The notes under the pieces were generated by a model. The model searched no databases and was not told where the DNA came from. It saw only the letters and a program-made list of their open reading frames with translations. A DNA stretch of 64,000 bases, from assembly GCA_965207225.1 (NCBI GenBank), contig CBDBLV010000001.1:96001-160000 (forward strand). The letters run 5' to 3'. The translations under genes were made by a program, and so were the position numbers. Shown here piece by piece: positions 1-64,000 of the stretch. The stretch is from Dehalococcoidia bacterium. Its GTDB lineage: Bacteria; Chloroflexota; Dehalococcoidia; Plut-88900. How positions within the stretch are numbered: position 1 is the stretch's first letter; each line of letters starts with the position of its first letter.

Positions 1-375
1 GACGCCGACACCAACTCTGTAGCCGCCCTTTGCGCCCACATGTGCGGCGTCGTCCGGTGGTGGGTCCATCAGGGCCTCACCGGCAACGACGTCGGCCGCC
101 AGCGGGACACCGAGTTCGTCGCCCGCGTAGACGACAGCGGCAACATCAACTTCTGGGGCGCCCACAGGACCATCTCCGACGTAATCTCCGAGACCCGCGC
201 CATCTCCAGGGAAATCCTCGCCAACCTCGACCCTGCCGCTCTCACCCAACTGAGCGCCGTCGACACCCTCGGCCCCCGACTCAACCGCTGGGCCCTCGTC
301 CACACCATCGACGAACTATCCCAGCACATCGGCCACATGGAACTCACCATCCAGATGTGGAAGGCCCGGGCGTAA
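1..375 (+). CDS. DinB/DUF664-like protein, 5'-truncated by window edge
   Basis: Frame 1 is open from base 1 (DADTNSVAALCAHMCG...). NS..L..H, R.RD.EF and C-terminal H..DELSQHIGH motifs fit the DinB superfamily. Confidence 0.7.
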   Translation, partial: DADTNSVAALCAHMCGVVRWWVHQGLTGNDVGRQRDTEFVARVDDSGNINFWGAHRTISDVISETRAISREILANLDPAALTQLSAVDTLGPRLNRWALVHTIDELSQHIGHMELTIQMWKARA

Positions 376-433
376 GGCTCCGATTGACTGGCCGAAAATC
401 TGGTGCTAGATTTGTAGCCTGACCGTACCTCCC

Positions 434-509
434 GGCAACGTAGCTCAGTGGTTAGAGCGGGGTCTTCATAAGGCTTAGGTCGCTGGTTCGAATCCAGCCG
501 TTGCCACCA
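434..509 (+). tRNA. tRNA-Met (anticodon CAT), elongator type; Ile2 not excluded
   Basis: Acceptor stem GGCAACG/CGTTGCC, D-arm GCTC-AGTGGTTA-GAGC, anticodon loop TTCATAA, T-arm GCTGG-TTCGAAT-CCAGC, encoded ACCA end. The G1-C72 pair argues against initiator tRNA. Confidence 0.93.
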
Positions 510-698
510 TACTACTATCTCATCAACTTCTTTGCTCTCCTGCCCCCTGCTACCATATCCACCCAAGGCTGCAGCCTTAACTGGGCACCGTTGAGTGCTA
601 CGCGAACTGCCGAAATGTAACTGTTGTGCCAGTGTGCGAAGTGTGCTAGTATTTATGCACGCTCATAGCATGGTCAACTTTAGTAGGGAGTTGCTATC

Positions 699-1181
699 TT
701 GCAGGAATCTGAGTTGCCCCGAGGCAAGATCGAACTAACGCTAGGAAACACGAGATTCTCAGCCGAAGGAGAACAAGAGTGGCTAGATCAGCAATTGAGA
801 ATGTTTATCGATAGATTCGGCAATTCGAATGACAGCAGTTCAGACAACACTGCTCCACCCCATTCCATGGCGAAGCAAGAGGGAATGTCATTTGCCGAGT
901 CGCTCGCAAGTTATCTCCGCAAAAAGGGTGCTGAAGCGGTGCAGGTTCAACGATTCTTGGCTACTGCAGGATGGCTCTATCATCGTGGTGATAGATCTTT
1001 AACAACCAAAGCAATATCCAAGGCCCTTCAAGAGCATCAACAAAAAAGGCTGAGCAATCCGGCAGACTGCCTCAACCAAAATGTTGGAAGGGGGTTTTGC
1101 GAAAAGACCCCTTCAGGATTTTTCATAACGCCAGATGGCTGGACGCAACTTGGTGAAGAGGTGCCTGGTGCCTCCGCATAA
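699..1181 (+). CDS. Hypothetical protein with C-terminal winged-helix-like domain
   Basis: 160-aa ORF with AGGGAG RBS; AT-richer than flanking DNA; LTTKAISKAL...NPADCLNQNVGRGF...FFITPDG resembles a wHTH. Confidence 0.7.
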   Translation: MQESELPRGKIELTLGNTRFSAEGEQEWLDQQLRMFIDRFGNSNDSSSDNTAPPHSMAKQEGMSFAESLASYLRKKGAEAVQVQRFLATAGWLYHRGDRSLTTKAISKALQEHQQKRLSNPADCLNQNVGRGFCEKTPSGFFITPDGWTQLGEEVPGASA

Positions 1182-1938
1182 TCTGCTTGGATCATTGCCC
1201 GAAGATCTTAGGACACCACTATTGGAGGAATATCAAAGTATTATTCAATCCTATTCAGAGAACAGGTGGTTGCCATCTGAGTTAAGTGGTGGGAGATTCT
1301 GTGAGATTGTATTCACAATTGTCGAGGGATATGCAACTAGTAAGTATGCCATTAGTCCCGAAAAACCTCAGGACTTTGTTGCTGCTTGCCGTTCATTAGA
1401 GAAGAATACTCACGTCCCTCGTAGCTTTCAGATTCTGATCCCAAGACTCCTCTCCGCTCTGTTTGAGGTGCGAAACAATAGAGGAGTTGGTCATGTGGGT
1501 GGTGATGTCGACCCTAACTATACAGATGCAACCTTCGTAGTGACCAGTTGCAGTTGGGTGATGGGTGAACTAATTCGGGTATTTCACAATGTTTCAATTG
1601 AAGAGGCCCAGTCTTCGGTTGATAGTCTCGCTCAACGACGTATCCCGCTCATATGGGAAGGCCACGATACCCGTCGAGTCTTGCAACCCAATCTGCTTAT
1701 CCGTTCTCAGATTTTATTGTTACTGGCTACATCAAAGGGTTCTGTAAATACTTGTGACTTATTGAATTGGATTGAATGTAAGAATGTCCGTTACTTCAAG
1801 ACTCTATTGCGCAATATGCACAGTCAACGTCTAGTCGAACTTTACGATGACGGCAAGCATGTAGAGATACTACCTCCTGGTAGGAAAGAAGCTAGCGAAA
1901 TCATTCGCGATAGGACTGCCCAGTTACAAACTGCCTAG
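1135..1938 (+). CDS. Putative HEPN-like (Rx6H) domain + C-terminal wHTH protein; candidate toxin/defence effector (true start possibly GTG 1168)
   Basis: Motifs GGRFCE and EVRNNRGVGH; overlaps the upstream gene; same AT-richer composition. Confidence 0.6.
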   Translation: MAGRNLVKRCLVPPHNLLGSLPEDLRTPLLEEYQSIIQSYSENRWLPSELSGGRFCEIVFTIVEGYATSKYAISPEKPQDFVAACRSLEKNTHVPRSFQILIPRLLSALFEVRNNRGVGHVGGDVDPNYTDATFVVTSCSWVMGELIRVFHNVSIEEAQSSVDSLAQRRIPLIWEGHDTRRVLQPNLLIRSQILLLLATSKGSVNTCDLLNWIECKNVRYFKTLLRNMHSQRLVELYDDGKHVEILPPGRKEASEIIRDRTAQLQTA

Positions 1939-2064
1939 AGCCCTTCATCTGCCCTTTCGAATTGAGGCGAGTGTCGGCGTCTTAATGGGAGGTAGGAGAG
2001 CCTTGTATACCATGATTCAAAGGCCCCCACGTGACATCCGTCCCGCCCACCATTCTACCAACCT

Positions 2065-3219
2065 ATGACTAACCCAATCAAAACCCTCCCCCTCCTCATC
2101 CTCCCCCTAATCCTCATAATCGCCGCCTGCGGCGGTGAACCAGACACCTTCCGTATCGGCGTCATGGAGTCCCTCACCGGCGCCGGCGAGACCTATGGCA
2201 CCGTCGCCCACCAGTCCAAGCAGATGGCCCTCGACGAGATTAACGCCGCCGGCGGCATCAACGGCCGCATGCTGGAGTTCGTCGTCGAGGACTCCAAGTG
2301 CAACGCCGCCGACGCCATCACCGCCTACAACAAGCTCACCAACGTCGACGGCGTCAAGATCATCCTCGGCACCTCCTGCAGCAGCGCTATGCTCGGTGTT
2401 GCACCCCTCGCCGAGGCCGACGGCGTGGTCCTCTTCTCCGGCCTCGCCAGCAACCCCGACATCGCCCACGCTGGCGACTACATCTTCCGCACCCAGATCA
2501 GCGACATCGAGGTTGGCATCAACACCGGCAACACCCTCTGGGCCGACGGCATACGTCGCCTCGCCACCATCACCGAGGAGACCGACTACGCCGAGGGCGT
2601 CCGGCGCACCTCCGTTGAGCAGTTCGAGAAGAACGGTGGCCAGGTCGTCGCCTCCGAACGTTACGCCACCGATGTCACCGACTTCCGCACCCAACTCACC
2701 AAGCTCTTCGCCGCAAACCCCGACGCCCTACACATCGCTCCCCAGTCCGAGTTCGCTGCCGGGGCCATCATCAAGCAGGCCCGGGAGCTTGGCTACGAAG
2801 GCCCCATCTACGGTGAGACAGTGTCCGTCGGGACCACCGCCCAGGACATCGCCGGGGACGCCGCCACCGGCATGAAGGCCATCACCGCCGCCCCGGACCC
2901 CACCAACGCCAAGTCCCAGGAAGTCCTCGCCAACTTCCGGGAGCGCTACGAGTACATCACCCTACCCTGGCACCTCGGCTCCGCCTACGACAACGTCTAC
3001 ATAGCCGCCGAGTGCCTCAGGCAGACCGCCGACGACCAAGACGCCGATGGCTTCCGCGACTGCCTCTATGGCATCACCTGGAGCGGCGCCCTCGGCGACA
3101 ACTACAGCTTCGACGAAAACGGCGAGGTTGTCGGGCTATCCAGGGCCGTCGTCGAAGTCCTCCCCCCCGACCAAAGGACACCCGAGAACTTCGGCTACCA
3201 GGTCCTGACCGGCAACTAG
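2065..3219 (+). CDS. ABC transporter substrate-binding lipoprotein, branched-chain amino acid (LivK-like) family
   Basis: Lipobox IIAAC; motifs INAAGGINGR, EDSKC, GTSCSS, YIFRT. Confidence 0.9.
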   Translation: MTNPIKTLPLLILPLILIIAACGGEPDTFRIGVMESLTGAGETYGTVAHQSKQMALDEINAAGGINGRMLEFVVEDSKCNAADAITAYNKLTNVDGVKIILGTSCSSAMLGVAPLAEADGVVLFSGLASNPDIAHAGDYIFRTQISDIEVGINTGNTLWADGIRRLATITEETDYAEGVRRTSVEQFEKNGGQVVASERYATDVTDFRTQLTKLFAANPDALHIAPQSEFAAGAIIKQARELGYEGPIYGETVSVGTTAQDIAGDAATGMKAITAAPDPTNAKSQEVLANFRERYEYITLPWHLGSAYDNVYIAAECLRQTADDQDADGFRDCLYGITWSGALGDNYSFDENGEVVGLSRAVVEVLPPDQRTPENFGYQVLTGN

Positions 3220-3323
3220 CACATGCGGATTCGATGCGATATTCCTCCTCTACGAAACACATTACCGATGAATACAATTAACGTGACCACGCATAAGGCA
3301 ATGCCGGTCAAGGGTCTAGTGCC

Positions 3324-3548
3324 GTGAAGACCATCGAAACCGCCGACTTCAAGGACCAATGCCTAGCCCTGCTGGACAAACTGGATGCCGAAGGCTTGGT
3401 CATCACCAAAAACGGCATACCCGTGGCCCGGGTGCTTCCGTTTGAAGGCCCCCATGCACACCTTATCGGTAGCATGCGCCACAAAGTGACGGTAAAGGGA
3501 GACCTGTTATCCACTGGCGTCCCTTGGAATGCCAGCTCTCAACCGTGA
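3324..3548 (+). CDS. Phd/YefM-family antitoxin (orphan)
   Basis: MKTIETADFKDQCLALLD...LVITKNGIPVARV; clearly homologous to the antitoxin at 27341. Confidence 0.85.
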   Translation: MKTIETADFKDQCLALLDKLDAEGLVITKNGIPVARVLPFEGPHAHLIGSMRHKVTVKGDLLSTGVPWNASSQP

Positions 3549-4321
3549 CACCCGATTCCCGCAGACCAGCTCGTAGCTGTGCTTCCCGTCCCACAAGGAC
3601 CCGCGACCGGGTCTCCTTCGAAGGCACGACCATCGAGTACCGCGTCCGCCGTAGCCCTCGACGCAAGAAGACCATCGAGTTCTCCCTCACCCCTGACGGC
3701 CTCCTGGTCTCCGCCCCGGCTCGTGCTTCCTACGCCCTGATCCGCTCGGTCGTCCTTGATAGGGCGCCGAAACTTATCAAACTCCTGGCCGAATCACCTA
3801 ACGGCGGCCAACCCCTGGCCCTCGTCACCGGCGACGTTCTCCCCTATTTAGGTCGTAGCTACCCCCTGGTGGTGGAACCTGCCCAAATCGCCAGGCCCAA
3901 GATCGAACTGCACGCCGAGACCTTTCAAGTCTCCGTGCCCCCCGCCCTCGATGATGAAGAGCGTCGCGTCGTCCTACGCAAAGTCTTCGAGGCCTGGTAT
4001 CGCGCCCGGGCCCAGGACCACATCCCCCCTCTTGTCGACCAATGGTGGTCCCGCATGGGCCTCAGGAAGAAGTATCGGGTCATGGTCAGGACTCAGCGCA
4101 GCCAGTGGGGCAGCTGCGCCCCGGACGGGACCCTCCGTTTCAGCTGGCGCAATATGATGCTCCCCCCCGACGTTATCGAATACATCGTGGTCCACGAGCT
4201 GGCCCATCTGTCCGTGATGGGCCACTCCCCCGATTTCTGGGAGGTCGTAGCCCGGGCCCTCCCCGATGTCAAGCACCGCCGCAAGCTCCTCCGCGAAGCC
4301 GGCGCCTCCCTTCCCCTATGA
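3545..4321 (+). CDS. M48/SprT-like zinc metallopeptidase (YgjP/DUF45 family); start uncertain
   Basis: RRSPRRKKTI, QRSQWGSC and YIVVHELAHL...HSPDFW motifs. Confidence 0.88.
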   Translation: MTPDSRRPARSCASRPTRTRDRVSFEGTTIEYRVRRSPRRKKTIEFSLTPDGLLVSAPARASYALIRSVVLDRAPKLIKLLAESPNGGQPLALVTGDVLPYLGRSYPLVVEPAQIARPKIELHAETFQVSVPPALDDEERRVVLRKVFEAWYRARAQDHIPPLVDQWWSRMGLRKKYRVMVRTQRSQWGSCAPDGTLRFSWRNMMLPPDVIEYIVVHELAHLSVMGHSPDFWEVVARALPDVKHRRKLLREAGASLPL

Positions 4322-4370
4322 ACCTCCCCGTCGGCCCCTCCTCCGGCGCTATGGCATAATCTAAACAGCC

Positions 4371-5558
4371 ATGCTGCCGTTACGCCTCCCATTCCCACCC
4401 CCAACCCTGCTGGCGTTGGCCCTCCTTTTCAGCCTGCTGGCAGCATGTAGCTCAGACCCGACTCCCACCCCACCCCCAACCCCCACCTCTGCTCCAGCGC
4501 CAACCTCAACACCTGGCCCACTCCCCACCTCAACCCTTTCACCCGAGCCGTCGCCCATCCCCACCCCTACCCCCTGGCCCGACGGCATAGTGCAGCTCCC
4601 CCACGATGAGGGCATCCACGCCGCACCCCTGGAATGGTGGTACTTCAACGGCCACATTGCCGCGAAGGACGGCAAAGAGTTCAGTTTTCACTTCGTGACC
4701 TTTCAGTCAGTTCTCGAAGATGGCTTTACCCCTCGCATTGCGCATCTTTCCTGGGCCGACCACGAAAAGGGCCTCCACCTCGCCGCAGAGCAGCCCGACC
4801 TCCCCATCCTCGAAACCACCTCCGGCGAGTTCGACATCACCATAGCCGGCTGGCACATGAGCGGCGACGGTCAGGCCTACCAGCTCTCCTTCCAGGTCGG
4901 CGACTACGCCGTGGAGCTTGAAGCTGACGCCCGTAAACCCGCCGTCCTCCACGATGACACCGGCTTCGTCGACCTTAGTGTGGCTGGCAAGACCTTCTAC
5001 TACTCCCGAACCGACCTCGAGACCACCGGTACGGTCTCCATCTCCGGCGACTCCCTTCCCGTCACCGGCACCACATGGTTCGACCACCAGTGGGGCAACT
5101 TCAGCATCGCACCTATAGGCTGGGACTGGCTCAGCCTCAATTTGGATGACGGCTCCGACCTCATGGTCTCGGTCGTCTGGGACCAGGAAGACCGGTCGCA
5201 TATCGCCACTTACGGCACCTACGTCCCCCCCGACTCCGACCCAGTACACCTCCCCGCCCCCGACGTCTCCCTCGAACCCACTGGTTCCTGGACAAGCCCC
5301 GACACCGGCGGCGAATACCCCATGGGCTGGAAACTCAACGTCGACTCCCTTGGCCTTGCTCTTATCCTGGCCCCCGTGATAGAGCGCTCCGAATTCAACA
5401 TCAGCCAGTTCATTCCCGTAATCTACTGGGAGGGTGCCGTTTCGGCATCGGGCGCCAGAGAGGGCTCTCCCGTGTCCGGCAAAGGCTTCGTCGAGATGGT
5501 CGGCTATGTACCCTCGGTGCCCATAGCCCCGCCCCCAACCCCCACCCCCGAGTCCTAG
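4371..5558 (+). CDS. Lipocalin-like/AttH (CrtC-like) hydratase-family lipoprotein
   Basis: Lipobox LLAAC, Pro/Thr linker, then EWWYFNG, YYSRT, WFDHQWG, GWDWL, YWEG and GFVEMVGY motifs. Confidence 0.85.
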   Translation: MLPLRLPFPPPTLLALALLFSLLAACSSDPTPTPPPTPTSAPAPTSTPGPLPTSTLSPEPSPIPTPTPWPDGIVQLPHDEGIHAAPLEWWYFNGHIAAKDGKEFSFHFVTFQSVLEDGFTPRIAHLSWADHEKGLHLAAEQPDLPILETTSGEFDITIAGWHMSGDGQAYQLSFQVGDYAVELEADARKPAVLHDDTGFVDLSVAGKTFYYSRTDLETTGTVSISGDSLPVTGTTWFDHQWGNFSIAPIGWDWLSLNLDDGSDLMVSVVWDQEDRSHIATYGTYVPPDSDPVHLPAPDVSLEPTGSWTSPDTGGEYPMGWKLNVDSLGLALILAPVIERSEFNISQFIPVIYWEGAVSASGAREGSPVSGKGFVEMVGYVPSVPIAPPPTPTPES

Positions 5559-5627
5559 CTGCACTCTAGCCGTCCGGCCCTATACCCTGTATCCTTCCGA
5601 CCTAACTCGTCCACGGGGGATGCGGCA

Positions 5628-8174
5628 ATGCACAATGAGCTAACGATGAATGAAGCAAATTCACCCTCGTCCCGACTCCGTGCTCTGGCCATCGCGGGCG
5701 CTATTGCTGCCCTCATTGCCGTCGCACTTATCGGCGTTGCCCTCATCGCTTCAGGCCCCGACACCCTCCTTGCCCAGCAAGACCCTGATTGCCTCGTCAC
5801 CGACCTCGGGACTCTGACGTCAGACACTGAGCTGCAGGCCAGCGGACGCTGGACCACCGATGACTGCGACTCGCGTTTTCGCACCGATAGCGATGCTCAT
5901 ACCTTCCGCTTTGAAGTCACGGAAGCCGGCAGAGTCCGCATCAATCTCAACTCCGCGGACGCAGATTCATTCCTTTATCTCATGACCGAAGACGGCGTCC
6001 GCATAACTGAAAACGACGACGGAGGGGCAGGCGTCGACGCCCGTATTGAGCGCACTCTCGCCCCGGGCATTTACCTCGTTGAAGCAACCACCGTCGGGGG
6101 CCGCGCCCGCGGCCCTGCCAACTTCTCCCTCTCCGTCAGCTACGTCGAAGGCTGTGACATCATCGACTTGGGAGCCCTACTCTCGGGCGCCGACCTCACC
6201 GCCTCCGGCTCCTGGAACATCGACACCTGTGGCTCCCGCTTCGTCGAGGCCCACCCGGCCTACGGATACTCCTTCACCCTCCCCCAGGCCGGCACAGTGC
6301 GCGTCGACCTCGAGTCCGAGGAAGGCGACCCCGTCCTATCCATGGCTTCGGCCACCGGGAATGTCATTGGCGCCAACGACGATGGCGGCGGCGGCCGGAA
6401 CGCCCGCATTGAACAATTCCTGCAGCCCGGGGTATATCTGATTGAGGCTACGACCTACCTGGAGCGCGACCTTCAGCCCCTGTCCGCAGATTTTAACCTG
6501 ACCATCCACCTCGTCTCCGAGGAGGAAAAACAGGGTAGGGTGCTCATCAAGGTCGAGGCCACCGGCGTGCCCGAACAAGCGATAGCGGGGGAGCCTCTCA
6601 CCGTTAACTATCGCGTCGGCAACCTGGGCGGCGGTAACTTGGCCGATGTTGGCGGAAACGCCATCGTCTACGTCGTCGGGCCCCGGGTCTTTGAAAGGAC
6701 CGACGCAATTGATGCTTCCGAGGACATCTGGCAGGCCGGTGGGTCTCATCATTCCAGCGAGGATCTGGCCACTGCTGCTAGCACCTCCATCGAAGAATTG
6801 ACCCCCCTGGAGGTGACTTTCCGCGAATCCGGGCCATCCTGGGTATTCGTCGCAGTCATCGCCGACGATGAGGATGAGAACGAGGTAAGCTGGCACGGCG
6901 TCTGGCACAATCTCATGGTCCTCAGCGGGCCGACCTTTGACTCGGTCCCGGTGAGGGTGGGCAGTTCTATTTACGAAGTCTCTGCAGCGGCAGATGAGGA
7001 GGGAGAGGTCGCCAACTCTGTAACTCCCGTATCCAACCCTGGTGCCGAAGTGGATGAGGACACCGAGGCCAAGGCGGTCTACGCCGCGGGAGTTCGAATG
7101 CGGATGCTGGACGGTATCTTCGAACGAGAGGCCATCTCCGAATTGTCGGTTGGCTTTGCCCGGAAGATGTTGACCCTGGAGGGTCCATCGTCCGATTCTC
7201 TACTCAAGGCATTCACTGAGCAATACACTGCCGCCATTGCCGATTCCGGCCTGAACGAGGGTTTTGCCGCTGGCGAGGCTATCAACCCCGCCATGATCGA
7301 AGAAATGCTTATCGACTCAGCGGACTTGGCATCTGCCCATTATTCCTCCATGGCCTCTTACTGGATGTCTCATCAGATATGGGCTGAGCATGGCAGGGCG
7401 CTCCTGTTCACGGAGGCGATTACCCTTCATTCCCACCTTAACTACGCCGAGGCTGCGATCGCACCCACGGTCAAAGCCGGTCAGATAGTGCGTGCCGCCC
7501 GTGACGCGCAGCTCGGGTGGGAAGCCCCTGATGTCCAGGAAATGTTTGAAGAACTTGACGGGCAGGCAACCTGCGGCAGTACGAAGAACGCCCTGCGCAG
7601 CGCCCTACATGCTGCGGGGGTGGAGGACGTTGACGGAATGCTGGACCTCGACGCAGAAATGCGCTCCGTCCTACCTGTATTCGGCCTGACCATCGACAGT
7701 GTGCTTTGTTCCATGGATGCTGTTGACAATGACATCTCGGGTTTCTTAAGGCTGTTCTCAATAGCCGGCAACGATGCACTGCAGGAATTGCTGTTCCCAG
7801 AGCCACCAGCCACAGCTACTCCACACCAGTTGCGTATCATTGCCCGACTAGGCGCTGACGGCCGGATAGAACACGGCGTCGAGACATCCGGCGGCGAGCA
7901 GGTGCTGCCCGACGCCAGACACATGCCAGCCGACGCTACTGTCGGCCAGTGGCTGCTCAGCAGTGACGTAGAGATAGAGGATACCCTGATAGGCCAGATT
8001 CGCACCCGACGCCTCTCCGACGGTCGTGTCGAAATAAGTTTCCTCGCCGCCACCGGCCAGATCATCACCCCCGACATCCGTTTCCTGGCCTCGGACATCC
8101 CAACCGGTGTCTGGCTTCGCACCAGCGAGATAGAAGTCCCGCGAGTGACCGAAAGTATGGGCCAACTGGAATAG
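5628..8174 (+). CDS. Secreted/surface protein with two PPC (pre-peptidase C-terminal)-like domains and a duplicated C-terminal domain
   Basis: N-terminal hydrophobic signal; two copies of NDDGG.G..ARIE..L.PG.YL.EATT. Confidence 0.75.
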   Translation: MHNELTMNEANSPSSRLRALAIAGAIAALIAVALIGVALIASGPDTLLAQQDPDCLVTDLGTLTSDTELQASGRWTTDDCDSRFRTDSDAHTFRFEVTEAGRVRINLNSADADSFLYLMTEDGVRITENDDGGAGVDARIERTLAPGIYLVEATTVGGRARGPANFSLSVSYVEGCDIIDLGALLSGADLTASGSWNIDTCGSRFVEAHPAYGYSFTLPQAGTVRVDLESEEGDPVLSMASATGNVIGANDDGGGGRNARIEQFLQPGVYLIEATTYLERDLQPLSADFNLTIHLVSEEEKQGRVLIKVEATGVPEQAIAGEPLTVNYRVGNLGGGNLADVGGNAIVYVVGPRVFERTDAIDASEDIWQAGGSHHSSEDLATAASTSIEELTPLEVTFRESGPSWVFVAVIADDEDENEVSWHGVWHNLMVLSGPTFDSVPVRVGSSIYEVSAAADEEGEVANSVTPVSNPGAEVDEDTEAKAVYAAGVRMRMLDGIFEREAISELSVGFARKMLTLEGPSSDSLLKAFTEQYTAAIADSGLNEGFAAGEAINPAMIEEMLIDSADLASAHYSSMASYWMSHQIWAEHGRALLFTEAITLHSHLNYAEAAIAPTVKAGQIVRAARDAQLGWEAPDVQEMFEELDGQATCGSTKNALRSALHAAGVEDVDGMLDLDAEMRSVLPVFGLTIDSVLCSMDAVDNDISGFLRLFSIAGNDALQELLFPEPPATATPHQLRIIARLGADGRIEHGVETSGGEQVLPDARHMPADATVGQWLLSSDVEIEDTLIGQIRTRRLSDGRVEISFLAATGQIITPDIRFLASDIPTGVWLRTSEIEVPRVTESMGQLE

Positions 8175-8212
8175 CCGGGAGTCCAAGCCCAAATAGTCCT
8201 GCCGCCAAAAGC

Positions 8213-8245
8213 AAAGCCACCGGGGGAGGATCCCCCGGCGGCTTT
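8213..8245. terminator. Intrinsic terminator between convergent genes
   Basis: AAAGCCACCGGGGGA-GGA-TCCCCCGGCGGCTTT hairpin between the gene ends at 8174(+) and 8278(-). Confidence 0.7.
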
Positions 8246-8277
8246 CTCACTTCTAAGCAGGTTTGGAAAGCTGCCCT

Positions 8278-8940
8278 CTATGCGCTCGGGTCTTTCACCG
8301 TCCGCAGGTAGGGCTTCACCGTTTCCCAGCCGTCTGGGAAGAGCTCCTTGGCCGCATCGTTGTTCACCGCGGGAACTATTATCACGTCCTCACCCTGGTT
8401 CCAGTTGGCCGGCGTCGCAACCTTGTGATTCGCCGTCAGCTGGCAGGAGTCGATGACCCGAAGTAGCTCGTCGAAGTTCCGACCCGTGCTCATCGGGTAG
8501 GTCAGGCTCATCTTAATCTTCTTGTCCGGCCCGACCAGGAACACCGTTCGGACCGTGGCGTTGGTGGCCGCCGTCCTGCCCTCGGAAGAGTCCCCTTCGT
8601 CCGCAGGCAGCATGTCGTAGAGCTTGGCTACCTTCAGGTCCTCGTCGGCGATGATGGGGAAATTCAGCGCTGTCCCGGCCAGGTCTTCTATGTCTGATGC
8701 CCAACGCTGGTGGTCTTCCACTTTGTCGACGCTCAGGCCCATGACCTTGCAGCCGCGTTTCTCGAACTCGCCCTTCACGCTTGCCACGTGGCCCAGCTCG
8801 GTCGCACAGACCGGCGTAAAGTCCTTTGGATGCGAAAAGAGCATTGCCCAGCCGTCGCCGATCCACTCGTGAAAGTTGACCGTGCCTTCACTGGTCTTTG
8901 CCGTAAAGTCCGGGGCCGTATCGTTGATGCGAAGTGCCAT
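8278..8940 (-). CDS. 1-Cys peroxiredoxin (Prx6 family)
   Basis: FSHPKDFTPVCATE, YPMSTGRNFDE and TPANW motifs. Confidence 0.95.
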   Translation of the reverse strand: MALRINDTAPDFTAKTSEGTVNFHEWIGDGWAMLFSHPKDFTPVCATELGHVASVKGEFEKRGCKVMGLSVDKVEDHQRWASDIEDLAGTALNFPIIADEDLKVAKLYDMLPADEGDSSEGRTAATNATVRTVFLVGPDKKIKMSLTYPMSTGRNFDELLRVIDSCQLTANHKVATPANWNQGEDVIIVPAVNNDAAKELFPDGWETVKPYLRTVKDPSA

Positions 8941-9088
8941 AATTTCCCCCTCTCTTTCAAATTTCAGTTGATGGCGCTCTCCCGCCTCAACCGCTTGGGT
9001 CAGCTATGCGACTCGCGTCCGAAACTTTAACAGAACTTACCCGCAAGGGATAGGCCGCTGCGATAGAGGCCCCCAACCCCCGCTTCAG

Positions 9089-9559
9089 CTATCCGCTCTC
9101 TGACTTCGCGTCCTTTGTCGAGGCGTCGGCCCACATGTGGCAACCCGTCACACCCATGGTTATCGGCAGCAGAGTGTCCACCACTGCCCATATCACCCAC
9201 CTCTGGTGGTTGCCGCTAGCATCGGGACCGCCCAGGTTGTCCGCTCCCAACCCCAGCAGTGCAAACCAGTTGTGCAGGAACAGTATTGTAATGCCGGCAG
9301 TGAGGTAGAAGAGCAGGTTGACCTCCAGGTATCTCCGGCTCACCGGCTCCCCCGCATCCCGTCCCCCCTCCCGACGCTTCCTGTCGTAGTTGAACAGCAG
9401 GGCAAAGCCCAGCGCTATCACCATCAGGATGTCCAGGATCTCCCAGACGCTCAGCGAATCGAAGTCGTCGGGCAGGAATCCACCGATAATGAAATATACG
9501 GCGACTGCTACCGCCAAACCGACTAGGTACACCGCGACCAGTTTCTTTATTGCTTCCAT
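9089..9559 (-). CDS. Hypothetical integral membrane protein (about 4 TM)
   Basis: 156-aa ORF with GGAGG RBS and four hydrophobic segments. Confidence 0.7.
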   Translation of the reverse strand: MEAIKKLVAVYLVGLAVAVAVYFIIGGFLPDDFDSLSVWEILDILMVIALGFALLFNYDRKRREGGRDAGEPVSRRYLEVNLLFYLTAGITILFLHNWFALLGLGADNLGGPDASGNHQRWVIWAVVDTLLPITMGVTGCHMWADASTKDAKSESG

Positions 9560-9721
9560 GAGCCCTCCATTCCCCGTTTCTCGACCGATCTCCTCACACT
9601 ATAGCGGCATCTTTGCCGTTCTCCCACCCCCATAGCGCCTTTCCTCAGCGGGGCTACTGTTCAGGCATGATAGAATCTGATACATCTTGATGATAGTCGC
9701 GGTCGCCACCGAAACGGCAAG

Positions 9722-12025
9722 ATGACCAAGTACCTGGCAAGAATAAGTGCACGCAGACCGTACCTAATCGTAACGCTTTGGCTCATCCTCGCCGTCATTG
9801 GCGGTGGGCTCGCCGACGACGCAGGACTCGGCCTCAACTTCGGCTTCGTAGATCTCCTCAAGCCCGCCACCACCACGGAGCTCACCCTGGGCAGTGGTGC
9901 CGAGTCCTCACGCACAGACAAGTTGCTGGAAGAAGGATTCGGCGACACCAAGCCTATACACGAGATCATCATCGTTCAATCCGACTCCCTCACCGTTGAC
10001 GACCCCCAATTCCGCAACAGGGTTGTCTCCCTCGCCGCCGAATTCGCAGACCTCGGCCCCGAGATCATCGCCTCTCCTCCAGAGCACTACTTCATCCCCG
10101 AGGTTCTTCTCCCCCTCCTATCCCCCGAACAACTTGCCCAGCGCGAGCAGACCGTATCCGCCGACCGGAAGACGGCCATCATGCGCCTCACCATAGCCGG
10201 AGAATTCGACGAGGCCCTGGAAAACGTCGAACCCGTCCTCGAAATCGTCAAGAAGACTAACGATCAGGACGACTTCGACATCTTCATCATCGGTGATGCC
10301 ACCATCTCCCACGAACAGAACGAGATCGCCGAAAACGACCTCCGCCGCGGCGAGCAAGTCGGAATCCCCGTCGCTCTCGTCATACTCATAGTCCTTTTCG
10401 GCACCGTTGTCGCCGCCCTCATGCCTATAGTCCTAGCCCTGGCTTGCATCATCGTTACCCTGGGCATCACCGCCCTCATAGGTCAGGCCCTGGACCTGGT
10501 CTTCTTCATCACCCTGATGATCATCATGATCGGCCTGGCCGTGGGCATCGACTACTCCCTCCTCATCGTCTCCCGATTCAGGGACGAGCTCGACCGCGGC
10601 CTCGATAGGCAGACCGCCATCGAACGCGCCGGCGAGACCGCGGGCCGCACCGTGCTCTTCAGCGGCGTCACCGTAGTCATCGCCCTCTGCGGCATCCTGA
10701 TAGTGCCCTTCGGATTCTTCCAATCCCTGGGTCTCGGGGCCATCTTGGTGGTTCTTGTCGCCATGGCCGGTACCCTCACCCTTCTCCCTGCCAACCTCGC
10801 CATCCACGGTGGCAGGATCGACAGATTTCCCATCCCCTTCTTCGGGAGAAGGAAGGCCAACCCCTCCAAGGTTTCCGGCGATGGCCTTTGGGAGCTCGTG
10901 ACCCGCGCCGTCACCCGGTACCCTGTCATCAGCGTCATCGCCATTGGCGCACCCATGGTCGCCGCCACGGTCTTCTACTTCCAGATAAACACCGGCCTCA
11001 ACGGCGTCGACGCCTTTCCCGAGGGCGCCCAGACCCGGGATGCCTTCTTCGTAATGGAGGAGCACTTCTCCTTCGGCCTCGTCAATCCCACCGACATCGT
11101 CATAGACGGCGACATTGATAGCCCTCAAGTCCAGCAGGCCATCGCAAAACTGCAGGCCTCCCTTGGAGAAAATCCCGCTCTGTCCCTTGACCCCGGCCCC
11201 CTCATCAGCGAGGACCGGGATCTGGCAAGGCTCACGGTCTTCATCAACGGCGAGTCCCGCAGCCAGGATGCAGTGAACGTCATCGAGACCATCCGAAATG
11301 ACTACGCCCCCGACGCCTTTGACGGCGTAAGCGCCGAGGTCTTCGTCGGTGGCATTAGCGCCATCGCCGCTGACGTCTTCTCCATCGTTGACCTGTACAC
11401 GCCCATCGTCTTCGCCTTCGTCCTCGGCTTCAGCTTCCTCGTCCTCATGCTGGTCTTCCGCTCCATAATCATCCCCATCAAGGCCGTGTTCATGAACCTG
11501 CTCTCCGTAGGGACCGCGTACGGTCTCATGGTCCTGGTGTTCCAGAAGGGCGGCGCGGACCTGTTCGGCTTCCAGCACGCCGAGGTCATTGAGATCTGGA
11601 TGCCCCTTTTCCTCTTTTCCATCCTCTTCGGCCTCTCAATGGACTACCACGTCTTCCTTCTCAGCCGCATCCGGGAGCGCTATGACCAGACCGGTGACAA
11701 CGCCGAGGCCGTAGCCTACGGCCTCCGGTCCACCGCCAGCATTATCACCGGCGCCGCTCTCATCATGGTCGCAGTCTTCGGGGCCTTTGCCTCGGGCGAG
11801 AGCACCATCAACCAGCAGATGGGCTTTGGGCTTGCCGTCGCCGTTTTCCTGGACGCTACCCTGGTGCGCTCGATTCTCGTCCCCGCCAGCATGGAGGTCC
11901 TTGGGAGACGCAACTGGTACCTACCGTCCTGGCTCCACTGGCTCCCCGACCTCCGCGTCGAACCCGCAGAGCATGAAGACATTTCCCCTACCAACCCGGA
12001 ACCCGCAGAGGCCCAACCCCGATGA
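9722..12025 (+). CDS. MMPL/RND-family transporter
   Basis: GLAVGIDYSLLIVSRFRDE and FGLSMDYHVFLLSRIRE motifs; two-repeat TM layout. Confidence 0.95.
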   Translation: MTKYLARISARRPYLIVTLWLILAVIGGGLADDAGLGLNFGFVDLLKPATTTELTLGSGAESSRTDKLLEEGFGDTKPIHEIIIVQSDSLTVDDPQFRNRVVSLAAEFADLGPEIIASPPEHYFIPEVLLPLLSPEQLAQREQTVSADRKTAIMRLTIAGEFDEALENVEPVLEIVKKTNDQDDFDIFIIGDATISHEQNEIAENDLRRGEQVGIPVALVILIVLFGTVVAALMPIVLALACIIVTLGITALIGQALDLVFFITLMIIMIGLAVGIDYSLLIVSRFRDELDRGLDRQTAIERAGETAGRTVLFSGVTVVIALCGILIVPFGFFQSLGLGAILVVLVAMAGTLTLLPANLAIHGGRIDRFPIPFFGRRKANPSKVSGDGLWELVTRAVTRYPVISVIAIGAPMVAATVFYFQINTGLNGVDAFPEGAQTRDAFFVMEEHFSFGLVNPTDIVIDGDIDSPQVQQAIAKLQASLGENPALSLDPGPLISEDRDLARLTVFINGESRSQDAVNVIETIRNDYAPDAFDGVSAEVFVGGISAIAADVFSIVDLYTPIVFAFVLGFSFLVLMLVFRSIIIPIKAVFMNLLSVGTAYGLMVLVFQKGGADLFGFQHAEVIEIWMPLFLFSILFGLSMDYHVFLLSRIRERYDQTGDNAEAVAYGLRSTASIITGAALIMVAVFGAFASGESTINQQMGFGLAVAVFLDATLVRSILVPASMEVLGRRNWYLPSWLHWLPDLRVEPAEHEDISPTNPEPAEAQPR

Positions 12026-13194
12026 ACATCCCGACCTGCTACACCGAGGAAGGCGGCTACGCCCAGGCGCGACTCCTGAACCAGGAGATGGCCGACAACT
12101 ACCTGGCTCACACCGTTATCGGAGATCCTCTCGCCGACGCCGCCATTGAACAACTCTCTTCTTATAGCCAGAAGGAAGCTTCCCGCTTCATACGCGCCGG
12201 CATGCGCCAGGACGAAGAGGAATTTACCCAGGCCCCTCCCCTCCTCCGGGAGTTCTTCCACAGCCAGGACACCCCTCCCGACTGGGTCAGGGACGTCGAC
12301 TTCGGCCCCGGAGTCCGCATGTTTCACCGTAACTCTAGGCTTGTCCTGGGCGCCATGGTCGGCGGCACTCTTGTCGAAGGATTCACCACCAACATTGCCA
12401 AATCATTTTTTATAACCGGCCGCCTCCGTGAACAGGGTGTCAGGCGGCTGAAGCAGAACAATCGGCACATGGTCGAAATATTCATGCCCGGCGGCATGGA
12501 TAGAGCAGGCGATGGCTGGAAGTTGTCCGTACGCATCCGGCTGATTCACGCCATGGTCAGGCGACTGCTAAACGCATCCGGAGACTGGGACAGCGCAGCC
12601 TGGGGGGCGCCCATCAGCGCTGCCCACGTGGGATTCGCCATTACCGCCTTTTCTGCAAGACTCCTAGTTCACCTGAAAAGTCTCGGCGCCGAATTCAATG
12701 ACGAAGAACGGGCTAGCTTCATGCAGGTGTGGCGCTATTCAGGCCACCTTATGGGCATACCGGACTCGATCCTCTTTCACACGGAAGAAGATGCCCTGGA
12801 AATGTTCAAGATAGGCGCCATGTGTGAACCTCCTCCCGGGATGGAGTCCATCGTCCTCGCCCACTCCCTGGTCAACTCCGCCCCATTGATCGCGGGAGTC
12901 ACCGAACCGAAAGCCCGTGCAGACCTCGCCGGGTACGTCTTTCGCGTATCCCGCGCGCTCATCGGGCCCAAGACCGCCAAGAGCCTCCGGTACCCTTTCT
13001 TCCCCACCTTCGGGGTCCTCTTCTGGTTCAGGCTTCAGGACCGCTACAACCGTCTCATGGACAGGTTGATCCCCGGCCGACTCCAAAGGAAGAACCCTCT
13101 TCTCACCCTGTTCAATGTGTCTATGTTCGATGAGGAAGGCATAACTTTTCGGCTCCCCGACCACGTTTACGACGAGCGGTCCAGCCGGTGGTAG
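12022..13194 (+). CDS. DUF2236 / MpaB-Lcp-type heme oxygenase family protein
   Basis: GDPLAD, RIRLIHAMVR, WGAPI and WRYSGHLMG motifs; ATGA overlap with MMPL. Confidence 0.85.
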   Translation: MNIPTCYTEEGGYAQARLLNQEMADNYLAHTVIGDPLADAAIEQLSSYSQKEASRFIRAGMRQDEEEFTQAPPLLREFFHSQDTPPDWVRDVDFGPGVRMFHRNSRLVLGAMVGGTLVEGFTTNIAKSFFITGRLREQGVRRLKQNNRHMVEIFMPGGMDRAGDGWKLSVRIRLIHAMVRRLLNASGDWDSAAWGAPISAAHVGFAITAFSARLLVHLKSLGAEFNDEERASFMQVWRYSGHLMGIPDSILFHTEEDALEMFKIGAMCEPPPGMESIVLAHSLVNSAPLIAGVTEPKARADLAGYVFRVSRALIGPKTAKSLRYPFFPTFGVLFWFRLQDRYNRLMDRLIPGRLQRKNPLLTLFNVSMFDEEGITFRLPDHVYDERSSRW

Positions 13195-13242
13195 TTGGCA
13201 TGTTTGCGTCCCGCATTGCGTTATCCCAAGAACGTCCTTAGG

Positions 13243-13251
13243 TGCTATAAT
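13243..13251 (+). promoter_or_regulatory. Extended -10 promoter element upstream of the STAS gene
   Basis: TGCTATAAT, matching TGnTATAAT, about 110 nt before the ATG. Confidence 0.45.
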
Positions 13252-13359
13252 GCCGCCGGAGAATCACGTAGCCTAAACCAATCCCGACCAACCTCTTCGG
13301 CAGGGCGGAGTGCCGGAGAATACATTGCAGGGTGTGGCAAATCCAATTAGGGGGCCCCA

Positions 13360-13758
13360 ATGGTGACGAACGAACAGGAAGGCGGACCGACAACCTGGTC
13401 TGTCGCCGATACCAAAAATCTGACTATAGAGGGTGAACGTAAGTCAGGCACGCTGATAGCCAAAGCCTCGGGCCGCATTGACGGCAGCAACGCCCGGGAA
13501 TTCCAGGATGCCCTGGAGACCTTCCTGGAAGGCGAGGTGTCTTCCTTGGTCTTGGACCTGGAGCATCTTTCCTATATCAGTAGTGCAGGTCTCAGAGTTA
13601 TTCTGCTGGTTTCCAAGAAGTTGCAGCGAAACTCCGCCCAGTTTGGCGTCTGCTCCCTTTCAGTCTCTATCAGTGAAGTCTTTCAGATAAGCGGCTTCGA
13701 CAAGATTATCCGTACTCACTCAACCCAGGCCGATGCCCTCTCCGCTATCAACGCCTAA
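13360..13758 (+). CDS. STAS-domain anti-sigma factor antagonist (RsbV/SpoIIAA-like)
   Basis: GRID, LDLEHLSYISSAGLRV and FQISGF motifs. Confidence 0.92.
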   Translation: MVTNEQEGGPTTWSVADTKNLTIEGERKSGTLIAKASGRIDGSNAREFQDALETFLEGEVSSLVLDLEHLSYISSAGLRVILLVSKKLQRNSAQFGVCSLSVSISEVFQISGFDKIIRTHSTQADALSAINA

Positions 13759-13855
13759 GCCCGGCTTTCGTCCCCGGTCCTACCCTCCTTCCTGGGAAGA
13801 GGCATTTCAATCCCGCAAGTTCCCCGTGACCCGGTACAAAATCGGCTAATTTGAC

Positions 13856-15016
13856 ATGGAACCCCCATACAAAATCCTCGTTGTAGACGACGAACCCGAC
13901 CTCGAACCCCTTATGCTCCAGCGCATGCGCAGGGACATCCGCAAGGGTCAATATGAATTCGTATTCGCCCATGACGGCAATGAGGCCCTCGAACGCCTCG
14001 ATGAGCACAAAGACGTTGATATGATCCTGTCCGATATCAACATGCCCGGTATGGACGGACTCACCCTCCTCGAGCAGATCCCGAAAGTTGACCCCGAGCT
14101 TCGCGCCGTCATGGTCTCAGCCTACGGCGACATGAAGAACATCCGCACCGCCATGAACCGCGGTGCCTTCGACTTCGTCACCAAGCCCATCGACTTCGAA
14201 GACCTCCGCATTACCATCGACCGCACCCTCCGTCACATGGCCGAATGGCGCGAGGCCCTCGCCACGCGCGACAAGCTCGTCGCCATTCAGAACGAGCTTG
14301 GCGTAGCCCAGAAGATCCAGCAGTCCGTCCTCCCTACTGAATTCCCCACTAGCGATGCTTACGAAATCGATGGCCGCATGGAGCCCGCCCGCGAAGTCGG
14401 CGGCGATTTCTATGACGTCCTCCGACTTGAAAACGATAGGATCGGCCTTTCCGTCGCCGATGTCTCCGACAAGGGCGTACCCGCCGCACTCTTTATGATG
14501 TCGACCCTTACCGCCCTTAAAGGCTCGGCCATAGGCCTCGGAGACCCGGGCGCCGTCCTCACCGAGGTTAACACCCTCCTCGAAGAGGAAAACGAGGCCG
14601 CCATGTTCGTCACCCTGTTCTACGCCGTCTTTAACCCCGCCAACGGCCTCTTTACATACGCCAATGGCGGCCACAACCCGCCTGTCATCGTTCACGCCGA
14701 CGGCTCCTCGACTATCCTCCCTGTCACCAACGGCGTTGCCTTGGGCATCGCCCCGGGCTGGGAATACGACGAGGCCGCAGTCACTCTCGCCCCTGGAGAG
14801 ACCATCATCCTCTACACCGACGGCGTAACCGAGGCCATGAACGCCGAGGGCGAAGAGTTCGGCCTCGACCGCCTTTGCCAGATACTTAGCCAGTCTCGAC
14901 CTACGGGTGCAAAACAAGCCAACTCCATAATCTTCGACGCCGTCAGAGATTTTGCCGGCGACACCCCCCAGTCCGACGATATAACCTGCCTCACTTTCCG
15001 GCGGAGCGAGTCCTGA
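13856..15016 (+). CDS. Response regulator receiver + PP2C/SpoIIE phosphatase (RsbU/RsbP-like)
   Basis: Receiver LVVDDE...DINMPGMDG...KP; PP2C VGGDFYD, ADVSDKG, YTDGVTE, DDIT. Confidence 0.93.
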   Translation: MEPPYKILVVDDEPDLEPLMLQRMRRDIRKGQYEFVFAHDGNEALERLDEHKDVDMILSDINMPGMDGLTLLEQIPKVDPELRAVMVSAYGDMKNIRTAMNRGAFDFVTKPIDFEDLRITIDRTLRHMAEWREALATRDKLVAIQNELGVAQKIQQSVLPTEFPTSDAYEIDGRMEPAREVGGDFYDVLRLENDRIGLSVADVSDKGVPAALFMMSTLTALKGSAIGLGDPGAVLTEVNTLLEEENEAAMFVTLFYAVFNPANGLFTYANGGHNPPVIVHADGSSTILPVTNGVALGIAPGWEYDEAAVTLAPGETIILYTDGVTEAMNAEGEEFGLDRLCQILSQSRPTGAKQANSIIFDAVRDFAGDTPQSDDITCLTFRRSES

Positions 15017-15019
15017 ACC

Positions 15020-15439
15020 TTGAGCGCTAACCTCTCCATCAAGGTCAAGTCCGACCGTGAAGAGCTCGACGGCATCACCGCCGCCGTTGAGGCCTTGTCC
15101 GTCGACGAAGCCTGGTCCTCGGACCTCCTCTTCCGCATCAACCTCGTCATTGAAGAGCTCGTCCTCAACATCATGGACTACGGCTACGATGATGACCAGC
15201 ATGAAATCGAGATAAATCTCAAGTCAGACTCGGAGGCCGTCACCATCGACATCCTGGACGAAGGTCGTTCCTTTGACCCCCTCCATGATGCCCCCGTCCC
15301 CGATATCAACGCTCCCTTGGAAGAGCGCTCGGTCGGGGGCTTGGGCATCCACCTGGCCAAGACCATGATGGACGAACTCTCCTACCACAGGGAGGACGCT
15401 CGCAACCATCTCCAGCTGGTCAAGCGCCGCGAGGAATAG
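15020..15439 (+). CDS. Anti-sigma factor / Ser-Thr kinase (RsbW-like HATPase_c_2)
   Basis: EELVLNIMDYG, DEGRSFDP and GGLGIHL motifs. Confidence 0.92.
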   Translation: MSANLSIKVKSDREELDGITAAVEALSVDEAWSSDLLFRINLVIEELVLNIMDYGYDDDQHEIEINLKSDSEAVTIDILDEGRSFDPLHDAPVPDINAPLEERSVGGLGIHLAKTMMDELSYHREDARNHLQLVKRREE

Positions 15440-15466
15440 CCCACGCCTCGTTGACAGATGAAAGCC

Positions 15467-15507
15467 AGGAGGCCCGGCGCTCAGCGCCGGGCCTCTTCTT
15501 TTCTCTT
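15467..15507 (+). terminator. Intrinsic terminator
   Basis: GAGGCCCGGCGC-TCA-GCGCCGGGCCTC followed by TTCTTTTCTCTT. Confidence 0.8.
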
Positions 15508-15533
15508 CAGGCCACAGGTGAAAGTCGAATGTC

Positions 15534-16487
15534 TCACCCGATCTGGTAGTGAAAATACGTCAGGCTCACCAGGTCGTGCAACTCCCGGCAGTGTCTTCCC
15601 GCCCGGCTCAGAAACTCCTGACGGTCGTGCCAGTCGTGCCAGTCGTATTCAACCATCGCCCCGAGCCTTCCCGCAAGCCTCCTCGCTGCAGCCCCGGAAC
15701 CCTCGTCGGGCGCAGGCCCGAATCCCGACAGTTCCTGCCCGATCCTGACCGCCGACCCGATCAGCGAGCTCGGCAGCTGCGGGTCCGTTACCAGCAGGTC
15801 CAGCACCCGGTGCGAGTCTACTTCCAGCCCGTGCCTGTTCGCATACGCCTCGAATGCGTTGTAGACCCTGAGCAGGGTTGACCAGTCGGCATCCGAGTCC
15901 TCCTTCAGAGTTGCCGCTGTCGCCAGCTGCGCTGCCAGCAGCGAAATCAGCAGCTGCGCCCGCTCCATTGCCTGCCCCAGCTGCATGAAGCGCCATCCAT
16001 CGTCCCGGTACATCGTCGTGTCCGCCACGCCCTTGAACCGGTTGATGTCCCCTACCGTCTCCGCGTAGAAGTTCTGGGGAGAGGTCGACCAGATGTCCTG
16101 CATCCCCATTTTCTGGATCCGCAGGTATGACACGTTCAGCGACATCCACATCTCCCCGCTTATCCGGTTTCGCATCTGCCGCGCATTCTCCCGACCCATC
16201 CAGAAGCACTGCCACACCGACCCCGAGTTCGACCTCTCGAACGTCAGGTCATCCGCCAGCGTGAAGGAGTCCGCCAGCAGGAAGTCGTCATCACTGTCGA
16301 CCTCTAGTGCGCCCCCCGGCGGGACCCGACCCAGTGTGGCATAGATCCTTCGCCATCCGAAGTAGATCTCCCCCACTGGTCGGTCCACCAGGGCCTCCGT
16401 CTGCAGCTGCAGCATCCGGCTCAGGTGCCGGGCCCGCTCCAGGTAGCGGCCCATCCAGTACAGGCCCGCAGCGCTACGCGAGAGCAT
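15534..16487 (-). CDS. Alpha-E domain protein (DUF403)
   Basis: MLSR.A..LYWMGRYLERA, RENAR..R..IS.EMW and LGQAMERA motifs. Confidence 0.92.
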   Translation of the reverse strand: MLSRSAAGLYWMGRYLERARHLSRMLQLQTEALVDRPVGEIYFGWRRIYATLGRVPPGGALEVDSDDDFLLADSFTLADDLTFERSNSGSVWQCFWMGRENARQMRNRISGEMWMSLNVSYLRIQKMGMQDIWSTSPQNFYAETVGDINRFKGVADTTMYRDDGWRFMQLGQAMERAQLLISLLAAQLATAATLKEDSDADWSTLLRVYNAFEAYANRHGLEVDSHRVLDLLVTDPQLPSSLIGSAVRIGQELSGFGPAPDEGSGAAARRLAGRLGAMVEYDWHDWHDRQEFLSRAGRHCRELHDLVSLTYFHYQIG

Positions 16488-17886
16488 CTGCTTTCTTCGG
16501 CTCCGTCTCCTCGTCGAACTCTTCCGGCATCAGCACGAACTCGGGGTATGACTCCATGCCCAGCTCCCCGACGTCCTGGCCCAGCTCTTCTACCTGCCGC
16601 GATATCCGCACTCCGAGCACCCTGTCCAGCACATACCACACCGTGAATGCGCTGCCAAACACGAAGCCGCCAATCGCAGCTATGCCCATCAGCTGGACGT
16701 GGAACTGCGCCTCGCCGGGAGCGGTGAAACTCACGGCAATGGTGCCCCAGACACCCGCGATCAGGTGTGCCGGGATCGCCCCTACCACGTCATCCAGCTT
16801 CAAACGTTCCAGCAGCTTCAGACCGGCCGTGCAAACCAGGCCGCCTATGGCCCCAACCACTATTGCCCAGAAATGGTCGGGATTCGCAGGCCACGCCGTC
16901 ACCGCAACAAGTCCCGCTATAGCTCCGTTCAGACCCGCAAACAGGTCTATCCGACCCAGGATCGGCCTCGAAACCGCCAGCGCCGTGACCACCCCTGCCG
17001 CTGCGCCCAGGTTGGTGTTCACTAGGACAACGCTCATTGCTACCGCGTCGAGCGCGCTCCCGAGCGCCAGCTGGGACCCGCCGTTGAACCCGAACCAGCC
17101 CAACCACAGGATGAACACGCCCAGCGTCACCAGCAATACGTTGGAGGGCGGCGTCGCCTTGACGCTCCCGTCCCTGCGGTACTTGCCCAGCCTTGGCCCC
17201 ACCAGCATGATCCCCGCCAGCGCCGCCCAGCCTCCCGTGCTGTGCACTATCGTCGAGCCCGCAAAGTCGGAGAATCCCGCCTGTGCCAGCCATCCCCCTC
17301 CCCACGTCCAGGACCCCACTATCGGGTAGATGAACCCCGTCAGCGCCAGCGTAAACAGGAAGAACGGGAGCAGCTTTATCCGCTCCGCTATCGCACCCGA
17401 TACCACAGACGCCGCAGTCGCCACGAACACCATCTGGAAGAACCAGTCCGACATCACCGAGTAGCCGTTCCCGACCACCTCACCCACCGCACCCTCATCC
17501 TCACCAATTAACGCAATCTCGGCTTCCGACGGTCCGTACAGGAATTCGAACCGCCCCCACAACCCGACATCCCCCACGTCCGTGTACATCAGGTTGTATC
17601 CGATGAAGAAGAACGCCAGCCCCGCTATCGAATAGATGCCGATGTTCTTCAGGCAGATGGTCGATGCGTTCTTTGTCCGCACCGACCCCGACTCCAGCAT
17701 CGTGAAACCGGCGCACATCCACATCACCAGTGCTCCCCAGATCAGGAACGCAAAGGTGTTCAGGATGAACTGCGACTCTTCGTCCACCCCCGCTGCATGG
17801 GCGATGGCCGGCCTGGCCAGAAAGGCCCCCATTGTCACAAGTCCGACCAATGCGATTAAGATTGCGGGTCTGCGAATCACAAGCAT
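16474..17886 (-). CDS. amt: Ammonium transporter
   Basis: FFQMVF, SGAIAER, DFAGSTIVH, WFGFNGGS and DDVVGAIPAH; both pore histidines present. Confidence 0.96.
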   Translation of the reverse strand: MLVIRRPAILIALVGLVTMGAFLARPAIAHAAGVDEESQFILNTFAFLIWGALVMWMCAGFTMLESGSVRTKNASTICLKNIGIYSIAGLAFFFIGYNLMYTDVGDVGLWGRFEFLYGPSEAEIALIGEDEGAVGEVVGNGYSVMSDWFFQMVFVATAASVVSGAIAERIKLLPFFLFTLALTGFIYPIVGSWTWGGGWLAQAGFSDFAGSTIVHSTGGWAALAGIMLVGPRLGKYRRDGSVKATPPSNVLLVTLGVFILWLGWFGFNGGSQLALGSALDAVAMSVVLVNTNLGAAAGVVTALAVSRPILGRIDLFAGLNGAIAGLVAVTAWPANPDHFWAIVVGAIGGLVCTAGLKLLERLKLDDVVGAIPAHLIAGVWGTIAVSFTAPGEAQFHVQLMGIAAIGGFVFGSAFTVWYVLDRVLGVRISRQVEELGQDVGELGMESYPEFVLMPEEFDEETEPKKADALA

Positions 17887-17939
17887 GTTACAGGCCTCCT
17901 GGCTCTTTGTGTTTTAAGGGACCCTCATCTATCCGATAC

Positions 17940-19373
17940 TCAGTCTTCCAATACCCAGAAGTCTTTCCCTCCGCCCCCCTGGCTCGAGTTTACCACCAGG
18001 CTCCCCCGGCGCAGCGCCACCCGGCAGAATGCCCCCGGCACCAGCCGCGTGTTCTGCCCGTGTAATACGAATGGCCGAAGGTCCACGTGCCGGGGCTCGA
18101 ATTTCCCATCTATCAGGCAAGGCGACCTCGAAAGCGCGAGCACCGGTTGCGATATATAGTTCGCTGGGTCTGCTCGCAGCTCCTCTGCATACGCCTCTCG
18201 TTCCTCCGCCGTCGAATGTGGGCCTATCAGCATCCCGTATCCCCCGGAACCCCCCACCTGCTTGACTACCAAGTCTTCAAGGTTGTCCAGCGTGTACTCC
18301 AGGTCCTCCGGGCGCCGGCATAGCCGTGTATCGACGTTTTGGAGGATCGCTTCTTCGCCCAGGTAGAACCTTATCATGTCCGGCACATAGGCGTATACGC
18401 TCTTGTCGTCCGCCACCCCTGTCCCGGGAGCGTTCACCAGTCCTACGTTGCCCAGCTTGTAGGCATGCACCAGCCCCGGCACCCCCAGCAGCGAATCAGG
18501 CCTGAATGTCAGCGGGTCCAGGAAATCGTCATCCACCCGGCGGTATACCACGTCCACCCTCTTCAGCCCCCCGGTCGTCCGCATGTATACCATGCCCTCT
18601 TTCACAAGCAGGTCCTGGCCCTCCACCAACTCCGCCCCTATCTCCTGGGCCAGGAAGATGTGCTCGTAGAACGCAGAGTTGTACACTCCGGGCGTCAAAA
18701 GGACGATGGTCGGGTCCGTCCGACCGCTCGGGGCCATCTCCAGCAGCGTCTCTCTCAACGCCCGACCGTAGTGCTCCACCTCCCTGACCCTGGAAGTCCT
18801 GTACAGACGCCTCAAACTGGCCTTCGCCGCCTTACGGTTCGCCAGCATGTACGACACCCCGGACGGCACCCGCAGGTTGTCCTCCAGCACCCGCCACCCG
18901 TCATTCGTCCTCACTAGGTCCGTGCCGCAAATGCCTACCCATGTCCCGTACGGCGCTGAAAAGCCTCGCATCTCCGTTCGATACTGGGGACATCCCATCA
19001 CCACGTCGGCGGGTATCACCCCGTCCCGTATGATTCGTGCCTCGCCGTACACATCCTCCAGGAACGCGTTAAGCCCCTTCAGCCTCTGCGTAAGCCCGCG
19101 CTCCAGGAGGCCCCACTCCTCGCTGGACATGGCCCGGGGCAGGCAGTCTATGGGGATAATCCGCTCGTCCGCCTCTTCGTCCCCATACACGATGAAAGTT
19201 ATCCCTTCCGTCGAAAAAGAGCGCATGACGCGCTCCTGGATGCTGTGCAGCTCCTCGGCGGAAAGTCGGGTCAGCGTCTCTACAATCTGCCGACAGTGCT
19301 CCCGCGGAGCACCGTCCGGCAGGAACATTTCGTCATATATCGCAGGATCGAGATCGTAGGTATCAAAATCCAC
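17940..19373 (-). CDS. Circularly permuted type 2 ATP-grasp protein (DUF404/DUF407)
   Basis: VLEDNLRVPSGVSY, YRRVDDDFLDP, GVADDK, HVDLRPF and VNSSQGGGGKD motifs. Confidence 0.95.
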   Translation of the reverse strand: MDFDTYDLDPAIYDEMFLPDGAPREHCRQIVETLTRLSAEELHSIQERVMRSFSTEGITFIVYGDEEADERIIPIDCLPRAMSSEEWGLLERGLTQRLKGLNAFLEDVYGEARIIRDGVIPADVVMGCPQYRTEMRGFSAPYGTWVGICGTDLVRTNDGWRVLEDNLRVPSGVSYMLANRKAAKASLRRLYRTSRVREVEHYGRALRETLLEMAPSGRTDPTIVLLTPGVYNSAFYEHIFLAQEIGAELVEGQDLLVKEGMVYMRTTGGLKRVDVVYRRVDDDFLDPLTFRPDSLLGVPGLVHAYKLGNVGLVNAPGTGVADDKSVYAYVPDMIRFYLGEEAILQNVDTRLCRRPEDLEYTLDNLEDLVVKQVGGSGGYGMLIGPHSTAEEREAYAEELRADPANYISQPVLALSRSPCLIDGKFEPRHVDLRPFVLHGQNTRLVPGAFCRVALRRGSLVVNSSQGGGGKDFWVLED

Positions 19374-19498
19374 GGCGCCAACCTAACTGAGAAAGTGCGA
19401 TTATACCAGAGCAGCTATACGGTATCGGTTTGGGCCCGCCCAACTCCTAAGCGTCACAGCCAAGCCCCGACTCCCTTTTCATCTATAATTTCTACAGC

Positions 19499-20005
19499 AT
19501 GAACGCCGGAATCACCGCAGGGGCCATCGCCGCCATAATCGCCGTCCTCGTCTCCATCCCCCTCAAGTCACCCGACGACGCCCTCCTAAACTCCGCTACC
19601 GTCGGAATCGCATCCCTTCTCGTTGGCCTCCTCTCGGCCCTCATGTGGCGAATGCTCATCAACACCGAGAAACACGTCAAGAATTACCTCATCCTTTGGG
19701 CAGTCTCCTCCGTGACCGTCGGCTCCATGCTCATCTCCGCCTTCGCCGTCCAGCTCGACAACCTCGTCCCCTTCGCCCTTCCCTTGACCATCATCGTCTG
19801 CGTCATCACTGGCGTGCTCACCCCCGTATGTGGCCGGGACCCTTCCCCCCTGAAGTGGTGGGCTGCCCCCGCCGCCGTAGCCCTTGCCCTTGCCCTCGCC
19901 ATTCCCCTCGCCGAGGTCGGAGACCAGGAGTCCGGCCGCCTCGAGCTCCCCCCGAAGACCCGACTTGTGCAGCCCGCCCCCGACCTGTACCTTGAGGCCA
20001 CGTAA
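19499..20005 (+). CDS. Hypothetical membrane protein
   Basis: 168-aa ORF with about five hydrophobic segments and host-like codon usage. Confidence 0.7.
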   Translation: MNAGITAGAIAAIIAVLVSIPLKSPDDALLNSATVGIASLLVGLLSALMWRMLINTEKHVKNYLILWAVSSVTVGSMLISAFAVQLDNLVPFALPLTIIVCVITGVLTPVCGRDPSPLKWWAAPAAVALALALAIPLAEVGDQESGRLELPPKTRLVQPAPDLYLEAT

Positions 20006-20024
20006 ACCCAACCGGAGGTTCCTG

Positions 20025-20795
20025 ATGCCCAGACCCGTCCCCCGACTCACGGGCCTGTCTCTTATTCCCGCCTTGGTTTTCCTCCTGTTCTTCCTTGCAG
20101 CCTGCGGGTCCGTGTCAATAGAATTCGAGACCACAACCTCTACCCCTGCCCCCGACCCCACCCCCACGCCTGCCCCGGCTCCCACAGCTACAGTTGCACC
20201 TGTTGACACCCCCACCCCTTCCCCTCCCCCCGCCGACGATCCTCCGGGCCTCGGAAACTACGAAGGGTTCACCTACCACGTCGGCGTCGGTTCCGAGGCC
20301 ACCTTCACCGTCGAGGAAAAGCTTGCCAGCCTCCCCCTCCCAAACGACGCCGTAGTCCGCACCACCGCACTCTCCGGGGAGGTTCATTTCGACGGTCGGG
20401 CCTCCGTCATCGAAATTGACCTCCACAAGATGGAGAGCGACCAGCCCCGACGTGACCGCTATATCCGCGAGCGCATGTTCCCCAACGACCCCGTCGCCAT
20501 CTTTAGCCTCCCCACCACCCTCCCCCTCCCCGACGGCTTCTCTGACGGCGAGGAAATCACCACGGAGATTACCGGCCAGTTGGAGATTCGGGGCGTGAAG
20601 GCTCCCGTCACCTTCCAGATCGAGGCCCGGGACGATGGCGATGTAGTCCACATCCTTGGCCGCACCTCCTTCGTCTGGTCCGACTTCGATATCCCCGTCC
20701 CCAACGTCGGTACATTCGTCCGCGTTACCGACGAAGTATCCGTCGAGATTCTCCTCGCCGCCCGCCCCGCCGACCTCTGGGAGGACCACTCGTGA
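20025..20795 (+). CDS. YceI-family lipoprotein (copy 1)
   Basis: GGAGG RBS before ATG 20025; lipobox LAAC; SDQPRRDRYI and GQLEIRGV motifs. Confidence 0.85.
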   Translation: MPRPVPRLTGLSLIPALVFLLFFLAACGSVSIEFETTTSTPAPDPTPTPAPAPTATVAPVDTPTPSPPPADDPPGLGNYEGFTYHVGVGSEATFTVEEKLASLPLPNDAVVRTTALSGEVHFDGRASVIEIDLHKMESDQPRRDRYIRERMFPNDPVAIFSLPTTLPLPDGFSDGEEITTEITGQLEIRGVKAPVTFQIEARDDGDVVHILGRTSFVWSDFDIPVPNVGTFVRVTDEVSVEILLAARPADLWEDHS

Positions 20796-20850
20796 AATTC
20801 GGCCTCTTCATAAACGCTCACCACCCGCCCGGCGAGTCCGTCTCCCTCCC
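20792..20850 (+). pseudogene. Relic 5' end of the LLM gene left by tandem duplication
   Basis: Encodes VKFGLFINAHHPPGESVSL, versus MKFGLFINAQHPPGESVAL at 21672. Confidence 0.75.
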
Positions 20851-20919
20851 AGGTCGGGTCTTGTACAACCCGAGTCCTCCCTGTACCTTGACTACATACA
20901 ACGTGAAAGGAGGTCACTG

Positions 20920-21657
20920 ATGCCGAGATTCGCCCCGCGGCTCGCGGGCTCTTCCCTGGTCCCGGCTGTCATCCTCCTCCTGCTCTTTGCCGCCTGTGGC
21001 TCGGTCGAAATAGACATTGAACGCACCACATCCACCCCCGGACCTGACCCCACTCCTACCTCGGCTCCCGCACCGGCCAAAACTCCCGCTGCAAGCACAG
21101 AGCGGGATGACTCCCAGGCGCCTACCCGAGGCTCCTATAAGGGCCTCACGTACGTCGTGGGCGAAGGCTCGAAGGCCACTTTCACCGTGGAAGAAAAGCT
21201 TGCCAGCTTGCCCCTGCCCAACGATGCAGTGGTACACACTACCGCTCTCTCGGGGGACGTCAACCTCGACGGCCGACGCTCCCTTATCAAGATTGACCTT
21301 CACAAGCTGGAAAGTGACCAGTCCCGCCGGGACCGCTACATACGCGAAAGGATGTTCCCCAACGACCCCATAGCCGTCTTCACCCTGCCAACTTCCCTAC
21401 CCCTCCCCAAGGGCTTCGCAGAGGGCGAGGAAGTCACCACAGAAATTACCGGAGAGCTCGAAATTAAGGGCGTAACTGCTCCCGTCACCTTCCAGATCGA
21501 GGCACGGGATGACGGCGACGTGATCTACATCATTGGGCGGACCTCTTTCGTTTGGGAGGATTTCGGGATGACCGCGCCCCGGGTGGACAGCTTCGTTCAG
21601 GTTACCGACGAGGTCACCGTTGAAATACTGATCGCGGCCAGGCCTTACTGGGGTTGA
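20920..21657 (+). CDS. YceI-family lipoprotein (copy 2)
   Basis: AAGGAGG RBS before ATG 20920; highly similar to copy 1 (ATFTVEEKLASLPLPNDAVV identical). Confidence 0.85.
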   Translation: MPRFAPRLAGSSLVPAVILLLLFAACGSVEIDIERTTSTPGPDPTPTSAPAPAKTPAASTERDDSQAPTRGSYKGLTYVVGEGSKATFTVEEKLASLPLPNDAVVHTTALSGDVNLDGRRSLIKIDLHKLESDQSRRDRYIRERMFPNDPIAVFTLPTSLPLPKGFAEGEEVTTEITGELEIKGVTAPVTFQIEARDDGDVIYIIGRTSFVWEDFGMTAPRVDSFVQVTDEVTVEILIAARPYWG

Positions 21658-21671
21658 AGAAAGGACCGGGA

Positions 21672-22676
21672 ATGAAATTCGGCCTCTTCATCAACGCCCA
21701 GCACCCTCCCGGTGAGTCCGTTGCCCTCCGCCTCGCCGACGCCGTGGACCAGGTCCGCCTCGCCCGTGACGTCGGCTTCGATATGATCTGTGCCGGACAG
21801 CACTACCTCTCTCACCCCTACCAGATGAGCGCCATCATCCCCCTCCTCGCCCGCCTCACGGCGGAGGCCGAAGGCATGGAGATTGCGCCTACCGTCCTCC
21901 TCCTCCCCCTCCTCAACCCAGTGGACATCGCCGAAACCTCCGCCACCCTCGACGCCATGTCCGGTGGCCGCTTCATTCTCGGTGTGGGCATCGGCTACCG
22001 GGACGAGGAATACACCGCCTTCGGTGTCAAACGCTCAGAGCGCATCGGACGCCTCAACGAAGCCCTCGAAATCATCCGTCTCCTCTGGACTCAGGATGAA
22101 GTCGAATACCAAGGCAAGTATTACCAGGTCCCGAGAGTGAAGGTCGCCACCCATCCTGTGCAGAAGCCCCACCCTCCCATCTGGGTCGCCGCCAACGGGC
22201 CTCCGGCCATCGCCCGAGCCGCCCGCTGGGGCTATCCCTGGGTCATAAACCCCCACGCCACCATCGGCATGATCAAGGACCAGCTCGACTACTACCGACA
22301 AGTTGCTGCAGAAGCCGGCCAACGAGTCCCGGAAAGAATGCCCATGATGCGGGAGCTATACGTCGCCCCCGACTCCGCTGCCGCCTACTCCGAAAGCCGT
22401 CCCTACTTGGAAAGCAAGTACGCTGCCTACGCCTCCTGGGGCCAGGACAAGGCCCTCCCCGAAGGCGAGTCCTTTTCCGTTCCCTTCGACGAGCTCGCCC
22501 GGGACCGCTTCCTCATCGGCAACCCCGAGGAAGTGGTCAACGAAATCTGCCGCTACCGCGACGAACTCGGCGTCAACCACCTCAACTTCCGTCTCCAGTG
22601 GCCCGGCACACCCCACGCCAACGCCATGCGCCAACTGGAGCTGCTGGGCAAAGAAGTACTGCCCCATTTCCGCTAG
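21672..22676 (+). CDS. LLM-class flavin-dependent oxidoreductase
   Basis: MKFGLF, GQHY, LDAMSGGRFILGVGIGYR.EE and PVQKPHPPIW motifs. Confidence 0.92.
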   Translation: MKFGLFINAQHPPGESVALRLADAVDQVRLARDVGFDMICAGQHYLSHPYQMSAIIPLLARLTAEAEGMEIAPTVLLLPLLNPVDIAETSATLDAMSGGRFILGVGIGYRDEEYTAFGVKRSERIGRLNEALEIIRLLWTQDEVEYQGKYYQVPRVKVATHPVQKPHPPIWVAANGPPAIARAARWGYPWVINPHATIGMIKDQLDYYRQVAAEAGQRVPERMPMMRELYVAPDSAAAYSESRPYLESKYAAYASWGQDKALPEGESFSVPFDELARDRFLIGNPEEVVNEICRYRDELGVNHLNFRLQWPGTPHANAMRQLELLGKEVLPHFR

Positions 22677-22694
22677 TCTTCAAGGAGGACTCAA

Positions 22695-23153
22695 ATGGCC
22701 CTGGCCAACAAGATAAACCCATTCCTCTGGTTAGATGGAAGGGCCAAAGAAGCAGCCAACTTTTACGTCTCCATCTTCAAAGATGCGAATATCCTTAACG
22801 TCTCCCAGCTAGAGGCAGGCCCCGCCGAAGGAAACCATTTCGTTGAATTCGAACTGGAGGGACTCAAGTTTGCCGCTGTCGATGCCCTGCCCGCATTCGA
22901 CTTCACCCCCGCCATCTCCTTCGTGGTCTCTTGCGACACCCAGGAAGAGATCGACCATTTCTGGGAGTCGCTTTCCGAGGGAGGCGAGAAGGAACAATGC
23001 GGCTGGCTGAAGGACAAGTTCGGCATCTCCTGGCAGATAGTTCCTTCCCTCATGCCCAAACTCATGGCAAAGGCCCAGAAGGAAGTGATCGAAGTCCTCC
23101 TCCCGATGAAGAAAATCGAAATAGCCAAGCTACGTGAAGCCGCAGGGTTGTAG
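22695..23153 (+). CDS. VOC family protein (PhnB/3-dmu-9_3-mt-like)
   Basis: INPFLW, FTPAISF and QCGWLKDKFGISWQI motifs. Confidence 0.9.
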   Translation: MALANKINPFLWLDGRAKEAANFYVSIFKDANILNVSQLEAGPAEGNHFVEFELEGLKFAAVDALPAFDFTPAISFVVSCDTQEEIDHFWESLSEGGEKEQCGWLKDKFGISWQIVPSLMPKLMAKAQKEVIEVLLPMKKIEIAKLREAAGL

Positions 23154-23159
23154 ACAAAA

Positions 23160-24107
23160 ATGACCAACCTGCTCATCAGAGACCGCACCGCCGTCGGCAT
23201 AGCCGTCCCCCAGATGTTCCCCCCAGGCCCCACCGACCTCGGCCTCATCAAGGACCACCTGACCCTCGTCGAAGAACTCGGTTACGAAAGCGTCTGGACC
23301 CAGCACGGCGTATTCGCCACTGCGCCCAACCTCGATCCCTTCACCCTCCTCTCTTACGCCGCCTCCTACACCAACTCCATCAAGCTTGGCATATCCGTAG
23401 TCGTCCTCCCCTACCACGATCCCGTGAACGTGGCCAAGCTGTCCGCCAGCGTCGACCAGATATCCGGCGGCCGCTTCATCCTGGGTGTCGGCATCGGCGG
23501 CGATGGGGAGGCCTACCCCGCCTTCGGGTTTGACGAATCCCACAGAGTCACCCGATTCGAAGACGCCATAACCCTGATCCGCCGCCTCTGGTCCGAGCCT
23601 TCCGTCGATTTCGAAAACCAATTCTGGAAACTGGATAACATCTCCGTAAATCCCAAACCCGTGCAGAAGCCAGGCATCCCTATCCTATTCGGCGCATCCG
23701 CCCCCTCCGCCGTCGAGCGCGCCGCCAGGATGGGCGACGGCTTCATGGGTGCCGGCGCAGCCAATGCATCTGACATCGCCGCCTTCAGAAAAGTTCTCGT
23801 CAACCTCCGCAATGCCCTCCAAAAACACGGCCGGGACCCGAGCGCCTACCCCATCTCTAAACGCGTTTACCTCGCCATAGATAACGACAGGGAATCGGCG
23901 GAGCGCAAGATCCAGGAGTGGTTCGTTGACCACTACCACAGTGCCGAACTCGGCATGACCGTCTCCCTCATCGGCTCCGTTGATGAGATCGTGGACAAGC
24001 TCGGCCCTCTGGTCGACGAAGGCCTGGACATGATTATGTTCAACCCCGTCTACAACCTCATCGAGCACGCCCAGGTCATTGCCGAACGCGTCGTCCCCCA
24101 GCTCTAA
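23160..24107 (+). CDS. LLM-class flavin-dependent oxidoreductase
   Basis: LGYESVW, VDQISGGRFILGVGIG and PKPVQKP motifs. Confidence 0.9.
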   Translation: MTNLLIRDRTAVGIAVPQMFPPGPTDLGLIKDHLTLVEELGYESVWTQHGVFATAPNLDPFTLLSYAASYTNSIKLGISVVVLPYHDPVNVAKLSASVDQISGGRFILGVGIGGDGEAYPAFGFDESHRVTRFEDAITLIRRLWSEPSVDFENQFWKLDNISVNPKPVQKPGIPILFGASAPSAVERAARMGDGFMGAGAANASDIAAFRKVLVNLRNALQKHGRDPSAYPISKRVYLAIDNDRESAERKIQEWFVDHYHSAELGMTVSLIGSVDEIVDKLGPLVDEGLDMIMFNPVYNLIEHAQVIAERVVPQL

Positions 24108-24155
24108 CCTCCCGTCATTCCGGCCCCTGATCCATAGTCCATCCCTGGTGTGGGT

Positions 24156-24200
24156 GTTCCGTTCGCCCTGAGCTGAGTCGAAGGGTCAACCGAACGGAAC
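24156..24200. repeat. REP-like palindrome (CCTGAGC..GTCGAAGG family)
   Basis: 10-bp stem GTTCCGTTCG/CGAACGGAAC enclosing CCCTGAGCTGAGTCGAAGGG; related cores near 26158 and 35883. Confidence 0.7.
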
Positions 24201-24292
24201 GGGGCAGAGGTTCCCCTCCACGTGCAGGAAACCCCAATGCCTGCTATCATCTACCCCGCTTTACTCACGACCACCCTCAGGAGACCCCTGCC

Positions 24293-25783
24293 ATGCAGAC
24301 CCTTGCCCAGTTGCTTGACTCCGGCGCCCCGGAAAAAGCTGCCATCGTCGTCCCCGGCGGCCCGACCCTCACCTACGCCGGGCTCCATGACCAGGTCGAG
24401 CATTTGGCTTCTGCACTGTCCAACGCGGGCCTTGCCCGAGGCCAGGCCGCATCCATAGTCCTCGGCAACGACATCCGGTTCGTAACCACCTTCCTCGCCG
24501 TGGCCCGACTCGGCGCCGTTGCCGCCCCCCTCAACCCCAACTACACCGAGGACGAGTACCGCTTCTACATGGAAGACGCCGGCGCTTCCCTCGCCGTTCT
24601 CCCCCCCGAAGACCACCCCGCCCGTGCCGCCGCCCAGGGACTTGGACTCCCGTGTATTGAGGCCCTGGACTCGGGCGACGGGACCGTCCGCCTTGAAAAA
24701 GAAGGCGTAGCCCTCCAGGCCGAGGGCCAGCCCGATGGCCCCACCCCCGACGATATAGCCCTCTTCCTCCATACCAGCGGTACCACCAGCCACCCCAAAG
24801 GCGTTCCCCTCAGCCACGCTAACCTCGCCGCCTCACTGGACAACATCGTCGGCACCTACGGTCTCTCCGAAGAGGACAACGCCCTGATGATTATGCCCCT
24901 CTTCCACGTCCACGGCCTCATTGGCGTCCTCTTTTCCACCCTTGCCAGCGGCGGCACGAATATTGTTCCCAGCCGCTTCAGCGCCAGCAACTTCTGGCCC
25001 GTAGCTCGAGACCACGCCGCCACCTGGTTCTCCGGCGTCCCGACCATGCACCAGATCCTCCTCACCCGCGCCGACAGCGACAACGCCCCCCGGGGCACGT
25101 TCCGCTTCATGCGCTCCTGCAGCGCCGCCCTCGCCCCGACCGTAATCGAAGGCCTCGAGGCCCGTTTCGACTCCCCCGTCCTTGAGGCCTACGGCATGAC
25201 CGAGGCCTCCCACCAGATGTCCTCCAACCCCCTGCCACCGGGAGAGCGATTCGCCGGGACTGTGGGCAAGGGCACCGGCGTGCAGATTGCCATTATGGAC
25301 GAGGCCGGCGCCAAACTCCCGGACGGCGAGCGTGGCGAGGTCGTCATCAAGGGCCCCAACGTCATGGGCGGCTACCGCAACAACCCCGAGGCCAACGCCT
25401 CCTCCTTCACCGATGGCTGGTTCCGCACCGGCGACCAGGGCTTCATCGACACCCTCGGCTACCTCAGCATCACCGGCCGACTTAAGGAACTGATAAACCG
25501 CGGCGGCGAGAAAATCTCACCCCTGGAGGTCGACGCCGTCCTCGCCCAGCACCCTGCCGTCCAGGATGCCATCTGCTTCGGTGTGCCCGACGTCAAGTAC
25601 GGCGAAGAGGTGCACGCCGCCGTCGTCCTGAGCGCTGACGCCTCCCAGGAAGACATCCAGTCCTTCTGCCAGAAGCACCTCATCGACTTCAAAGTCCCCA
25701 AGACCGTCCACATCGTCGACTCCCTCCCCCGCACCGCCACCGGCAAAATCCAGCGCAGAAACGTCGCCGCCCAGTTCAGCTAG
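24293..25783 (+). CDS. Acyl-CoA synthetase / AMP-binding enzyme (oxalate-CoA ligase-like)
   Basis: LHTSGTTSHPKG, EAYGMTE, WFRTGD and LPRTATGKIQR motifs. Confidence 0.92.
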   Translation: MQTLAQLLDSGAPEKAAIVVPGGPTLTYAGLHDQVEHLASALSNAGLARGQAASIVLGNDIRFVTTFLAVARLGAVAAPLNPNYTEDEYRFYMEDAGASLAVLPPEDHPARAAAQGLGLPCIEALDSGDGTVRLEKEGVALQAEGQPDGPTPDDIALFLHTSGTTSHPKGVPLSHANLAASLDNIVGTYGLSEEDNALMIMPLFHVHGLIGVLFSTLASGGTNIVPSRFSASNFWPVARDHAATWFSGVPTMHQILLTRADSDNAPRGTFRFMRSCSAALAPTVIEGLEARFDSPVLEAYGMTEASHQMSSNPLPPGERFAGTVGKGTGVQIAIMDEAGAKLPDGERGEVVIKGPNVMGGYRNNPEANASSFTDGWFRTGDQGFIDTLGYLSITGRLKELINRGGEKISPLEVDAVLAQHPAVQDAICFGVPDVKYGEEVHAAVVLSADASQEDIQSFCQKHLIDFKVPKTVHIVDSLPRTATGKIQRRNVAAQFS

Positions 25784-25795
25784 GACGCCATTACC

Positions 25796-25984
25796 ATGCA
25801 GCAAAACTATCGCCCCTGGTCCCGAGTCTTCACTCTCGCAGTAGCCGTCACCCTGCTTATAATCATCGCCACAGCCATCATCAACCCCCTCTTCGACCGC
25901 GTGGTCAATTGGGGAATGCTCGCCGTCGTTTCCCTGCTGATTTTCGGTGTCCTGGTCGTCGCATTCCGCCGCCGCTGGTTCTAG
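25796..25984 (+). CDS. Small two-TM membrane protein
   Basis: 62-aa ORF with two hydrophobic helices and a basic C-terminus, directly after the ligase. Confidence 0.55.
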   Translation: MQQNYRPWSRVFTLAVAVTLLIIIATAIINPLFDRVVNWGMLAVVSLLIFGVLVVAFRRRWF

Positions 25985-26049
25985 CAGCTGTGCCATCCGA
26001 CCCTTGCGCCCCGACGCCATCCCCCCATATCCTGTCCCCAATGACACCC

Positions 26050-26178
26050 CCGCAACACACCTATGCCGTCATTCCTGCGGAGGCAGGAATCCATCCCGGG
26101 CCGCAACACACGTACCAACTTGGCAACCCACCCCCTCCCCGGTGTGGGGCCACTCGTCCTGAGCGGAGTCGAAGGGTC
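26050..26178. repeat. Cluster of REP-like palindromes
   Basis: CCGTCATTCCTGCGGAGGCAGGAATCCA, flanked by the 11-bp direct repeat CCGCAACACAC (26050, 26101), plus CCTGAGCGGAGTCGAAGGG. Confidence 0.65.
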
Positions 26179-26369
26179 TCAAGAGCGGAAAGGTCGCGGT
26201 GCCCCGTACCCCTAGCTCTCGCAGTTATGCAAATCCCACCCGGAGGAAAGAGGGCCGGAGTCTACCCCATCCCCGCCCCCAACAAGAATCTCTCCCTTAA
26301 ACAATCAAACCCGTGCCTGAAATGGCAAATCAATCAAACCTGCACCCCTCCCTCCGAAAGGAGCCGTAA

Positions 26370-27194
26370 ATGGAGCTAGCCCCCGGCCTTCACTCCCTCC
26401 ACGTCGACATCGAAGGGTCCTTTTTCTTCCGTAACTACCCGCCCAACGCCTACCTTCTCACCCACGGTGAAGGCGCCCTCATCGACACCGGAAACGGCGA
26501 TGATCACTCCATCAGCAGCCGCCTCGACCAACTCAAGGAACTCGGCAACCCCGACTTCCGATACATCATCCTCACCCACCCCCACCCCGACCACCTTGGC
26601 GGCGCCGAAAGGCTCAAGCAGCTCACCGGCGCCCGCCTCCTCATCCACGCCGATGACGCCAACACCGCCAACGAAGAGTTTGAAAACACCCGCATCGACG
26701 AAACCCTTAATGACGGCGACGTTATCGACCTCGGTGGCCTGGAACTCGAAATGGTCCACACCCCGGGCCACACCCACGGCCATACCTGCATCCTCAACCG
26801 TACCGACCGCTCCCTATTCACCGGCGACCACATCCTCGGCACCGGCACCACCGCCGTCAGCCCCGACCGCGGCGACATGGCCAGGTATATCGACTCCCTG
26901 CGCAAGCTCCAACCCCTGGACATAAGCGCCCTTTACCCGGGCCACGGCGCCCCCGTCAAACAGCCGCAGGCCAAGATTAAGGAACTCCTCGACCACCGCC
27001 TCGAGCGGGAACGCCAGATCATCGGCTTCCTCTCGGAGGGCCGAAGCACCGTCGACAGCCTCGTCAAGGCCATCTATCCTGAACTCGACCAGGACCTCCT
27101 CTCCGAGGCCCAGGGCCAGGTCAAAGTCCACCTCATCAAACTCATCAACGAGTCCAGAGTCCAGTCCCACGGAGACACCTACACCCTGGTCTAA
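26370..27194 (+). CDS. MBL-fold metallo-hydrolase (LACTB2-like)
   Basis: THPHPDHLGG, HTPGHT.GH, FTGDH and YPGHG motifs. Confidence 0.92.
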   Translation: MELAPGLHSLHVDIEGSFFFRNYPPNAYLLTHGEGALIDTGNGDDHSISSRLDQLKELGNPDFRYIILTHPHPDHLGGAERLKQLTGARLLIHADDANTANEEFENTRIDETLNDGDVIDLGGLELEMVHTPGHTHGHTCILNRTDRSLFTGDHILGTGTTAVSPDRGDMARYIDSLRKLQPLDISALYPGHGAPVKQPQAKIKELLDHRLERERQIIGFLSEGRSTVDSLVKAIYPELDQDLLSEAQGQVKVHLIKLINESRVQSHGDTYTLV

Positions 27195-27282
27195 TCCCTA
27201 TCCCTCATACCTCCCGTAGGGGTGACCGGCGGGTCGCCCTCCCCGGTACGGGCCCCTCTCACCCTAGGTATGGAACTCAGAA

Positions 27283-27304
27283 CATGACCATGGTCATGAC
27301 CATG
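27283..27304. promoter_or_regulatory. Probable TA autorepression operator
   Basis: Two overlapping perfect 16-bp palindromes, CATGACCATGGTCATG and CATGGTCATGACCATG, just upstream of the antitoxin. Confidence 0.55.
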
Positions 27305-27340
27305 TTATTATGTAGTCATCCTCTCATCGGGAACACCGCA

Positions 27341-27622
27341 ATGAACACACGAGATGACATAGCTACGGGTCTCAGGACCATTAAGGCCTCAGAGTTCAAG
27401 GCCAAGTGCCTCAAGCTCATGGACGAAGTTGCCGAGACCGGGCAGGACATCGTCATTACCAAGAACGGCCGCCCCGTCTCCCGACTTACACCCTACCGCA
27501 AGCCCCCCCACACCTTCTTCGGCGCAGACAAGGGCAAAATCAAAATCCTCGGCGATATCGTCTCCCCTATGCCGGCCGAGTGGTTCGAAGACCCCGAGGA
27601 ACGTGATCAGGACCTCTTTTGA
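27341..27622 (+). CDS. Phd/YefM-family antitoxin
   Basis: TIKASEFKAKCLKLMDEV...IVITKNGRPV; overlaps the toxin start. Confidence 0.92.
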   Translation: MNTRDDIATGLRTIKASEFKAKCLKLMDEVAETGQDIVITKNGRPVSRLTPYRKPPHTFFGADKGKIKILGDIVSPMPAEWFEDPEERDQDLF

Positions 27623-28017
27623 TACTCCTTGACACCCACGTCGTCATCTGGCTGCGTACGGGCGACCGAAGGCTGGGACGCCGGTCGCGGCGTGAAATCG
27701 AAGTGAGGCTGCAAGAGGGCAATGCTGCAATTTCTGCCATTTCCTTCTGGGAGGCCGGGATGCGAGCCCAAAAGGGTAGGCTCAACCTTGGACAGCATCT
27801 GGATTCGTGGAGAGAAGACGTCATCCAGAATGGCATCGTTGAAATTCCCGTCAATGGCGTTATAGCTGCTCGGGCAGCTCTCCTGACCGGAATGCACGGA
27901 GACCCTGCAGATCGCATCATCGTCGCCACCGCCCTCGAAGGCCACCGACTCCTCACCGCCGACGACCGCATCCTCCGCTGGTCAGGCCAGCTCAGCACCC
28001 TCGACGCCCGCACCTGA
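27619..28017 (+). CDS. vapC: PIN-domain toxin (VapC family)
   Basis: LLDTH, ISAISFWE, HGDPADRIIVATA and LLTAD motifs. Confidence 0.93.
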   Translation: MILLDTHVVIWLRTGDRRLGRRSRREIEVRLQEGNAAISAISFWEAGMRAQKGRLNLGQHLDSWREDVIQNGIVEIPVNGVIAARAALLTGMHGDPADRIIVATALEGHRLLTADDRILRWSGQLSTLDART

Positions 28018-28074
28018 CCCCCGTATCCGTGCCCTACCCATAGGGGCCCCTCGCCCCGTGTTATCATCCCCCCA

Positions 28075-29085
28075 ATGCAAGTTGGCAAGCTCCCTCCCGA
28101 CCTCCTCCACAAGCTCCTCTCCTCCTCCCCACCCACCGACCCCCGGGTCCTCATTGGCCCGGGCATCGGCGAGGACGCCGCCGTAATCTCCATGTCCGAC
28201 GACCGCGTCCTCGTTGCCAAGACCGACCCCATTACATTCGCCTCCAACGAAATCGGCTGGTACGCCGTCCACGTCAACGCCAATGACATCGCCGCCACGG
28301 GCGCCGAGCCGCGCTGGTTCCTCGCAACCCTCCTCGTCCCCGAGGATATGCCCCAGGCCCGGGTCGAAGACGCCTTCCGTCAGATCTCCAACGCCTGCGC
28401 CGACATCGGAGTCTCCCTCATCGGTGGCCACACCGAGATCACCTACGACATCAACCGGCCCATCGTCATGGGCGCCATGCTCGGCGAAGCCCACCCCTCC
28501 GACCTCACCCCCACCTCCGCCGCCCAGGTCGGAGACGCAGTCCTGCTGACCAAGGCCATCGCCATCGAGGGTTCCTCCGTCCTGGCCCGGGAGTCCGCCC
28601 CGCCCCTATTTGCCAGGGGCATTAGCGGAGATGCCGTTGAACAGGCCAGCGTCTTCCTCTACGACCCCGGCATCAGCGTCCTCAAGGACTCCCGTATCGC
28701 TCGGGCCGCGGCAAAAGTTCATGCAATGCACGACCCCACCGAGGGCGGCCTCGTAACTGGTCTTCGAGAGATCGGTTGGGCCTCCGGCACGGGTGTCCGC
28801 CTGGACCTCCCCTCCGTGCCCATCCTCCCCGACTCCCTCGCATTCTGCCGCGCCCTCTCTCTGGATCCCCTCGGCCTCCTCGCCTCCGGTGCCCTCCTCG
28901 TCACCCTCCCCCCCGAGAACGTCGCCTCCGTAGCCTCCGCCCTGGAAGCCGCTTGCATCCCCGTCACCCGCATTGGAGAAATCACGCCCCCGGAGGACGG
29001 CTTCGTTATGATCACCCCCGAAGGCGAACGCGAAATGCCTGACTTCCCCATCGACGAACTGGCCCGCTTCCTCTCATCCCAATGA
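28075..29085 (+). CDS. AIR synthase-related (PurM/HypE-like) family protein
   Basis: GPGIGEDAA, DPITF, NANDIA, GGHTE and MHDPTEGG motifs. Confidence 0.88.
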   Translation: MQVGKLPPDLLHKLLSSSPPTDPRVLIGPGIGEDAAVISMSDDRVLVAKTDPITFASNEIGWYAVHVNANDIAATGAEPRWFLATLLVPEDMPQARVEDAFRQISNACADIGVSLIGGHTEITYDINRPIVMGAMLGEAHPSDLTPTSAAQVGDAVLLTKAIAIEGSSVLARESAPPLFARGISGDAVEQASVFLYDPGISVLKDSRIARAAAKVHAMHDPTEGGLVTGLREIGWASGTGVRLDLPSVPILPDSLAFCRALSLDPLGLLASGALLVTLPPENVASVASALEAACIPVTRIGEITPPEDGFVMITPEGEREMPDFPIDELARFLSSQ

Positions 29086-29924
29086 CCTACAAACTCCTCG
29101 CCCTCGATATCGACGGCACCATCTACGAACGTATTACCGATACTTCCCTCACCGAGCGAACAAAGCGGGCCATCGCCCGTGTCATGGAGACCGGCGCGGG
29201 CGTTACCCTTGCCACTGGACGCACCTACAACTCCGCCCTCCATTTCAGCCGGGACCTGGGTCTCACCCTCCCCATCATCTGCTACCAGGGCTCCTTCACG
29301 TCCAACCCCGTCACGCATGAAATAGTCCGCGAGACCCCCGTCCCCCTACCCCTCGCCCATCGCCTCATACGCCTGCTCAAGGCCCAGGGACTGAACCCCT
29401 ATGTCTACGTCCGGGACCATTTCTACGTGCAGGAAATTACCGAGGCCGTCCGCCAATCGGAGAAATACCTCAAGATTAAGGCTGAACTCCTGACCGACCT
29501 CATCCGCGACGTAACCGAACCACCCACCAAGATAGTCGTCACCGGCGACGCCGAGGTCATCGGTGGTGTCCAGGCCTTGGTCGATTCCCACTTCAACGGC
29601 GACATCGCCGCCATGCACACCTACGACTACCTCTGCGAAATCGGCCACCCCGACGGCAGCAAGGGCGCAGCCCTCCAGCACCTCGCCGACTCCCTCGGCG
29701 TGAAGAGAGAGGAAGTCGTCGCCGTCGGCGACAGCCCCAACGACGTCGACATGATCCAGTGGGCGGGACTCGGCGTGGCCATGGGCAACGCCCCCGACAA
29801 GGTCAAGTCTTCTGCCGACCACGTCACCCTCCCCGCCTCCAACCACGGCGTAGCCCTCCTCCTCGAAACCCTCCTCTCCGAAAACCGCTTCACCCCCCTC
29901 CCCTTTCCCCGAGTACCAAACTAG
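29082..29924 (+). CDS. Cof-type HAD-IIB hydrolase
   Basis: ALDIDGT, LATGR, SKG and GDSPND..M motifs. Confidence 0.93.
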   Translation: MTYKLLALDIDGTIYERITDTSLTERTKRAIARVMETGAGVTLATGRTYNSALHFSRDLGLTLPIICYQGSFTSNPVTHEIVRETPVPLPLAHRLIRLLKAQGLNPYVYVRDHFYVQEITEAVRQSEKYLKIKAELLTDLIRDVTEPPTKIVVTGDAEVIGGVQALVDSHFNGDIAAMHTYDYLCEIGHPDGSKGAALQHLADSLGVKREEVVAVGDSPNDVDMIQWAGLGVAMGNAPDKVKSSADHVTLPASNHGVALLLETLLSENRFTPLPFPRVPN

Positions 29925-30028
29925 AGGCAGACGCCTGCGGCTTGGCGCAGGCGTCTGCCTCTGTTTTTCCTCCCCCTCTCCCTTGAAGGTCCTAAGGGAG
30001 AGGGAGACCAAGGGGGTGAGGGTTCCCT
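29912..30028. repeat. Composite REP-like element, copy A
   Basis: AGTACCAAACT + 17-bp perfect hairpin + CCCTCTCCC..GGGAGAGGG..GGGGTGAGGGTTCCC; near-identical copy at 41009. Confidence 0.85.
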
Positions 30029-30042
30029 GGGGCTGTGAGGGG

Positions 30043-30819
30043 CTACCTTCCCGTAAACTCCGGCTCCCGCTTCTCCATGAAAGACCTCCTCCCCTCCTGC
30101 GCATCCTCCGAGTCCGATACCGGCTTTTCTATCAACGTCTGCAGCGTCAGACCCCTCTCCCAGTCGATAAACGCATTCATCGACTGCTTCATGTACGCTA
30201 TCGACGTCGTCGCCCCCTTGGCTAGACGCTCGGCCCATTCCGCCACAGCGTTATCTAGCTCCTCGGCGGGCACGGCCTTGTTCACCAGCCCAATCCGCTC
30301 CGCTTCCGTGCCGCTTATCCAGTCTCCCAGGAACAGTATTTCGCACGCCCGCCGGTACCCTACTGCCGTCAAAATAGAGAACGTCCCCGACGCCAACCCG
30401 CGTTGCACATACGGTATTCCCAGCCTCGCATCCTCCGCCGCAATAACCAGGTCCGCCCCCAGCGCCACCTCGAACGCCCCGCCCAGCGCGTACCCGTGAA
30501 GCTGAGCGATCACCGGCTTAAGGAAACCCCGTAGCGCCTTCACCATCCCCGGCGGCCCCTGCAGCTGCGCCGATAGCGAGTCCGTCGCTATCCTTCGCGA
30601 TGTCTTTCCCATCCCCTTCAAGTCATCCCCCGCACTGAACGCCCGACCCTCCCCCTTCAGCACCAGCACCCGCACATCCGGGTCCGACGCCGCATCCGCC
30701 AGGGCATCCAGCATCTCGTCGAAAGTCTGGTGGTTCAGCGCATTCAGCTGCTTCGGCCTGTTCAGTATAATCGTCGCAATTCCATCGGTCTTCTCATAGA
30801 GGATTAACTCATATTCCAT
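30043..30819 (-). CDS. Enoyl-CoA hydratase/isomerase family protein
   Basis: LNRP..LNA, AFSAGDDL and HGYALGGAFE motifs. Confidence 0.93.
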   Translation of the reverse strand: MEYELILYEKTDGIATIILNRPKQLNALNHQTFDEMLDALADAASDPDVRVLVLKGEGRAFSAGDDLKGMGKTSRRIATDSLSAQLQGPPGMVKALRGFLKPVIAQLHGYALGGAFEVALGADLVIAAEDARLGIPYVQRGLASGTFSILTAVGYRRACEILFLGDWISGTEAERIGLVNKAVPAEELDNAVAEWAERLAKGATTSIAYMKQSMNAFIDWERGLTLQTLIEKPVSDSEDAQEGRRSFMEKREPEFTGR

Positions 30820-30996
30820 GCAAATGTCTCCTGGGATCGATACTTTTCGGCGCGCCTATGATACACCCACCCCTCCCATCCCGAGGCCCCGCGAGGGATC
30901 TAGGACTTGCCCGCTCACATTCCCCTCAACCCTCAGCAATTAGTGTTAACCTTGTATTAGAGACCTTTCACTAGAATCCGACAACGAGGCTCACCA

Positions 30997-31668
30997 ATGA
31001 AACACGAAATCCTCTACAAGCCCTCCTACTCCCTCGCCGTCCTCAGCATGGACCGCGGCGATGAGATCGTCGCCGAGTCCGGCGCCATGGTCAGCATGTC
31101 CCCCACCATCAACATCGAGACCTCCACCCGGGGCGGCGGCCTCCTTGGTGGCCTCGCCCGCAAGTTCCTCACCAACGAAAGCTTCTTCCTCAACACCTTC
31201 CATGCCGACGACGCCGGCGAGATCACCCTCGCCCCTGCCCTCCCAGGAGACGTCTTCCACACTGACATGCGCAACGAAACCCTCTTCGTCCAGTCCGGTT
31301 CTTACATGGCCTCCTCCAAGTCCCTCAACGTCGACACCCAGTGGGGCGGCGCCAAGACCTTCTTCTCCAAGGAAGGCCTCTTCCTCATCAGGGTCCAGGG
31401 CTCCGGCGACCTCTTCCTCTCCAGTTACGGCGCAATCCACACCAAGGAACTTAAGCACGGCGAGAGCTACATCGTGGATACCGGCCACATGGTCGCCTTC
31501 GACGAAAGCGTCAACTACCGTGTCACGAGAGTCGGCGGGCTGAAGTCCACCCTTTTCAGCGGCGAGGGCCTGGTCGTCGAGCTCACGGGGCCCGGGAGAG
31601 TCCTCATCCAGTCCCGCAGCGCCGACTCCTTCCTCTCCTGGCTAATCCCCAATCTGCCCAGCCGTTAG
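30997..31668 (+). CDS. TIGR00266/AIM24 family protein
   Basis: AESGAMV, ESFFLN, VDTGHMVAF and GEGLV..LTGPG.V..Q motifs. Confidence 0.92.
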   Translation: MKHEILYKPSYSLAVLSMDRGDEIVAESGAMVSMSPTINIETSTRGGGLLGGLARKFLTNESFFLNTFHADDAGEITLAPALPGDVFHTDMRNETLFVQSGSYMASSKSLNVDTQWGGAKTFFSKEGLFLIRVQGSGDLFLSSYGAIHTKELKHGESYIVDTGHMVAFDESVNYRVTRVGGLKSTLFSGEGLVVELTGPGRVLIQSRSADSFLSWLIPNLPSR

Positions 31669-32054
31669 CCCAGGGCCCAGAGCAGCAGGCTCAGGCTCCC
31701 GACATAGACCACCGTCGCGCTGAACCCGCTCAGGAAATAACCCCACTTCTCGCTTTCTATTAGCCGCATCAGCAGCGTGGACACTACCACCGCCGCCAGG
31801 GGCACGATGTTCACCAGCGCCACCGTCGGCACCTCGACATCCAGCTCCTCCTGCCCCGTTATCGCCCAGTATGTCGGGATGTTGAACACCATGAACCCTA
31901 TAACGGCTCCCACCACGAACAACAGCGGGTCAACCCGTTTCGGCGCACCGTACCTGAACGCCGCCAGTATCCCCGCTGACCATATGGACAGGGTGTAACC
32001 GTAGGGCAGCACAATGCTCTGCACTACCGTAACTACGGCCTCTCCGAAATTCAT
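31665..32054 (-). CDS. Hypothetical membrane protein
   Basis: 129-aa ORF with four hydrophobic segments and a PYGYTLSIW motif. Confidence 0.7.
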   Translation of the reverse strand: MNFGEAVVTVVQSIVLPYGYTLSIWSAGILAAFRYGAPKRVDPLLFVVGAVIGFMVFNIPTYWAITGQEELDVEVPTVALVNIVPLAAVVVSTLLMRLIESEKWGYFLSGFSATVVYVGSLSLLLWALG

Positions 32055-32263
32055 CTACTAGATAGCCTTCCTCGCGCTTCCAATGTCCGGTCAGGTCAAA
32101 CGCCGGCTTTTTCCCGACCCGTAATACCCGACATCCCCACTCCCGTCAAGCATCACTCCCCCGCCAATCCATCCCGCCTCTCTCTCCTTTTCCTCCGTAT
32201 GGGCAGGTCTCGTTCCAGTTTTTCCAGGCGATAGACACCCTGTCCTGTAATCCTCCTACCCCT

Positions 32264-32480
32264 AGTACTGAACTAGAGTCCCACCGTGCGCCTCAGGCGC
32301 ACAGTGGGCTCTGTTCATTCCTTCCACTCCCCTTTCCCTTAGTACTGAATTAGGGGCATACGCATGGGCAATGCCTATGCGTATGCCCCTATTCTTCTCT
32401 CCCCCTCTCCCTTAAGGGCCCTAAGAGCCTGCCCCGAGTCCCTCGAGGGGGAGAGGGGGACCAAGGGGGTGAGGGTTCCC
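32264..32480. repeat. Composite REP-like element, copy B (two tagged hairpins)
   Basis: AGTACTGAACT-hairpin (32264) and AGTACTGAATT-hairpin (32341), then CCCTCTCCC...GGGAGAGGGGGACCAAGGGGGTGAGGGTTCCC. Confidence 0.8.
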
Positions 32481-32586
32481 CTGTTAATTCAGGACATATT
32501 CATTTCAAAAGAACAAGAGAGGCATGACTCCGATTACCTCCCTGGGATGGGGGAAGGATATCGCCTTCCCGTATAATCACCCCACC

Positions 32587-33588
32587 ATGACTACCAAGCT
32601 CGGCATCGGCCTCAGCGGCCAGGACATGACACCCCTCGAAGTCGTAGAGTGCTGCAAGCTCGCCGACCAACTCGGCTACCACTCCTTCTGGCTCTCCGAG
32701 GGCCACGGCGGTGACCAGTTCACCACCCTCACCGCCTGCGCCCTCGCCACCGACAACATAAAGCTCGGCACATCCATCATCAGCGTCTACGTCCGCAGCG
32801 CCCCAACCATCGCCATGGCCGCCGCCTGCCTCGACCACTTCTCCAACGGTCGTTTCATCCTGGGTCTCGGGTCCAGCCATAAGGTCCAGGTTGAGGGCGA
32901 GCACGGCATACCCTACCACCTCCCCGTCACCCGACTCCGAGAGTACATCGACGTTATCCGCTCCCTCCTCCGCGATGGCAAGGTCTCCTACAAGGGCAAA
33001 GCCCTGGACATAGGCAACTTCGACCTCTGGTTCCCGACTCTCCACCCCCGGGTCCCCATCTACGCCGCCGCCGTCTTCAACAAGATGCTCCGCGTATGTG
33101 GAGAGATCACCGACGGCACGATTCTCACATGGACCACCCTCTCAGGTGCGGCCAACGCAGCCAAGGTCGTCGCCGAAGGTGCCCGAGCCGCGGGCAGAGA
33201 CCCCTCCAAAGTCGAAATCGCAGATCTCATAACCACCGTCGTCTCCGACAATGACACCCCCGACCTTGAAGGCATCCGCAAGGCCACCGCCTTCTACGCC
33301 GGCTTCTTCCCCCGCTACAACCGGGCCCTCGCTCAGAACGGCTTCCCCGACGAGGCCGCCGCCATCCGGGCAGCCTATCTCGAAGGCAAACGAGGCCCAG
33401 CCCTCGAGTCCCTCGTCCCCGACTCCATGCTCCGCTCCATCGCCATCACCGGCGCCCCCGACGAATGCCGGGAACGCATCCAGACCTACCGGGACTCCGG
33501 CGTCACCCTCCCCATCATCGCCCCCCGCACCTCCGCCCCCAACGCCGCCGAAAAAGCCCAGGCCGTAATCCGCGCCCTGGCTCCTTAA
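32587..33588 (+). CDS. LLM-class oxidoreductase (Mer/F420-like subgroup possible)
   Basis: LGYHSFWLSE, IKLGTSI and LDHFSNGRFILGLG motifs. Confidence 0.88.
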   Translation: MTTKLGIGLSGQDMTPLEVVECCKLADQLGYHSFWLSEGHGGDQFTTLTACALATDNIKLGTSIISVYVRSAPTIAMAAACLDHFSNGRFILGLGSSHKVQVEGEHGIPYHLPVTRLREYIDVIRSLLRDGKVSYKGKALDIGNFDLWFPTLHPRVPIYAAAVFNKMLRVCGEITDGTILTWTTLSGAANAAKVVAEGARAAGRDPSKVEIADLITTVVSDNDTPDLEGIRKATAFYAGFFPRYNRALAQNGFPDEAAAIRAAYLEGKRGPALESLVPDSMLRSIAITGAPDECRERIQTYRDSGVTLPIIAPRTSAPNAAEKAQAVIRALAP

Positions 33589-33610
33589 AGGGGGTGGCGG
33601 AGAACCACTA

Positions 33611-34354
33611 ATGTCACTGCACTTGGTTAACTGGAATGTCGAATGGGCCACGACCCGTTCGCCCCGGTTCCCTGAGATCCGTAGTCGGATAGAAAAGCAT
33701 GACCCGGACATCATCTGCCTCACCGAGGCGTATGACTCCTTGCTTTCCCACGACGGCTACACGATCTGCTCTCAGTCCGACTATGGGTATCCCATCAAGC
33801 AGGGCCGCCGTAAAGTCTTGCTGTGGTCGAAACATCCCTGGTGCCAGACTAGCGACTCGGGCATAGACTCGATGCCGCCGGGAAGGTTCATATCAGGCAT
33901 AACGCAGACGTCACTAGGTGAAGTAACCGTCGTCGGAGTCTGCATCCCGTGGGCCATGTCACGCGTCAGGGGATCATCTATCGAGAAACGCAAGATGTGG
34001 GAAGACCATCAGCAGTATCTGTGTGGCCTCGAAAAGGTGCTTTCGGAGACTTCCACCCACCGTCTGATTCTGATGGGAGACTTCAACCAGAGGCTGGTGG
34101 GACCCGGCACCGCCCCCGCCGACCTCCGATCGGCGCTCAGAGCAGCCATACCTTCGGGCGTGACCATCGCGACTTCTACACTCGGCTACCAGGGCCGCAG
34201 GACAATCGACCACATCGCACTAAGCGACGACCTTGTAGTGGAGTCCCTCGGAACCATCAGCAACCTTCAGGGAAGCCGGAAACTGTCCGACCACTTCGGC
34301 ATCTTTACCTACCTATCCGGACGGGATACGCAAATTTCAGTATCTCAACGTTAG
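33611..34354 (+). CDS. Endonuclease/exonuclease/phosphatase (EEP) family protein
   Basis: NWNVEW, DIICLTE, MGDFN, IDHI and LSDH motifs. Confidence 0.88.
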   Translation: MSLHLVNWNVEWATTRSPRFPEIRSRIEKHDPDIICLTEAYDSLLSHDGYTICSQSDYGYPIKQGRRKVLLWSKHPWCQTSDSGIDSMPPGRFISGITQTSLGEVTVVGVCIPWAMSRVRGSSIEKRKMWEDHQQYLCGLEKVLSETSTHRLILMGDFNQRLVGPGTAPADLRSALRAAIPSGVTIATSTLGYQGRRTIDHIALSDDLVVESLGTISNLQGSRKLSDHFGIFTYLSGRDTQISVSQR

Positions 34355-34427
34355 TGTCCTCTCCCCCCTCCCCCCATGTTACCATTCCACTAACCAAACC
34401 CCACCCCCACCCCACCGGAGGTGCCCC

Positions 34428-35849
34428 GTGAACAACACCGACCTCGCATTCGCCCCCGCCTGGCAAGTCCGGGACATGATCGCTTCCAAGGAACTCTCCC
34501 CCCGGGAGCTGACCGACCTCTTCCTCGATCGCATCGACTCCCTTGACCCCAGGCTTAACTCCTACCTCACCGTCACCGCCGACCTCGCCCGCGAGTCCGC
34601 TGCCGCCGCCGAGGAGGCCGTGACCCGCGGCGACGACCTCGGGCCCCTCCACGGCGTCCCCATCTCCATCAAGGACCTGGAGTTTTCGAAAGGCATCCGC
34701 AGCACCATGGGCTGCTACGTCTTCCGAGACCACGTCCCCGACGAAGACTCCGTCGTAGTCGAACGCGTCCGGCAGGCGGGCGCTATCATCCTCGGCAAGA
34801 CCAACACCCCCGAGTTCGGCCAGTCCGGCACCACCGAGAACCTCCTCGGAGACGCCTGCCGAAACCCCTGGAACACCGAGCGCACCAGCGGTGGCTCCAG
34901 CGGCGGCGCGGGCGCGGCCCTCATCGCCGGCCTATGCTCCCTCGCCACCGGCTCCGACGGCGGAGGCTCCATCCGCATCCCCGCCAGCTTCTGCGGCGTC
35001 TACGGCATCAAGCCCACCCAGCTCCGGGTCCCCCGCTACGGCAGCGTCGGCCGGGGCCCGGCCACCGCCAACCTCTTCTCCCAATCGGGGCCCATGTCCC
35101 GCACCGTCAAGGACTCGGCGCTCCTGTTACAGGTGCTCTCGGGCCACGACCCCCGGGACCCCATGTCCCTAAAGGCTCCCGTCCCCGACTTCATGTCCGG
35201 CCTGAACGACGGCGTCAAGGGCCTCAAAATAGGCTGGACTCCCGACTACGGCTACGCCCCCGTCGACCCCGACGTCCTCCGCATCTCCGAGGCCGCCGCC
35301 CGAAACTTCGAGGCGATGGGTGCATCCGTCGAGGAAGTGGATGTTGGTCTTAGCAACCCCTTCCGCGCCTTCTGGACCATGTTCAGTACCGCCGCCTACA
35401 GCAGCTACGGCCACCTCCTAAACCACCAGGCCGCCGACCTCACCACCTACGGCCGCTACAGCCTGGAGCAGGGCAGAGCCGCCACCGGCGCCGCCGTCGC
35501 CCAGGCCCTCCACGTCGTCACCATGGTCAAGCGCCATTTCGACGAGCTTCTCGACGAGTACGACCTGCTGATGAGCCCAACCATGCCCACCGTGGCCTTC
35601 CCCGTCGGCCAGCCGCCCAAGGAGGTTGATGGCAAGGGCCTGCCGCCCCATCTCGGCTACATCCCCTTCACCTTCCCCATCAACATAAGCGGCCAGACCG
35701 CCGCCAGCATCCCCTGCGGCTTCTCCGACGGCATGCCCGTCGGCCTCCACGTCATCGGCAAAGCCGGCGACGAAGCCACCGTCCTCCGGGCCTCCGCCGC
35801 CTACGAACAAGCCCACCCCTGGGGCGACGCCCGACCCCCCGTCTCCTAG
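34428..35849 (+). CDS. Amidase signature family protein
   Basis: GVPISIKD, GKTNTPEFG, GGSSGG and GSDGGGSIRIP motifs. Confidence 0.93.
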   Translation: MNNTDLAFAPAWQVRDMIASKELSPRELTDLFLDRIDSLDPRLNSYLTVTADLARESAAAAEEAVTRGDDLGPLHGVPISIKDLEFSKGIRSTMGCYVFRDHVPDEDSVVVERVRQAGAIILGKTNTPEFGQSGTTENLLGDACRNPWNTERTSGGSSGGAGAALIAGLCSLATGSDGGGSIRIPASFCGVYGIKPTQLRVPRYGSVGRGPATANLFSQSGPMSRTVKDSALLLQVLSGHDPRDPMSLKAPVPDFMSGLNDGVKGLKIGWTPDYGYAPVDPDVLRISEAAARNFEAMGASVEEVDVGLSNPFRAFWTMFSTAAYSSYGHLLNHQAADLTTYGRYSLEQGRAATGAAVAQALHVVTMVKRHFDELLDEYDLLMSPTMPTVAFPVGQPPKEVDGKGLPPHLGYIPFTFPINISGQTAASIPCGFSDGMPVGLHVIGKAGDEATVLRASAAYEQAHPWGDARPPVS

Positions 35850-35918
35850 CCCATTCACCGGGGAGGGGTGCAATCCGCTCATTCTGAGCAGGGTCGAAGA
35901 GCCTGCCCCGAGCTCCTT

Positions 35919-36020
35919 TTGATTAAAGGTTGATTAAACTTGATTGAGGTTGATTGAAGAATGATTGAACTTGATTGAAGGTTGATTGATCTTGATTGAA
36001 CTCATAGCTGTTTTGATTGA
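35919..36020. repeat. Degenerate tandem array of TTGATT with 10-11 bp period
   Basis: Copies start at 35919, 35930, 35940, 35950, 35961 (ATGATT), 35971, 35982, 35992 and 36013. Confidence 0.9.
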
Positions 36021-36089
36021 ATGACGCCTAAAGTGGTCGGGAAAAGTTTTTTGCGGCGTCGAGAGCTGTATTTCTGACTGAATTTTCAT
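35934..36089 (-). CDS. Putative 51-aa small protein with SIK(I/F)NQP-like heptad repeats (below ORF-track cutoff)
   Basis: MKIQSEIQLSTPQKTFPDHFRRHSIKTAMSSIKINQPSIKFNHSSINLNQV*, preceded by GAAAAGGA and an extended -10. Confidence 0.4.
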   Translation of the reverse strand: MKIQSEIQLSTPQKTFPDHFRRHSIKTAMSSIKINQPSIKFNHSSINLNQV

Positions 36090-36120
36090 GGTCCTTTTCT
36101 CGGGATGGGGGCGGGGCCTG

Positions 36121-36144
36121 GAACAAATATAGCACCTATGTTCA
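36121..36144 (-). promoter_or_regulatory. Putative LexA (GAAC-N4-GTTC type) box overlapping an extended -10
   Basis: Minus strand reads TGAAC-ATAG-GTGCT, overlapping TGCTATATT; an extra GAAC half-site lies at 36121. Confidence 0.45.
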
Positions 36145-36183
36145 GGGGAATCAATAGTGCGGCGTCACGGGGAACTCCCACCC

Positions 36184-36214
36184 CTGGATTCCCGACTCCG
36201 ACCGGGGATAACGG
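36184..36214. repeat. REP-like palindrome (reverse-oriented relative of the 26066 element)
   Basis: Reverse complement CCGTTATCCCCGGTCGGAGTCGGGAATCCAG resembles CCGTCATTCC..GGAATCCA. Confidence 0.55.
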
Positions 36215-36286
36215 GGGTTGGGTGGTGTGGGGTGTCCCAAATCCGACGATGCCTTAGAATCTACTGCGGCCCTGAGATACATCGCC

Positions 36287-39196
36287 ATGCCCCGACAATC
36301 CGAGCCCAACGTAAACAACGCCCTCGCCGATCTCTTCCGCCGCATGTTCTCGCGCACCAACGTCATCTCCGAAAACACCCAGGTCATTACCGACCAACCA
36401 GGCCTGAAACCCGACATCCTCGTCAACTCCATCGGCCGCTCCCCCGTCGTTGTCGAAGCCGAATACCTGCCCGCACACACAGCCGAAGCTGAGGCCAGAT
36501 CCCGGCTCGGCCTGGAAGTCGCCAGTAACGGGCGCATGATCGAAGCCGCCATTGCCCTCCGATATCCGGAGAACCTGAAAGAGACCACCGACCTCCCCGA
36601 GGCCCTCAAGTCTTCCACCCTTTCCTGGTGTGTCTTCACCAAAGAACCCGAGGAAGATAAGCGCTTCCCCGAATCCGGTTGGCTCGACGGCTCCGTGGAA
36701 GACCTGACCGACCTTATACGCCTCGTCTCCGTTCCCCAGTGGGCCGTCGACCAGGCCACCGAGATACTGCGCAACGGCATCGACAACGCCGCCAGTATCC
36801 TCGACGAGGTCGCCTCCCTCCGCCCCGAGACCGTAAAGGACATCGCTGCCCGCCTCGGCATGACCGACGTTACCCAGACCCGCCGCATGGCCTGCGCCAT
36901 CATGGCCAACGCCATGGTCTTCCACGAACGCATCGCCAAGATGCACCCGGGCATCAATACACTCCAGAAGGTCTGCGGAGACCACGTCTCCAACCCCCAG
37001 CAGCAGGTCCTCGCAGCCTGGGACGCCATCCTGAAGATCAACTACTGGCCCATCTTCGCCATCGCCAGGGACATACTCGGCGAGCTTCAGTCCGGCGATG
37101 CGTCACGCATCCTCAAGCGCCTCCGCAACACTGCCCAGGAAATCAATGCCGCCAGGGTCGAAAACGCCCACGACCTCACAGGCCGCATCTTCCAGACCCT
37201 CATCGCCGACCGTAAATACCTCGCCACCTTCTACACCCTCCCCGCCTCCGCCTCCCTCCTCGCCCGGCTCGCCGTCGCCAAGATGCAGGGCGTCGACTGG
37301 TCCGACAAGGAGGCCATCGGCAAGCTCCGCATCGCCGACTTCGCCTGCGGTACCGGCACCCTCCTTTCCGCCGTCTACGAGCAGATCGCCGCCCGGCACG
37401 AACGCTCCGGCGGCAACCCCGCCGACCTCCACAGCGTCATGATGGAGGAAGTCCTCTACGGCTGCGACGTCATGCCCTCCGCCGTCCACATCACCTGCTC
37501 CACCCTCTCCGGCATGGAGCCCGCCGAGAAATTCGGTAAGTCCCGGCTCTACGCCCTCCAGTACGGCCGGCAGGACGACGGTACGGTAAAGATCGGCTCG
37601 CTGGAGTTCCTACAAACATCCGCCCAGTGGACTCTCTTCAACACCAGCGACCCCGCCATCCAGCTAACCAGCACTGGCGAAGAGTCCACCCCCCAGGCCA
37701 TCGCCAACATCCCCGACGAAGGCTTTGATCTCATAATCATGAACCCACCTTTTACCAGCAATTCCACAAATGAACGCATTCATCTCGATACATTTGCCCC
37801 GGCCTTCGCGGCCTTCGGTGCGAGCAAGGAAGACCAGAAACAAATGGTCAAGCGCATGTCTAAGTTGAAGAAAGGCACGTGCTATCACGGCCACGCAGGT
37901 TTGGCTTCAGCATTTGCAGCGCTCGCAGACAGAAAGCTCAAGCCAGGTGGAGTCTTAGCTCTCGTATTGCCACTTACATCATCTACTTCCTCTTCCTGGG
38001 AAGGGTTTAGAGAGATGATTTGTGAAGATTACGAGGAAGTAAGCCTGCTAAGTATCGCTGCCAATGGTTCTGAAATGTCCTTTTCTTCCGACACAGGAAT
38101 GGGGGAATGCTTGATCCTCGCACGGAGGCGCGGTCCTGATGCCGATATGGCACCTCAGCCTTCCGAGGCTTGCTTTATTTCCCTCCCGAGTCGGCCAGAA
38201 GGATTACCTCATGCTGCCAGTATTGCCCTCACCATGAGGGATGCGGAGCAGATTAGAAGATTAGGTGATGGCCCTTACGGAGGCACGTGGCTCTCGATAG
38301 GAAAGCAGAAGATAGGGGAAATTCTTAAGCTCAATCGTTTGGAAGGCGAGTCATGGAATGGGGTGCGAGTTCTGGATTATTCCCTAGGACAAACCGCATA
38401 CGCTTTGAGCAATGGTCAGTTATGGTTACCCGGATGCCGGTTCTATTTCCCATTGGATATAGTCAAACTAGGTGAAATTGCACGTCTGGGTTTGTATAAC
38501 CTAGACATCATAGGAAGGCCACCACAAGGACCTTTCGACAAATTAGGCCCTAGCGCGACAGCAACTTATCCAGCGTTGTGGAACCACAACGCTGAGAAGG
38601 AAGCTCATCTCGTATGCGTGCCAGACTCACAGTTACAGGTTCGCGCTGGAATGGAAGGTAAGGCTGAAAAAGTCTGGAGGCACGCTGGCAGGTCACACAT
38701 TAACCAAGAGTTTACTTTCGGCTCACAAGCTCTTGCCGCTGCATTCACGGATCAGTCAACGATGGGAGGTAGAGTGTGGCCAAATGTCAACTTTGACGAC
38801 AAGGATATGGACTTTCCGTTCATGTTGTGGGGTAACAGCACGTTGGGTTTGTTGTCCCATTGGTGGCATGCTAGTAGACAACAATCCAGTAAAGCTACTA
38901 TCGCAGTCCGTAAGGCTGAATCCCTCCCCACCCTCGACCTCCGCAGCCTCACTGACGCCCAACTCACCAGGGCAGAAGAGATCTTTAACGAGTTCCGTGA
39001 CAAGGAACTCCTTCCCGCCTACCTCGCAGACGCCGACCCCAACCGCGCCCTGCTCGACAAACGCGTCATCTGCGGCCTCCTCGGCTTTGACGACGATATC
39101 TACCAGGGAGTACGACGCCTTGCCGCCAAATGGTGCGCCGAACCCTCCGTCCACGGCGGCAAAAAGCGTCCCGCATCGGCCAAATTCGTCGCCTAG
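36287..39196 (+). CDS. Type IIG restriction-modification enzyme (fused nuclease, N6-adenine methyltransferase, target recognition domain)
   Basis: N-terminal KPDILV...VEAEY (PD-ExE-like), FYT, IADFACGTGTLL (motif I) and IIMNPPF (motif IV). Confidence 0.85.
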   Translation: MPRQSEPNVNNALADLFRRMFSRTNVISENTQVITDQPGLKPDILVNSIGRSPVVVEAEYLPAHTAEAEARSRLGLEVASNGRMIEAAIALRYPENLKETTDLPEALKSSTLSWCVFTKEPEEDKRFPESGWLDGSVEDLTDLIRLVSVPQWAVDQATEILRNGIDNAASILDEVASLRPETVKDIAARLGMTDVTQTRRMACAIMANAMVFHERIAKMHPGINTLQKVCGDHVSNPQQQVLAAWDAILKINYWPIFAIARDILGELQSGDASRILKRLRNTAQEINAARVENAHDLTGRIFQTLIADRKYLATFYTLPASASLLARLAVAKMQGVDWSDKEAIGKLRIADFACGTGTLLSAVYEQIAARHERSGGNPADLHSVMMEEVLYGCDVMPSAVHITCSTLSGMEPAEKFGKSRLYALQYGRQDDGTVKIGSLEFLQTSAQWTLFNTSDPAIQLTSTGEESTPQAIANIPDEGFDLIIMNPPFTSNSTNERIHLDTFAPAFAAFGASKEDQKQMVKRMSKLKKGTCYHGHAGLASAFAALADRKLKPGGVLALVLPLTSSTSSSWEGFREMICEDYEEVSLLSIAANGSEMSFSSDTGMGECLILARRRGPDADMAPQPSEACFISLPSRPEGLPHAASIALTMRDAEQIRRLGDGPYGGTWLSIGKQKIGEILKLNRLEGESWNGVRVLDYSLGQTAYALSNGQLWLPGCRFYFPLDIVKLGEIARLGLYNLDIIGRPPQGPFDKLGPSATATYPALWNHNAEKEAHLVCVPDSQLQVRAGMEGKAEKVWRHAGRSHINQEFTFGSQALAAAFTDQSTMGGRVWPNVNFDDKDMDFPFMLWGNSTLGLLSHWWHASRQQSSKATIAVRKAESLPTLDLRSLTDAQLTRAEEIFNEFRDKELLPAYLADADPNRALLDKRVICGLLGFDDDIYQGVRRLAAKWCAEPSVHGGKKRPASAKFVA

Positions 39197-39212
39197 CCCC
39201 TGCCCCAATCCC

Positions 39213-39285
39213 CGTAGGGGCAGCCCCTCGTGGTTGCCCTGGGTAGTGGGGCCGCTCATGCTGAGGCCACTCGAAGTATAAGCGG
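39213..39285. repeat. GTAG-type REP-like palindromes
   Basis: CGTAGGGGCAGCCCCTCGTGGTTGCCCT; a similar CGTAGGGGTGACCGGCGGGTCGCCCT lies near 27216. Confidence 0.6.
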
Positions 39286-39366
39286 GGGGCGGCGAGCGAT
39301 AAGCCAAGTCGTCAGGTAATATAGGTGTTCACATCCTCGAATACCCTATAGAACCGGAGACCCGAC

Positions 39367-40992
39367 ATGCCCGGCATAGCCTTTCTCGGCGGCAAAATCT
39401 TCACCTCAGACCCCAAAAACTCCGTAGTCACCGGCGTCTACGCCAGCGAGGGCCGCATACGCCGCATCGGCCCCGCCGAGGAGGTCCGCAAGCACCTCCC
39501 CCCCGACACCCGCGTCGTCAACATAGAAGGCCAGACCCTCCTCCCCGGCCTCATGGACGCCCACAACCACCTCGTCTACGCCGGCATGGCCATGGAGCAG
39601 CTAGACGCCCGCTACCCCGTCGTCGGCTCCGTCCAGGAGCTAGCATCCGGCATCGCCAACGCCGCCGAAGAGACCCCCGAGGGCGAGTGGATTCGCGGCT
39701 GGGGCATGGACTACGCCAAGTACCCCGGCGCTCAAATGCCCACCCGCTGGGAGATCGACGACGTCAGCAGCAAGCACCCCGTCGTCATCGTCCACACCTC
39801 CGGCCACTTCGCCCTCGTCAACTCCATCGCCCTGGAGCAGGCGGGCCTCGACGACTACGTCCAGGACCCCAAGGGCGGCCGCTTCGTGCGAGACGAAAAG
39901 GGCCGGCTCACCGGCATGCTCCTCGACTCCGCCCAGCGACTCGTTATGAAAGGCTCCGTCGATGTCGGCAACCACGGCCCCGACCCCGGACAGGACATCC
40001 CCGTCGAGAAGCTCGTCGAGACCATCGACTTCACCTGCAAGGCCTACCACAGGGAGGGCCTCACCTCCATCGTCGACGCCCAGGTCACCGCCCGCGAGAT
40101 GCCCGGCTACGTCGAGGCCCGCAACCGCGGCATCCTCACCGTCAAGACCCACTGCATGTACCTGTCCAACCATTTGAAGGACGTCAAGGGACTCGGGGTC
40201 CTGGGTTTCATGGGCGACAAGCACCTCTCCGGCGGCAGCATCAAGTGCTACTCGGACGGCTCCCTCATCGGCTGCACCGCCGCCTTCAAGAGCCCCTACA
40301 TCAATCCCCCCGACTCCTACGGCTACACCTACTGGGACCGCGACGAGCTGAAAGACCTCCTCGAAGAGGCCCACACCCTCGGCCTCCACACCGGCACCCA
40401 CGGCCAGGGCGACATGGCCATGGACCAGATAGTCGGGGCCTGGGAGCAGATCCTAAAAGAGCACCCGAGGGAAGACCACCGGCACCGCATCGAGCACTGC
40501 GGCTACCCCGTCGAGTACCTGGAGCGGATGTCGACGATCGGCATCCTCGCCATCTCCCAGCCCTCCTACCTCTACTACAACGGCGACGGCTTCCTGGCCA
40601 ACCTCAGCCCCGCCCGCGCCCGCAAGCTCATACCCCTCAAATCGGAGCTCGACCTCGGCATTCCCATAGTCCTCAGCACCGACTCCCCCGTCGTCACATA
40701 CCGGCCCCTCGACAACATCTCTGCCGCCGTGTCTCGGGTCTCCCTGGAGGGCCAGGACATGGGCAAGGACGAGCGCATCAGCGTCGAGGATGCCATCCGG
40801 GGCTACACCATCAACGCCGCCTACAGCGCCTTCCAGGAAAATGAAAAAGGCTCCATAGAGGTCGGCAAAGCCGCCGACTTCACCCTCATCGACGGCGACA
40901 TCCTAAACACCCCCGGCGAAAAAATCCGAGACCTCTCCGTAGCCATGACCATCGTAGACGGCGAAGTCCTCTACGACTCCTCTGCCCCTTAA
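39367..40992 (+). CDS. Amidohydrolase family 3 (YtcJ-like) protein
   Basis: LPGLMDAHNH, IKCYSDGSL, HGQGD, RHRIEHC, STDSP and GSIEVGKAADF motifs. Confidence 0.92.
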   Translation: MPGIAFLGGKIFTSDPKNSVVTGVYASEGRIRRIGPAEEVRKHLPPDTRVVNIEGQTLLPGLMDAHNHLVYAGMAMEQLDARYPVVGSVQELASGIANAAEETPEGEWIRGWGMDYAKYPGAQMPTRWEIDDVSSKHPVVIVHTSGHFALVNSIALEQAGLDDYVQDPKGGRFVRDEKGRLTGMLLDSAQRLVMKGSVDVGNHGPDPGQDIPVEKLVETIDFTCKAYHREGLTSIVDAQVTAREMPGYVEARNRGILTVKTHCMYLSNHLKDVKGLGVLGFMGDKHLSGGSIKCYSDGSLIGCTAAFKSPYINPPDSYGYTYWDRDELKDLLEEAHTLGLHTGTHGQGDMAMDQIVGAWEQILKEHPREDHRHRIEHCGYPVEYLERMSTIGILAISQPSYLYYNGDGFLANLSPARARKLIPLKSELDLGIPIVLSTDSPVVTYRPLDNISAAVSRVSLEGQDMGKDERISVEDAIRGYTINAAYSAFQENEKGSIEVGKAADFTLIDGDILNTPGEKIRDLSVAMTIVDGEVLYDSSAP

Positions 40993-41008
40993 CATTCTTT
41001 CTCCCCCC

Positions 41009-41126
41009 AGTACCAAACTAGAGGCAAGCACCTGCGCCTTGGCGCAGGTGCTTGCCTCTGTTTTATTCTCCCCCTCTCCCTTGAAGGTCCTAAGGGAGAG
41101 GGGGACCAAGGGGGTGAGGGTTCCCT
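41009..41126. repeat. Composite REP-like element, copy C
   Basis: Near-identical to 29912-30028, with compensatory changes in the hairpin. Confidence 0.85.
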
Positions 41127-41493
41127 GGCTGGGTGGGGCGGCAGGGTGCGCTCTCAACTGCGTTACAACATTCGCAGTACTCAATAGGCACCAAAGGCTC
41201 CGGCACTCTTGGTCTGTGGACTTGCAGCCACCCCCTTCCAAGTGAGTAGGATATACCAGCATGCAGGGCCGGCCGCGCAGAGCAGACAACCATGGGGTCG
41301 TCGGACTGTTCGCCCCGGTGTGCTATTGACGCATATGCCGGTCCAGAGTTCTCCAGAGTTCTTTTCAAGCGTTGGACGGTGTAGTAGAATTGTGACTCGT
41401 GGAAGAATACCTTGTTGGAGGAGCCGAAGAGTGGTTACGCCGGTCCGGCTGGCCGGAGTTGGCGCAGGCTCTGGGCCGACTGTCAGGTGAGAT

Positions 41494-42273
41494 ATGACGA
41501 CGCCAGACACATTTGCCAGGACGCCGCAGGTTCGGGAGACTTTCGTGTTTCCGGACCCGCCGGAAGACCCGGAAGACAAGATGACCAGCTTTGACCATCT
41601 GACGATCACGGGAAGCGCGCACTACCTGGCGATACACTTGGGCAACCGGGAGACGACGCTGGTGGCTGGGGAGCACTACCTGGCCTTGGCACCCACCCGG
41701 AGCCTGGCTGGTGTGAGGTACCCCGACCTGCTGGTGGCCTTCGGGGTGGACCCGGAGGCGTACCGCAGGAGCAACGCCTACGTGATCTCGGAGCAGGGGA
41801 AGGCGCCGGACTTCGTGCTGGAGGTGGCGTCGAGGAGCACGGGCCGGGTGGACGTGGGGGAGAAGCGCGATGACTACGCCCGGTTGGGGATCACTGAGTA
41901 CTGGCGTTTCGACGAGACGGGAGAGTATCACGGGGCGAGGTTGGCCGGTGACCGTCTGGTGGAGGGCCGGTACGAACCCATACCGATAGAGACCGTGTCC
42001 GATGGAGTCCTCCAGGGATACAGCCCTGCGCTGAACCTGTACCTGAGGTGGGAGGGTGGAGCTTTGGTGTTCCACGACCCTGCGACGGGTCGTCCCATCG
42101 CCAGCCTTGAAGACGAGCGTCAGGCGCGAGCGGAGGCGGAAGCTCATGCAGAGGCGCAGCAAGTCCGCGCCGACACAGAGCAAGTCCGCGCCGACACAGA
42201 GCAGGCCCGCGCCGAGGCAGCCGAAGCCCGTGTCCAGGAGTTGGAGGAGCGGCTTCGGGGCCAGGGAGCGTAA
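41494..42273 (+). CDS. Uma2 (DUF820) family PD-(D/E)xK endonuclease-like protein with coiled-coil tail
   Basis: YPDLLVAF, PDFVLEVAS.ST, K...YA.LGI.EYW.FD; QVRADTE repeats at the C-terminus. Confidence 0.92.
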   Translation: MTTPDTFARTPQVRETFVFPDPPEDPEDKMTSFDHLTITGSAHYLAIHLGNRETTLVAGEHYLALAPTRSLAGVRYPDLLVAFGVDPEAYRRSNAYVISEQGKAPDFVLEVASRSTGRVDVGEKRDDYARLGITEYWRFDETGEYHGARLAGDRLVEGRYEPIPIETVSDGVLQGYSPALNLYLRWEGGALVFHDPATGRPIASLEDERQARAEAEAHAEAQQVRADTEQVRADTEQARAEAAEARVQELEERLRGQGA

Positions 42274-42999
42274 ACCTTTGGCGCGCCCGCGCCCGCGTCT
42301 TCCTCTAATAGACCCTGCGACCCAGTCCGGCCGCAGCCCCGAACCCGAGAAAACGATCCTATTGACAACGGCATAGAAGATAGATTATGGTCTTGTCGCG
42401 TAAGGATATTTAGTATCAATACTGTATCAGTAACGAGGATGTCTTGTTGCAGTTTGGAATTCTTGGCAGCGTGGGGAAAATCCTGTAGAATCGGGGCCGC
42501 AGGCAGATTCCGCCTTCGCCTTTTTTGTTGGCCAATAATGAGACTATGTATCAACACAGGCATGGGTATGCAAGTCAATAACGACGTTGCGTTGGCTGAC
42601 GCTAGGTCCTGTCCCGGCAACCACCGGAATCGTGAAACAATCCCTGTGCCAACCGGCGCCGCGCCAGCAGGCGGAGTAAAGTGCCGTCGGGTCCAATTCC
42701 GCCTGGGCTCCAGAATCGGGCAGCAAGCCCCCCCCCCCGACTCTATCCTCGGGCAAACCCGCATCGGGTAGCTTTTCTCTACTGCCCGCCGGCTTTTCGC
42801 GTTTGACAGCCGATGCCTGTCGCGGCGTTCCTTTCCGTCAGGAGGTTCCCCTCCGCTGGTGAAAGCGGCCTGGCAACACGAAACGTTCTCGCCAGAGGGG
42901 AGTACCAATGCAGGAAACCCAGACACGCCCTGAGCGCCAGGCAATGAACAGCGAACCAACCAAATTGAGAATTCGAAAGCAAGGAAGCAAGGAGAATCA

Positions 43000-44634
43000 A
43001 TGAACACCTTTACTAACGCGTCAATGCCCCTAAGACTTTTCGGCGTCGTCTTGGCGCTGGCCCTAGTAGCGGTGGCCGCCCTGTTGGTCACCCCCACCTC
43101 GGCGCAAAGCCCGGACAACACCTACGACGACCCGCAGCCTTGTGGGTTCGGCCAAGGCGCATCCACTGCATTCCAGGCCGAACCGCACGAGAAGACCACC
43201 GGCCACTACGCACTCTTTGACGCCTACTGGGAGGATACGGGGCCGGATCAGGCGCAGACCCCAGGGCTGGACCCTGACCAAACCCCTGACAACACCGGTC
43301 TCCTGCACACCAACGAGTGCCCGCCGCTGTTGACCACCGAAACGCAAGACCTCCAAACCGTAACCACCCTGACCGACTCCGGCGTCGACATCGACGAGCT
43401 CATCATCCACGTGGAGGACTCGCGCAGGGTGACCGTGGTGGAAGGCGACCCGGATGATCGCAGCACTCACCATTTGCGTTTGGACCAGTACGAAGAGGTT
43501 AGGCACTACGTAAATGTCGGCCAACAGGTCTGGTGGCTGCGGCTGGACGACCCGGACCTCAGCGGGAACCAGAAATCCGACCTCACCCTCGGATTCTCGA
43601 CGCACCGATTCGACAAGAAGTACTGGACCAAGGTTAGCTACGAGTTCAGGCTCTTGCGCAACCCCGGCATTGCCCCGAGCGAGCATCCCCACCTCCTCGC
43701 CTACCGGGCGCGCCAGTCGGGTGTGCCCGGCGCGACCAAGGTCTGGGACAGCGCTGAGGCAGGCATCGCATCCATGGAGATGGCGCCCGGCGAACTCATC
43801 AATGACCTACAGTGGGTCTTCACCAAGCCCGGGACCTACGAAATATCTGCTCAACCCGTGGGGTACGTGCGCAACAAAAACCCTCACGCTGAAGGCGATG
43901 AGGAGTACGACGCGAACTGGAAGGCGATCAGTGCAAACGTCACCGAGGCCGGCGAGGTGAAGAAGTACGTCATCCACGTGGGGCCTCTCGTCGAGGTGGA
44001 ACCGCCTCTGTTGGGCGTCAGCCGCAGCGTGCCGGAAAACTCCCCGGCCGGAACCAACGTCGGCGACCCGTTCCTGGTCTACTCGGAAGCGAGTGATCTG
44101 GGGTACAGCCTCTCCGGCGTCGGCCACGAAAACTTCGTAGCAACGGCCACGACCGACGCGGACCCCTACGGCGTCCAAATCAAGGTGGCCGAGGGGGCCA
44201 GCCTGGACTACGAGACCAAGGCCACCTATGACCTCACCTTGGGAGTGACAAACAAGATCGACCACGAGAGCAATCCCGACCCCACCGTAGACGACACCCT
44301 GGTGGTGCGGATCAGTTTGGACGATGTCGCCCCCACCGTGAGCCTTGCAGTCGATAATGCCAGCCCGGCGGTGGGTGACACGGTGACCTTTAGGGCGGTG
44401 TTCCAACACTTCGAAGAAGTAGGAGAGTATCTGTATGATTTCGACAGTCTGTCGAATTCCGATACCCTCACTGGGCGGGTTACCACCAACAACGCCATTG
44501 TGTACACCACCACCCGAAATAGCGCCCTAACGGAAACTTTCACCTTCAGTGCCACTTACGACGTTGATGATGATGGCTCGAACCGACGTGTCATTCACGC
44601 CGAGAATGTCACCGTCACCTGGGGCAACCCGTAG
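43000..44634 (+). CDS. Secreted surface protein with TIGR03769-like domain, cadherin-like domain and C-terminal Ig-like region
   Basis: Signal peptide; QWVFTKPGTY; RSVPENSPAGTNVG...LDYETKATY cadherin signature. Confidence 0.8.
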   Translation: MNTFTNASMPLRLFGVVLALALVAVAALLVTPTSAQSPDNTYDDPQPCGFGQGASTAFQAEPHEKTTGHYALFDAYWEDTGPDQAQTPGLDPDQTPDNTGLLHTNECPPLLTTETQDLQTVTTLTDSGVDIDELIIHVEDSRRVTVVEGDPDDRSTHHLRLDQYEEVRHYVNVGQQVWWLRLDDPDLSGNQKSDLTLGFSTHRFDKKYWTKVSYEFRLLRNPGIAPSEHPHLLAYRARQSGVPGATKVWDSAEAGIASMEMAPGELINDLQWVFTKPGTYEISAQPVGYVRNKNPHAEGDEEYDANWKAISANVTEAGEVKKYVIHVGPLVEVEPPLLGVSRSVPENSPAGTNVGDPFLVYSEASDLGYSLSGVGHENFVATATTDADPYGVQIKVAEGASLDYETKATYDLTLGVTNKIDHESNPDPTVDDTLVVRISLDDVAPTVSLAVDNASPAVGDTVTFRAVFQHFEEVGEYLYDFDSLSNSDTLTGRVTTNNAIVYTTTRNSALTETFTFSATYDVDDDGSNRRVIHAENVTVTWGNP

Positions 44635-44938
44635 TATCGGATGGCGGTTGCTGTGGCCCTTAGGCTTGTAACGCTGTGCCTGTTTGCAGCGCTGGTCGCG
44701 ATGGCGACCAGTGCTGCCGAGCCCGCTTTTGCTGCCCCCTCGCCCCCGGCGAGCCGAATCTCCCTGGACAGTCTGCCGAAGCCAAGAGGAGCCTCAAACG
44801 TCTGGTGGGAGCTCTTCGTGCGCAACGATCCAGTCCCCGGTCACCCACCGGCGGCGGCTTATGATGTAGTCGTTCGCATTACCGCCACGGCCAATGGTCA
44901 GGAGTACAAGCAGCACACAACTGTTAGCAACCCTTCAG

Positions 44939-46826
44939 CCCAAATCCACCGCCTAATTGAATGAGAATACCTCGTTGGAGTCGGCTGCAAAGCTGACTAA
45001 GATGGTAAGTGACAATCCCAAACCATCACCAACGAGGTGCAGTTATTATGCAACATGGAGTCCTACCGTTCCAGTACAGGGCAGAGAACCGCATCGGGGG
45101 CATGACGGCGCTATCGGGGTTGGCAGTCTACCTGGAGATGGCCGAGGCAATCGGCCTTGGCGAGTCGATCAGACGCCACGTGAGGGTCAGAGAGGGAGGC
45201 CAGGGTTGGACGGACCGTCAGATGGTCACCTCACTGACGCTGTTGAACCTGGCGGGCGGCGAAGGGGTGGACGACCTTCGCGTGCTGGAGGCGGACGAGG
45301 GCCTTGGCCGGATGTTGGGAAGGGTGGAGACCCACCGGCAGCGAGCTTCGGAGCGCAGGGCGGTGCGCAACCGGTGGCGGCGTGACCGACACCGCTATGT
45401 GCCGTCTCCATCGGCGGTGTTCCGGTATCTGAGCCAGTTCCACGACGCATCCCAGGAGGAGGCGAGGCAGCCTCATACGGCGTTCATACCCCAGGCCAAC
45501 GACGCGCTGGACGGACTTGGGAAGGTCAACGCCGAGATGGTGGGCTTTGTCCAGGGCCACGTCGGGCATAGGCAGGCGACACTGGATATGGACGCGACGC
45601 TGGTCGAGACTCACAAGCAGGAGGCGCTCTACTGCTACAAGGGATTCAAAGCCTATCAGCCGCTAACGACATACTGGGCCGAGGCGGACCTGGTCGTCCA
45701 CTCGGAGTTCAGAGACGGCAACGTTCCTGCGGGATTTGAGCAGCTACGAGTGTTGCGAGACGCGTTGGAGTGCGTACCCGAGGGAGTGGAGCGGGTGATG
45801 CTGCGGTCCGACACGGCAGGCTACCAGAACGATCTTCTGGAGTACTGCGCCGAGGGGAGAGACGAACGGTTCGGAGTGATCGAGTTCGCGATTGGGGTAC
45901 GCGTCACGGACGAGTTCAAGCATGAGGCGGCGCTGGTGGAAGAGAGCGAGTGGCGTCAGTTGCCCCGGATGATGGGGGAGTTCGAGGTGGAGACGGGGCA
46001 GGAGTGGGCCGAGGTGGGCTTCATGTCCAGTCGATTAGGTCGCTACAAGGAGGGTCCCGCCTACCGTTTCATAGCCGTCAGAGAACCTCTGAGGCGACCG
46101 CCGCTACCGGGCATGGAGAGTGAGTTTGAGCTGTCGGTTCCGGTCATGCAGATGCCGAACCACGGCTGGTACAAGATCAGCGGGATAGTGACGAACCGGG
46201 AGCTTCCGGGAGACGAGGTTGTGCGGTGGTACCGTGAGAGATGCGGGAAAGGCGAGGAGGTCCATAGTGTGCTGAAGGAGGACCTGGCGGGCGGGAGACT
46301 GCCGTCGGGACAGTTCGGAGCCAACGCAGCGTGGTGGGCGATAACGGTGCTGGCGTTCAACCTGAACTCGGCGGTCAAGCAGTTGGCGCTGGGTGATGAG
46401 TGGGTGACCAAGCGGCTCAAGGCGGTGCGCTTCGCTCTGATCGACCTTGCCGGTCGAGTGGTCTACCATGCCAGGAAGCTGCTGATCCGACTGGCGCGAG
46501 GTCATCCATCGTTCCCGCTGCTGGTCGGGGCACACCGGAGAATAGCGGCGCTGGCTCACGGCCCTCCCTGAATCTGAGACGGTCCGCGCCACAGCCTATC
46601 GGTCAAGCGACGTGGATAACCGTCGTAGGGACGCTGCGTCCTCCTACGAGGCCAAACGGCTCAAAATCGACGCAAAACATCGTAAAGCAGCACCCCAAGA
46701 CCCTCATACGTCCACCATCGGCCCCGCCAAACCACTGCTAACCCTGTCAGTAGCCAATCGACGCCCCCACCGGCCCAACCGAAAGGTCAGAAAATCAGAT
46801 TCCTACCTTTAGGCGGTGGATTTGGG
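44939..46826 (+). mobile_element. IS1380-family insertion sequence (1888 bp)
   Basis: Perfect 18-bp terminal IRs CCCAAATCCACCGCCTAA (44939-44956) and TTAGGCGGTGGATTTGGG (46809-46826); 5-bp TSD TTCAG (44934-44938, 46827-46831). Confidence 0.93.
45048..46571 (+). CDS. IS1380-family DDE transposase
   Basis: TLDMDAT, YQPL, FRDGN, LRSDTAG, Y..R...E.....LK and FGANAAW motifs. Confidence 0.9.
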   Translation: MQHGVLPFQYRAENRIGGMTALSGLAVYLEMAEAIGLGESIRRHVRVREGGQGWTDRQMVTSLTLLNLAGGEGVDDLRVLEADEGLGRMLGRVETHRQRASERRAVRNRWRRDRHRYVPSPSAVFRYLSQFHDASQEEARQPHTAFIPQANDALDGLGKVNAEMVGFVQGHVGHRQATLDMDATLVETHKQEALYCYKGFKAYQPLTTYWAEADLVVHSEFRDGNVPAGFEQLRVLRDALECVPEGVERVMLRSDTAGYQNDLLEYCAEGRDERFGVIEFAIGVRVTDEFKHEAALVEESEWRQLPRMMGEFEVETGQEWAEVGFMSSRLGRYKEGPAYRFIAVREPLRRPPLPGMESEFELSVPVMQMPNHGWYKISGIVTNRELPGDEVVRWYRERCGKGEEVHSVLKEDLAGGRLPSGQFGANAAWWAITVLAFNLNSAVKQLALGDEWVTKRLKAVRFALIDLAGRVVYHARKLLIRLARGHPSFPLLVGAHRRIAALAHGPP

Positions 46827-49800
46827 TTCAGCCGGGTACATTGACAGGGACGCTGGAGAGTGGGTCATCCCCTTTATACCGCCGGGGGGCACCGCTGACG
46901 TGATCATTCAGCCCGCAGCATTCTTTCCTCGATTCAATCAGGATACACCAGTCCGCCTGCACGCTGAATTGGTTTCACATCGTTACCTCGCCAGCGAAGC
47001 AGGCAGCCAAGGGAGTATTGAAACCGAGGATTGGTACATTAGGGCTGCGAATGCTTATCTTTTTGCATGGCCAGGTGCAGAAGTAGGCGTAAGAGTTCGC
47101 AGCCTTAACAACAGGGTTCCAGCGTTAGGTACGCAGACGCAGACCACGTTTGATGTTCGTGCGATTAATGTACCCTACAATGACCCAGACCCAAGAGTTC
47201 TAATAGTACCAAGCAAGCAGATTGGCAAAGTATGGGATGTGAAGATCAAGATCGATCTTTCGCCGGGGTTGTCTTTAGCTCCCGGATGGACTGCGCCGAC
47301 CGGCACATCCTTTGACGCCGAAAGCGGTATCTGGAATGTGGGGTTAATTAGTGGCGCAAATACCGGTACGACAATGTCTTTGCCGGTACTCCTCGCCGCG
47401 GATAACGTTCCCTTGGAGCAGCGGTGCCTGACGGCGACGGTGGTGAGCTCCACACCCGACTTCGAGCTGGACCCGGGGGTGCTGGTGAACGACTTCTCCA
47501 CCAAGTGCCTGGGCGAAGATCCGATATTGAACGAGGGCGATATTGCTGTTTTCAAGTACGTTTCCTGCGTTGGCCGCACATCTTACCCCTGCACCAGCGA
47601 TGACACACTGGAATTGGTGGCAAAGCATGAAGCGGCATTCTGGCAGCCTGAAGATGTCATTGTCCAAGTCAGGGACGTCCAGGGAAGGGTTGAGGCGGGA
47701 TGGAGCACCGGCAAGACGGCAAGGCACCTTGCTTCTGTTCCTTCGATCCCTGGTGTTGGTGTCATCTTCGAAGTCATTGATAGCGGGTACAACGCATACA
47801 CTTTTGCAATTAGCGACGTGGTGCCAAAACAACGGCCCGGCAAATTTACAGTTGTGGCCGGCAACGAAGGAAACATTACCATCTTGGACGCCGACACAAT
47901 GCTGTCCGCGGGACCGTACAACCTTAATGAACCAATTCCCGCATTAGTAGTTTTCGGCACTTTGGGCACATATAAGGTAAAGATAACCGTTGGGGCTACC
48001 AAGTCGGGGACGGCGTACACCGACAGCGGCGTCTACACCTTCCACGTGGGGCCGATAGCGGAGCTTGCGGTGCGGGACGGCGGTCGCAGCCCACTGGCGG
48101 CGCCGGACCAGCAAGCCTACACCATCCTCGCGGCCAACAACGGACCAGACGCGGCTGGGGCCGTGCGGGTAACCCTCACAGGCGTACCCCAGGGCGCGGA
48201 GGCCATCGTCAGTGGCAGCACCAAGCGCGTGGACGACGAAGACGTCAGCGGCAGCGATGGAAGGTACGCGCAGGGCGACTGCGTAGACGGATTCTGCGAA
48301 GCCACCTGGACCATCGGAAAGATGTCCGTTTCCTCTGGCAGGACCTCCATCGGCAAGATGCCCTTCCCCACGCTGACCCTGATCGCCCCGGACGGCGCGT
48401 CCACGTCGGGCATTGAGGCCAGCATCGAAAGCACCGAGCCCTACTCGGTTACCATCGACGGCACGGTCCACTCCACCGCCTACTTCGACTACATCGATGA
48501 GAACAACAGCGCTCACATCGCTGCCCGGGCCGGAGCCGGCGGGCCAGTGCCGGGAACGCCACAGGACCTGCAAGCGCAGTTCTACACCGTTCCATTCACG
48601 ACCGCCCTCGTGTGGTGGACCGAGCTTGAGTCGGTGAACGGCTTCCCTGTGTCCCGCTACGAGGTGTTCACGGAGCGGCCGAATGGTGGAGCCTGCCAGG
48701 CGCCGAGTACGGACCAAGCGGGAGAGCGGCTCACGGGAACGACGTACGCGGACCGCCGTGCGAAGGAGGGCGAGCTCACGTGCTACTACGTGCGGGCAGT
48801 GAATACTCATAAAGTTCCCGGCTACTGGGCGGGGCCGGTGATGGCGACCGGCGACAGCCCGGACCAGCCGCGGCTGTCGGTGCAGGGAGGCGATCCAGTC
48901 GACGAGGGCGACGCCGCCCAATTCACGGTCAGCGCCTCCCCGGCCCCCGCCGCCGGAGACAGTCTCACCTTTGGCTACACGGTGATCCAGCGTGGCGACT
49001 ACGTAGCCGACAGAGAGTTGGGCCAGAAGCATGCAACCATAGGCAACAGCGGCCGCGCCACCATAACCGTCCTCACCGTGGGGAACGATACCGACGACGC
49101 CGACGGGGAGATATTCGTCACCCTGAACAACGGCGAGGGCTACACGGCGTCTTCGGCCCGGTCGGCCAGCGTCGTGGTGAGGGACGACGACAATCCCTCG
49201 GTGTCCTTCGCCGACGACCCGGCCACCGTGAGCGAGGGAGATGGCACTTACGACGTGGTGGTCAACCTGGTTCCGGCGCCCCATGCCGCCACCAGCATCA
49301 AATACCAGATCGGGGGCGTCGCCGAGGCCGGCGAGGATTTCACGATCGGCGGCCTGAGCAACGGCTTTGGGTCGGTCTGGGTCGGGCCCGGGCAAAGCAG
49401 CGTTCCCATCCGGGTGCGGCTGAGCGACGACGGCACGAGCGAGGATGATGAGTGGGTGGACATCTACCTGCGCGCGGGAGAGAACTACGACGTGGGAACT
49501 CCGTCCCGCTACACGCTGACCATCACCGACAACGACGGCCCCGGGGCGCAGTTCGCCCGGGCCGATAGCGAGGTTGGCGAGTCCGACGGGAGCGTGGGCG
49601 TCACCGTCAACCTGGTCCCGGCGCCCACCGAGGACGTGACCATCAACTACACCCTTGGCGGCGGCACGGCCACGCGGGGCACTGACTACAGCATCGAAGG
49701 CTTAACCGGCTCTTCCGGGTCGGTGACGGTCTCCGCCGGGATCAACAGCGTCGGCATCCCGGTAACCATCAACCCCGACGGCGACTCCGAGCCCGACGAG

Positions 49801-51480
49801 ACTGTGGTTCTGACGCTGCGGACCAACGCGGACTCGGACTACACCGTCGGGACGACTCGGACGCACACGCTGACCATCCTGGACGACGACCGGCCGAGGG
49901 CGGAGTTTGCCTCCGATGCATCCAGCATCATGGAGGCGGACACCGAGCACATGGTGGAGGTCAACCTCCGCCCTGCCGCGCCCGCGGGAGGGCTGACCTT
50001 GAGCTACGGCTTGGCAGGCGGTACGGCAACGCGCAACCGGGACTACCGCGCCTCCGGCACGGTGCAGGCGGAGGCAGGCGACATCAGCGTTCGTATCCCG
50101 GTGGAGATCATCCGCAACGGCGAAAGCGAGCCGGAGGAGACGGTGGTTCTGACGCTGCGGGTCGGCTCGAGAAACAACGTGGGCGAAGAAAGCGTGCATA
50201 CGCTGACCATCACGGACAACAACCTGCCTATGGTCGCCTTTGAGACGGCGGAGGCCAGCGTGAGTGAGACGGGCCGCACGCACCGGGCGGTCATCACCCT
50301 GGACCCGGCGCCCCACGAGGATCTCACCATCGGCTACACCGTTGGTGGCACGTCCACGGAGGGAGTGCACGGCCAGCACGGCCCGGGCGACGACTTCACC
50401 ATCAGCAACTCCGGGACGGTCACGGTCCCGCGCGGGCGGAACCAGGTCTTCGTGCCGATAACCATCGTCAACGACTCAGACGCCGAGGGCGACGAGACTC
50501 TGACGCTGACGCTGGACGGCGGCGACGGCTACGCCCTCGATACGTCGGCGAACATCTACGAGCTGACCATCCTGGACGACGACGCGCCGGAGGTATCCTT
50601 CACGGCGGCCTCGGGCGAGCCGGACGAGGGCGCCGGCACGCACGTGGTGCGGGTCAGGCTGGACGGGCAGACGGACAATCCGGTGACAGTGGGCGTCAGC
50701 GTCAACTTCCCGCCCAATATCGGCTCTGACAACACCGATTACCACAGCGCCATCCCCGGCAGCGTTACGATTCCGGCGGGGACGCTTGAAACCGAGCTTA
50801 CGGTGACCATCACCGACGACAACCTCAACGAGGCCGACGAGGTGGTGGTCCTGACGCTGGAGCCCGGCACGGGGTACTCCCTGTCGCAGGACAAGCCCAC
50901 GGAGTACACGCTGACCATCGTGGACAACGACGCGGACGAGAACACCCCGGTGGCCAGTCGCGACCATCCCCATGCCCACGGGCAGGGCTCGACACATTTT
51001 GAAGTCTACGAAGGCCATACGCGGATCCCGACGTGGTACGTGACCAGGAACTTCGCGGGGGATGTGATCTTCCAGTACGTCGGCGGAACGGCGACCCTGG
51101 ACGAGGACTTCCGCTTGTTCAACATAGACGATCAGATCGAGAAGGTGGGCGACACCTTCACGGTCCGGTCCCTTGAGTCCCCCCACGACTCCGACAGGGA
51201 AGCGGGCCTCCGTTGGGCCAGGTTCACGTTCGACCCGATACGAGACCAGGAGCGGGAAGGCGGCGAGACGGTTATCCTCCGGGTGCTGAACGGCCCGGAC
51301 TACACCGTCGAGGAGCCCACCGAGCTCACCATCACCATCATTGACTAGAAGCAACCGGCCGGCGTCCCCACGGGGGCCATGGGCTGAAGGCGGCAGTTCG
51401 GCTGCCGAGCATTGGACGCCAACGCGCCGGTGCTGATGCGGACTTGGTGAAACGCAAAGAGAGCGGGATACATGCCGGTA

Positions 51481-51517
51481 GAGAGGGAGGCCATCCAATT
51501 CGGATAGCCTCCCTCTC
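51481..51517. terminator. Hairpin terminator between convergent adhesin and HTH genes
   Basis: GAGAGGGAGGCCATCC-AATTC-GGATAGCCTCCCTCTC. Confidence 0.7.
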
Positions 51518-51523
51518 TTGTAC

Positions 51524-52681
51524 CTAAGCGGTCGCCGCCCCCGGCCGCATCAGCAGTGCGGAGTAGCCCGGGGCCACCACGTGGTCCACCGACACCTTCC
51601 CCGTGCCGTCGTATCCGGTGCGGAAGGCGTACTCCACCTCCGCGCCCCAGGGCACGCGCCCGCCGACGCGCACCGCACCGCCCCTGGCCGTGCCGTCTCT
51701 ACCGCGAGCGCCGTGCACCACCATGCCGCTGCGCTCCCCCTTCTTCCAGCCCAGCACCTTCAAGGCCGCGGGCATCACCCGCTCATCGGCCTTCGTCCGC
51801 TGGAACAGCGCCCCGTGGAGCTTCCTCAGAACCACGGCTGACGGGGTGCTTCTGCCGTTCATGATCTGGGAGAGGTGGCCGGAGCTGATGCCCGCCCTAC
51901 GCGCCACCTCGTTCTGGCTCACGTTCAACTCGTCCATCCGCTCCCAGATGAACTGCCGGTCTACGTCGGGGCACTGGGCGGACGCGACCTTCGCACGTCC
52001 CTCAAGCACGGCCTCGACCCTGGCCTGGAGCTTCACCCCCATGCTCCTATGGCCGCGTGACACCTGGCTCAAGTACCCGGCGGACACGCCGACCTTCTCG
52101 GCCAGCTCCCTCATGGTGATGCCGAGTGCGCGTGCGGTCTCCCGGATGAAACTGCTGGCCTCACCCTCGACCACGTCGCACTTTCGGTTGGCGCACCGTG
52201 CGGGGGCGACCCTGGCCGGAGCGTTCAGGACCGACTCGATGCTGGCCTGCACCTTGGGTCCCATGTTCCTGCGGCCACGGGCCACCTGGGTGAGGTAGCC
52301 GTATGAGACTCCAGACCGGTCGGAGAGCTCCAGCATGGTGATTCCTATCTCGCGTGCCCGCTCCCGGATGAAGGAGCTCTCGCTGTTCACGACGCCGCCC
52401 TGTCTGTAGACGACGCCCTGTCCGGGGACCTCGCCGAGGACCGCCATCGCCTTCTCCCTCAGGTTGGGGGTCCAGGGCTTCTTGCCCGTGCCCACCTGGG
52501 AGAGGTGGCTTGCGCTGACGCCCATCAGGGCCGCGAGCTCCTTCATGGTGAGGCCCCGCTTCCTGGCCGCCGCCCTGAGCTCGCTCTCCGGCCTGCCCCT
52601 GCGCTCTTCGGGCGCTGCCGCATCCGTCGTGGTTGCCGTGTCCTTGGTCCGCTTGGTCCTCGTCGTGGTTGCCGTCGTCAT
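51524..52681 (-). CDS. Transcriptional regulator with four tandem XRE-type HTH domains and a C-terminal beta domain
   Basis: GLTMKELAALMGVSASHLSQV, GITMLELSDRSGVSYGYLTQV, GITMRELAEKVGVSAGYLSQV and NVSQNEVARRAGISSGHLSQI; AAAGGAG RBS. Confidence 0.88.
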   Translation of the reverse strand: MTTATTTRTKRTKDTATTTDAAAPEERRGRPESELRAAARKRGLTMKELAALMGVSASHLSQVGTGKKPWTPNLREKAMAVLGEVPGQGVVYRQGGVVNSESSFIRERAREIGITMLELSDRSGVSYGYLTQVARGRRNMGPKVQASIESVLNAPARVAPARCANRKCDVVEGEASSFIRETARALGITMRELAEKVGVSAGYLSQVSRGHRSMGVKLQARVEAVLEGRAKVASAQCPDVDRQFIWERMDELNVSQNEVARRAGISSGHLSQIMNGRSTPSAVVLRKLHGALFQRTKADERVMPAALKVLGWKKGERSGMVVHGARGRDGTARGGAVRVGGRVPWGAEVEYAFRTGYDGTGKVSVDHVVAPGYSALLMRPGAATA

Positions 52682-52695
52682 GTCGCTTCTCCTTT

Positions 52696-52782
52696 GAATG
52701 AAGAAGCGGGACGGCCGCCACCCCCGTGGGGTGGAGACAGTCCCGCTCTGAATTGGCGTCCCGAATGGCCGGGACTGTCTCC
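52696..52782 (-). promoter_or_regulatory. Structured 5' leader with mutually exclusive hairpins (attenuator-like)
   Basis: A 13-bp IR (52733-52745/52770-52782) competes with a hairpin at 52705-52747 that is followed by a U-rich tract on the minus strand. Confidence 0.5.
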
Positions 52783-53144
52783 GTGGGTTTTGTGTTGTCG
52801 CTGTGGCCGATGGCCGGCTGCGGCGTCCTCCGTATCGCTGTACTGGGCAGGCTCTACGTGGGGAAGCCGCGCGCGGGCAATGTCAGTGCCCGCCGTGCGT
52901 TGGGCATAGTTCCTCCTGGGTGGGTTAGTGGATGGGTGGTGCGGGACCGGGGTCCCGCAAGCAAGGGGGCGGAGCGGGCAAGCTCCGACGTGTGAAACGG
53001 CGTGGAGAGCCAGGACGAGGGGAGCGCTAGCTAGCGTCGTGCTCGACCCATGCAAGCAGAGTCAAGAGGGCGGCGCGCGCTGCCTGGGGGTGCAAGGTCA
53101 GCCGCGCCGCCCGGCGTCACCTGGGGTGTGCGCCGAGACCGTGG

Positions 53145-53612
53145 TCAGGGGCAGGCTTTCCCCAAGGGTCTCAGCCCCCGGAGGCTGCGCTCGGAGACTA
53201 CCTTGCCGGGCCGCCAGCGCATCCCCAGGACCGCCGCGACCTCCAGCGTCCCGTCGCCGTGGGCTACCAAGGCGGCGGCTCTCCCGACGCCCTGGGTGTA
53301 GACCATCGCTCCCCGGTCACCGAACCGCCGCTTCACCAACGGCCTCCACTCGGAGAACGCCCAGCGAGCCGCGCTCGGCGTCAGTGTCGCTACGTTCACG
53401 CTTCCCAGCGCCGCCAGCGCGCCGTCGATGTCCCCCGACTGCCTGAGCCGCCGGGCCTCGTGGATGGAGCGCGTCACGCTCGCCTCCACCGTCTCCGTCT
53501 CGACCCCGAAGCCCATCGCTTCAAAGAGCCGGTCCACCAGGTCCTCCAGGCTGCGCCTGGGCCGGTCCACCTCCATCGTCCTATTGCCGATTGCTGCCGT
53601 TGCCGTGGTCAT
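53145..53612 (-). CDS. Hypothetical protein
   Basis: 155-aa ORF with AGGAGG RBS, co-oriented with its neighbours. Confidence 0.7.
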   Translation of the reverse strand: MTTATAAIGNRTMEVDRPRRSLEDLVDRLFEAMGFGVETETVEASVTRSIHEARRLRQSGDIDGALAALGSVNVATLTPSAARWAFSEWRPLVKRRFGDRGAMVYTQGVGRAAALVAHGDGTLEVAAVLGMRWRPGKVVSERSLRGLRPLGKACP

Positions 53613-53670
53613 CGTGTACCTCCTGTGCCTTTGTTTCTGATGCCTTGAATCCGTTGCGCCCGGTTTCGGG

Positions 53671-53712
53671 AAAAGAAGAAGGGGTCGGCTCCAAACCGGA
53701 GCCGACCCCTCT
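53671..53712 (-). terminator. Intrinsic terminator
   Basis: AGGGGTCGGCTCC-AAACC-GGAGCCGACCCCT with an adjacent A-rich tract (U-tract on the minus strand), downstream of the 53745 gene. Confidence 0.75.
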
Positions 53713-53744
53713 GATTGGGACGGGCTATGTGTTTTTCATGACTG

Positions 53745-54257
53745 TCAGCGGAGGAACCTCTTCCTCCGATGGCGCATCATGTGTCGTCCCGTCAGCAACG
53801 AACCGACGCTGAGCGCGAGGCAGGCGAGGATCGCCGCTTCCCAGTCGTGTCCCAGCAGCAGCGGCACGGCGAAAGCCAGCGCGACAGCTGCGTACGATTC
53901 GAGTCTCCACCGGGGCCAGTATCTGATCCACCAGAGCCTGTCGATCTTCCCGTCCAGGGGCTCGTAGGCCCACCTGATCGGCCATCCTGCCTGCGCACCC
54001 AGCACGTCCGCCGCCATCTCCGGAGAACAGTCCCCGGTGTGGCAGCGCACGTCGATGCCCTCGCCGTCGGGTCTCTGCCGGAACGCCAGGCCGTCGTCCC
54101 TCAGGCTGTGGCATGTCGCCGTCGTCCAGAACCAGCCGTCGTGGAACCCGACCCGATGCGGCAGCCGCTTGGCTATCCACAGCGCGCTGGGTCCCACGTA
54201 GATCTCCTTCACGTCCATGCCCGTCCTTTCGTCGATGTCCGTCAACGTCGATTCCAT
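53745..54257 (-). CDS. Hypothetical protein: N-terminal Cys/His (Zn-finger-like) domain + two C-terminal TM helices
   Basis: CH...VRCHTGDC motif, then hydrophobic segments; GGAGG upstream of ATG 54257. Confidence 0.6.
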   Translation of the reverse strand: MESTLTDIDERTGMDVKEIYVGPSALWIAKRLPHRVGFHDGWFWTTATCHSLRDDGLAFRQRPDGEGIDVRCHTGDCSPEMAADVLGAQAGWPIRWAYEPLDGKIDRLWWIRYWPRWRLESYAAVALAFAVPLLLGHDWEAAILACLALSVGSLLTGRHMMRHRRKRFLR

Positions 54258-54811
54258 GTGCTCATCGCCTCCTTCCTCAATGTCGTGTGTCCGCAGTGCT
54301 TCCATGTCTTCAATGCCTCCTTCGTATGCTTGAACTTCGAATCCGCCGACTTGGTGAACTTTCCAATGCAGGCTCCATCCATCCCGCATCCCGGCTGAGC
54401 GTGATTCGGCCAGCATGGGGGAGGAAGCGGCCGGTCCTGGGGCGTAAGGGCTCCGGGACAGCCACGAATTCGTGAGGGCCTGGCCTGTGCGACGGGCGCA
54501 CCTCGACCTAGGTGTCCGAGGGGCTGAAGCGAAACGCGCCTCTGCCGCTGCGAATGTGTCCCTCCGGGGTTTGCCTTCGGGAGAGCGCAATGCTCAATCC
54601 CTCCGGTCTGACCCCCTGGGTGGCTTTCAGAGAGCGCGGTGCTCGATCCTACGCAGCCTGTCCCGGATTCGGGGGACGGGAACCCTCCAGGTTTCTCGGC
54701 ACGAAATCCTGGCAAAGCCTGAAACTGACTCCATTATTGCCGAACGGTTGAGCTGATGGAAGGGTTTCACGGCGCCCGCACCCAAAGTGTTCTGTCCGGT
54801 TCCACGAAACC

Positions 54812-55687
54812 CTAAGCGCGCCCCGGCCACCAGCGGCTTCGCCACAGGCCGCACGTCAGCGCCTTCCACAGCAGGTATCTCCAGGCCAGCGCCCTGCGGA
54901 CCTCGTGGAGGGTGTCCTTGCGCCAGGTGAGCTGTGTGCTTCGGTAGAGTCCGTGCAGCGGCTCCGTCTCCGGCGGCAGGGTCATCCCGTACTCTTCGAG
55001 CAGGGCCACCTCCAGGCTACGGACCCGCGCCTCGGTCTCCAGCCACGCCAGGCCCTTACCTGTGCCAGTGTGCCCCGCCTTCCAGATTTCGCGCCACTCC
55101 TCGATGAGGGGCCACGCCTCGCCGAAGACCTCCTCGTCGTCGGGAGCTGGCTCCTTCGTCACCAGATCGGGATACAGCCGCTTCGGGTACCTGGCCATCG
55201 GCGACGGCTTGTCCGTCGCCGGGGCCTTCTCCGGCGCGTCTCCGGTTGCGTCCTGGGCCTCTGCCGGTTCCGCCGTGGACTCCCTCGTGGTCTCCAGGCG
55301 AGTCAGCTTACCCTCGACCTTAGCCAACGCGCGGCCCTGCTCCCCACCCAGGGTCTTGACCTCGCCCCTGACGGCATCCAGACCCTCGTGAAGCTCCTTC
55401 GCCAGACTCTCCACGCGACGCTCCAGCGCATCGTTGCGCTTCCGCTGGCGGGCGGCGGCCGAGCCTGCGCCCTCCTGGAGGCCCCGCTCCAGCGCCTCTC
55501 GGACCCGCCACGACATCCCTTCGCCGTCCATGCACGCTCCCACCGTTCGTGGGTCGAGACCCAACTCTTCGGCGGCCCTGATGCGTCCCTTCGTTCGCAC
55601 CATGTCGTGCAGCAGCGCCTTGAGCCGGAGGACGTATTCCTCATCGGCGTCTCCGCCCTCGGTCATGACCTTCTCACTCGACTCCAT
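54812..55687 (-). CDS. Hypothetical protein with N-terminal HTH-like motif and coiled coil
   Basis: GRIRAAEELGLDPRTV, then LERRVESLAKEL heptads; GGAGGAGG RBS before ATG 55687. Confidence 0.7.
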   Translation of the reverse strand: MESSEKVMTEGGDADEEYVLRLKALLHDMVRTKGRIRAAEELGLDPRTVGACMDGEGMSWRVREALERGLQEGAGSAAARQRKRNDALERRVESLAKELHEGLDAVRGEVKTLGGEQGRALAKVEGKLTRLETTRESTAEPAEAQDATGDAPEKAPATDKPSPMARYPKRLYPDLVTKEPAPDDEEVFGEAWPLIEEWREIWKAGHTGTGKGLAWLETEARVRSLEVALLEEYGMTLPPETEPLHGLYRSTQLTWRKDTLHEVRRALAWRYLLWKALTCGLWRSRWWPGRA

Positions 55688-55700
55688 CAGTCCCTCCTCC

Positions 55701-55884
55701 TGCAACTTGCAGAGTTTTGCAGCTTTTCGTCGATTTCGAGCAGTTGCAACTTGCAGATTCCAAACGTGAGCGATGCATATTTCGTCGCAACCGGCCCCTG
55801 CCACAAAGTGTTCGCTGTTCACGTCCTGTAGGGGCTGCTTTCCCCCTGTTCCAGCTTTGAAACACGACCGATCTGCAACTTGCA
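55701..55884. promoter_or_regulatory. Three identical near-palindromic TGCAACTTGCA sites
   Basis: Exact copies at 55701, 55745 and 55874, in the divergent intergenic region between the regulatory block and the T4SS operon. Confidence 0.6.
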
Positions 55885-56073
55885 ACCAAACCCGTTTCTC
55901 TGTACTACCCCATGACATCACGGCTGCCCCTTGGCGGGTATCCCCTGGAAGGGGCTATCACGAATGAAACGGTTGCATGGATGAATACCCCTTCCGAGGG
56001 ATAACGCTCGTCTTTTCGGCCCTCCACACTCGATGGCAAATCATCGCGATTCCACCCGTGAGGAGGCGTCAAC

Positions 56074-56691
56074 TTGGAACGGTACTCGACCATCCGGCGG
56101 ACCCTTAGAAGAGCCAGGAGGCTGATGCCCCTGGCCGCCGCACTGCTGCTTGCGGCGCTTATTGCCGTACCCCCGAGCAACCTCGCCCTGGCCCAATCGC
56201 CGCCCGGCAACGAGATCACCCTGGTCAACGAAGACCGGGAATTCGTCGAGCGCAAGAAGGGCGGCGAGTTCGTCGCAAGACCCATCTTCGACCGCAAGGT
56301 GGCCGACCTCTTCTACGCAGTCCGGGACGCCGACACCGGCGACTGGATAAGCGCCATGTACCGGGTCCGGGGCGGCGAGAAGAAGCGATCAGACGGTTGG
56401 GAGTACTCCTGGGAGTATCCCAAGCTGGACGAGCAGCCCGACCTCGACCCCGACCGGGCCTACCTGCTGGTCATGCTGGCGCACGCCGAGGACGGCAAAC
56501 GGGGCGACTTCTACGCCGTCGTCCCCATCCACCAGCCGGGACGCATCTGGGACAAGATTCTGAGTGCCCTCAACCCCTCCCGCTGGGCCAGGGCCGCAGC
56601 CGGGTGGGTGATCGAGGGGGTCCACGGGACGCTGTGCGGCGTGGTGGAGCGGGCCTCGGGCGAGGACGCCGACAACTGTGAGGGGAGCTAG
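56074..56691 (+). CDS. Secreted/membrane hypothetical protein, first gene of the T4SS cluster
   Basis: Signal peptide (ALA|Q); stop lies 3 nt before the VirB6-like gene. Confidence 0.7.
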   Translation: MERYSTIRRTLRRARRLMPLAAALLLAALIAVPPSNLALAQSPPGNEITLVNEDREFVERKKGGEFVARPIFDRKVADLFYAVRDADTGDWISAMYRVRGGEKKRSDGWEYSWEYPKLDEQPDLDPDRAYLLVMLAHAEDGKRGDFYAVVPIHQPGRIWDKILSALNPSRWARAAAGWVIEGVHGTLCGVVERASGEDADNCEGS

Positions 56692-56694
56692 CCC

Positions 56695-57675
56695 ATGAGC
56701 GACATCCTCACCGGGACTCCTCCCGACCTCACCTACGCACATGACCTGGTTCAGCAGGCGTGGATGGTCGTCTGGGCCATTACGTCGGGCGCACTGGTGG
56801 TCATCCTCGGCTGGATGGGCCTCTCGCTCATCGTGTCAGAGCACCTCGGAAGGTCTCAGACAGGTTGGCGGGAGATGGTGCCGAGACTGGTGTTGGGCCT
56901 TGTTGCAGCGGCGTCCTCCCTTTGGTGGTGCGCCCTGGTCATCGACGTTGCCGACGCCGTGTCCGGCTTCGTCGCGGTATCTCTGAACGTCACCGCCGGA
57001 GACATGCTCCGCTCAACCCTCAAGACTCTGCTCACCGCCGTGAACGCCGGGAGTGTGGGGATGGCGTTGCTGCTGGCCCTTCTCTACCTGGTCTACGGCT
57101 TCTTCGTCCTCTACGTCATCGTGCAGATGATCCTGCGCCTCGCGCTGATAGACATTCTCTTGGCTTTGGCTCCCATCGCGTTGGGGCTGTGGATTCTGCC
57201 GCACACGGCGGGCTGGGGCCGCCACTGGCTCAGGCTGTTCATGACGACGGTGTTCCAGCAGGCGATCCAGCTCATTGCGTTGGCCCTGGGGTTCGGGTTC
57301 CTGAACGAGGTTGCTCAGATAGCCGCCTTCGAGCCGGTGCAGGACCTGGTGTGGAAGCTCCTCATGTCGCTGGCCTTCGTCTACATGGCGACCCGCGTGC
57401 CGTCTCTTCTTGGGAACGCCGGGACCTTCGACGCCTGGCTGAGCACCCTCTACTTCGGGATGAACCTACCCGCGTCGATGGTGCGGTCGGCCCGGACCAT
57501 CGGGCTTGTGGCGGGCGGAGCCGCCGGAGGTCCCGGCGGAATGGCCGTGGGAGCGGTTGCGGCCAGCGCTGGTCTGTCGGCTGCGGCGAGCGGTCTCAAC
57601 TCTGCGGCGTCGATGGCCACCCCATCGGGTGGTGGGGACATGGGCGGCGAGGCCCCTAGGAGCGCCAACGAGTGA
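56695..57675 (+). CDS. VirB6/TrbL-like conjugal transfer membrane protein
   Basis: Polytopic; ILRLALIDILLALAPIAL.LW.LP.T..W...W motif; Gly/Ala-rich tail. Confidence 0.8.
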   Translation: MSDILTGTPPDLTYAHDLVQQAWMVVWAITSGALVVILGWMGLSLIVSEHLGRSQTGWREMVPRLVLGLVAAASSLWWCALVIDVADAVSGFVAVSLNVTAGDMLRSTLKTLLTAVNAGSVGMALLLALLYLVYGFFVLYVIVQMILRLALIDILLALAPIALGLWILPHTAGWGRHWLRLFMTTVFQQAIQLIALALGFGFLNEVAQIAAFEPVQDLVWKLLMSLAFVYMATRVPSLLGNAGTFDAWLSTLYFGMNLPASMVRSARTIGLVAGGAAGGPGGMAVGAVAASAGLSAAASGLNSAASMATPSGGGDMGGEAPRSANE

Positions 57676-57834
57676 TTTTTCAAAGAAGGCGAGAACCCAT
57701 GAGGTGCGGGCTAAGAAGCCCGGCCCAATCGAAAACGAGGAGGTGGGAGCGATGTGCAGGTAAGTGATCTAAGGCAACCCAACCGATAGCAACGAGCAAG
57801 AGACTCCGAAACGGAGATCAAAAGGAGAGACGTA

Positions 57835-58116
57835 ATGGAAGAACTGACACAGACCATATCGAACCTTGTGGGGATCGGGTTGGGAATCGTGGGGGCCGTT
57901 GGCGTGGGCTTCTTCATCTACGGGGCCTACCTGTACCTGACGGCATCGGGAGCGCCCCACCAGATGGAGCGGGGCAAGAGCGCCATGATGACCGCCCTGG
58001 CGGGCGTCGTGCTGGCCATGGTGGTGGAGCTGGTGATGAACGCCGTGGTGGGTTCCCCGGTGGAGATCGACGTGCCCGACCCGGCCACGCCCACGCCTGA
58101 GACCAAGAACAGCTAG
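57835..58116 (+). CDS. VirB2/TrbC-like pilin
   Basis: IYGAYLYLTASGAP.QMERGKSAM..AL.G hairpin pattern; AAGGAG RBS. Confidence 0.8.
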   Translation: MEELTQTISNLVGIGLGIVGAVGVGFFIYGAYLYLTASGAPHQMERGKSAMMTALAGVVLAMVVELVMNAVVGSPVEIDVPDPATPTPETKNS

Positions 58117-58135
58117 GCGAAAGGGGAAGAAAAAA

Positions 58136-59839
58136 ATGAGAGAACACGAGGTACCGACTCACGTGCAGGCCGAGGACAGGGTGCTGCTGTGGTTCACCTT
58201 CCCGCAGGTCGTGGCGGTGGTGGCGGTGTGCGCCCTGTCCTACGGCGCATACCGCTACGCCCCGGTGGGGCCGTCCGAGGTGAGGATGGGACTCGCCGTC
58301 CTCATGGGCCTCATCGGGCTTGCCGCTGTCGTGGGAAAGATAGGGGGTCGGCGGCTGCCGTTGGTGGCCGCCGACCTGCTGAAGTACCGGCTGGGGGCGA
58401 GGCTCTATGCGGGTCCGGTCTCCCAGTTGGTGCTGTCCGAGCCGCCCGCGCCTGCGCAGCCGGTGAGGAGCGGCCCCGGCCCCTTGAGCCTGATGACGAA
58501 GAAGGTCGGCAGAACCCTGCGCCGCCTTCGACGGAGGCGCAAGCTGCGGAACAGGCGTAGGGACCGCCGCAACGGACGGATGCCGTTTCGTCCCCATGGT
58601 TGGTTCGGCAAGCGCCGCCGCAAGGAGAACAGGAACAGCCAGGGCCACGGACCCAAGGGCTGGATGGCGGTGGTGGCCGCCGTCGCTCTGGCGGCGGCCA
58701 CGGTCGTCCCTCAGGCAGCCCTGGCCGACGGCCACGAGCCGTGGCGGGATGAGATCGACTTCGAGGTGACCGAGCCGGTGGAGGGCAGGCGGATATTCGT
58801 CGAGGGCCTCACTGTCTCCGGCGACCGGGCCGCAGTGAAGCTCAGGGCGGCGACGGACCTGGACATCCGGGTACGCGCCTTCGGCGGCAGCCAGGGCACG
58901 TCCCTGCGCTTCTGGGGTTCGGCGTCCCTGGGCGAGGGGGAGACCATCGACTACTCCCTGCCCCTGCACGGCCCACTGCCGTCCTTCACGGTCTCGTGGG
59001 AGGACACCCTGGGGCAGGCGGGGGCGCTCACCATAGAGCACGACCGCATCCCGTACCCGCTCCCTGAATTCGAGGGAGAGCTGTGCGACCTGAGCGTGAC
59101 CTCCCTTGGCTGGACGCCAGGAGCAGTCAGCGGCGTGATCGAATCGGAGTGCGTGTCCGACATCGAGGAGCCGGTCGAGCTTCAGACGGTGGCCGGACAC
59201 GAGAGTGTCACCGAGACGGCGCTCATGGAGGCCGAGGTGCCTTCCATAACCGGGTCGGTAGTTGCCACGACGAGAGCATCGACCGCGAGCGTCGCATTCG
59301 TCCCCGACGGGGAGACGAGCTTCCGGCTCGCCGCGCCCACCGGCGAGGCGATTCACGCTCTGAGCGTGGACGTGAGCCTTGAGGCGAACCTCAGCATCCC
59401 CATCCCGCCGCTGACGACGCTCACCCACCACCCGGAGCGGACGGAGGAGCGCACCGAGACGGTGAGCCTGTGGAGGCCGGGGGCGAGCGACTCTGACAGC
59501 GACAGCGAGACCATCACCGTCACCCACGACGATGGCACGACCACGGACCACACGGTGTCCGCCTATGCCTACGCCCATGTGCCGGGCACGACGATCCAGA
59601 AGCAGGTCACGCTCACCATCGTCCATCCCGAACACGTCAAGGCCGAGACGACCGACCGAGCGCCCCTCACCAGGGCAAGGGAAGAGTCCCTATCCCTGGC
59701 GTCCGCCGTCGGGTCCGACGACGCCTTCGCCGTCCTGATTTTGCCGGAGCCTGAGCCGGAGGACCCGCCCGCTGAGCAGACTTCCGGCGGCGATCTGACC
59801 GACTGGTTCCGAAGACTGGGATGGGAGTGGCCCTGGTGA
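58136..59839 (+). CDS. PrgI/VirB3-like N-terminal domain fused to a large extracellular domain
   Basis: HEVPTHVQAEDRVLLWFTFPQ + 2 TM; Arg-rich linker; second signal-like helix ending ALA|DG; beta-rich remainder. Confidence 0.7.
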   Translation: MREHEVPTHVQAEDRVLLWFTFPQVVAVVAVCALSYGAYRYAPVGPSEVRMGLAVLMGLIGLAAVVGKIGGRRLPLVAADLLKYRLGARLYAGPVSQLVLSEPPAPAQPVRSGPGPLSLMTKKVGRTLRRLRRRRKLRNRRRDRRNGRMPFRPHGWFGKRRRKENRNSQGHGPKGWMAVVAAVALAAATVVPQAALADGHEPWRDEIDFEVTEPVEGRRIFVEGLTVSGDRAAVKLRAATDLDIRVRAFGGSQGTSLRFWGSASLGEGETIDYSLPLHGPLPSFTVSWEDTLGQAGALTIEHDRIPYPLPEFEGELCDLSVTSLGWTPGAVSGVIESECVSDIEEPVELQTVAGHESVTETALMEAEVPSITGSVVATTRASTASVAFVPDGETSFRLAAPTGEAIHALSVDVSLEANLSIPIPPLTTLTHHPERTEERTETVSLWRPGASDSDSDSETITVTHDDGTTTDHTVSAYAYAHVPGTTIQKQVTLTIVHPEHVKAETTDRAPLTRAREESLSLASAVGSDDAFAVLILPEPEPEDPPAEQTSGGDLTDWFRRLGWEWPW

Positions 59840-60150
59840 GGCGCATCGCGACCATAACGCTGTTCGCCATATCAGCCCTCGTTTCGATGGGAGCTACGCC
59901 GGAGGAGGAAGCGGTGCTTCACGCCTTCGACGCGGTGTTGACCGCGATGGCCTACGCCGCTGCCGGACTCTGCGTGTTCGCCATCGTCTGGGCGGGGTTC
60001 GTCCTGATGGCCGAGGGCGCGGAGGAGCGGGGCGGCGGCAGGGCCAAGAGCGCGGTGGTGATGGCCGTCGTCGGCCTGGTGCTGGTGCTCCTGGCCAAGG
60101 GCGTCGCCGCGCTGCTGAGAAGCGGCATCGTTCCGATTCCTACTCCCTAG
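59836..60150 (+). CDS. Second VirB2/TrbC-like pilin
   Basis: IVWAGFVLMAEG...RAKSAVVMAVVGLVLVLLA; GTGA overlap with the upstream gene. Confidence 0.78.
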   Translation: MRRIATITLFAISALVSMGATPEEEAVLHAFDAVLTAMAYAAAGLCVFAIVWAGFVLMAEGAEERGGGRAKSAVVMAVVGLVLVLLAKGVAALLRSGIVPIPTP

Positions 60151-60169
60151 ACATCACAAGGAGACGACG

Positions 60170-62437
60170 TTGAAGCAGTTGCTCAAGAGAATCACGAGGC
60201 GCGGAGGGGAGAGTCCACTCGAAGTGGCAGCCGCCCCGCAGGACATTTCGGAGGCCGACCCCTCCTTGGCCTCCGAATCCACCGAACCCCGGGTCCCCGC
60301 GCCGAAGCCTATACCGGAGCTACCGCTCTTCTTCATGTTGTCGCACCTGGACGACGACGGCCCCGTCCGCCTGGACGGGGTGAAGCTCGGCGTGTGCGAG
60401 GTGATGGGGCTGGAGCTTGACGAGCCGAAGCTGGGGGCCTTCGCCGGGGCGCTCAACGCCCTCGACTTCCCCGTGCAGCTACTCATACGCCAGCACCCGC
60501 CGCGTCTTGGCGGGCTGAAGGACAAGCTCAGGGATGCACAGCCGGAGAACCTTCCACCGCAGACGAAGGCGGCCGCCGAGTCGCTGAACCGGCTCCTCAC
60601 CGACCTGGAGGCCCGGGACGGCATCCTCGACCGGCGCTTCTACGCCGTCTGCGAGCACGCTCGCATCGACGAGCTGCGCGGCCTGCTGGCGCGTGCAGGA
60701 CTCTCCGTCCATCCACTGAAAGGCCGCCAGCTTCGCATGTTCCTCGTAGCGGCCACCCTGGGAGGCACCCCCACAGACGTGGACGAGAGTGAGGAGGTCG
60801 AGGTGCAGGTCAACCGACGTGACATGCGCGTCGGCGGCCGGCTCGTTCGCTCCCTGCACCTGGGCAAGTGGCCGAGGTCGTTGGCCCCAGGGTTCCTGCA
60901 AGGGTTGATGGCGGCGGGAGCGCCCATGGACCTGTCCATCCACCTGGGGCCGATACCGGCGGAACAAGCCGCCCGCACCCTCGAATGGCAGAAGGTCCGC
61001 TTCGAATCGGCGCAGTCCCTCTCCTTCAAGCGGGGCAGAACCATGTCCCCCGAGGCGGAGATCGCCCTGGAGGACGTGACCCGGCTCAGGGACGAGGTGC
61101 AGCGAGGCCGGGAACGTCTCTTTCACTCGTCGCTGTCCGTCACCCTTCACGCCAAGGATGAAGATTCCCTGAAGGAGATGACCCAGCGAGCCAAGGCGCA
61201 CTTCGCCGCCACGTTGGGCAAGCTGGACAACCTGGCCTTCCGTCAGCGGGAGGGTTTTCTGTCCACGCTGCCCCTGGCGCTGAACGCCGTGGCCGAGTGG
61301 CGCACCCTGGACACGTCGTCCCTGGCGCGGCTGTTCCCCTTCTCGCCGCCGGACCTGGACACCCGCAGCGGCACCCTCTACGGCATCGACATGCGAGCCT
61401 GTTCCCCCGTGGTCTACGACCCCTGGGACGGCACGCACCTCAACGCCAACACCGCCGTCCTCGCAAGATCGGGAAGCGGCAAGTCGTTCGCAACCAAGCT
61501 CGGCGTGCTCAGGGGCCTGACGCGGGGCGTCACCGCCTACGTCATCGACCCGGAGGGCGAGTACGCGGACATGGCGAGGGCCGCCGGAGGCAGGGTCCTG
61601 TCCCCCGGCGTGGAGGGCCAGGGCATGAACCCCTTCGTCATCGACCGGGGAGACGACGAGGAGCTGCTCCAGCGCATCGGCAGCCTGAGAAGGCTCATCG
61701 AGGTGATGGTGGGAGAGAGCCTCGGCGCGGAGCGCAGGGCCTCCCTAGACCACGCCCTGGCGGGCTACTACGCCCAACACAGGGAGCGCACCGGCTTCAG
61801 GGATTTTTACAAGTATCTCGAAGGGCAAGCGCCCGACATCGCCCACCTGCTGCGTCCCTTCGCCACAGGCAGCCTGCGCAACCTCCTCTCCGACGAGGGG
61901 GACGACCTTCTCGGCAACGAGGCGTTGGTGACCGTCTTCGACCTGCGGCTCTTGGAGCCGGAGTTGCGACCAGCCGCCGCGATGGTCTGCACCGAGACGG
62001 TGTGGGCGGCGGCCGCCCAGAATCCCAAGCCCCGCCTGCTGGTGGTGGACGAGGTGTGGAGCATCATGCAGCACCCCGAGGGCGCGGCCTTCATGGTCAG
62101 CATGGCGAAGCGCGCGAGAAAACACCGGCTGGGGTTGCAGTTCATCACCCAGGACGTGCAGGACCTGCTCTCCGAGGACTCTTCGAGGACCATCACCGGC
62201 CATTCGGGAAGGGCATTGCTACAGAACGCCGCCTTCAAGCTGCTGCTTCAGCAGGACGCGGCGGCGATAGCCACCGTGGGTGACGCCTTTGACCTGCCCG
62301 AAGACCTCCAGCGCTGGCTGCTGTCCTGCCCCCGTGGTGACGGGCTGCTTCTGGCCAGGGGGCACCGATTCCCGGTGCGCATAGAGGCGACCCCGGAGGA
62401 GACGGAAGTCATTGAATGGAGGCCGGGAAAGCACTAG
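60170..62437 (+). CDS. virB4: VirB4-like type IV secretion ATPase
   Basis: NANTAVLARSGSGKS (Walker A), VIDPEGEY, LVVDEVW (Walker B), KRARK and ITQD motifs. Confidence 0.9.
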   Translation: MKQLLKRITRRGGESPLEVAAAPQDISEADPSLASESTEPRVPAPKPIPELPLFFMLSHLDDDGPVRLDGVKLGVCEVMGLELDEPKLGAFAGALNALDFPVQLLIRQHPPRLGGLKDKLRDAQPENLPPQTKAAAESLNRLLTDLEARDGILDRRFYAVCEHARIDELRGLLARAGLSVHPLKGRQLRMFLVAATLGGTPTDVDESEEVEVQVNRRDMRVGGRLVRSLHLGKWPRSLAPGFLQGLMAAGAPMDLSIHLGPIPAEQAARTLEWQKVRFESAQSLSFKRGRTMSPEAEIALEDVTRLRDEVQRGRERLFHSSLSVTLHAKDEDSLKEMTQRAKAHFAATLGKLDNLAFRQREGFLSTLPLALNAVAEWRTLDTSSLARLFPFSPPDLDTRSGTLYGIDMRACSPVVYDPWDGTHLNANTAVLARSGSGKSFATKLGVLRGLTRGVTAYVIDPEGEYADMARAAGGRVLSPGVEGQGMNPFVIDRGDDEELLQRIGSLRRLIEVMVGESLGAERRASLDHALAGYYAQHRERTGFRDFYKYLEGQAPDIAHLLRPFATGSLRNLLSDEGDDLLGNEALVTVFDLRLLEPELRPAAAMVCTETVWAAAAQNPKPRLLVVDEVWSIMQHPEGAAFMVSMAKRARKHRLGLQFITQDVQDLLSEDSSRTITGHSGRALLQNAAFKLLLQQDAAAIATVGDAFDLPEDLQRWLLSCPRGDGLLLARGHRFPVRIEATPEETEVIEWRPGKH

Positions 62438-62495
62438 CCGGCAGCGTTGAACACGAAACGAGACGGCCCGATAGAGGCCGGGAAAGGGAGGAGAC

Positions 62496-62585
62496 ATGAC
62501 GAGCGACGGACACGGAACAGGCGAAGCGAGACATAGCGACTACGGACCGAGTGAAGACCTCAATAGAGAAAGGAAGAGAACATGA
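62496..62585 (+). CDS. Putative 29-aa leader peptide coupled to the coupling-protein gene
   Basis: GGGAGGAG RBS; MTSDGHGTGEARHSDYGPSEDLNRERKRT*; stop overlaps the next ATG (ATGA). Confidence 0.35.
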   Translation: MTSDGHGTGEARHSDYGPSEDLNRERKRT

Positions 62586-64000
62586 AGATGAACCCGATGA
62601 ACTGGCTGACGAACGATGAAGGAAAGAAAAAGCCGGTGCTGCTGGCGGTGACGCCGCCGAGGAAGGACGAGCGCACCATGCTGGGCGTGGAGAACATGCT
62701 CCAGTCCATCGCGGTGCCCGAACCCTTCTCCCTGGAGCTTGCCGGGGACGCCGACGGCGTGACGCTCCTGACCCGCTGCCTGGACGACCAGGTGGTGCGC
62801 GGCCAGATCGCCGCCCACTACCCCCAGGCCCGCATCGAAAGGGTGCCGATGGATGAAGACCCGCTGCGGCTGGGGGAGGACGAGCGGGCGTGGGGGATGA
62901 CGATCCGGGCCGACGGCCCGGAGTACGTCCCCATCCGCACCTTCCGGGACGACGACCTGCTGGACCCCGGCTCCGACCCCATCATCGCCCTGCTGGGCTC
63001 GCTGTCCAACCTGCGCCGGGACGAGCGCGTCGTGGCGCGGCTGATGCTGAACTCCCTGGGACCGGACTGGTCGCAGCACCACCAGGAGAAGGCCCACAGG
63101 CCCGCCGTGGAGCAGAGGCGCGACCCCTCCTACACCTACCAGACCAGGCCCCTGCGGATGGACGGCGTGACCATGGCCGTTCTGGGCGTGGGAACCGTCG
63201 CCGCCCTCCAGGGCTACCTGTGGGTGCAGGCGGGGCAGACCTGGAAGGCCGTGCTCCTGGGCATCGGCGTGAGCGGCGGACTGGCCGCCGCCGGCTGGCT
63301 CTGGCACCGCATCAAGAAGGCCCGCAACCGCGTCTACGACCCGAACCTCATCAAGGAGAAGGTCTCCCGCGTCGCCTTCGCCGGGGAGATACAGGTGACG
63401 GCGATACTGCCCGCCGACGCCGGACCCAAGCGCGCCAATGAACTGCTGGGGCAGGTCGCCGCGGCCTACCGCCACTACGACCACCCGGCGGGGGCCAGGC
63501 TCAAGGCGAGCAGGGTGAGGCCCGTCGTCCCCGATCCGGAGAACCTTCACCCAGGCCCCGGCCTTTTCGGGCGGCGCAGCGTCTTCGGGATGCGCGAGGC
63601 GGCGGCGCTGTGGCACCCGCCGGGAGCGCGTGACGAGACTCCCCTCGTGGGGAGGTCGGGTTCGAGGGCGCTCATCCCCTCCGCAAGGAACGTGAAGGGC
63701 GGCGCGCTGGTGGGCGACACCACTGCCGGAGCGAAGAGGGATATCCGCTTCCCCGACGACCTGCTGCGCCGCCACCACCTCTACGTCGCCCGCACCCGCA
63801 TGGGCAAGTCCACCCTGATGCACCACGTCGTCAGGCACAAGATGGAGGAGAAGGCGGCGGGCAGGGACTCAGACGCCATCGTCGTCGTCGATCCCCACGC
63901 AGACCTGGTGGAGGGCATCCTCCAACACGTGCCGGAGAAGATAGCCGGCAGCGTGCGGCTCATCGACCTTGCCGACGAGCGGGGATCGCCCGGCGTCAAC
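62582..64000 (+). CDS. VirD4/TraD-like type IV coupling protein, 3'-truncated by window edge (absent from the ORF track)
   Basis: Open frame from ATG 62582 with FSLEL, AAHYPQ, two TM helices, RRHHLYVARTRMGKST (Walker A) and VVVDPHADL. Confidence 0.85.
   Translation, partial: MKMNPMNWLTNDEGKKKPVLLAVTPPRKDERTMLGVENMLQSIAVPEPFSLELAGDADGVTLLTRCLDDQVVRGQIAAHYPQARIERVPMDEDPLRLGEDERAWGMTIRADGPEYVPIRTFRDDDLLDPGSDPIIALLGSLSNLRRDERVVARLMLNSLGPDWSQHHQEKAHRPAVEQRRDPSYTYQTRPLRMDGVTMAVLGVGTVAALQGYLWVQAGQTWKAVLLGIGVSGGLAAAGWLWHRIKKARNRVYDPNLIKEKVSRVAFAGEIQVTAILPADAGPKRANELLGQVAAAYRHYDHPAGARLKASRVRPVVPDPENLHPGPGLFGRRSVFGMREAAALWHPPGARDETPLVGRSGSRALIPSARNVKGGALVGDTTAGAKRDIRFPDDLLRRHHLYVARTRMGKSTLMHHVVRHKMEEKAAGRDSDAIVVVDPHADLVEGILQHVPEKIAGSVRLIDLADERGSPGVN

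Follow-up and report, generated by a model that had tools for sequence, protein, structure and literature searches.

The window analysed here, a stretch of 64,000 nucleotides from a Dehalococcoidia genome, contains three minus-strand genes in the order ATP-grasp > amt > Alpha-E. Open reading frame calls and Pfam searches agreed with the first-pass annotation on this order, on the gene coordinates and on a 14-nt overlap between amt and Alpha-E. The first gene (17940..19373) starts with GTG and encodes a 477-aa CP-ATP-grasp amidoligase that matched PF14403 (CP_ATPgrasp_2, E 1.5e-155) as well as PF04174 (E 3.8e-141); its best structural match was PDB 3n6x, a 'putative glutathionylspermidine synthase' (E 2.3e-165). 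The amt gene (16474..17886) encodes a 470-aa protein that matched PF00909 (Ammonium_transp, E 2e-94), the alignment spanning positions 3-399 of the 399-position profile. The Alpha-E gene (15534..16487) encodes a 317-aa protein that matched PF04168 across the full profile (E 1.1e-65), and its predicted structure was all-helical (pLDDT 91.3), with the conserved motifs intact. The ATP-grasp and Alpha-E genes are each present in single copy, and the Amt gene is the only one in the genome.

The ATP-grasp and Alpha-E genes belong to a single same-strand gene string, with amt in between. A gap of 53 nt, with an AGGAGG box ahead of amt, separates ATP-grasp from amt, and the amt reading frame, including its stop codon, ends at 16474, while Alpha-E begins at 16487. 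The start call for Alpha-E is right, since its N-terminus (MLSRSA..YW..RY.ER) is kept in 27 relatives; the overlap itself is not conserved, relatives having 7 to 85 nt between the two genes instead. Within the 125-nt divergent intergenic region upstream of ATP-grasp we read an extended -10-like box, TGgTATAAT (19400..19408, minus strand), 26 nt from the start codon. By eye, L003, the closest relative, has the identical box, and L030, L031, L036 and L047 have -10-like boxes at comparable positions. A consensus scan upstream of ATP-grasp found no full -35/-10 promoter, inspection by eye recognised no regulator binding site near the operon, and a search of 12000-23000 for known nitrogen-responsive RNA elements gave no hit. 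The sole strong hairpin of the operon follows Alpha-E, where a G+C-rich bidirectional terminator with T-runs on both strands (15464..15497; stem of 14 pairs, 15467-15497 on the plus strand and 15478-15464 on the minus strand) separates it from a convergent RsbW-like gene. The trio is thus packed like an operon and, judged from its sequence, is probably transcribed as one.

The convergent gene belongs to a group of three plus-strand genes that together make up a partner-switch module at 13360-15439. These encode a STAS anti-sigma-factor antagonist (13360..13758; PF01740, E 7.5e-20; TIGR00377), a response regulator fused to a PP2C (SpoIIE) phosphatase (RR-PP2C; 13856..15016; PF00072 and PF07228) and an RsbW-like anti-sigma-type kinase of the HATPase_c_2 family (15020..15439; PF13581, E 1.3e-23). 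No sigma-factor gene was present in the scanned neighbourhood of this module. The first-pass annotation had reported that no glnK, transglutaminase or Anbu gene is adjacent to the trio, and the Pfam content of the neighbouring genes bore this out.

To place the arrangement in context, we used a sample of 80 Amt-homologue loci and a second sample of 301 Chloroflexota genomes. The ATP-grasp and Alpha-E genes lie beside amt in 12 of the 80 loci, in three gene orders: grasp>amt>aE (5), amt>grasp>aE (5) and grasp>aE>amt (2), with the amt-first and amt-last orders coming from Gemmatimonadota, Acidobacteriota and another Chloroflexota genus. Alpha-E was present in 78 of the 301 Chloroflexota, including the window's own genome. 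Among the other 77, amt is directly upstream of Alpha-E in 13, none of which duplicates a locus of the 80-locus set, and lies within 6 kb of it in 5 further genomes. These 18 of 77 genomes compare with approximately 0.6 expected under random gene placement, so that the linkage is far above chance, although the 18 genomes come from three genera only. The nested order thus totals 19 genomes, the window included, and linkage of any kind was found in 31 genomes, three gene orders and three phyla. The first-pass annotation had made its reading depend on the arrangement not being unique to this genome, and on this point it holds. Our literature searches found no description of an Amt/ATP-grasp/Alpha-E linkage.

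Most relatives carry a longer cassette, consisting of an RR-PP2C phosphatase, an RsbW-like kinase, a binding protein, a histidine kinase, ATP-grasp, Amt, Alpha-E and a transglutaminase; in the complete version the RsbW-like kinase is accompanied by a STAS partner and the binding protein is periplasmic. All 13 nested Chloroflexota regions read grasp>Amt>aE>TGase, and upstream of them are the binding protein and histidine kinase (12/13), the RsbW-like gene (11/13) and the RR-PP2C gene (10/13). Among the 12 linked loci of the first sample, a transglutaminase-like gene follows Alpha-E in seven, and RsbW-like homologues likewise adjoin the Amt/ligase genes in seven. In L010, L016, L017, L025 and L027 a STAS gene comes directly 3' of amt. 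The whole nested cassette also occurs in an Acidobacteriota locus (L036), at 57-78% identity. In the window, the terminator and the convergent gene stand where relatives have the transglutaminase-like gene. The earlier report of its absence therefore applies to the immediate neighbourhood and not to the genome, which carries its only Bact_transglu_N/Transglut_core gene on another contig (C4:639292-640200) and an RR-PP2C > binding protein > HK set on contig C5. The window's genome thus retains every part of the cassette, but dispersed. A Pfam scan found no Anbu-like gene among the window neighbours or in the 12 related loci.

The linkage is not obligatory. In the Amt tree, the window's protein falls into a clade (clade 2) in which 33 of 46 genes are not linked to ligase genes, indicating that the cassette parts work apart; Alpha-E occurs in 29 of the 33 genomes holding an unlinked clade-2 Amt. 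All linked genomes come from a few lineages, namely three Chloroflexota genera, one Gemmatimonadota clade and two Vicinamibacterales, so that independent linkage events must be few. The Amt tree, a quick tree only, is compatible with a single origin of the linkage.

The Amt itself has a signal-peptide-like N-terminus and scored 517.1 bits against TIGR03644 ('marine subtype', cut-off 514). Its W195, S271, F154, F267, H215 and H374 align with Trp-139, Ser-225, Phe-98, Phe-221, His-169 and His-323 of Sd-Amt1. The vestibule Trp/Ser, the Phe gate and the twin-His are thus intact, as they are in all 81 aligned sequences, and the protein is predicted to transport its substrate. The first-pass annotation had proposed a structure prediction of the acidic Amt tail with Alpha-E. 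We found a VLMP-plus-acidic tail in all clade-2 Amts, linked or unlinked, which makes it a trait of a whole clade lacking adjacent glnK (0 of 46 genes) and not of the ligase-linked copies. In the alphaproteobacterial sister clade, glnK is upstream in 22 of 35 loci and the tail is different and non-acidic.

Published work on homologues of the ligase set, described in Pseudomonas, Yersinia and Burkholderia, connects these genes with nitrogen. For P. putida PP_2685 and PP_2688, Table 2 of PMC8050072 lists increases of 4.4 and 4.0 log2 with nitrate instead of ammonium, and the regulon tables of PMC5491218 give B. cenocepacia I35_5080-5083 as strongly NtrC/sigma-54 dependent. DUF403/404/407 and Bact_transglu_N were reported to vary in step with urea genes across marine metagenomes (PMC3597751), and the Anbu operon to be induced under nitrogen starvation (PMC5666114, PMC6376114). 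The 2017 structure papers present the role of the ATP-grasp/Alpha-E/transglutaminase set as still unconfirmed, and our literature searches found no later functional assignment.

Taken together, these observations are best explained, in our view with somewhat better than even probability, by a nitrogen-limitation module held together by shared regulation. The window would carry a shortened, reshuffled version of a horizontally mobile cassette for nitrogen economy. The Amt would be a working, PII-independent transporter of ammonium, and probably of methylammonium too, that imports or recaptures ammonium under nitrogen scarcity. ATP-grasp and Alpha-E, with the unlinked transglutaminase-like enzyme, would carry out ATP-dependent amide-bond chemistry in the same nitrogen-limitation response. 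Induction by nitrogen limitation is suggested here by analogy with the Pseudomonas and Burkholderia homologues; the genes would be held together by a shared physiological role and by shared regulation, the latter probably through the neighbouring partner-switch cascade, whose control of the operon we infer. The nitrogen module proposed by the first-pass annotation is partly supported, in that its synteny recurs and fits the published induction; its ligation of imported ammonium is not supported, its PII replacement is a weak idea, and the acidic tail is not particular to ligase-linked copies.

Nesting with overlapping start and stop is tighter than co-regulation requires and would equally fit a direct link, physical or metabolic. 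One extension of the preferred reading, which we regard as doubtful, is that Amt, the ligase (with or without the transglutaminase) and the binding-protein/kinase/partner-switch cascade constitute a self-contained, transferable, PII-independent module whose amidoligase acts on incoming nitrogen or on Amt. If true, a single machine would combine uptake and sensing with a new amide-forming step driven by ATP.

We consider it unlikely that ATP-grasp, aided by Alpha-E, ligates Amt-delivered ammonia or methylamine, as nucleophile, to an activated carboxylate, in a capture or storage route resembling glutamine synthetase or gamma-glutamylmethylamide synthetase. Such coupling would suit the position of amt between the ligase genes, overlapping the Alpha-E start, and the retention of the nested order in 19 genomes. 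It would also suit the chemistry, in that ATP-grasp enzymes are described as making amides through acyl-phosphates (PMC6376114), the annotation of 3n6x implies an amine-to-carboxylate ligase, and the genome contains a methylamine (N-methylglutamate-type) gene cluster. However, ordinary assimilation is already provided for, as the genome encodes a type I glutamine synthetase plus another GS-like gene. Furthermore, amt may precede, interrupt or follow the ligase genes, or sit at another site in the genome, which indicates no fixed pairing with either ligase protein, and 59 of the 77 Alpha-E-bearing Chloroflexota have no amt beside the triad.

It is likewise improbable that the Amt is mainly an ammonium receptor or transceptor, signalling to the STAS/RsbW/PP2C proteins and a histidine kinase that in turn control the ligase genes. 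The closest solved relatives are indeed the sensor Amts Sd-Amt1 (8qj3/8qpf, E 5.5e-71) and Ks-Amt5 (6eu6, E 1.3e-56) (PMC11152129, PMC5764959), far ahead of AmtB (~1e-24). The Amt keeps Glu-29, Asn-45, Ser-107, Ser at Thr-104 and the exit-narrowing Asn-269 of Sd-Amt1. Signalling genes adjoin this Amt clade in 7 of the 12 linked loci, and STAS genes neighbour amt in 6 of the 68 unlinked ones. However, the AmR N1/N2 signature given in PMC11152129, QX6EX15NX2D[F/T]X54-60TX2[S/T], is incomplete in this protein, which has C58, E65, N81, I84, Y85, S160 and S163 with a longer spacer, so that Gln-22 and Asp-48 of Sd-Amt1 are replaced by Cys and Ile. The retained residues do not mark sensors, because they are found in all 81 aligned sequences, 22 glnK-linked Amts included. 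No fused transducer module is present, PF00909 being the sole match and the protein ending ~20 residues past the YPEF motif; cluster-2 Amts are reported to include unfused members and proven transporters (PMC11152129). Finally, this is the sole Amt both here and in 7 of the 9 genomes from genus g79, which argues for real uptake.

An adjacency without functional meaning, in which a mobile amt inserted into the operon or next to it and has since been passed on by inheritance and horizontal transfer, appears very unlikely. It would be in keeping with the short branches that mix members of at least eight phyla in clade 2, a pattern indicating frequent transfer, with the transposase fragments near L031, L047 and L062, and with the lineage clustering of linked genomes. 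Against it, the three gene orders fall into separate clusters of the ATP-grasp tree, interleaved with unlinked triads, and the nested order persists across two families of Chloroflexota and in one genome of Acidobacteriota. The nitrogen-limitation control reported in PMC8050072 and PMC5491218 also provides an independent functional reason for the association.

The first-pass annotation had further suggested that the ligase system replaces PII control of Amt. A P-II gene (PF00543) was not found among the neighbours, in the whole genome (92.3% complete) or in a relative 93-96% identical to it (G001). Canonical PII was found in none of 19 Amt-linked Chloroflexota genomes, as opposed to 28 of 58 unlinked Alpha-E-bearing ones, but the former count comes from three genera, and canonical PII is missing from 227 of the 301 sampled Chloroflexota, so that its absence is the norm for the phylum. 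Thus, it is most improbable that ATP-grasp and Alpha-E take the role of GlnK by binding or covalently modifying Amt, for example at its acidic tail, to gate uptake: the amt/Alpha-E overlap and the lack of glnK beside clade-2 Amts would be consistent with this weak proposal, but the overlap is not conserved, the tail is shared with unlinked Amts, and PII is retained in 6 of the 12 other linked genomes, encoded next to another, distinct Amt. The STAS/RsbW/PP2C signalling module next door is a more natural regulator than a ligase that replaces PII.

ATP-grasp/Alpha-E/transglutaminase genes are widespread, and the sole functional hint so far has been their induction by nitrogen limitation. Their linkage to Amt and to a ligand-sensing phospho-relay, in three orders across phyla, provides independent genomic support for a nitrogen role and ties an unexplained ligase set to nitrogen supply. 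It also marks a multi-phylum, glnK-less Amt clade with a conserved VLMP-plus-acidic tail.

The locus can be compared with four known systems. The 'Anbu operon' comprises CP-ATP-grasp, Alpha-E, transglutaminase-like and Anbu genes (PMC5666114, PMC6376114; reportedly also Valas and Bourne 2008, PMC3235984, and Iyer et al. 2009). The locus shares its two core families (PF14403 and PF04168), relatives have a transglutaminase-like gene directly 3' of Alpha-E, and the published nitrogen-limitation link is consistent with amt as a partner. In contrast to that operon, amt separates the core genes here, the transglutaminase gene is on another contig, and a partner-switch module is attached in place of an adjacent Anbu-like gene. 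Like the glnK-amtB pair, this operon joins an Amt gene to non-transport partners tied to nitrogen status, but glnK is beside none of the clade's Amts and P-II was not found in this genome. With Sd-Amt1 and Ks-Amt5 the Amt shares a portion of the internal N1 ammonium site, the Asn constricting the exit to the cytoplasm and a genomic association with signalling proteins; it differs in having no fused HAMP/GGDEF or kinase and in having Ile at the N2 ligand Asp-48. Finally, the same three families that make up RsbV/RsbW/RsbU-type modules (STAS, HATPase_c_2 kinase and RR-SpoIIE phosphatase) lie side by side here but with no sigma-factor gene adjacent, and in relatives the module is co-oriented with the binding-protein/histidine-kinase pair and the Amt/ligase genes.

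The window carries a string of three genes on its minus strand. In order, they encode an ATP-grasp protein of the circularly permuted type (17940-19373; PF14403, E 1.5e-155), an ammonium transporter, Amt (16474-17886; PF00909, E 2e-94), and an Alpha-E protein (15534-16487; PF04168, E 1.1e-65). Ahead of the amt gene is a spacer of 53 nt containing an AGGAGG box, and the 14-nt overlap of the amt stop with the Alpha-E start, claimed in the first-pass annotation, was borne out by the sequence; that start is backed by an N-terminus kept in 27 relatives. The 125-nt divergent spacer upstream of ATP-grasp contains a TGgTATAAT box (19400-19408), which is also found in the nearest public record, L003, a Dehalococcoidia MAG chromosome that encodes the three proteins at 93-96% identity to those of the window. 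Downstream of the Alpha-E gene is a G+C-rich hairpin of 14 pairs with T-runs on both strands (15464-15497). From the spacing, the stop/start overlap, the -10-like box and the 3' hairpin, co-transcription of the three genes is likely. A sigma-70 consensus scan found no promoter, and upstream regions of relatives, compared by eye, had only -10-like boxes and no regulator motif in common. An Rfam search of 12000-23000 (E up to 1) gave zero matches and therefore no glutamine riboswitch in this interval.

The genes beyond the hairpin are in convergent orientation and encode an RsbW-like kinase, a PP2C phosphatase with a response-regulator domain (RR-PP2C) and a STAS protein. On the other side, divergent from the operon (19499-22676), are genes for a membrane protein of 168 aa that matched no family, two YceI-like proteins and a luciferase-like monooxygenase, and these neighbours recur in L003. 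GC skew in the window is strongly negative (approximately -0.2) between about 2 and 38 kb and close to zero after that, and G+C content is about 0.60, rising to 0.66-0.68 past 48 kb; these shifts may mark a switch in strand bias or a differently derived region.

The first-pass annotation saw a functional clue in this arrangement, and we found that it is not unique to this genome, since ATP-grasp and Alpha-E genes adjoin amt in 12 of the best 80 loci of Amt relatives. Five of the 12 have the nested order ATP-grasp, amt, Alpha-E (L003, L030, L031 and L047 of the Chloroflexota and L036 of the Acidobacteriota), five have amt first, followed by ATP-grasp and Alpha-E (all Gemmatimonadota), and two have amt last (both Vicinamibacterales). 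Altogether, the nested order was conserved in 19 genomes, this one included. In the Gemmatimonadota loci L011, L012, L019, L040 and L043, a gene for a TorF/Gcw_chp-type putative outer-membrane porin (at about 10.6-11.5 kb in each locus) follows the transglutaminase-like gene, placing a possible outer-membrane channel in one string with Amt. In the Vicinamibacterales loci, L048 and L062, a LOG/'possible lysine decarboxylase' family gene lies directly after amt (7205-7927); next come STAS and RsbW genes as a duplicated pair and a HAMP-PP2C protein gene on the opposite strand.

We then surveyed 301 evenly sampled Chloroflexota genomes, of which 78, including the window's own, carry Alpha-E, and compared Amt and Alpha-E coordinates in the other 77. 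The amt gene was directly upstream of Alpha-E in 13 genomes (9/9 of genus g79 and 4/4 of g54) and within 6 kb of it in five more, of genus g71; random placement would give approximately 0.6 such cases among the 77, and the observed cases fall in three genera. All 13 regions fetched from g79 and g54, none of which duplicates an earlier locus (top nucleotide identity 87%), carry ATP-grasp, Amt, Alpha-E and transglutaminase genes in this order on one strand. Upstream of these are genes for a Peripla_BP_6 binding protein together with a HAMP histidine kinase (12/13), an RsbW-like protein (11/13) and an RR-PP2C protein (10/13), the missing genes corresponding to region or contig ends. The acidobacterial L036 has the same string, with STAS, RsbW, binding protein, kinase, ATP-grasp, amt, Alpha-E and transglutaminase genes. 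The window thus has a larger cassette in rearranged and dispersed form, and this cassette passes between phyla as one unit. Elsewhere in this genome, a transglutaminase-like gene of the type normally found after Alpha-E is on contig C4, with three further luciferase-like genes 5' of it. A second RR-PP2C, Peripla_BP_6 binding protein and HAMP histidine kinase set is on the minus strand of contig C5 (1859241-1863850), its phosphatase 65% identical to that of the window; this set is the cassette's sensor half, here separated from the Amt and ligase genes.

Linkage of amt to the ligase genes (ATP-grasp and Alpha-E) is frequent, not obligatory. In the clade of the Amt tree that includes the window protein (clade 2), 33 of 46 Amts are unlinked to ligase genes, and 29 of the 33 genomes with an unlinked copy encode Alpha-E elsewhere, mostly in triads ordered ATP-grasp, Alpha-E, transglutaminase; three of these triads adjoin STAS/PP2C genes. 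The triads in genomes with a clade-2 Amt are of two subtypes. Relative to the window proteins, ATP-grasp and Alpha-E identities are about 50% and 25-28% in the first (L102-L110, L127, L128), versus about 63-94% and 40-60% in the second (L111-L126, L131), and amt linkage was found only with the second. In one triad locus (L122:403-2337, minus strand), the Alpha-E frame stays open for 645 aa into a region matching transglutaminase-like proteins and may encode a fusion of the two.

In a tree of 39 ATP-grasp sequences, the three gene orders formed three separate clusters with unlinked triads interleaved, and well-supported branches set the Gemmatimonadota group apart. In the Amt tree, a quick tree, every linked Amt fell in one 30-row subclade, compatible with a single origin of linkage. 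To us, this pattern suggests a minimum of two rearrangements or juxtapositions in which amt stayed beside the ligase genes. Such repeated retention argues for selection on the linkage, but the independent events are few.

The reading with the best support makes the window genes a nitrogen-limitation module, in which a transporter independent of PII would be expressed together with an ATP-dependent amide-bond system, probably under the control of the neighbouring partner-switch cascade. In full cassettes, this cascade starts with the periplasmic binding protein and histidine kinase. The pattern of linked and unlinked copies is more in keeping with common regulation and a common role than with an obligatory complex. 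The first-pass annotation had also suggested that the ligase uses imported ammonium directly; the gene order would suit this idea, to which we give lower odds than to a nitrogen-limitation module.

The genome assembly comprises 4.03 Mb in five contigs (completeness 92.3%, contamination 8.3%), with the window at C1:96001-160000. The window Amt is the sole Amt of the whole genome, and ATP-grasp and Alpha-E are each single-copy. A type I glutamine synthetase is encoded, and a second glutamine synthetase-like gene lies in an own-genome region, L101 (G000:C5:756001-770000), among genes for GATase, GXGXG and Glu_synthase domains, a sarcosine-oxidase-alpha/GCV_T-type protein and a creatinase/prolidase-like peptidase. 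This cluster looks like the N-methylglutamate pathway of methylamine metabolism; if so, the single Amt may serve methylammonium uptake too.

Another possibility, also of lower odds, is that Amt acts as a receptor. The top solved relatives of the window Amt are the sensors Sd-Amt1 (E 5.5e-71) and Ks-Amt5 (E 1.3e-56), with AmtB at about 1e-24, and the protein passes the NCBIfam 'marine subtype' model TIGR03644 (517.1 bits, cut-off 514). Residues were mapped from the printed alignment with the numbering of PMC11152129. The window Amt keeps the vestibule Trp/Ser, the Phe gate, the twin His and the exit-narrowing Asn-269, and partly keeps the N1 site (Glu-29, Asn-45, Ser-107, and Ser for Thr-104). 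As judged from that alignment, it departs from the published receptor (AmR) signature at the N2 ligand Asp-48, which is Ile, and at Gln-22, which is Cys. All 81 sequences in the alignment share these residues, among them 22 Amts whose genes are directly preceded by glnK. Since ligase-linked and glnK-linked Amts are alike in this respect, we rejected the signature residues as a mark of a sensor.

The Amt tree separates an alphaproteobacterial clade of 35 rows, with glnK in 22, from the 46 rows of clade 2, with glnK in none. Clade 2 spans at least eight phyla with short branches, and several of its records are named as sponge-associated candidate taxa. All 46 members end in YPEF-V(L/V)MP followed by an acidic run (window 16474-16540; C-terminal 12-25 residues), versus YPEF-GxGSQRx in the alphaproteobacterial clade. 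Thus, the acidic tail noticed earlier is present, but it is not specific to ligase-linked copies, as the whole glnK-less clade carries it. It is a candidate regulatory or partner-binding element.

The first-pass annotation further proposed that the ligase system replaces PII control of Amt, which our results do not back. No P-II gene was found in whole-genome searches of this genome or that of L003. Among the 12 other linked genomes, a P-II gene scored above cut-off in six, and of the 12 P-II loci retrieved from this set, 7 also encode an Amt, which differs from the window Amt (28-43% identity). Only weak P-II-like matches (36-43 bits, in 8 genomes) came from the three Amt-linked Chloroflexota genera, represented by 19 genomes (18 linked, plus G197, with amt and Alpha-E on different contigs). 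At a threshold of E up to 1e-18, canonical P-II was limited to 74 of the 301 Chloroflexota in the sample (two of the 74 being unpublished genomes); among Alpha-E-bearing genomes it was found in 0/19 linked versus 28/58 unlinked (Fisher p 5e-5), a contrast that rests on three genera. Given this sparse background, we rejected PII absence as non-specific and did not take it as evidence of replacement.

The confident Alpha-E model (pLDDT 91.3) is all-helical, with two bundles. A Foldseek search against the PDB gave no informative structural relative (best E 0.33), the best VIA-align wide match (Z 10.3, helical membrane subunits and designed bundles) was below the level meaningful for helical proteins, and a PDB sequence search found no relative. 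That the ligase proteins gate Amt also has lower odds. A complex prediction for Amt with Alpha-E (alignments of 35 and 28 rows) scored 0.00 against a mark of 0.32 and was counted neither for nor against this idea.

Our literature searches found no description of amt beside ligase genes, though an earlier mention may exist. Published work describes related ligase genes in other bacteria. The Yersinia ATP-grasp protein hydrolyses ATP, with Anbu activity undetectable, according to PMC6376114. Induction under nitrogen limitation in P. putida is cited by PMC5666114 and PMC6376114, and Table 2 of PMC8050072 lists PP_2685 and PP_2688 as 4.4 and 4.0 log2 up on nitrate versus ammonium. In PMC5491218, I35_5080-5083 are reported among the strongest NtrC/sigma-54-dependent genes, and across marine metagenomes the ligase-gene domains were found to co-vary with urea genes (PMC3597751).
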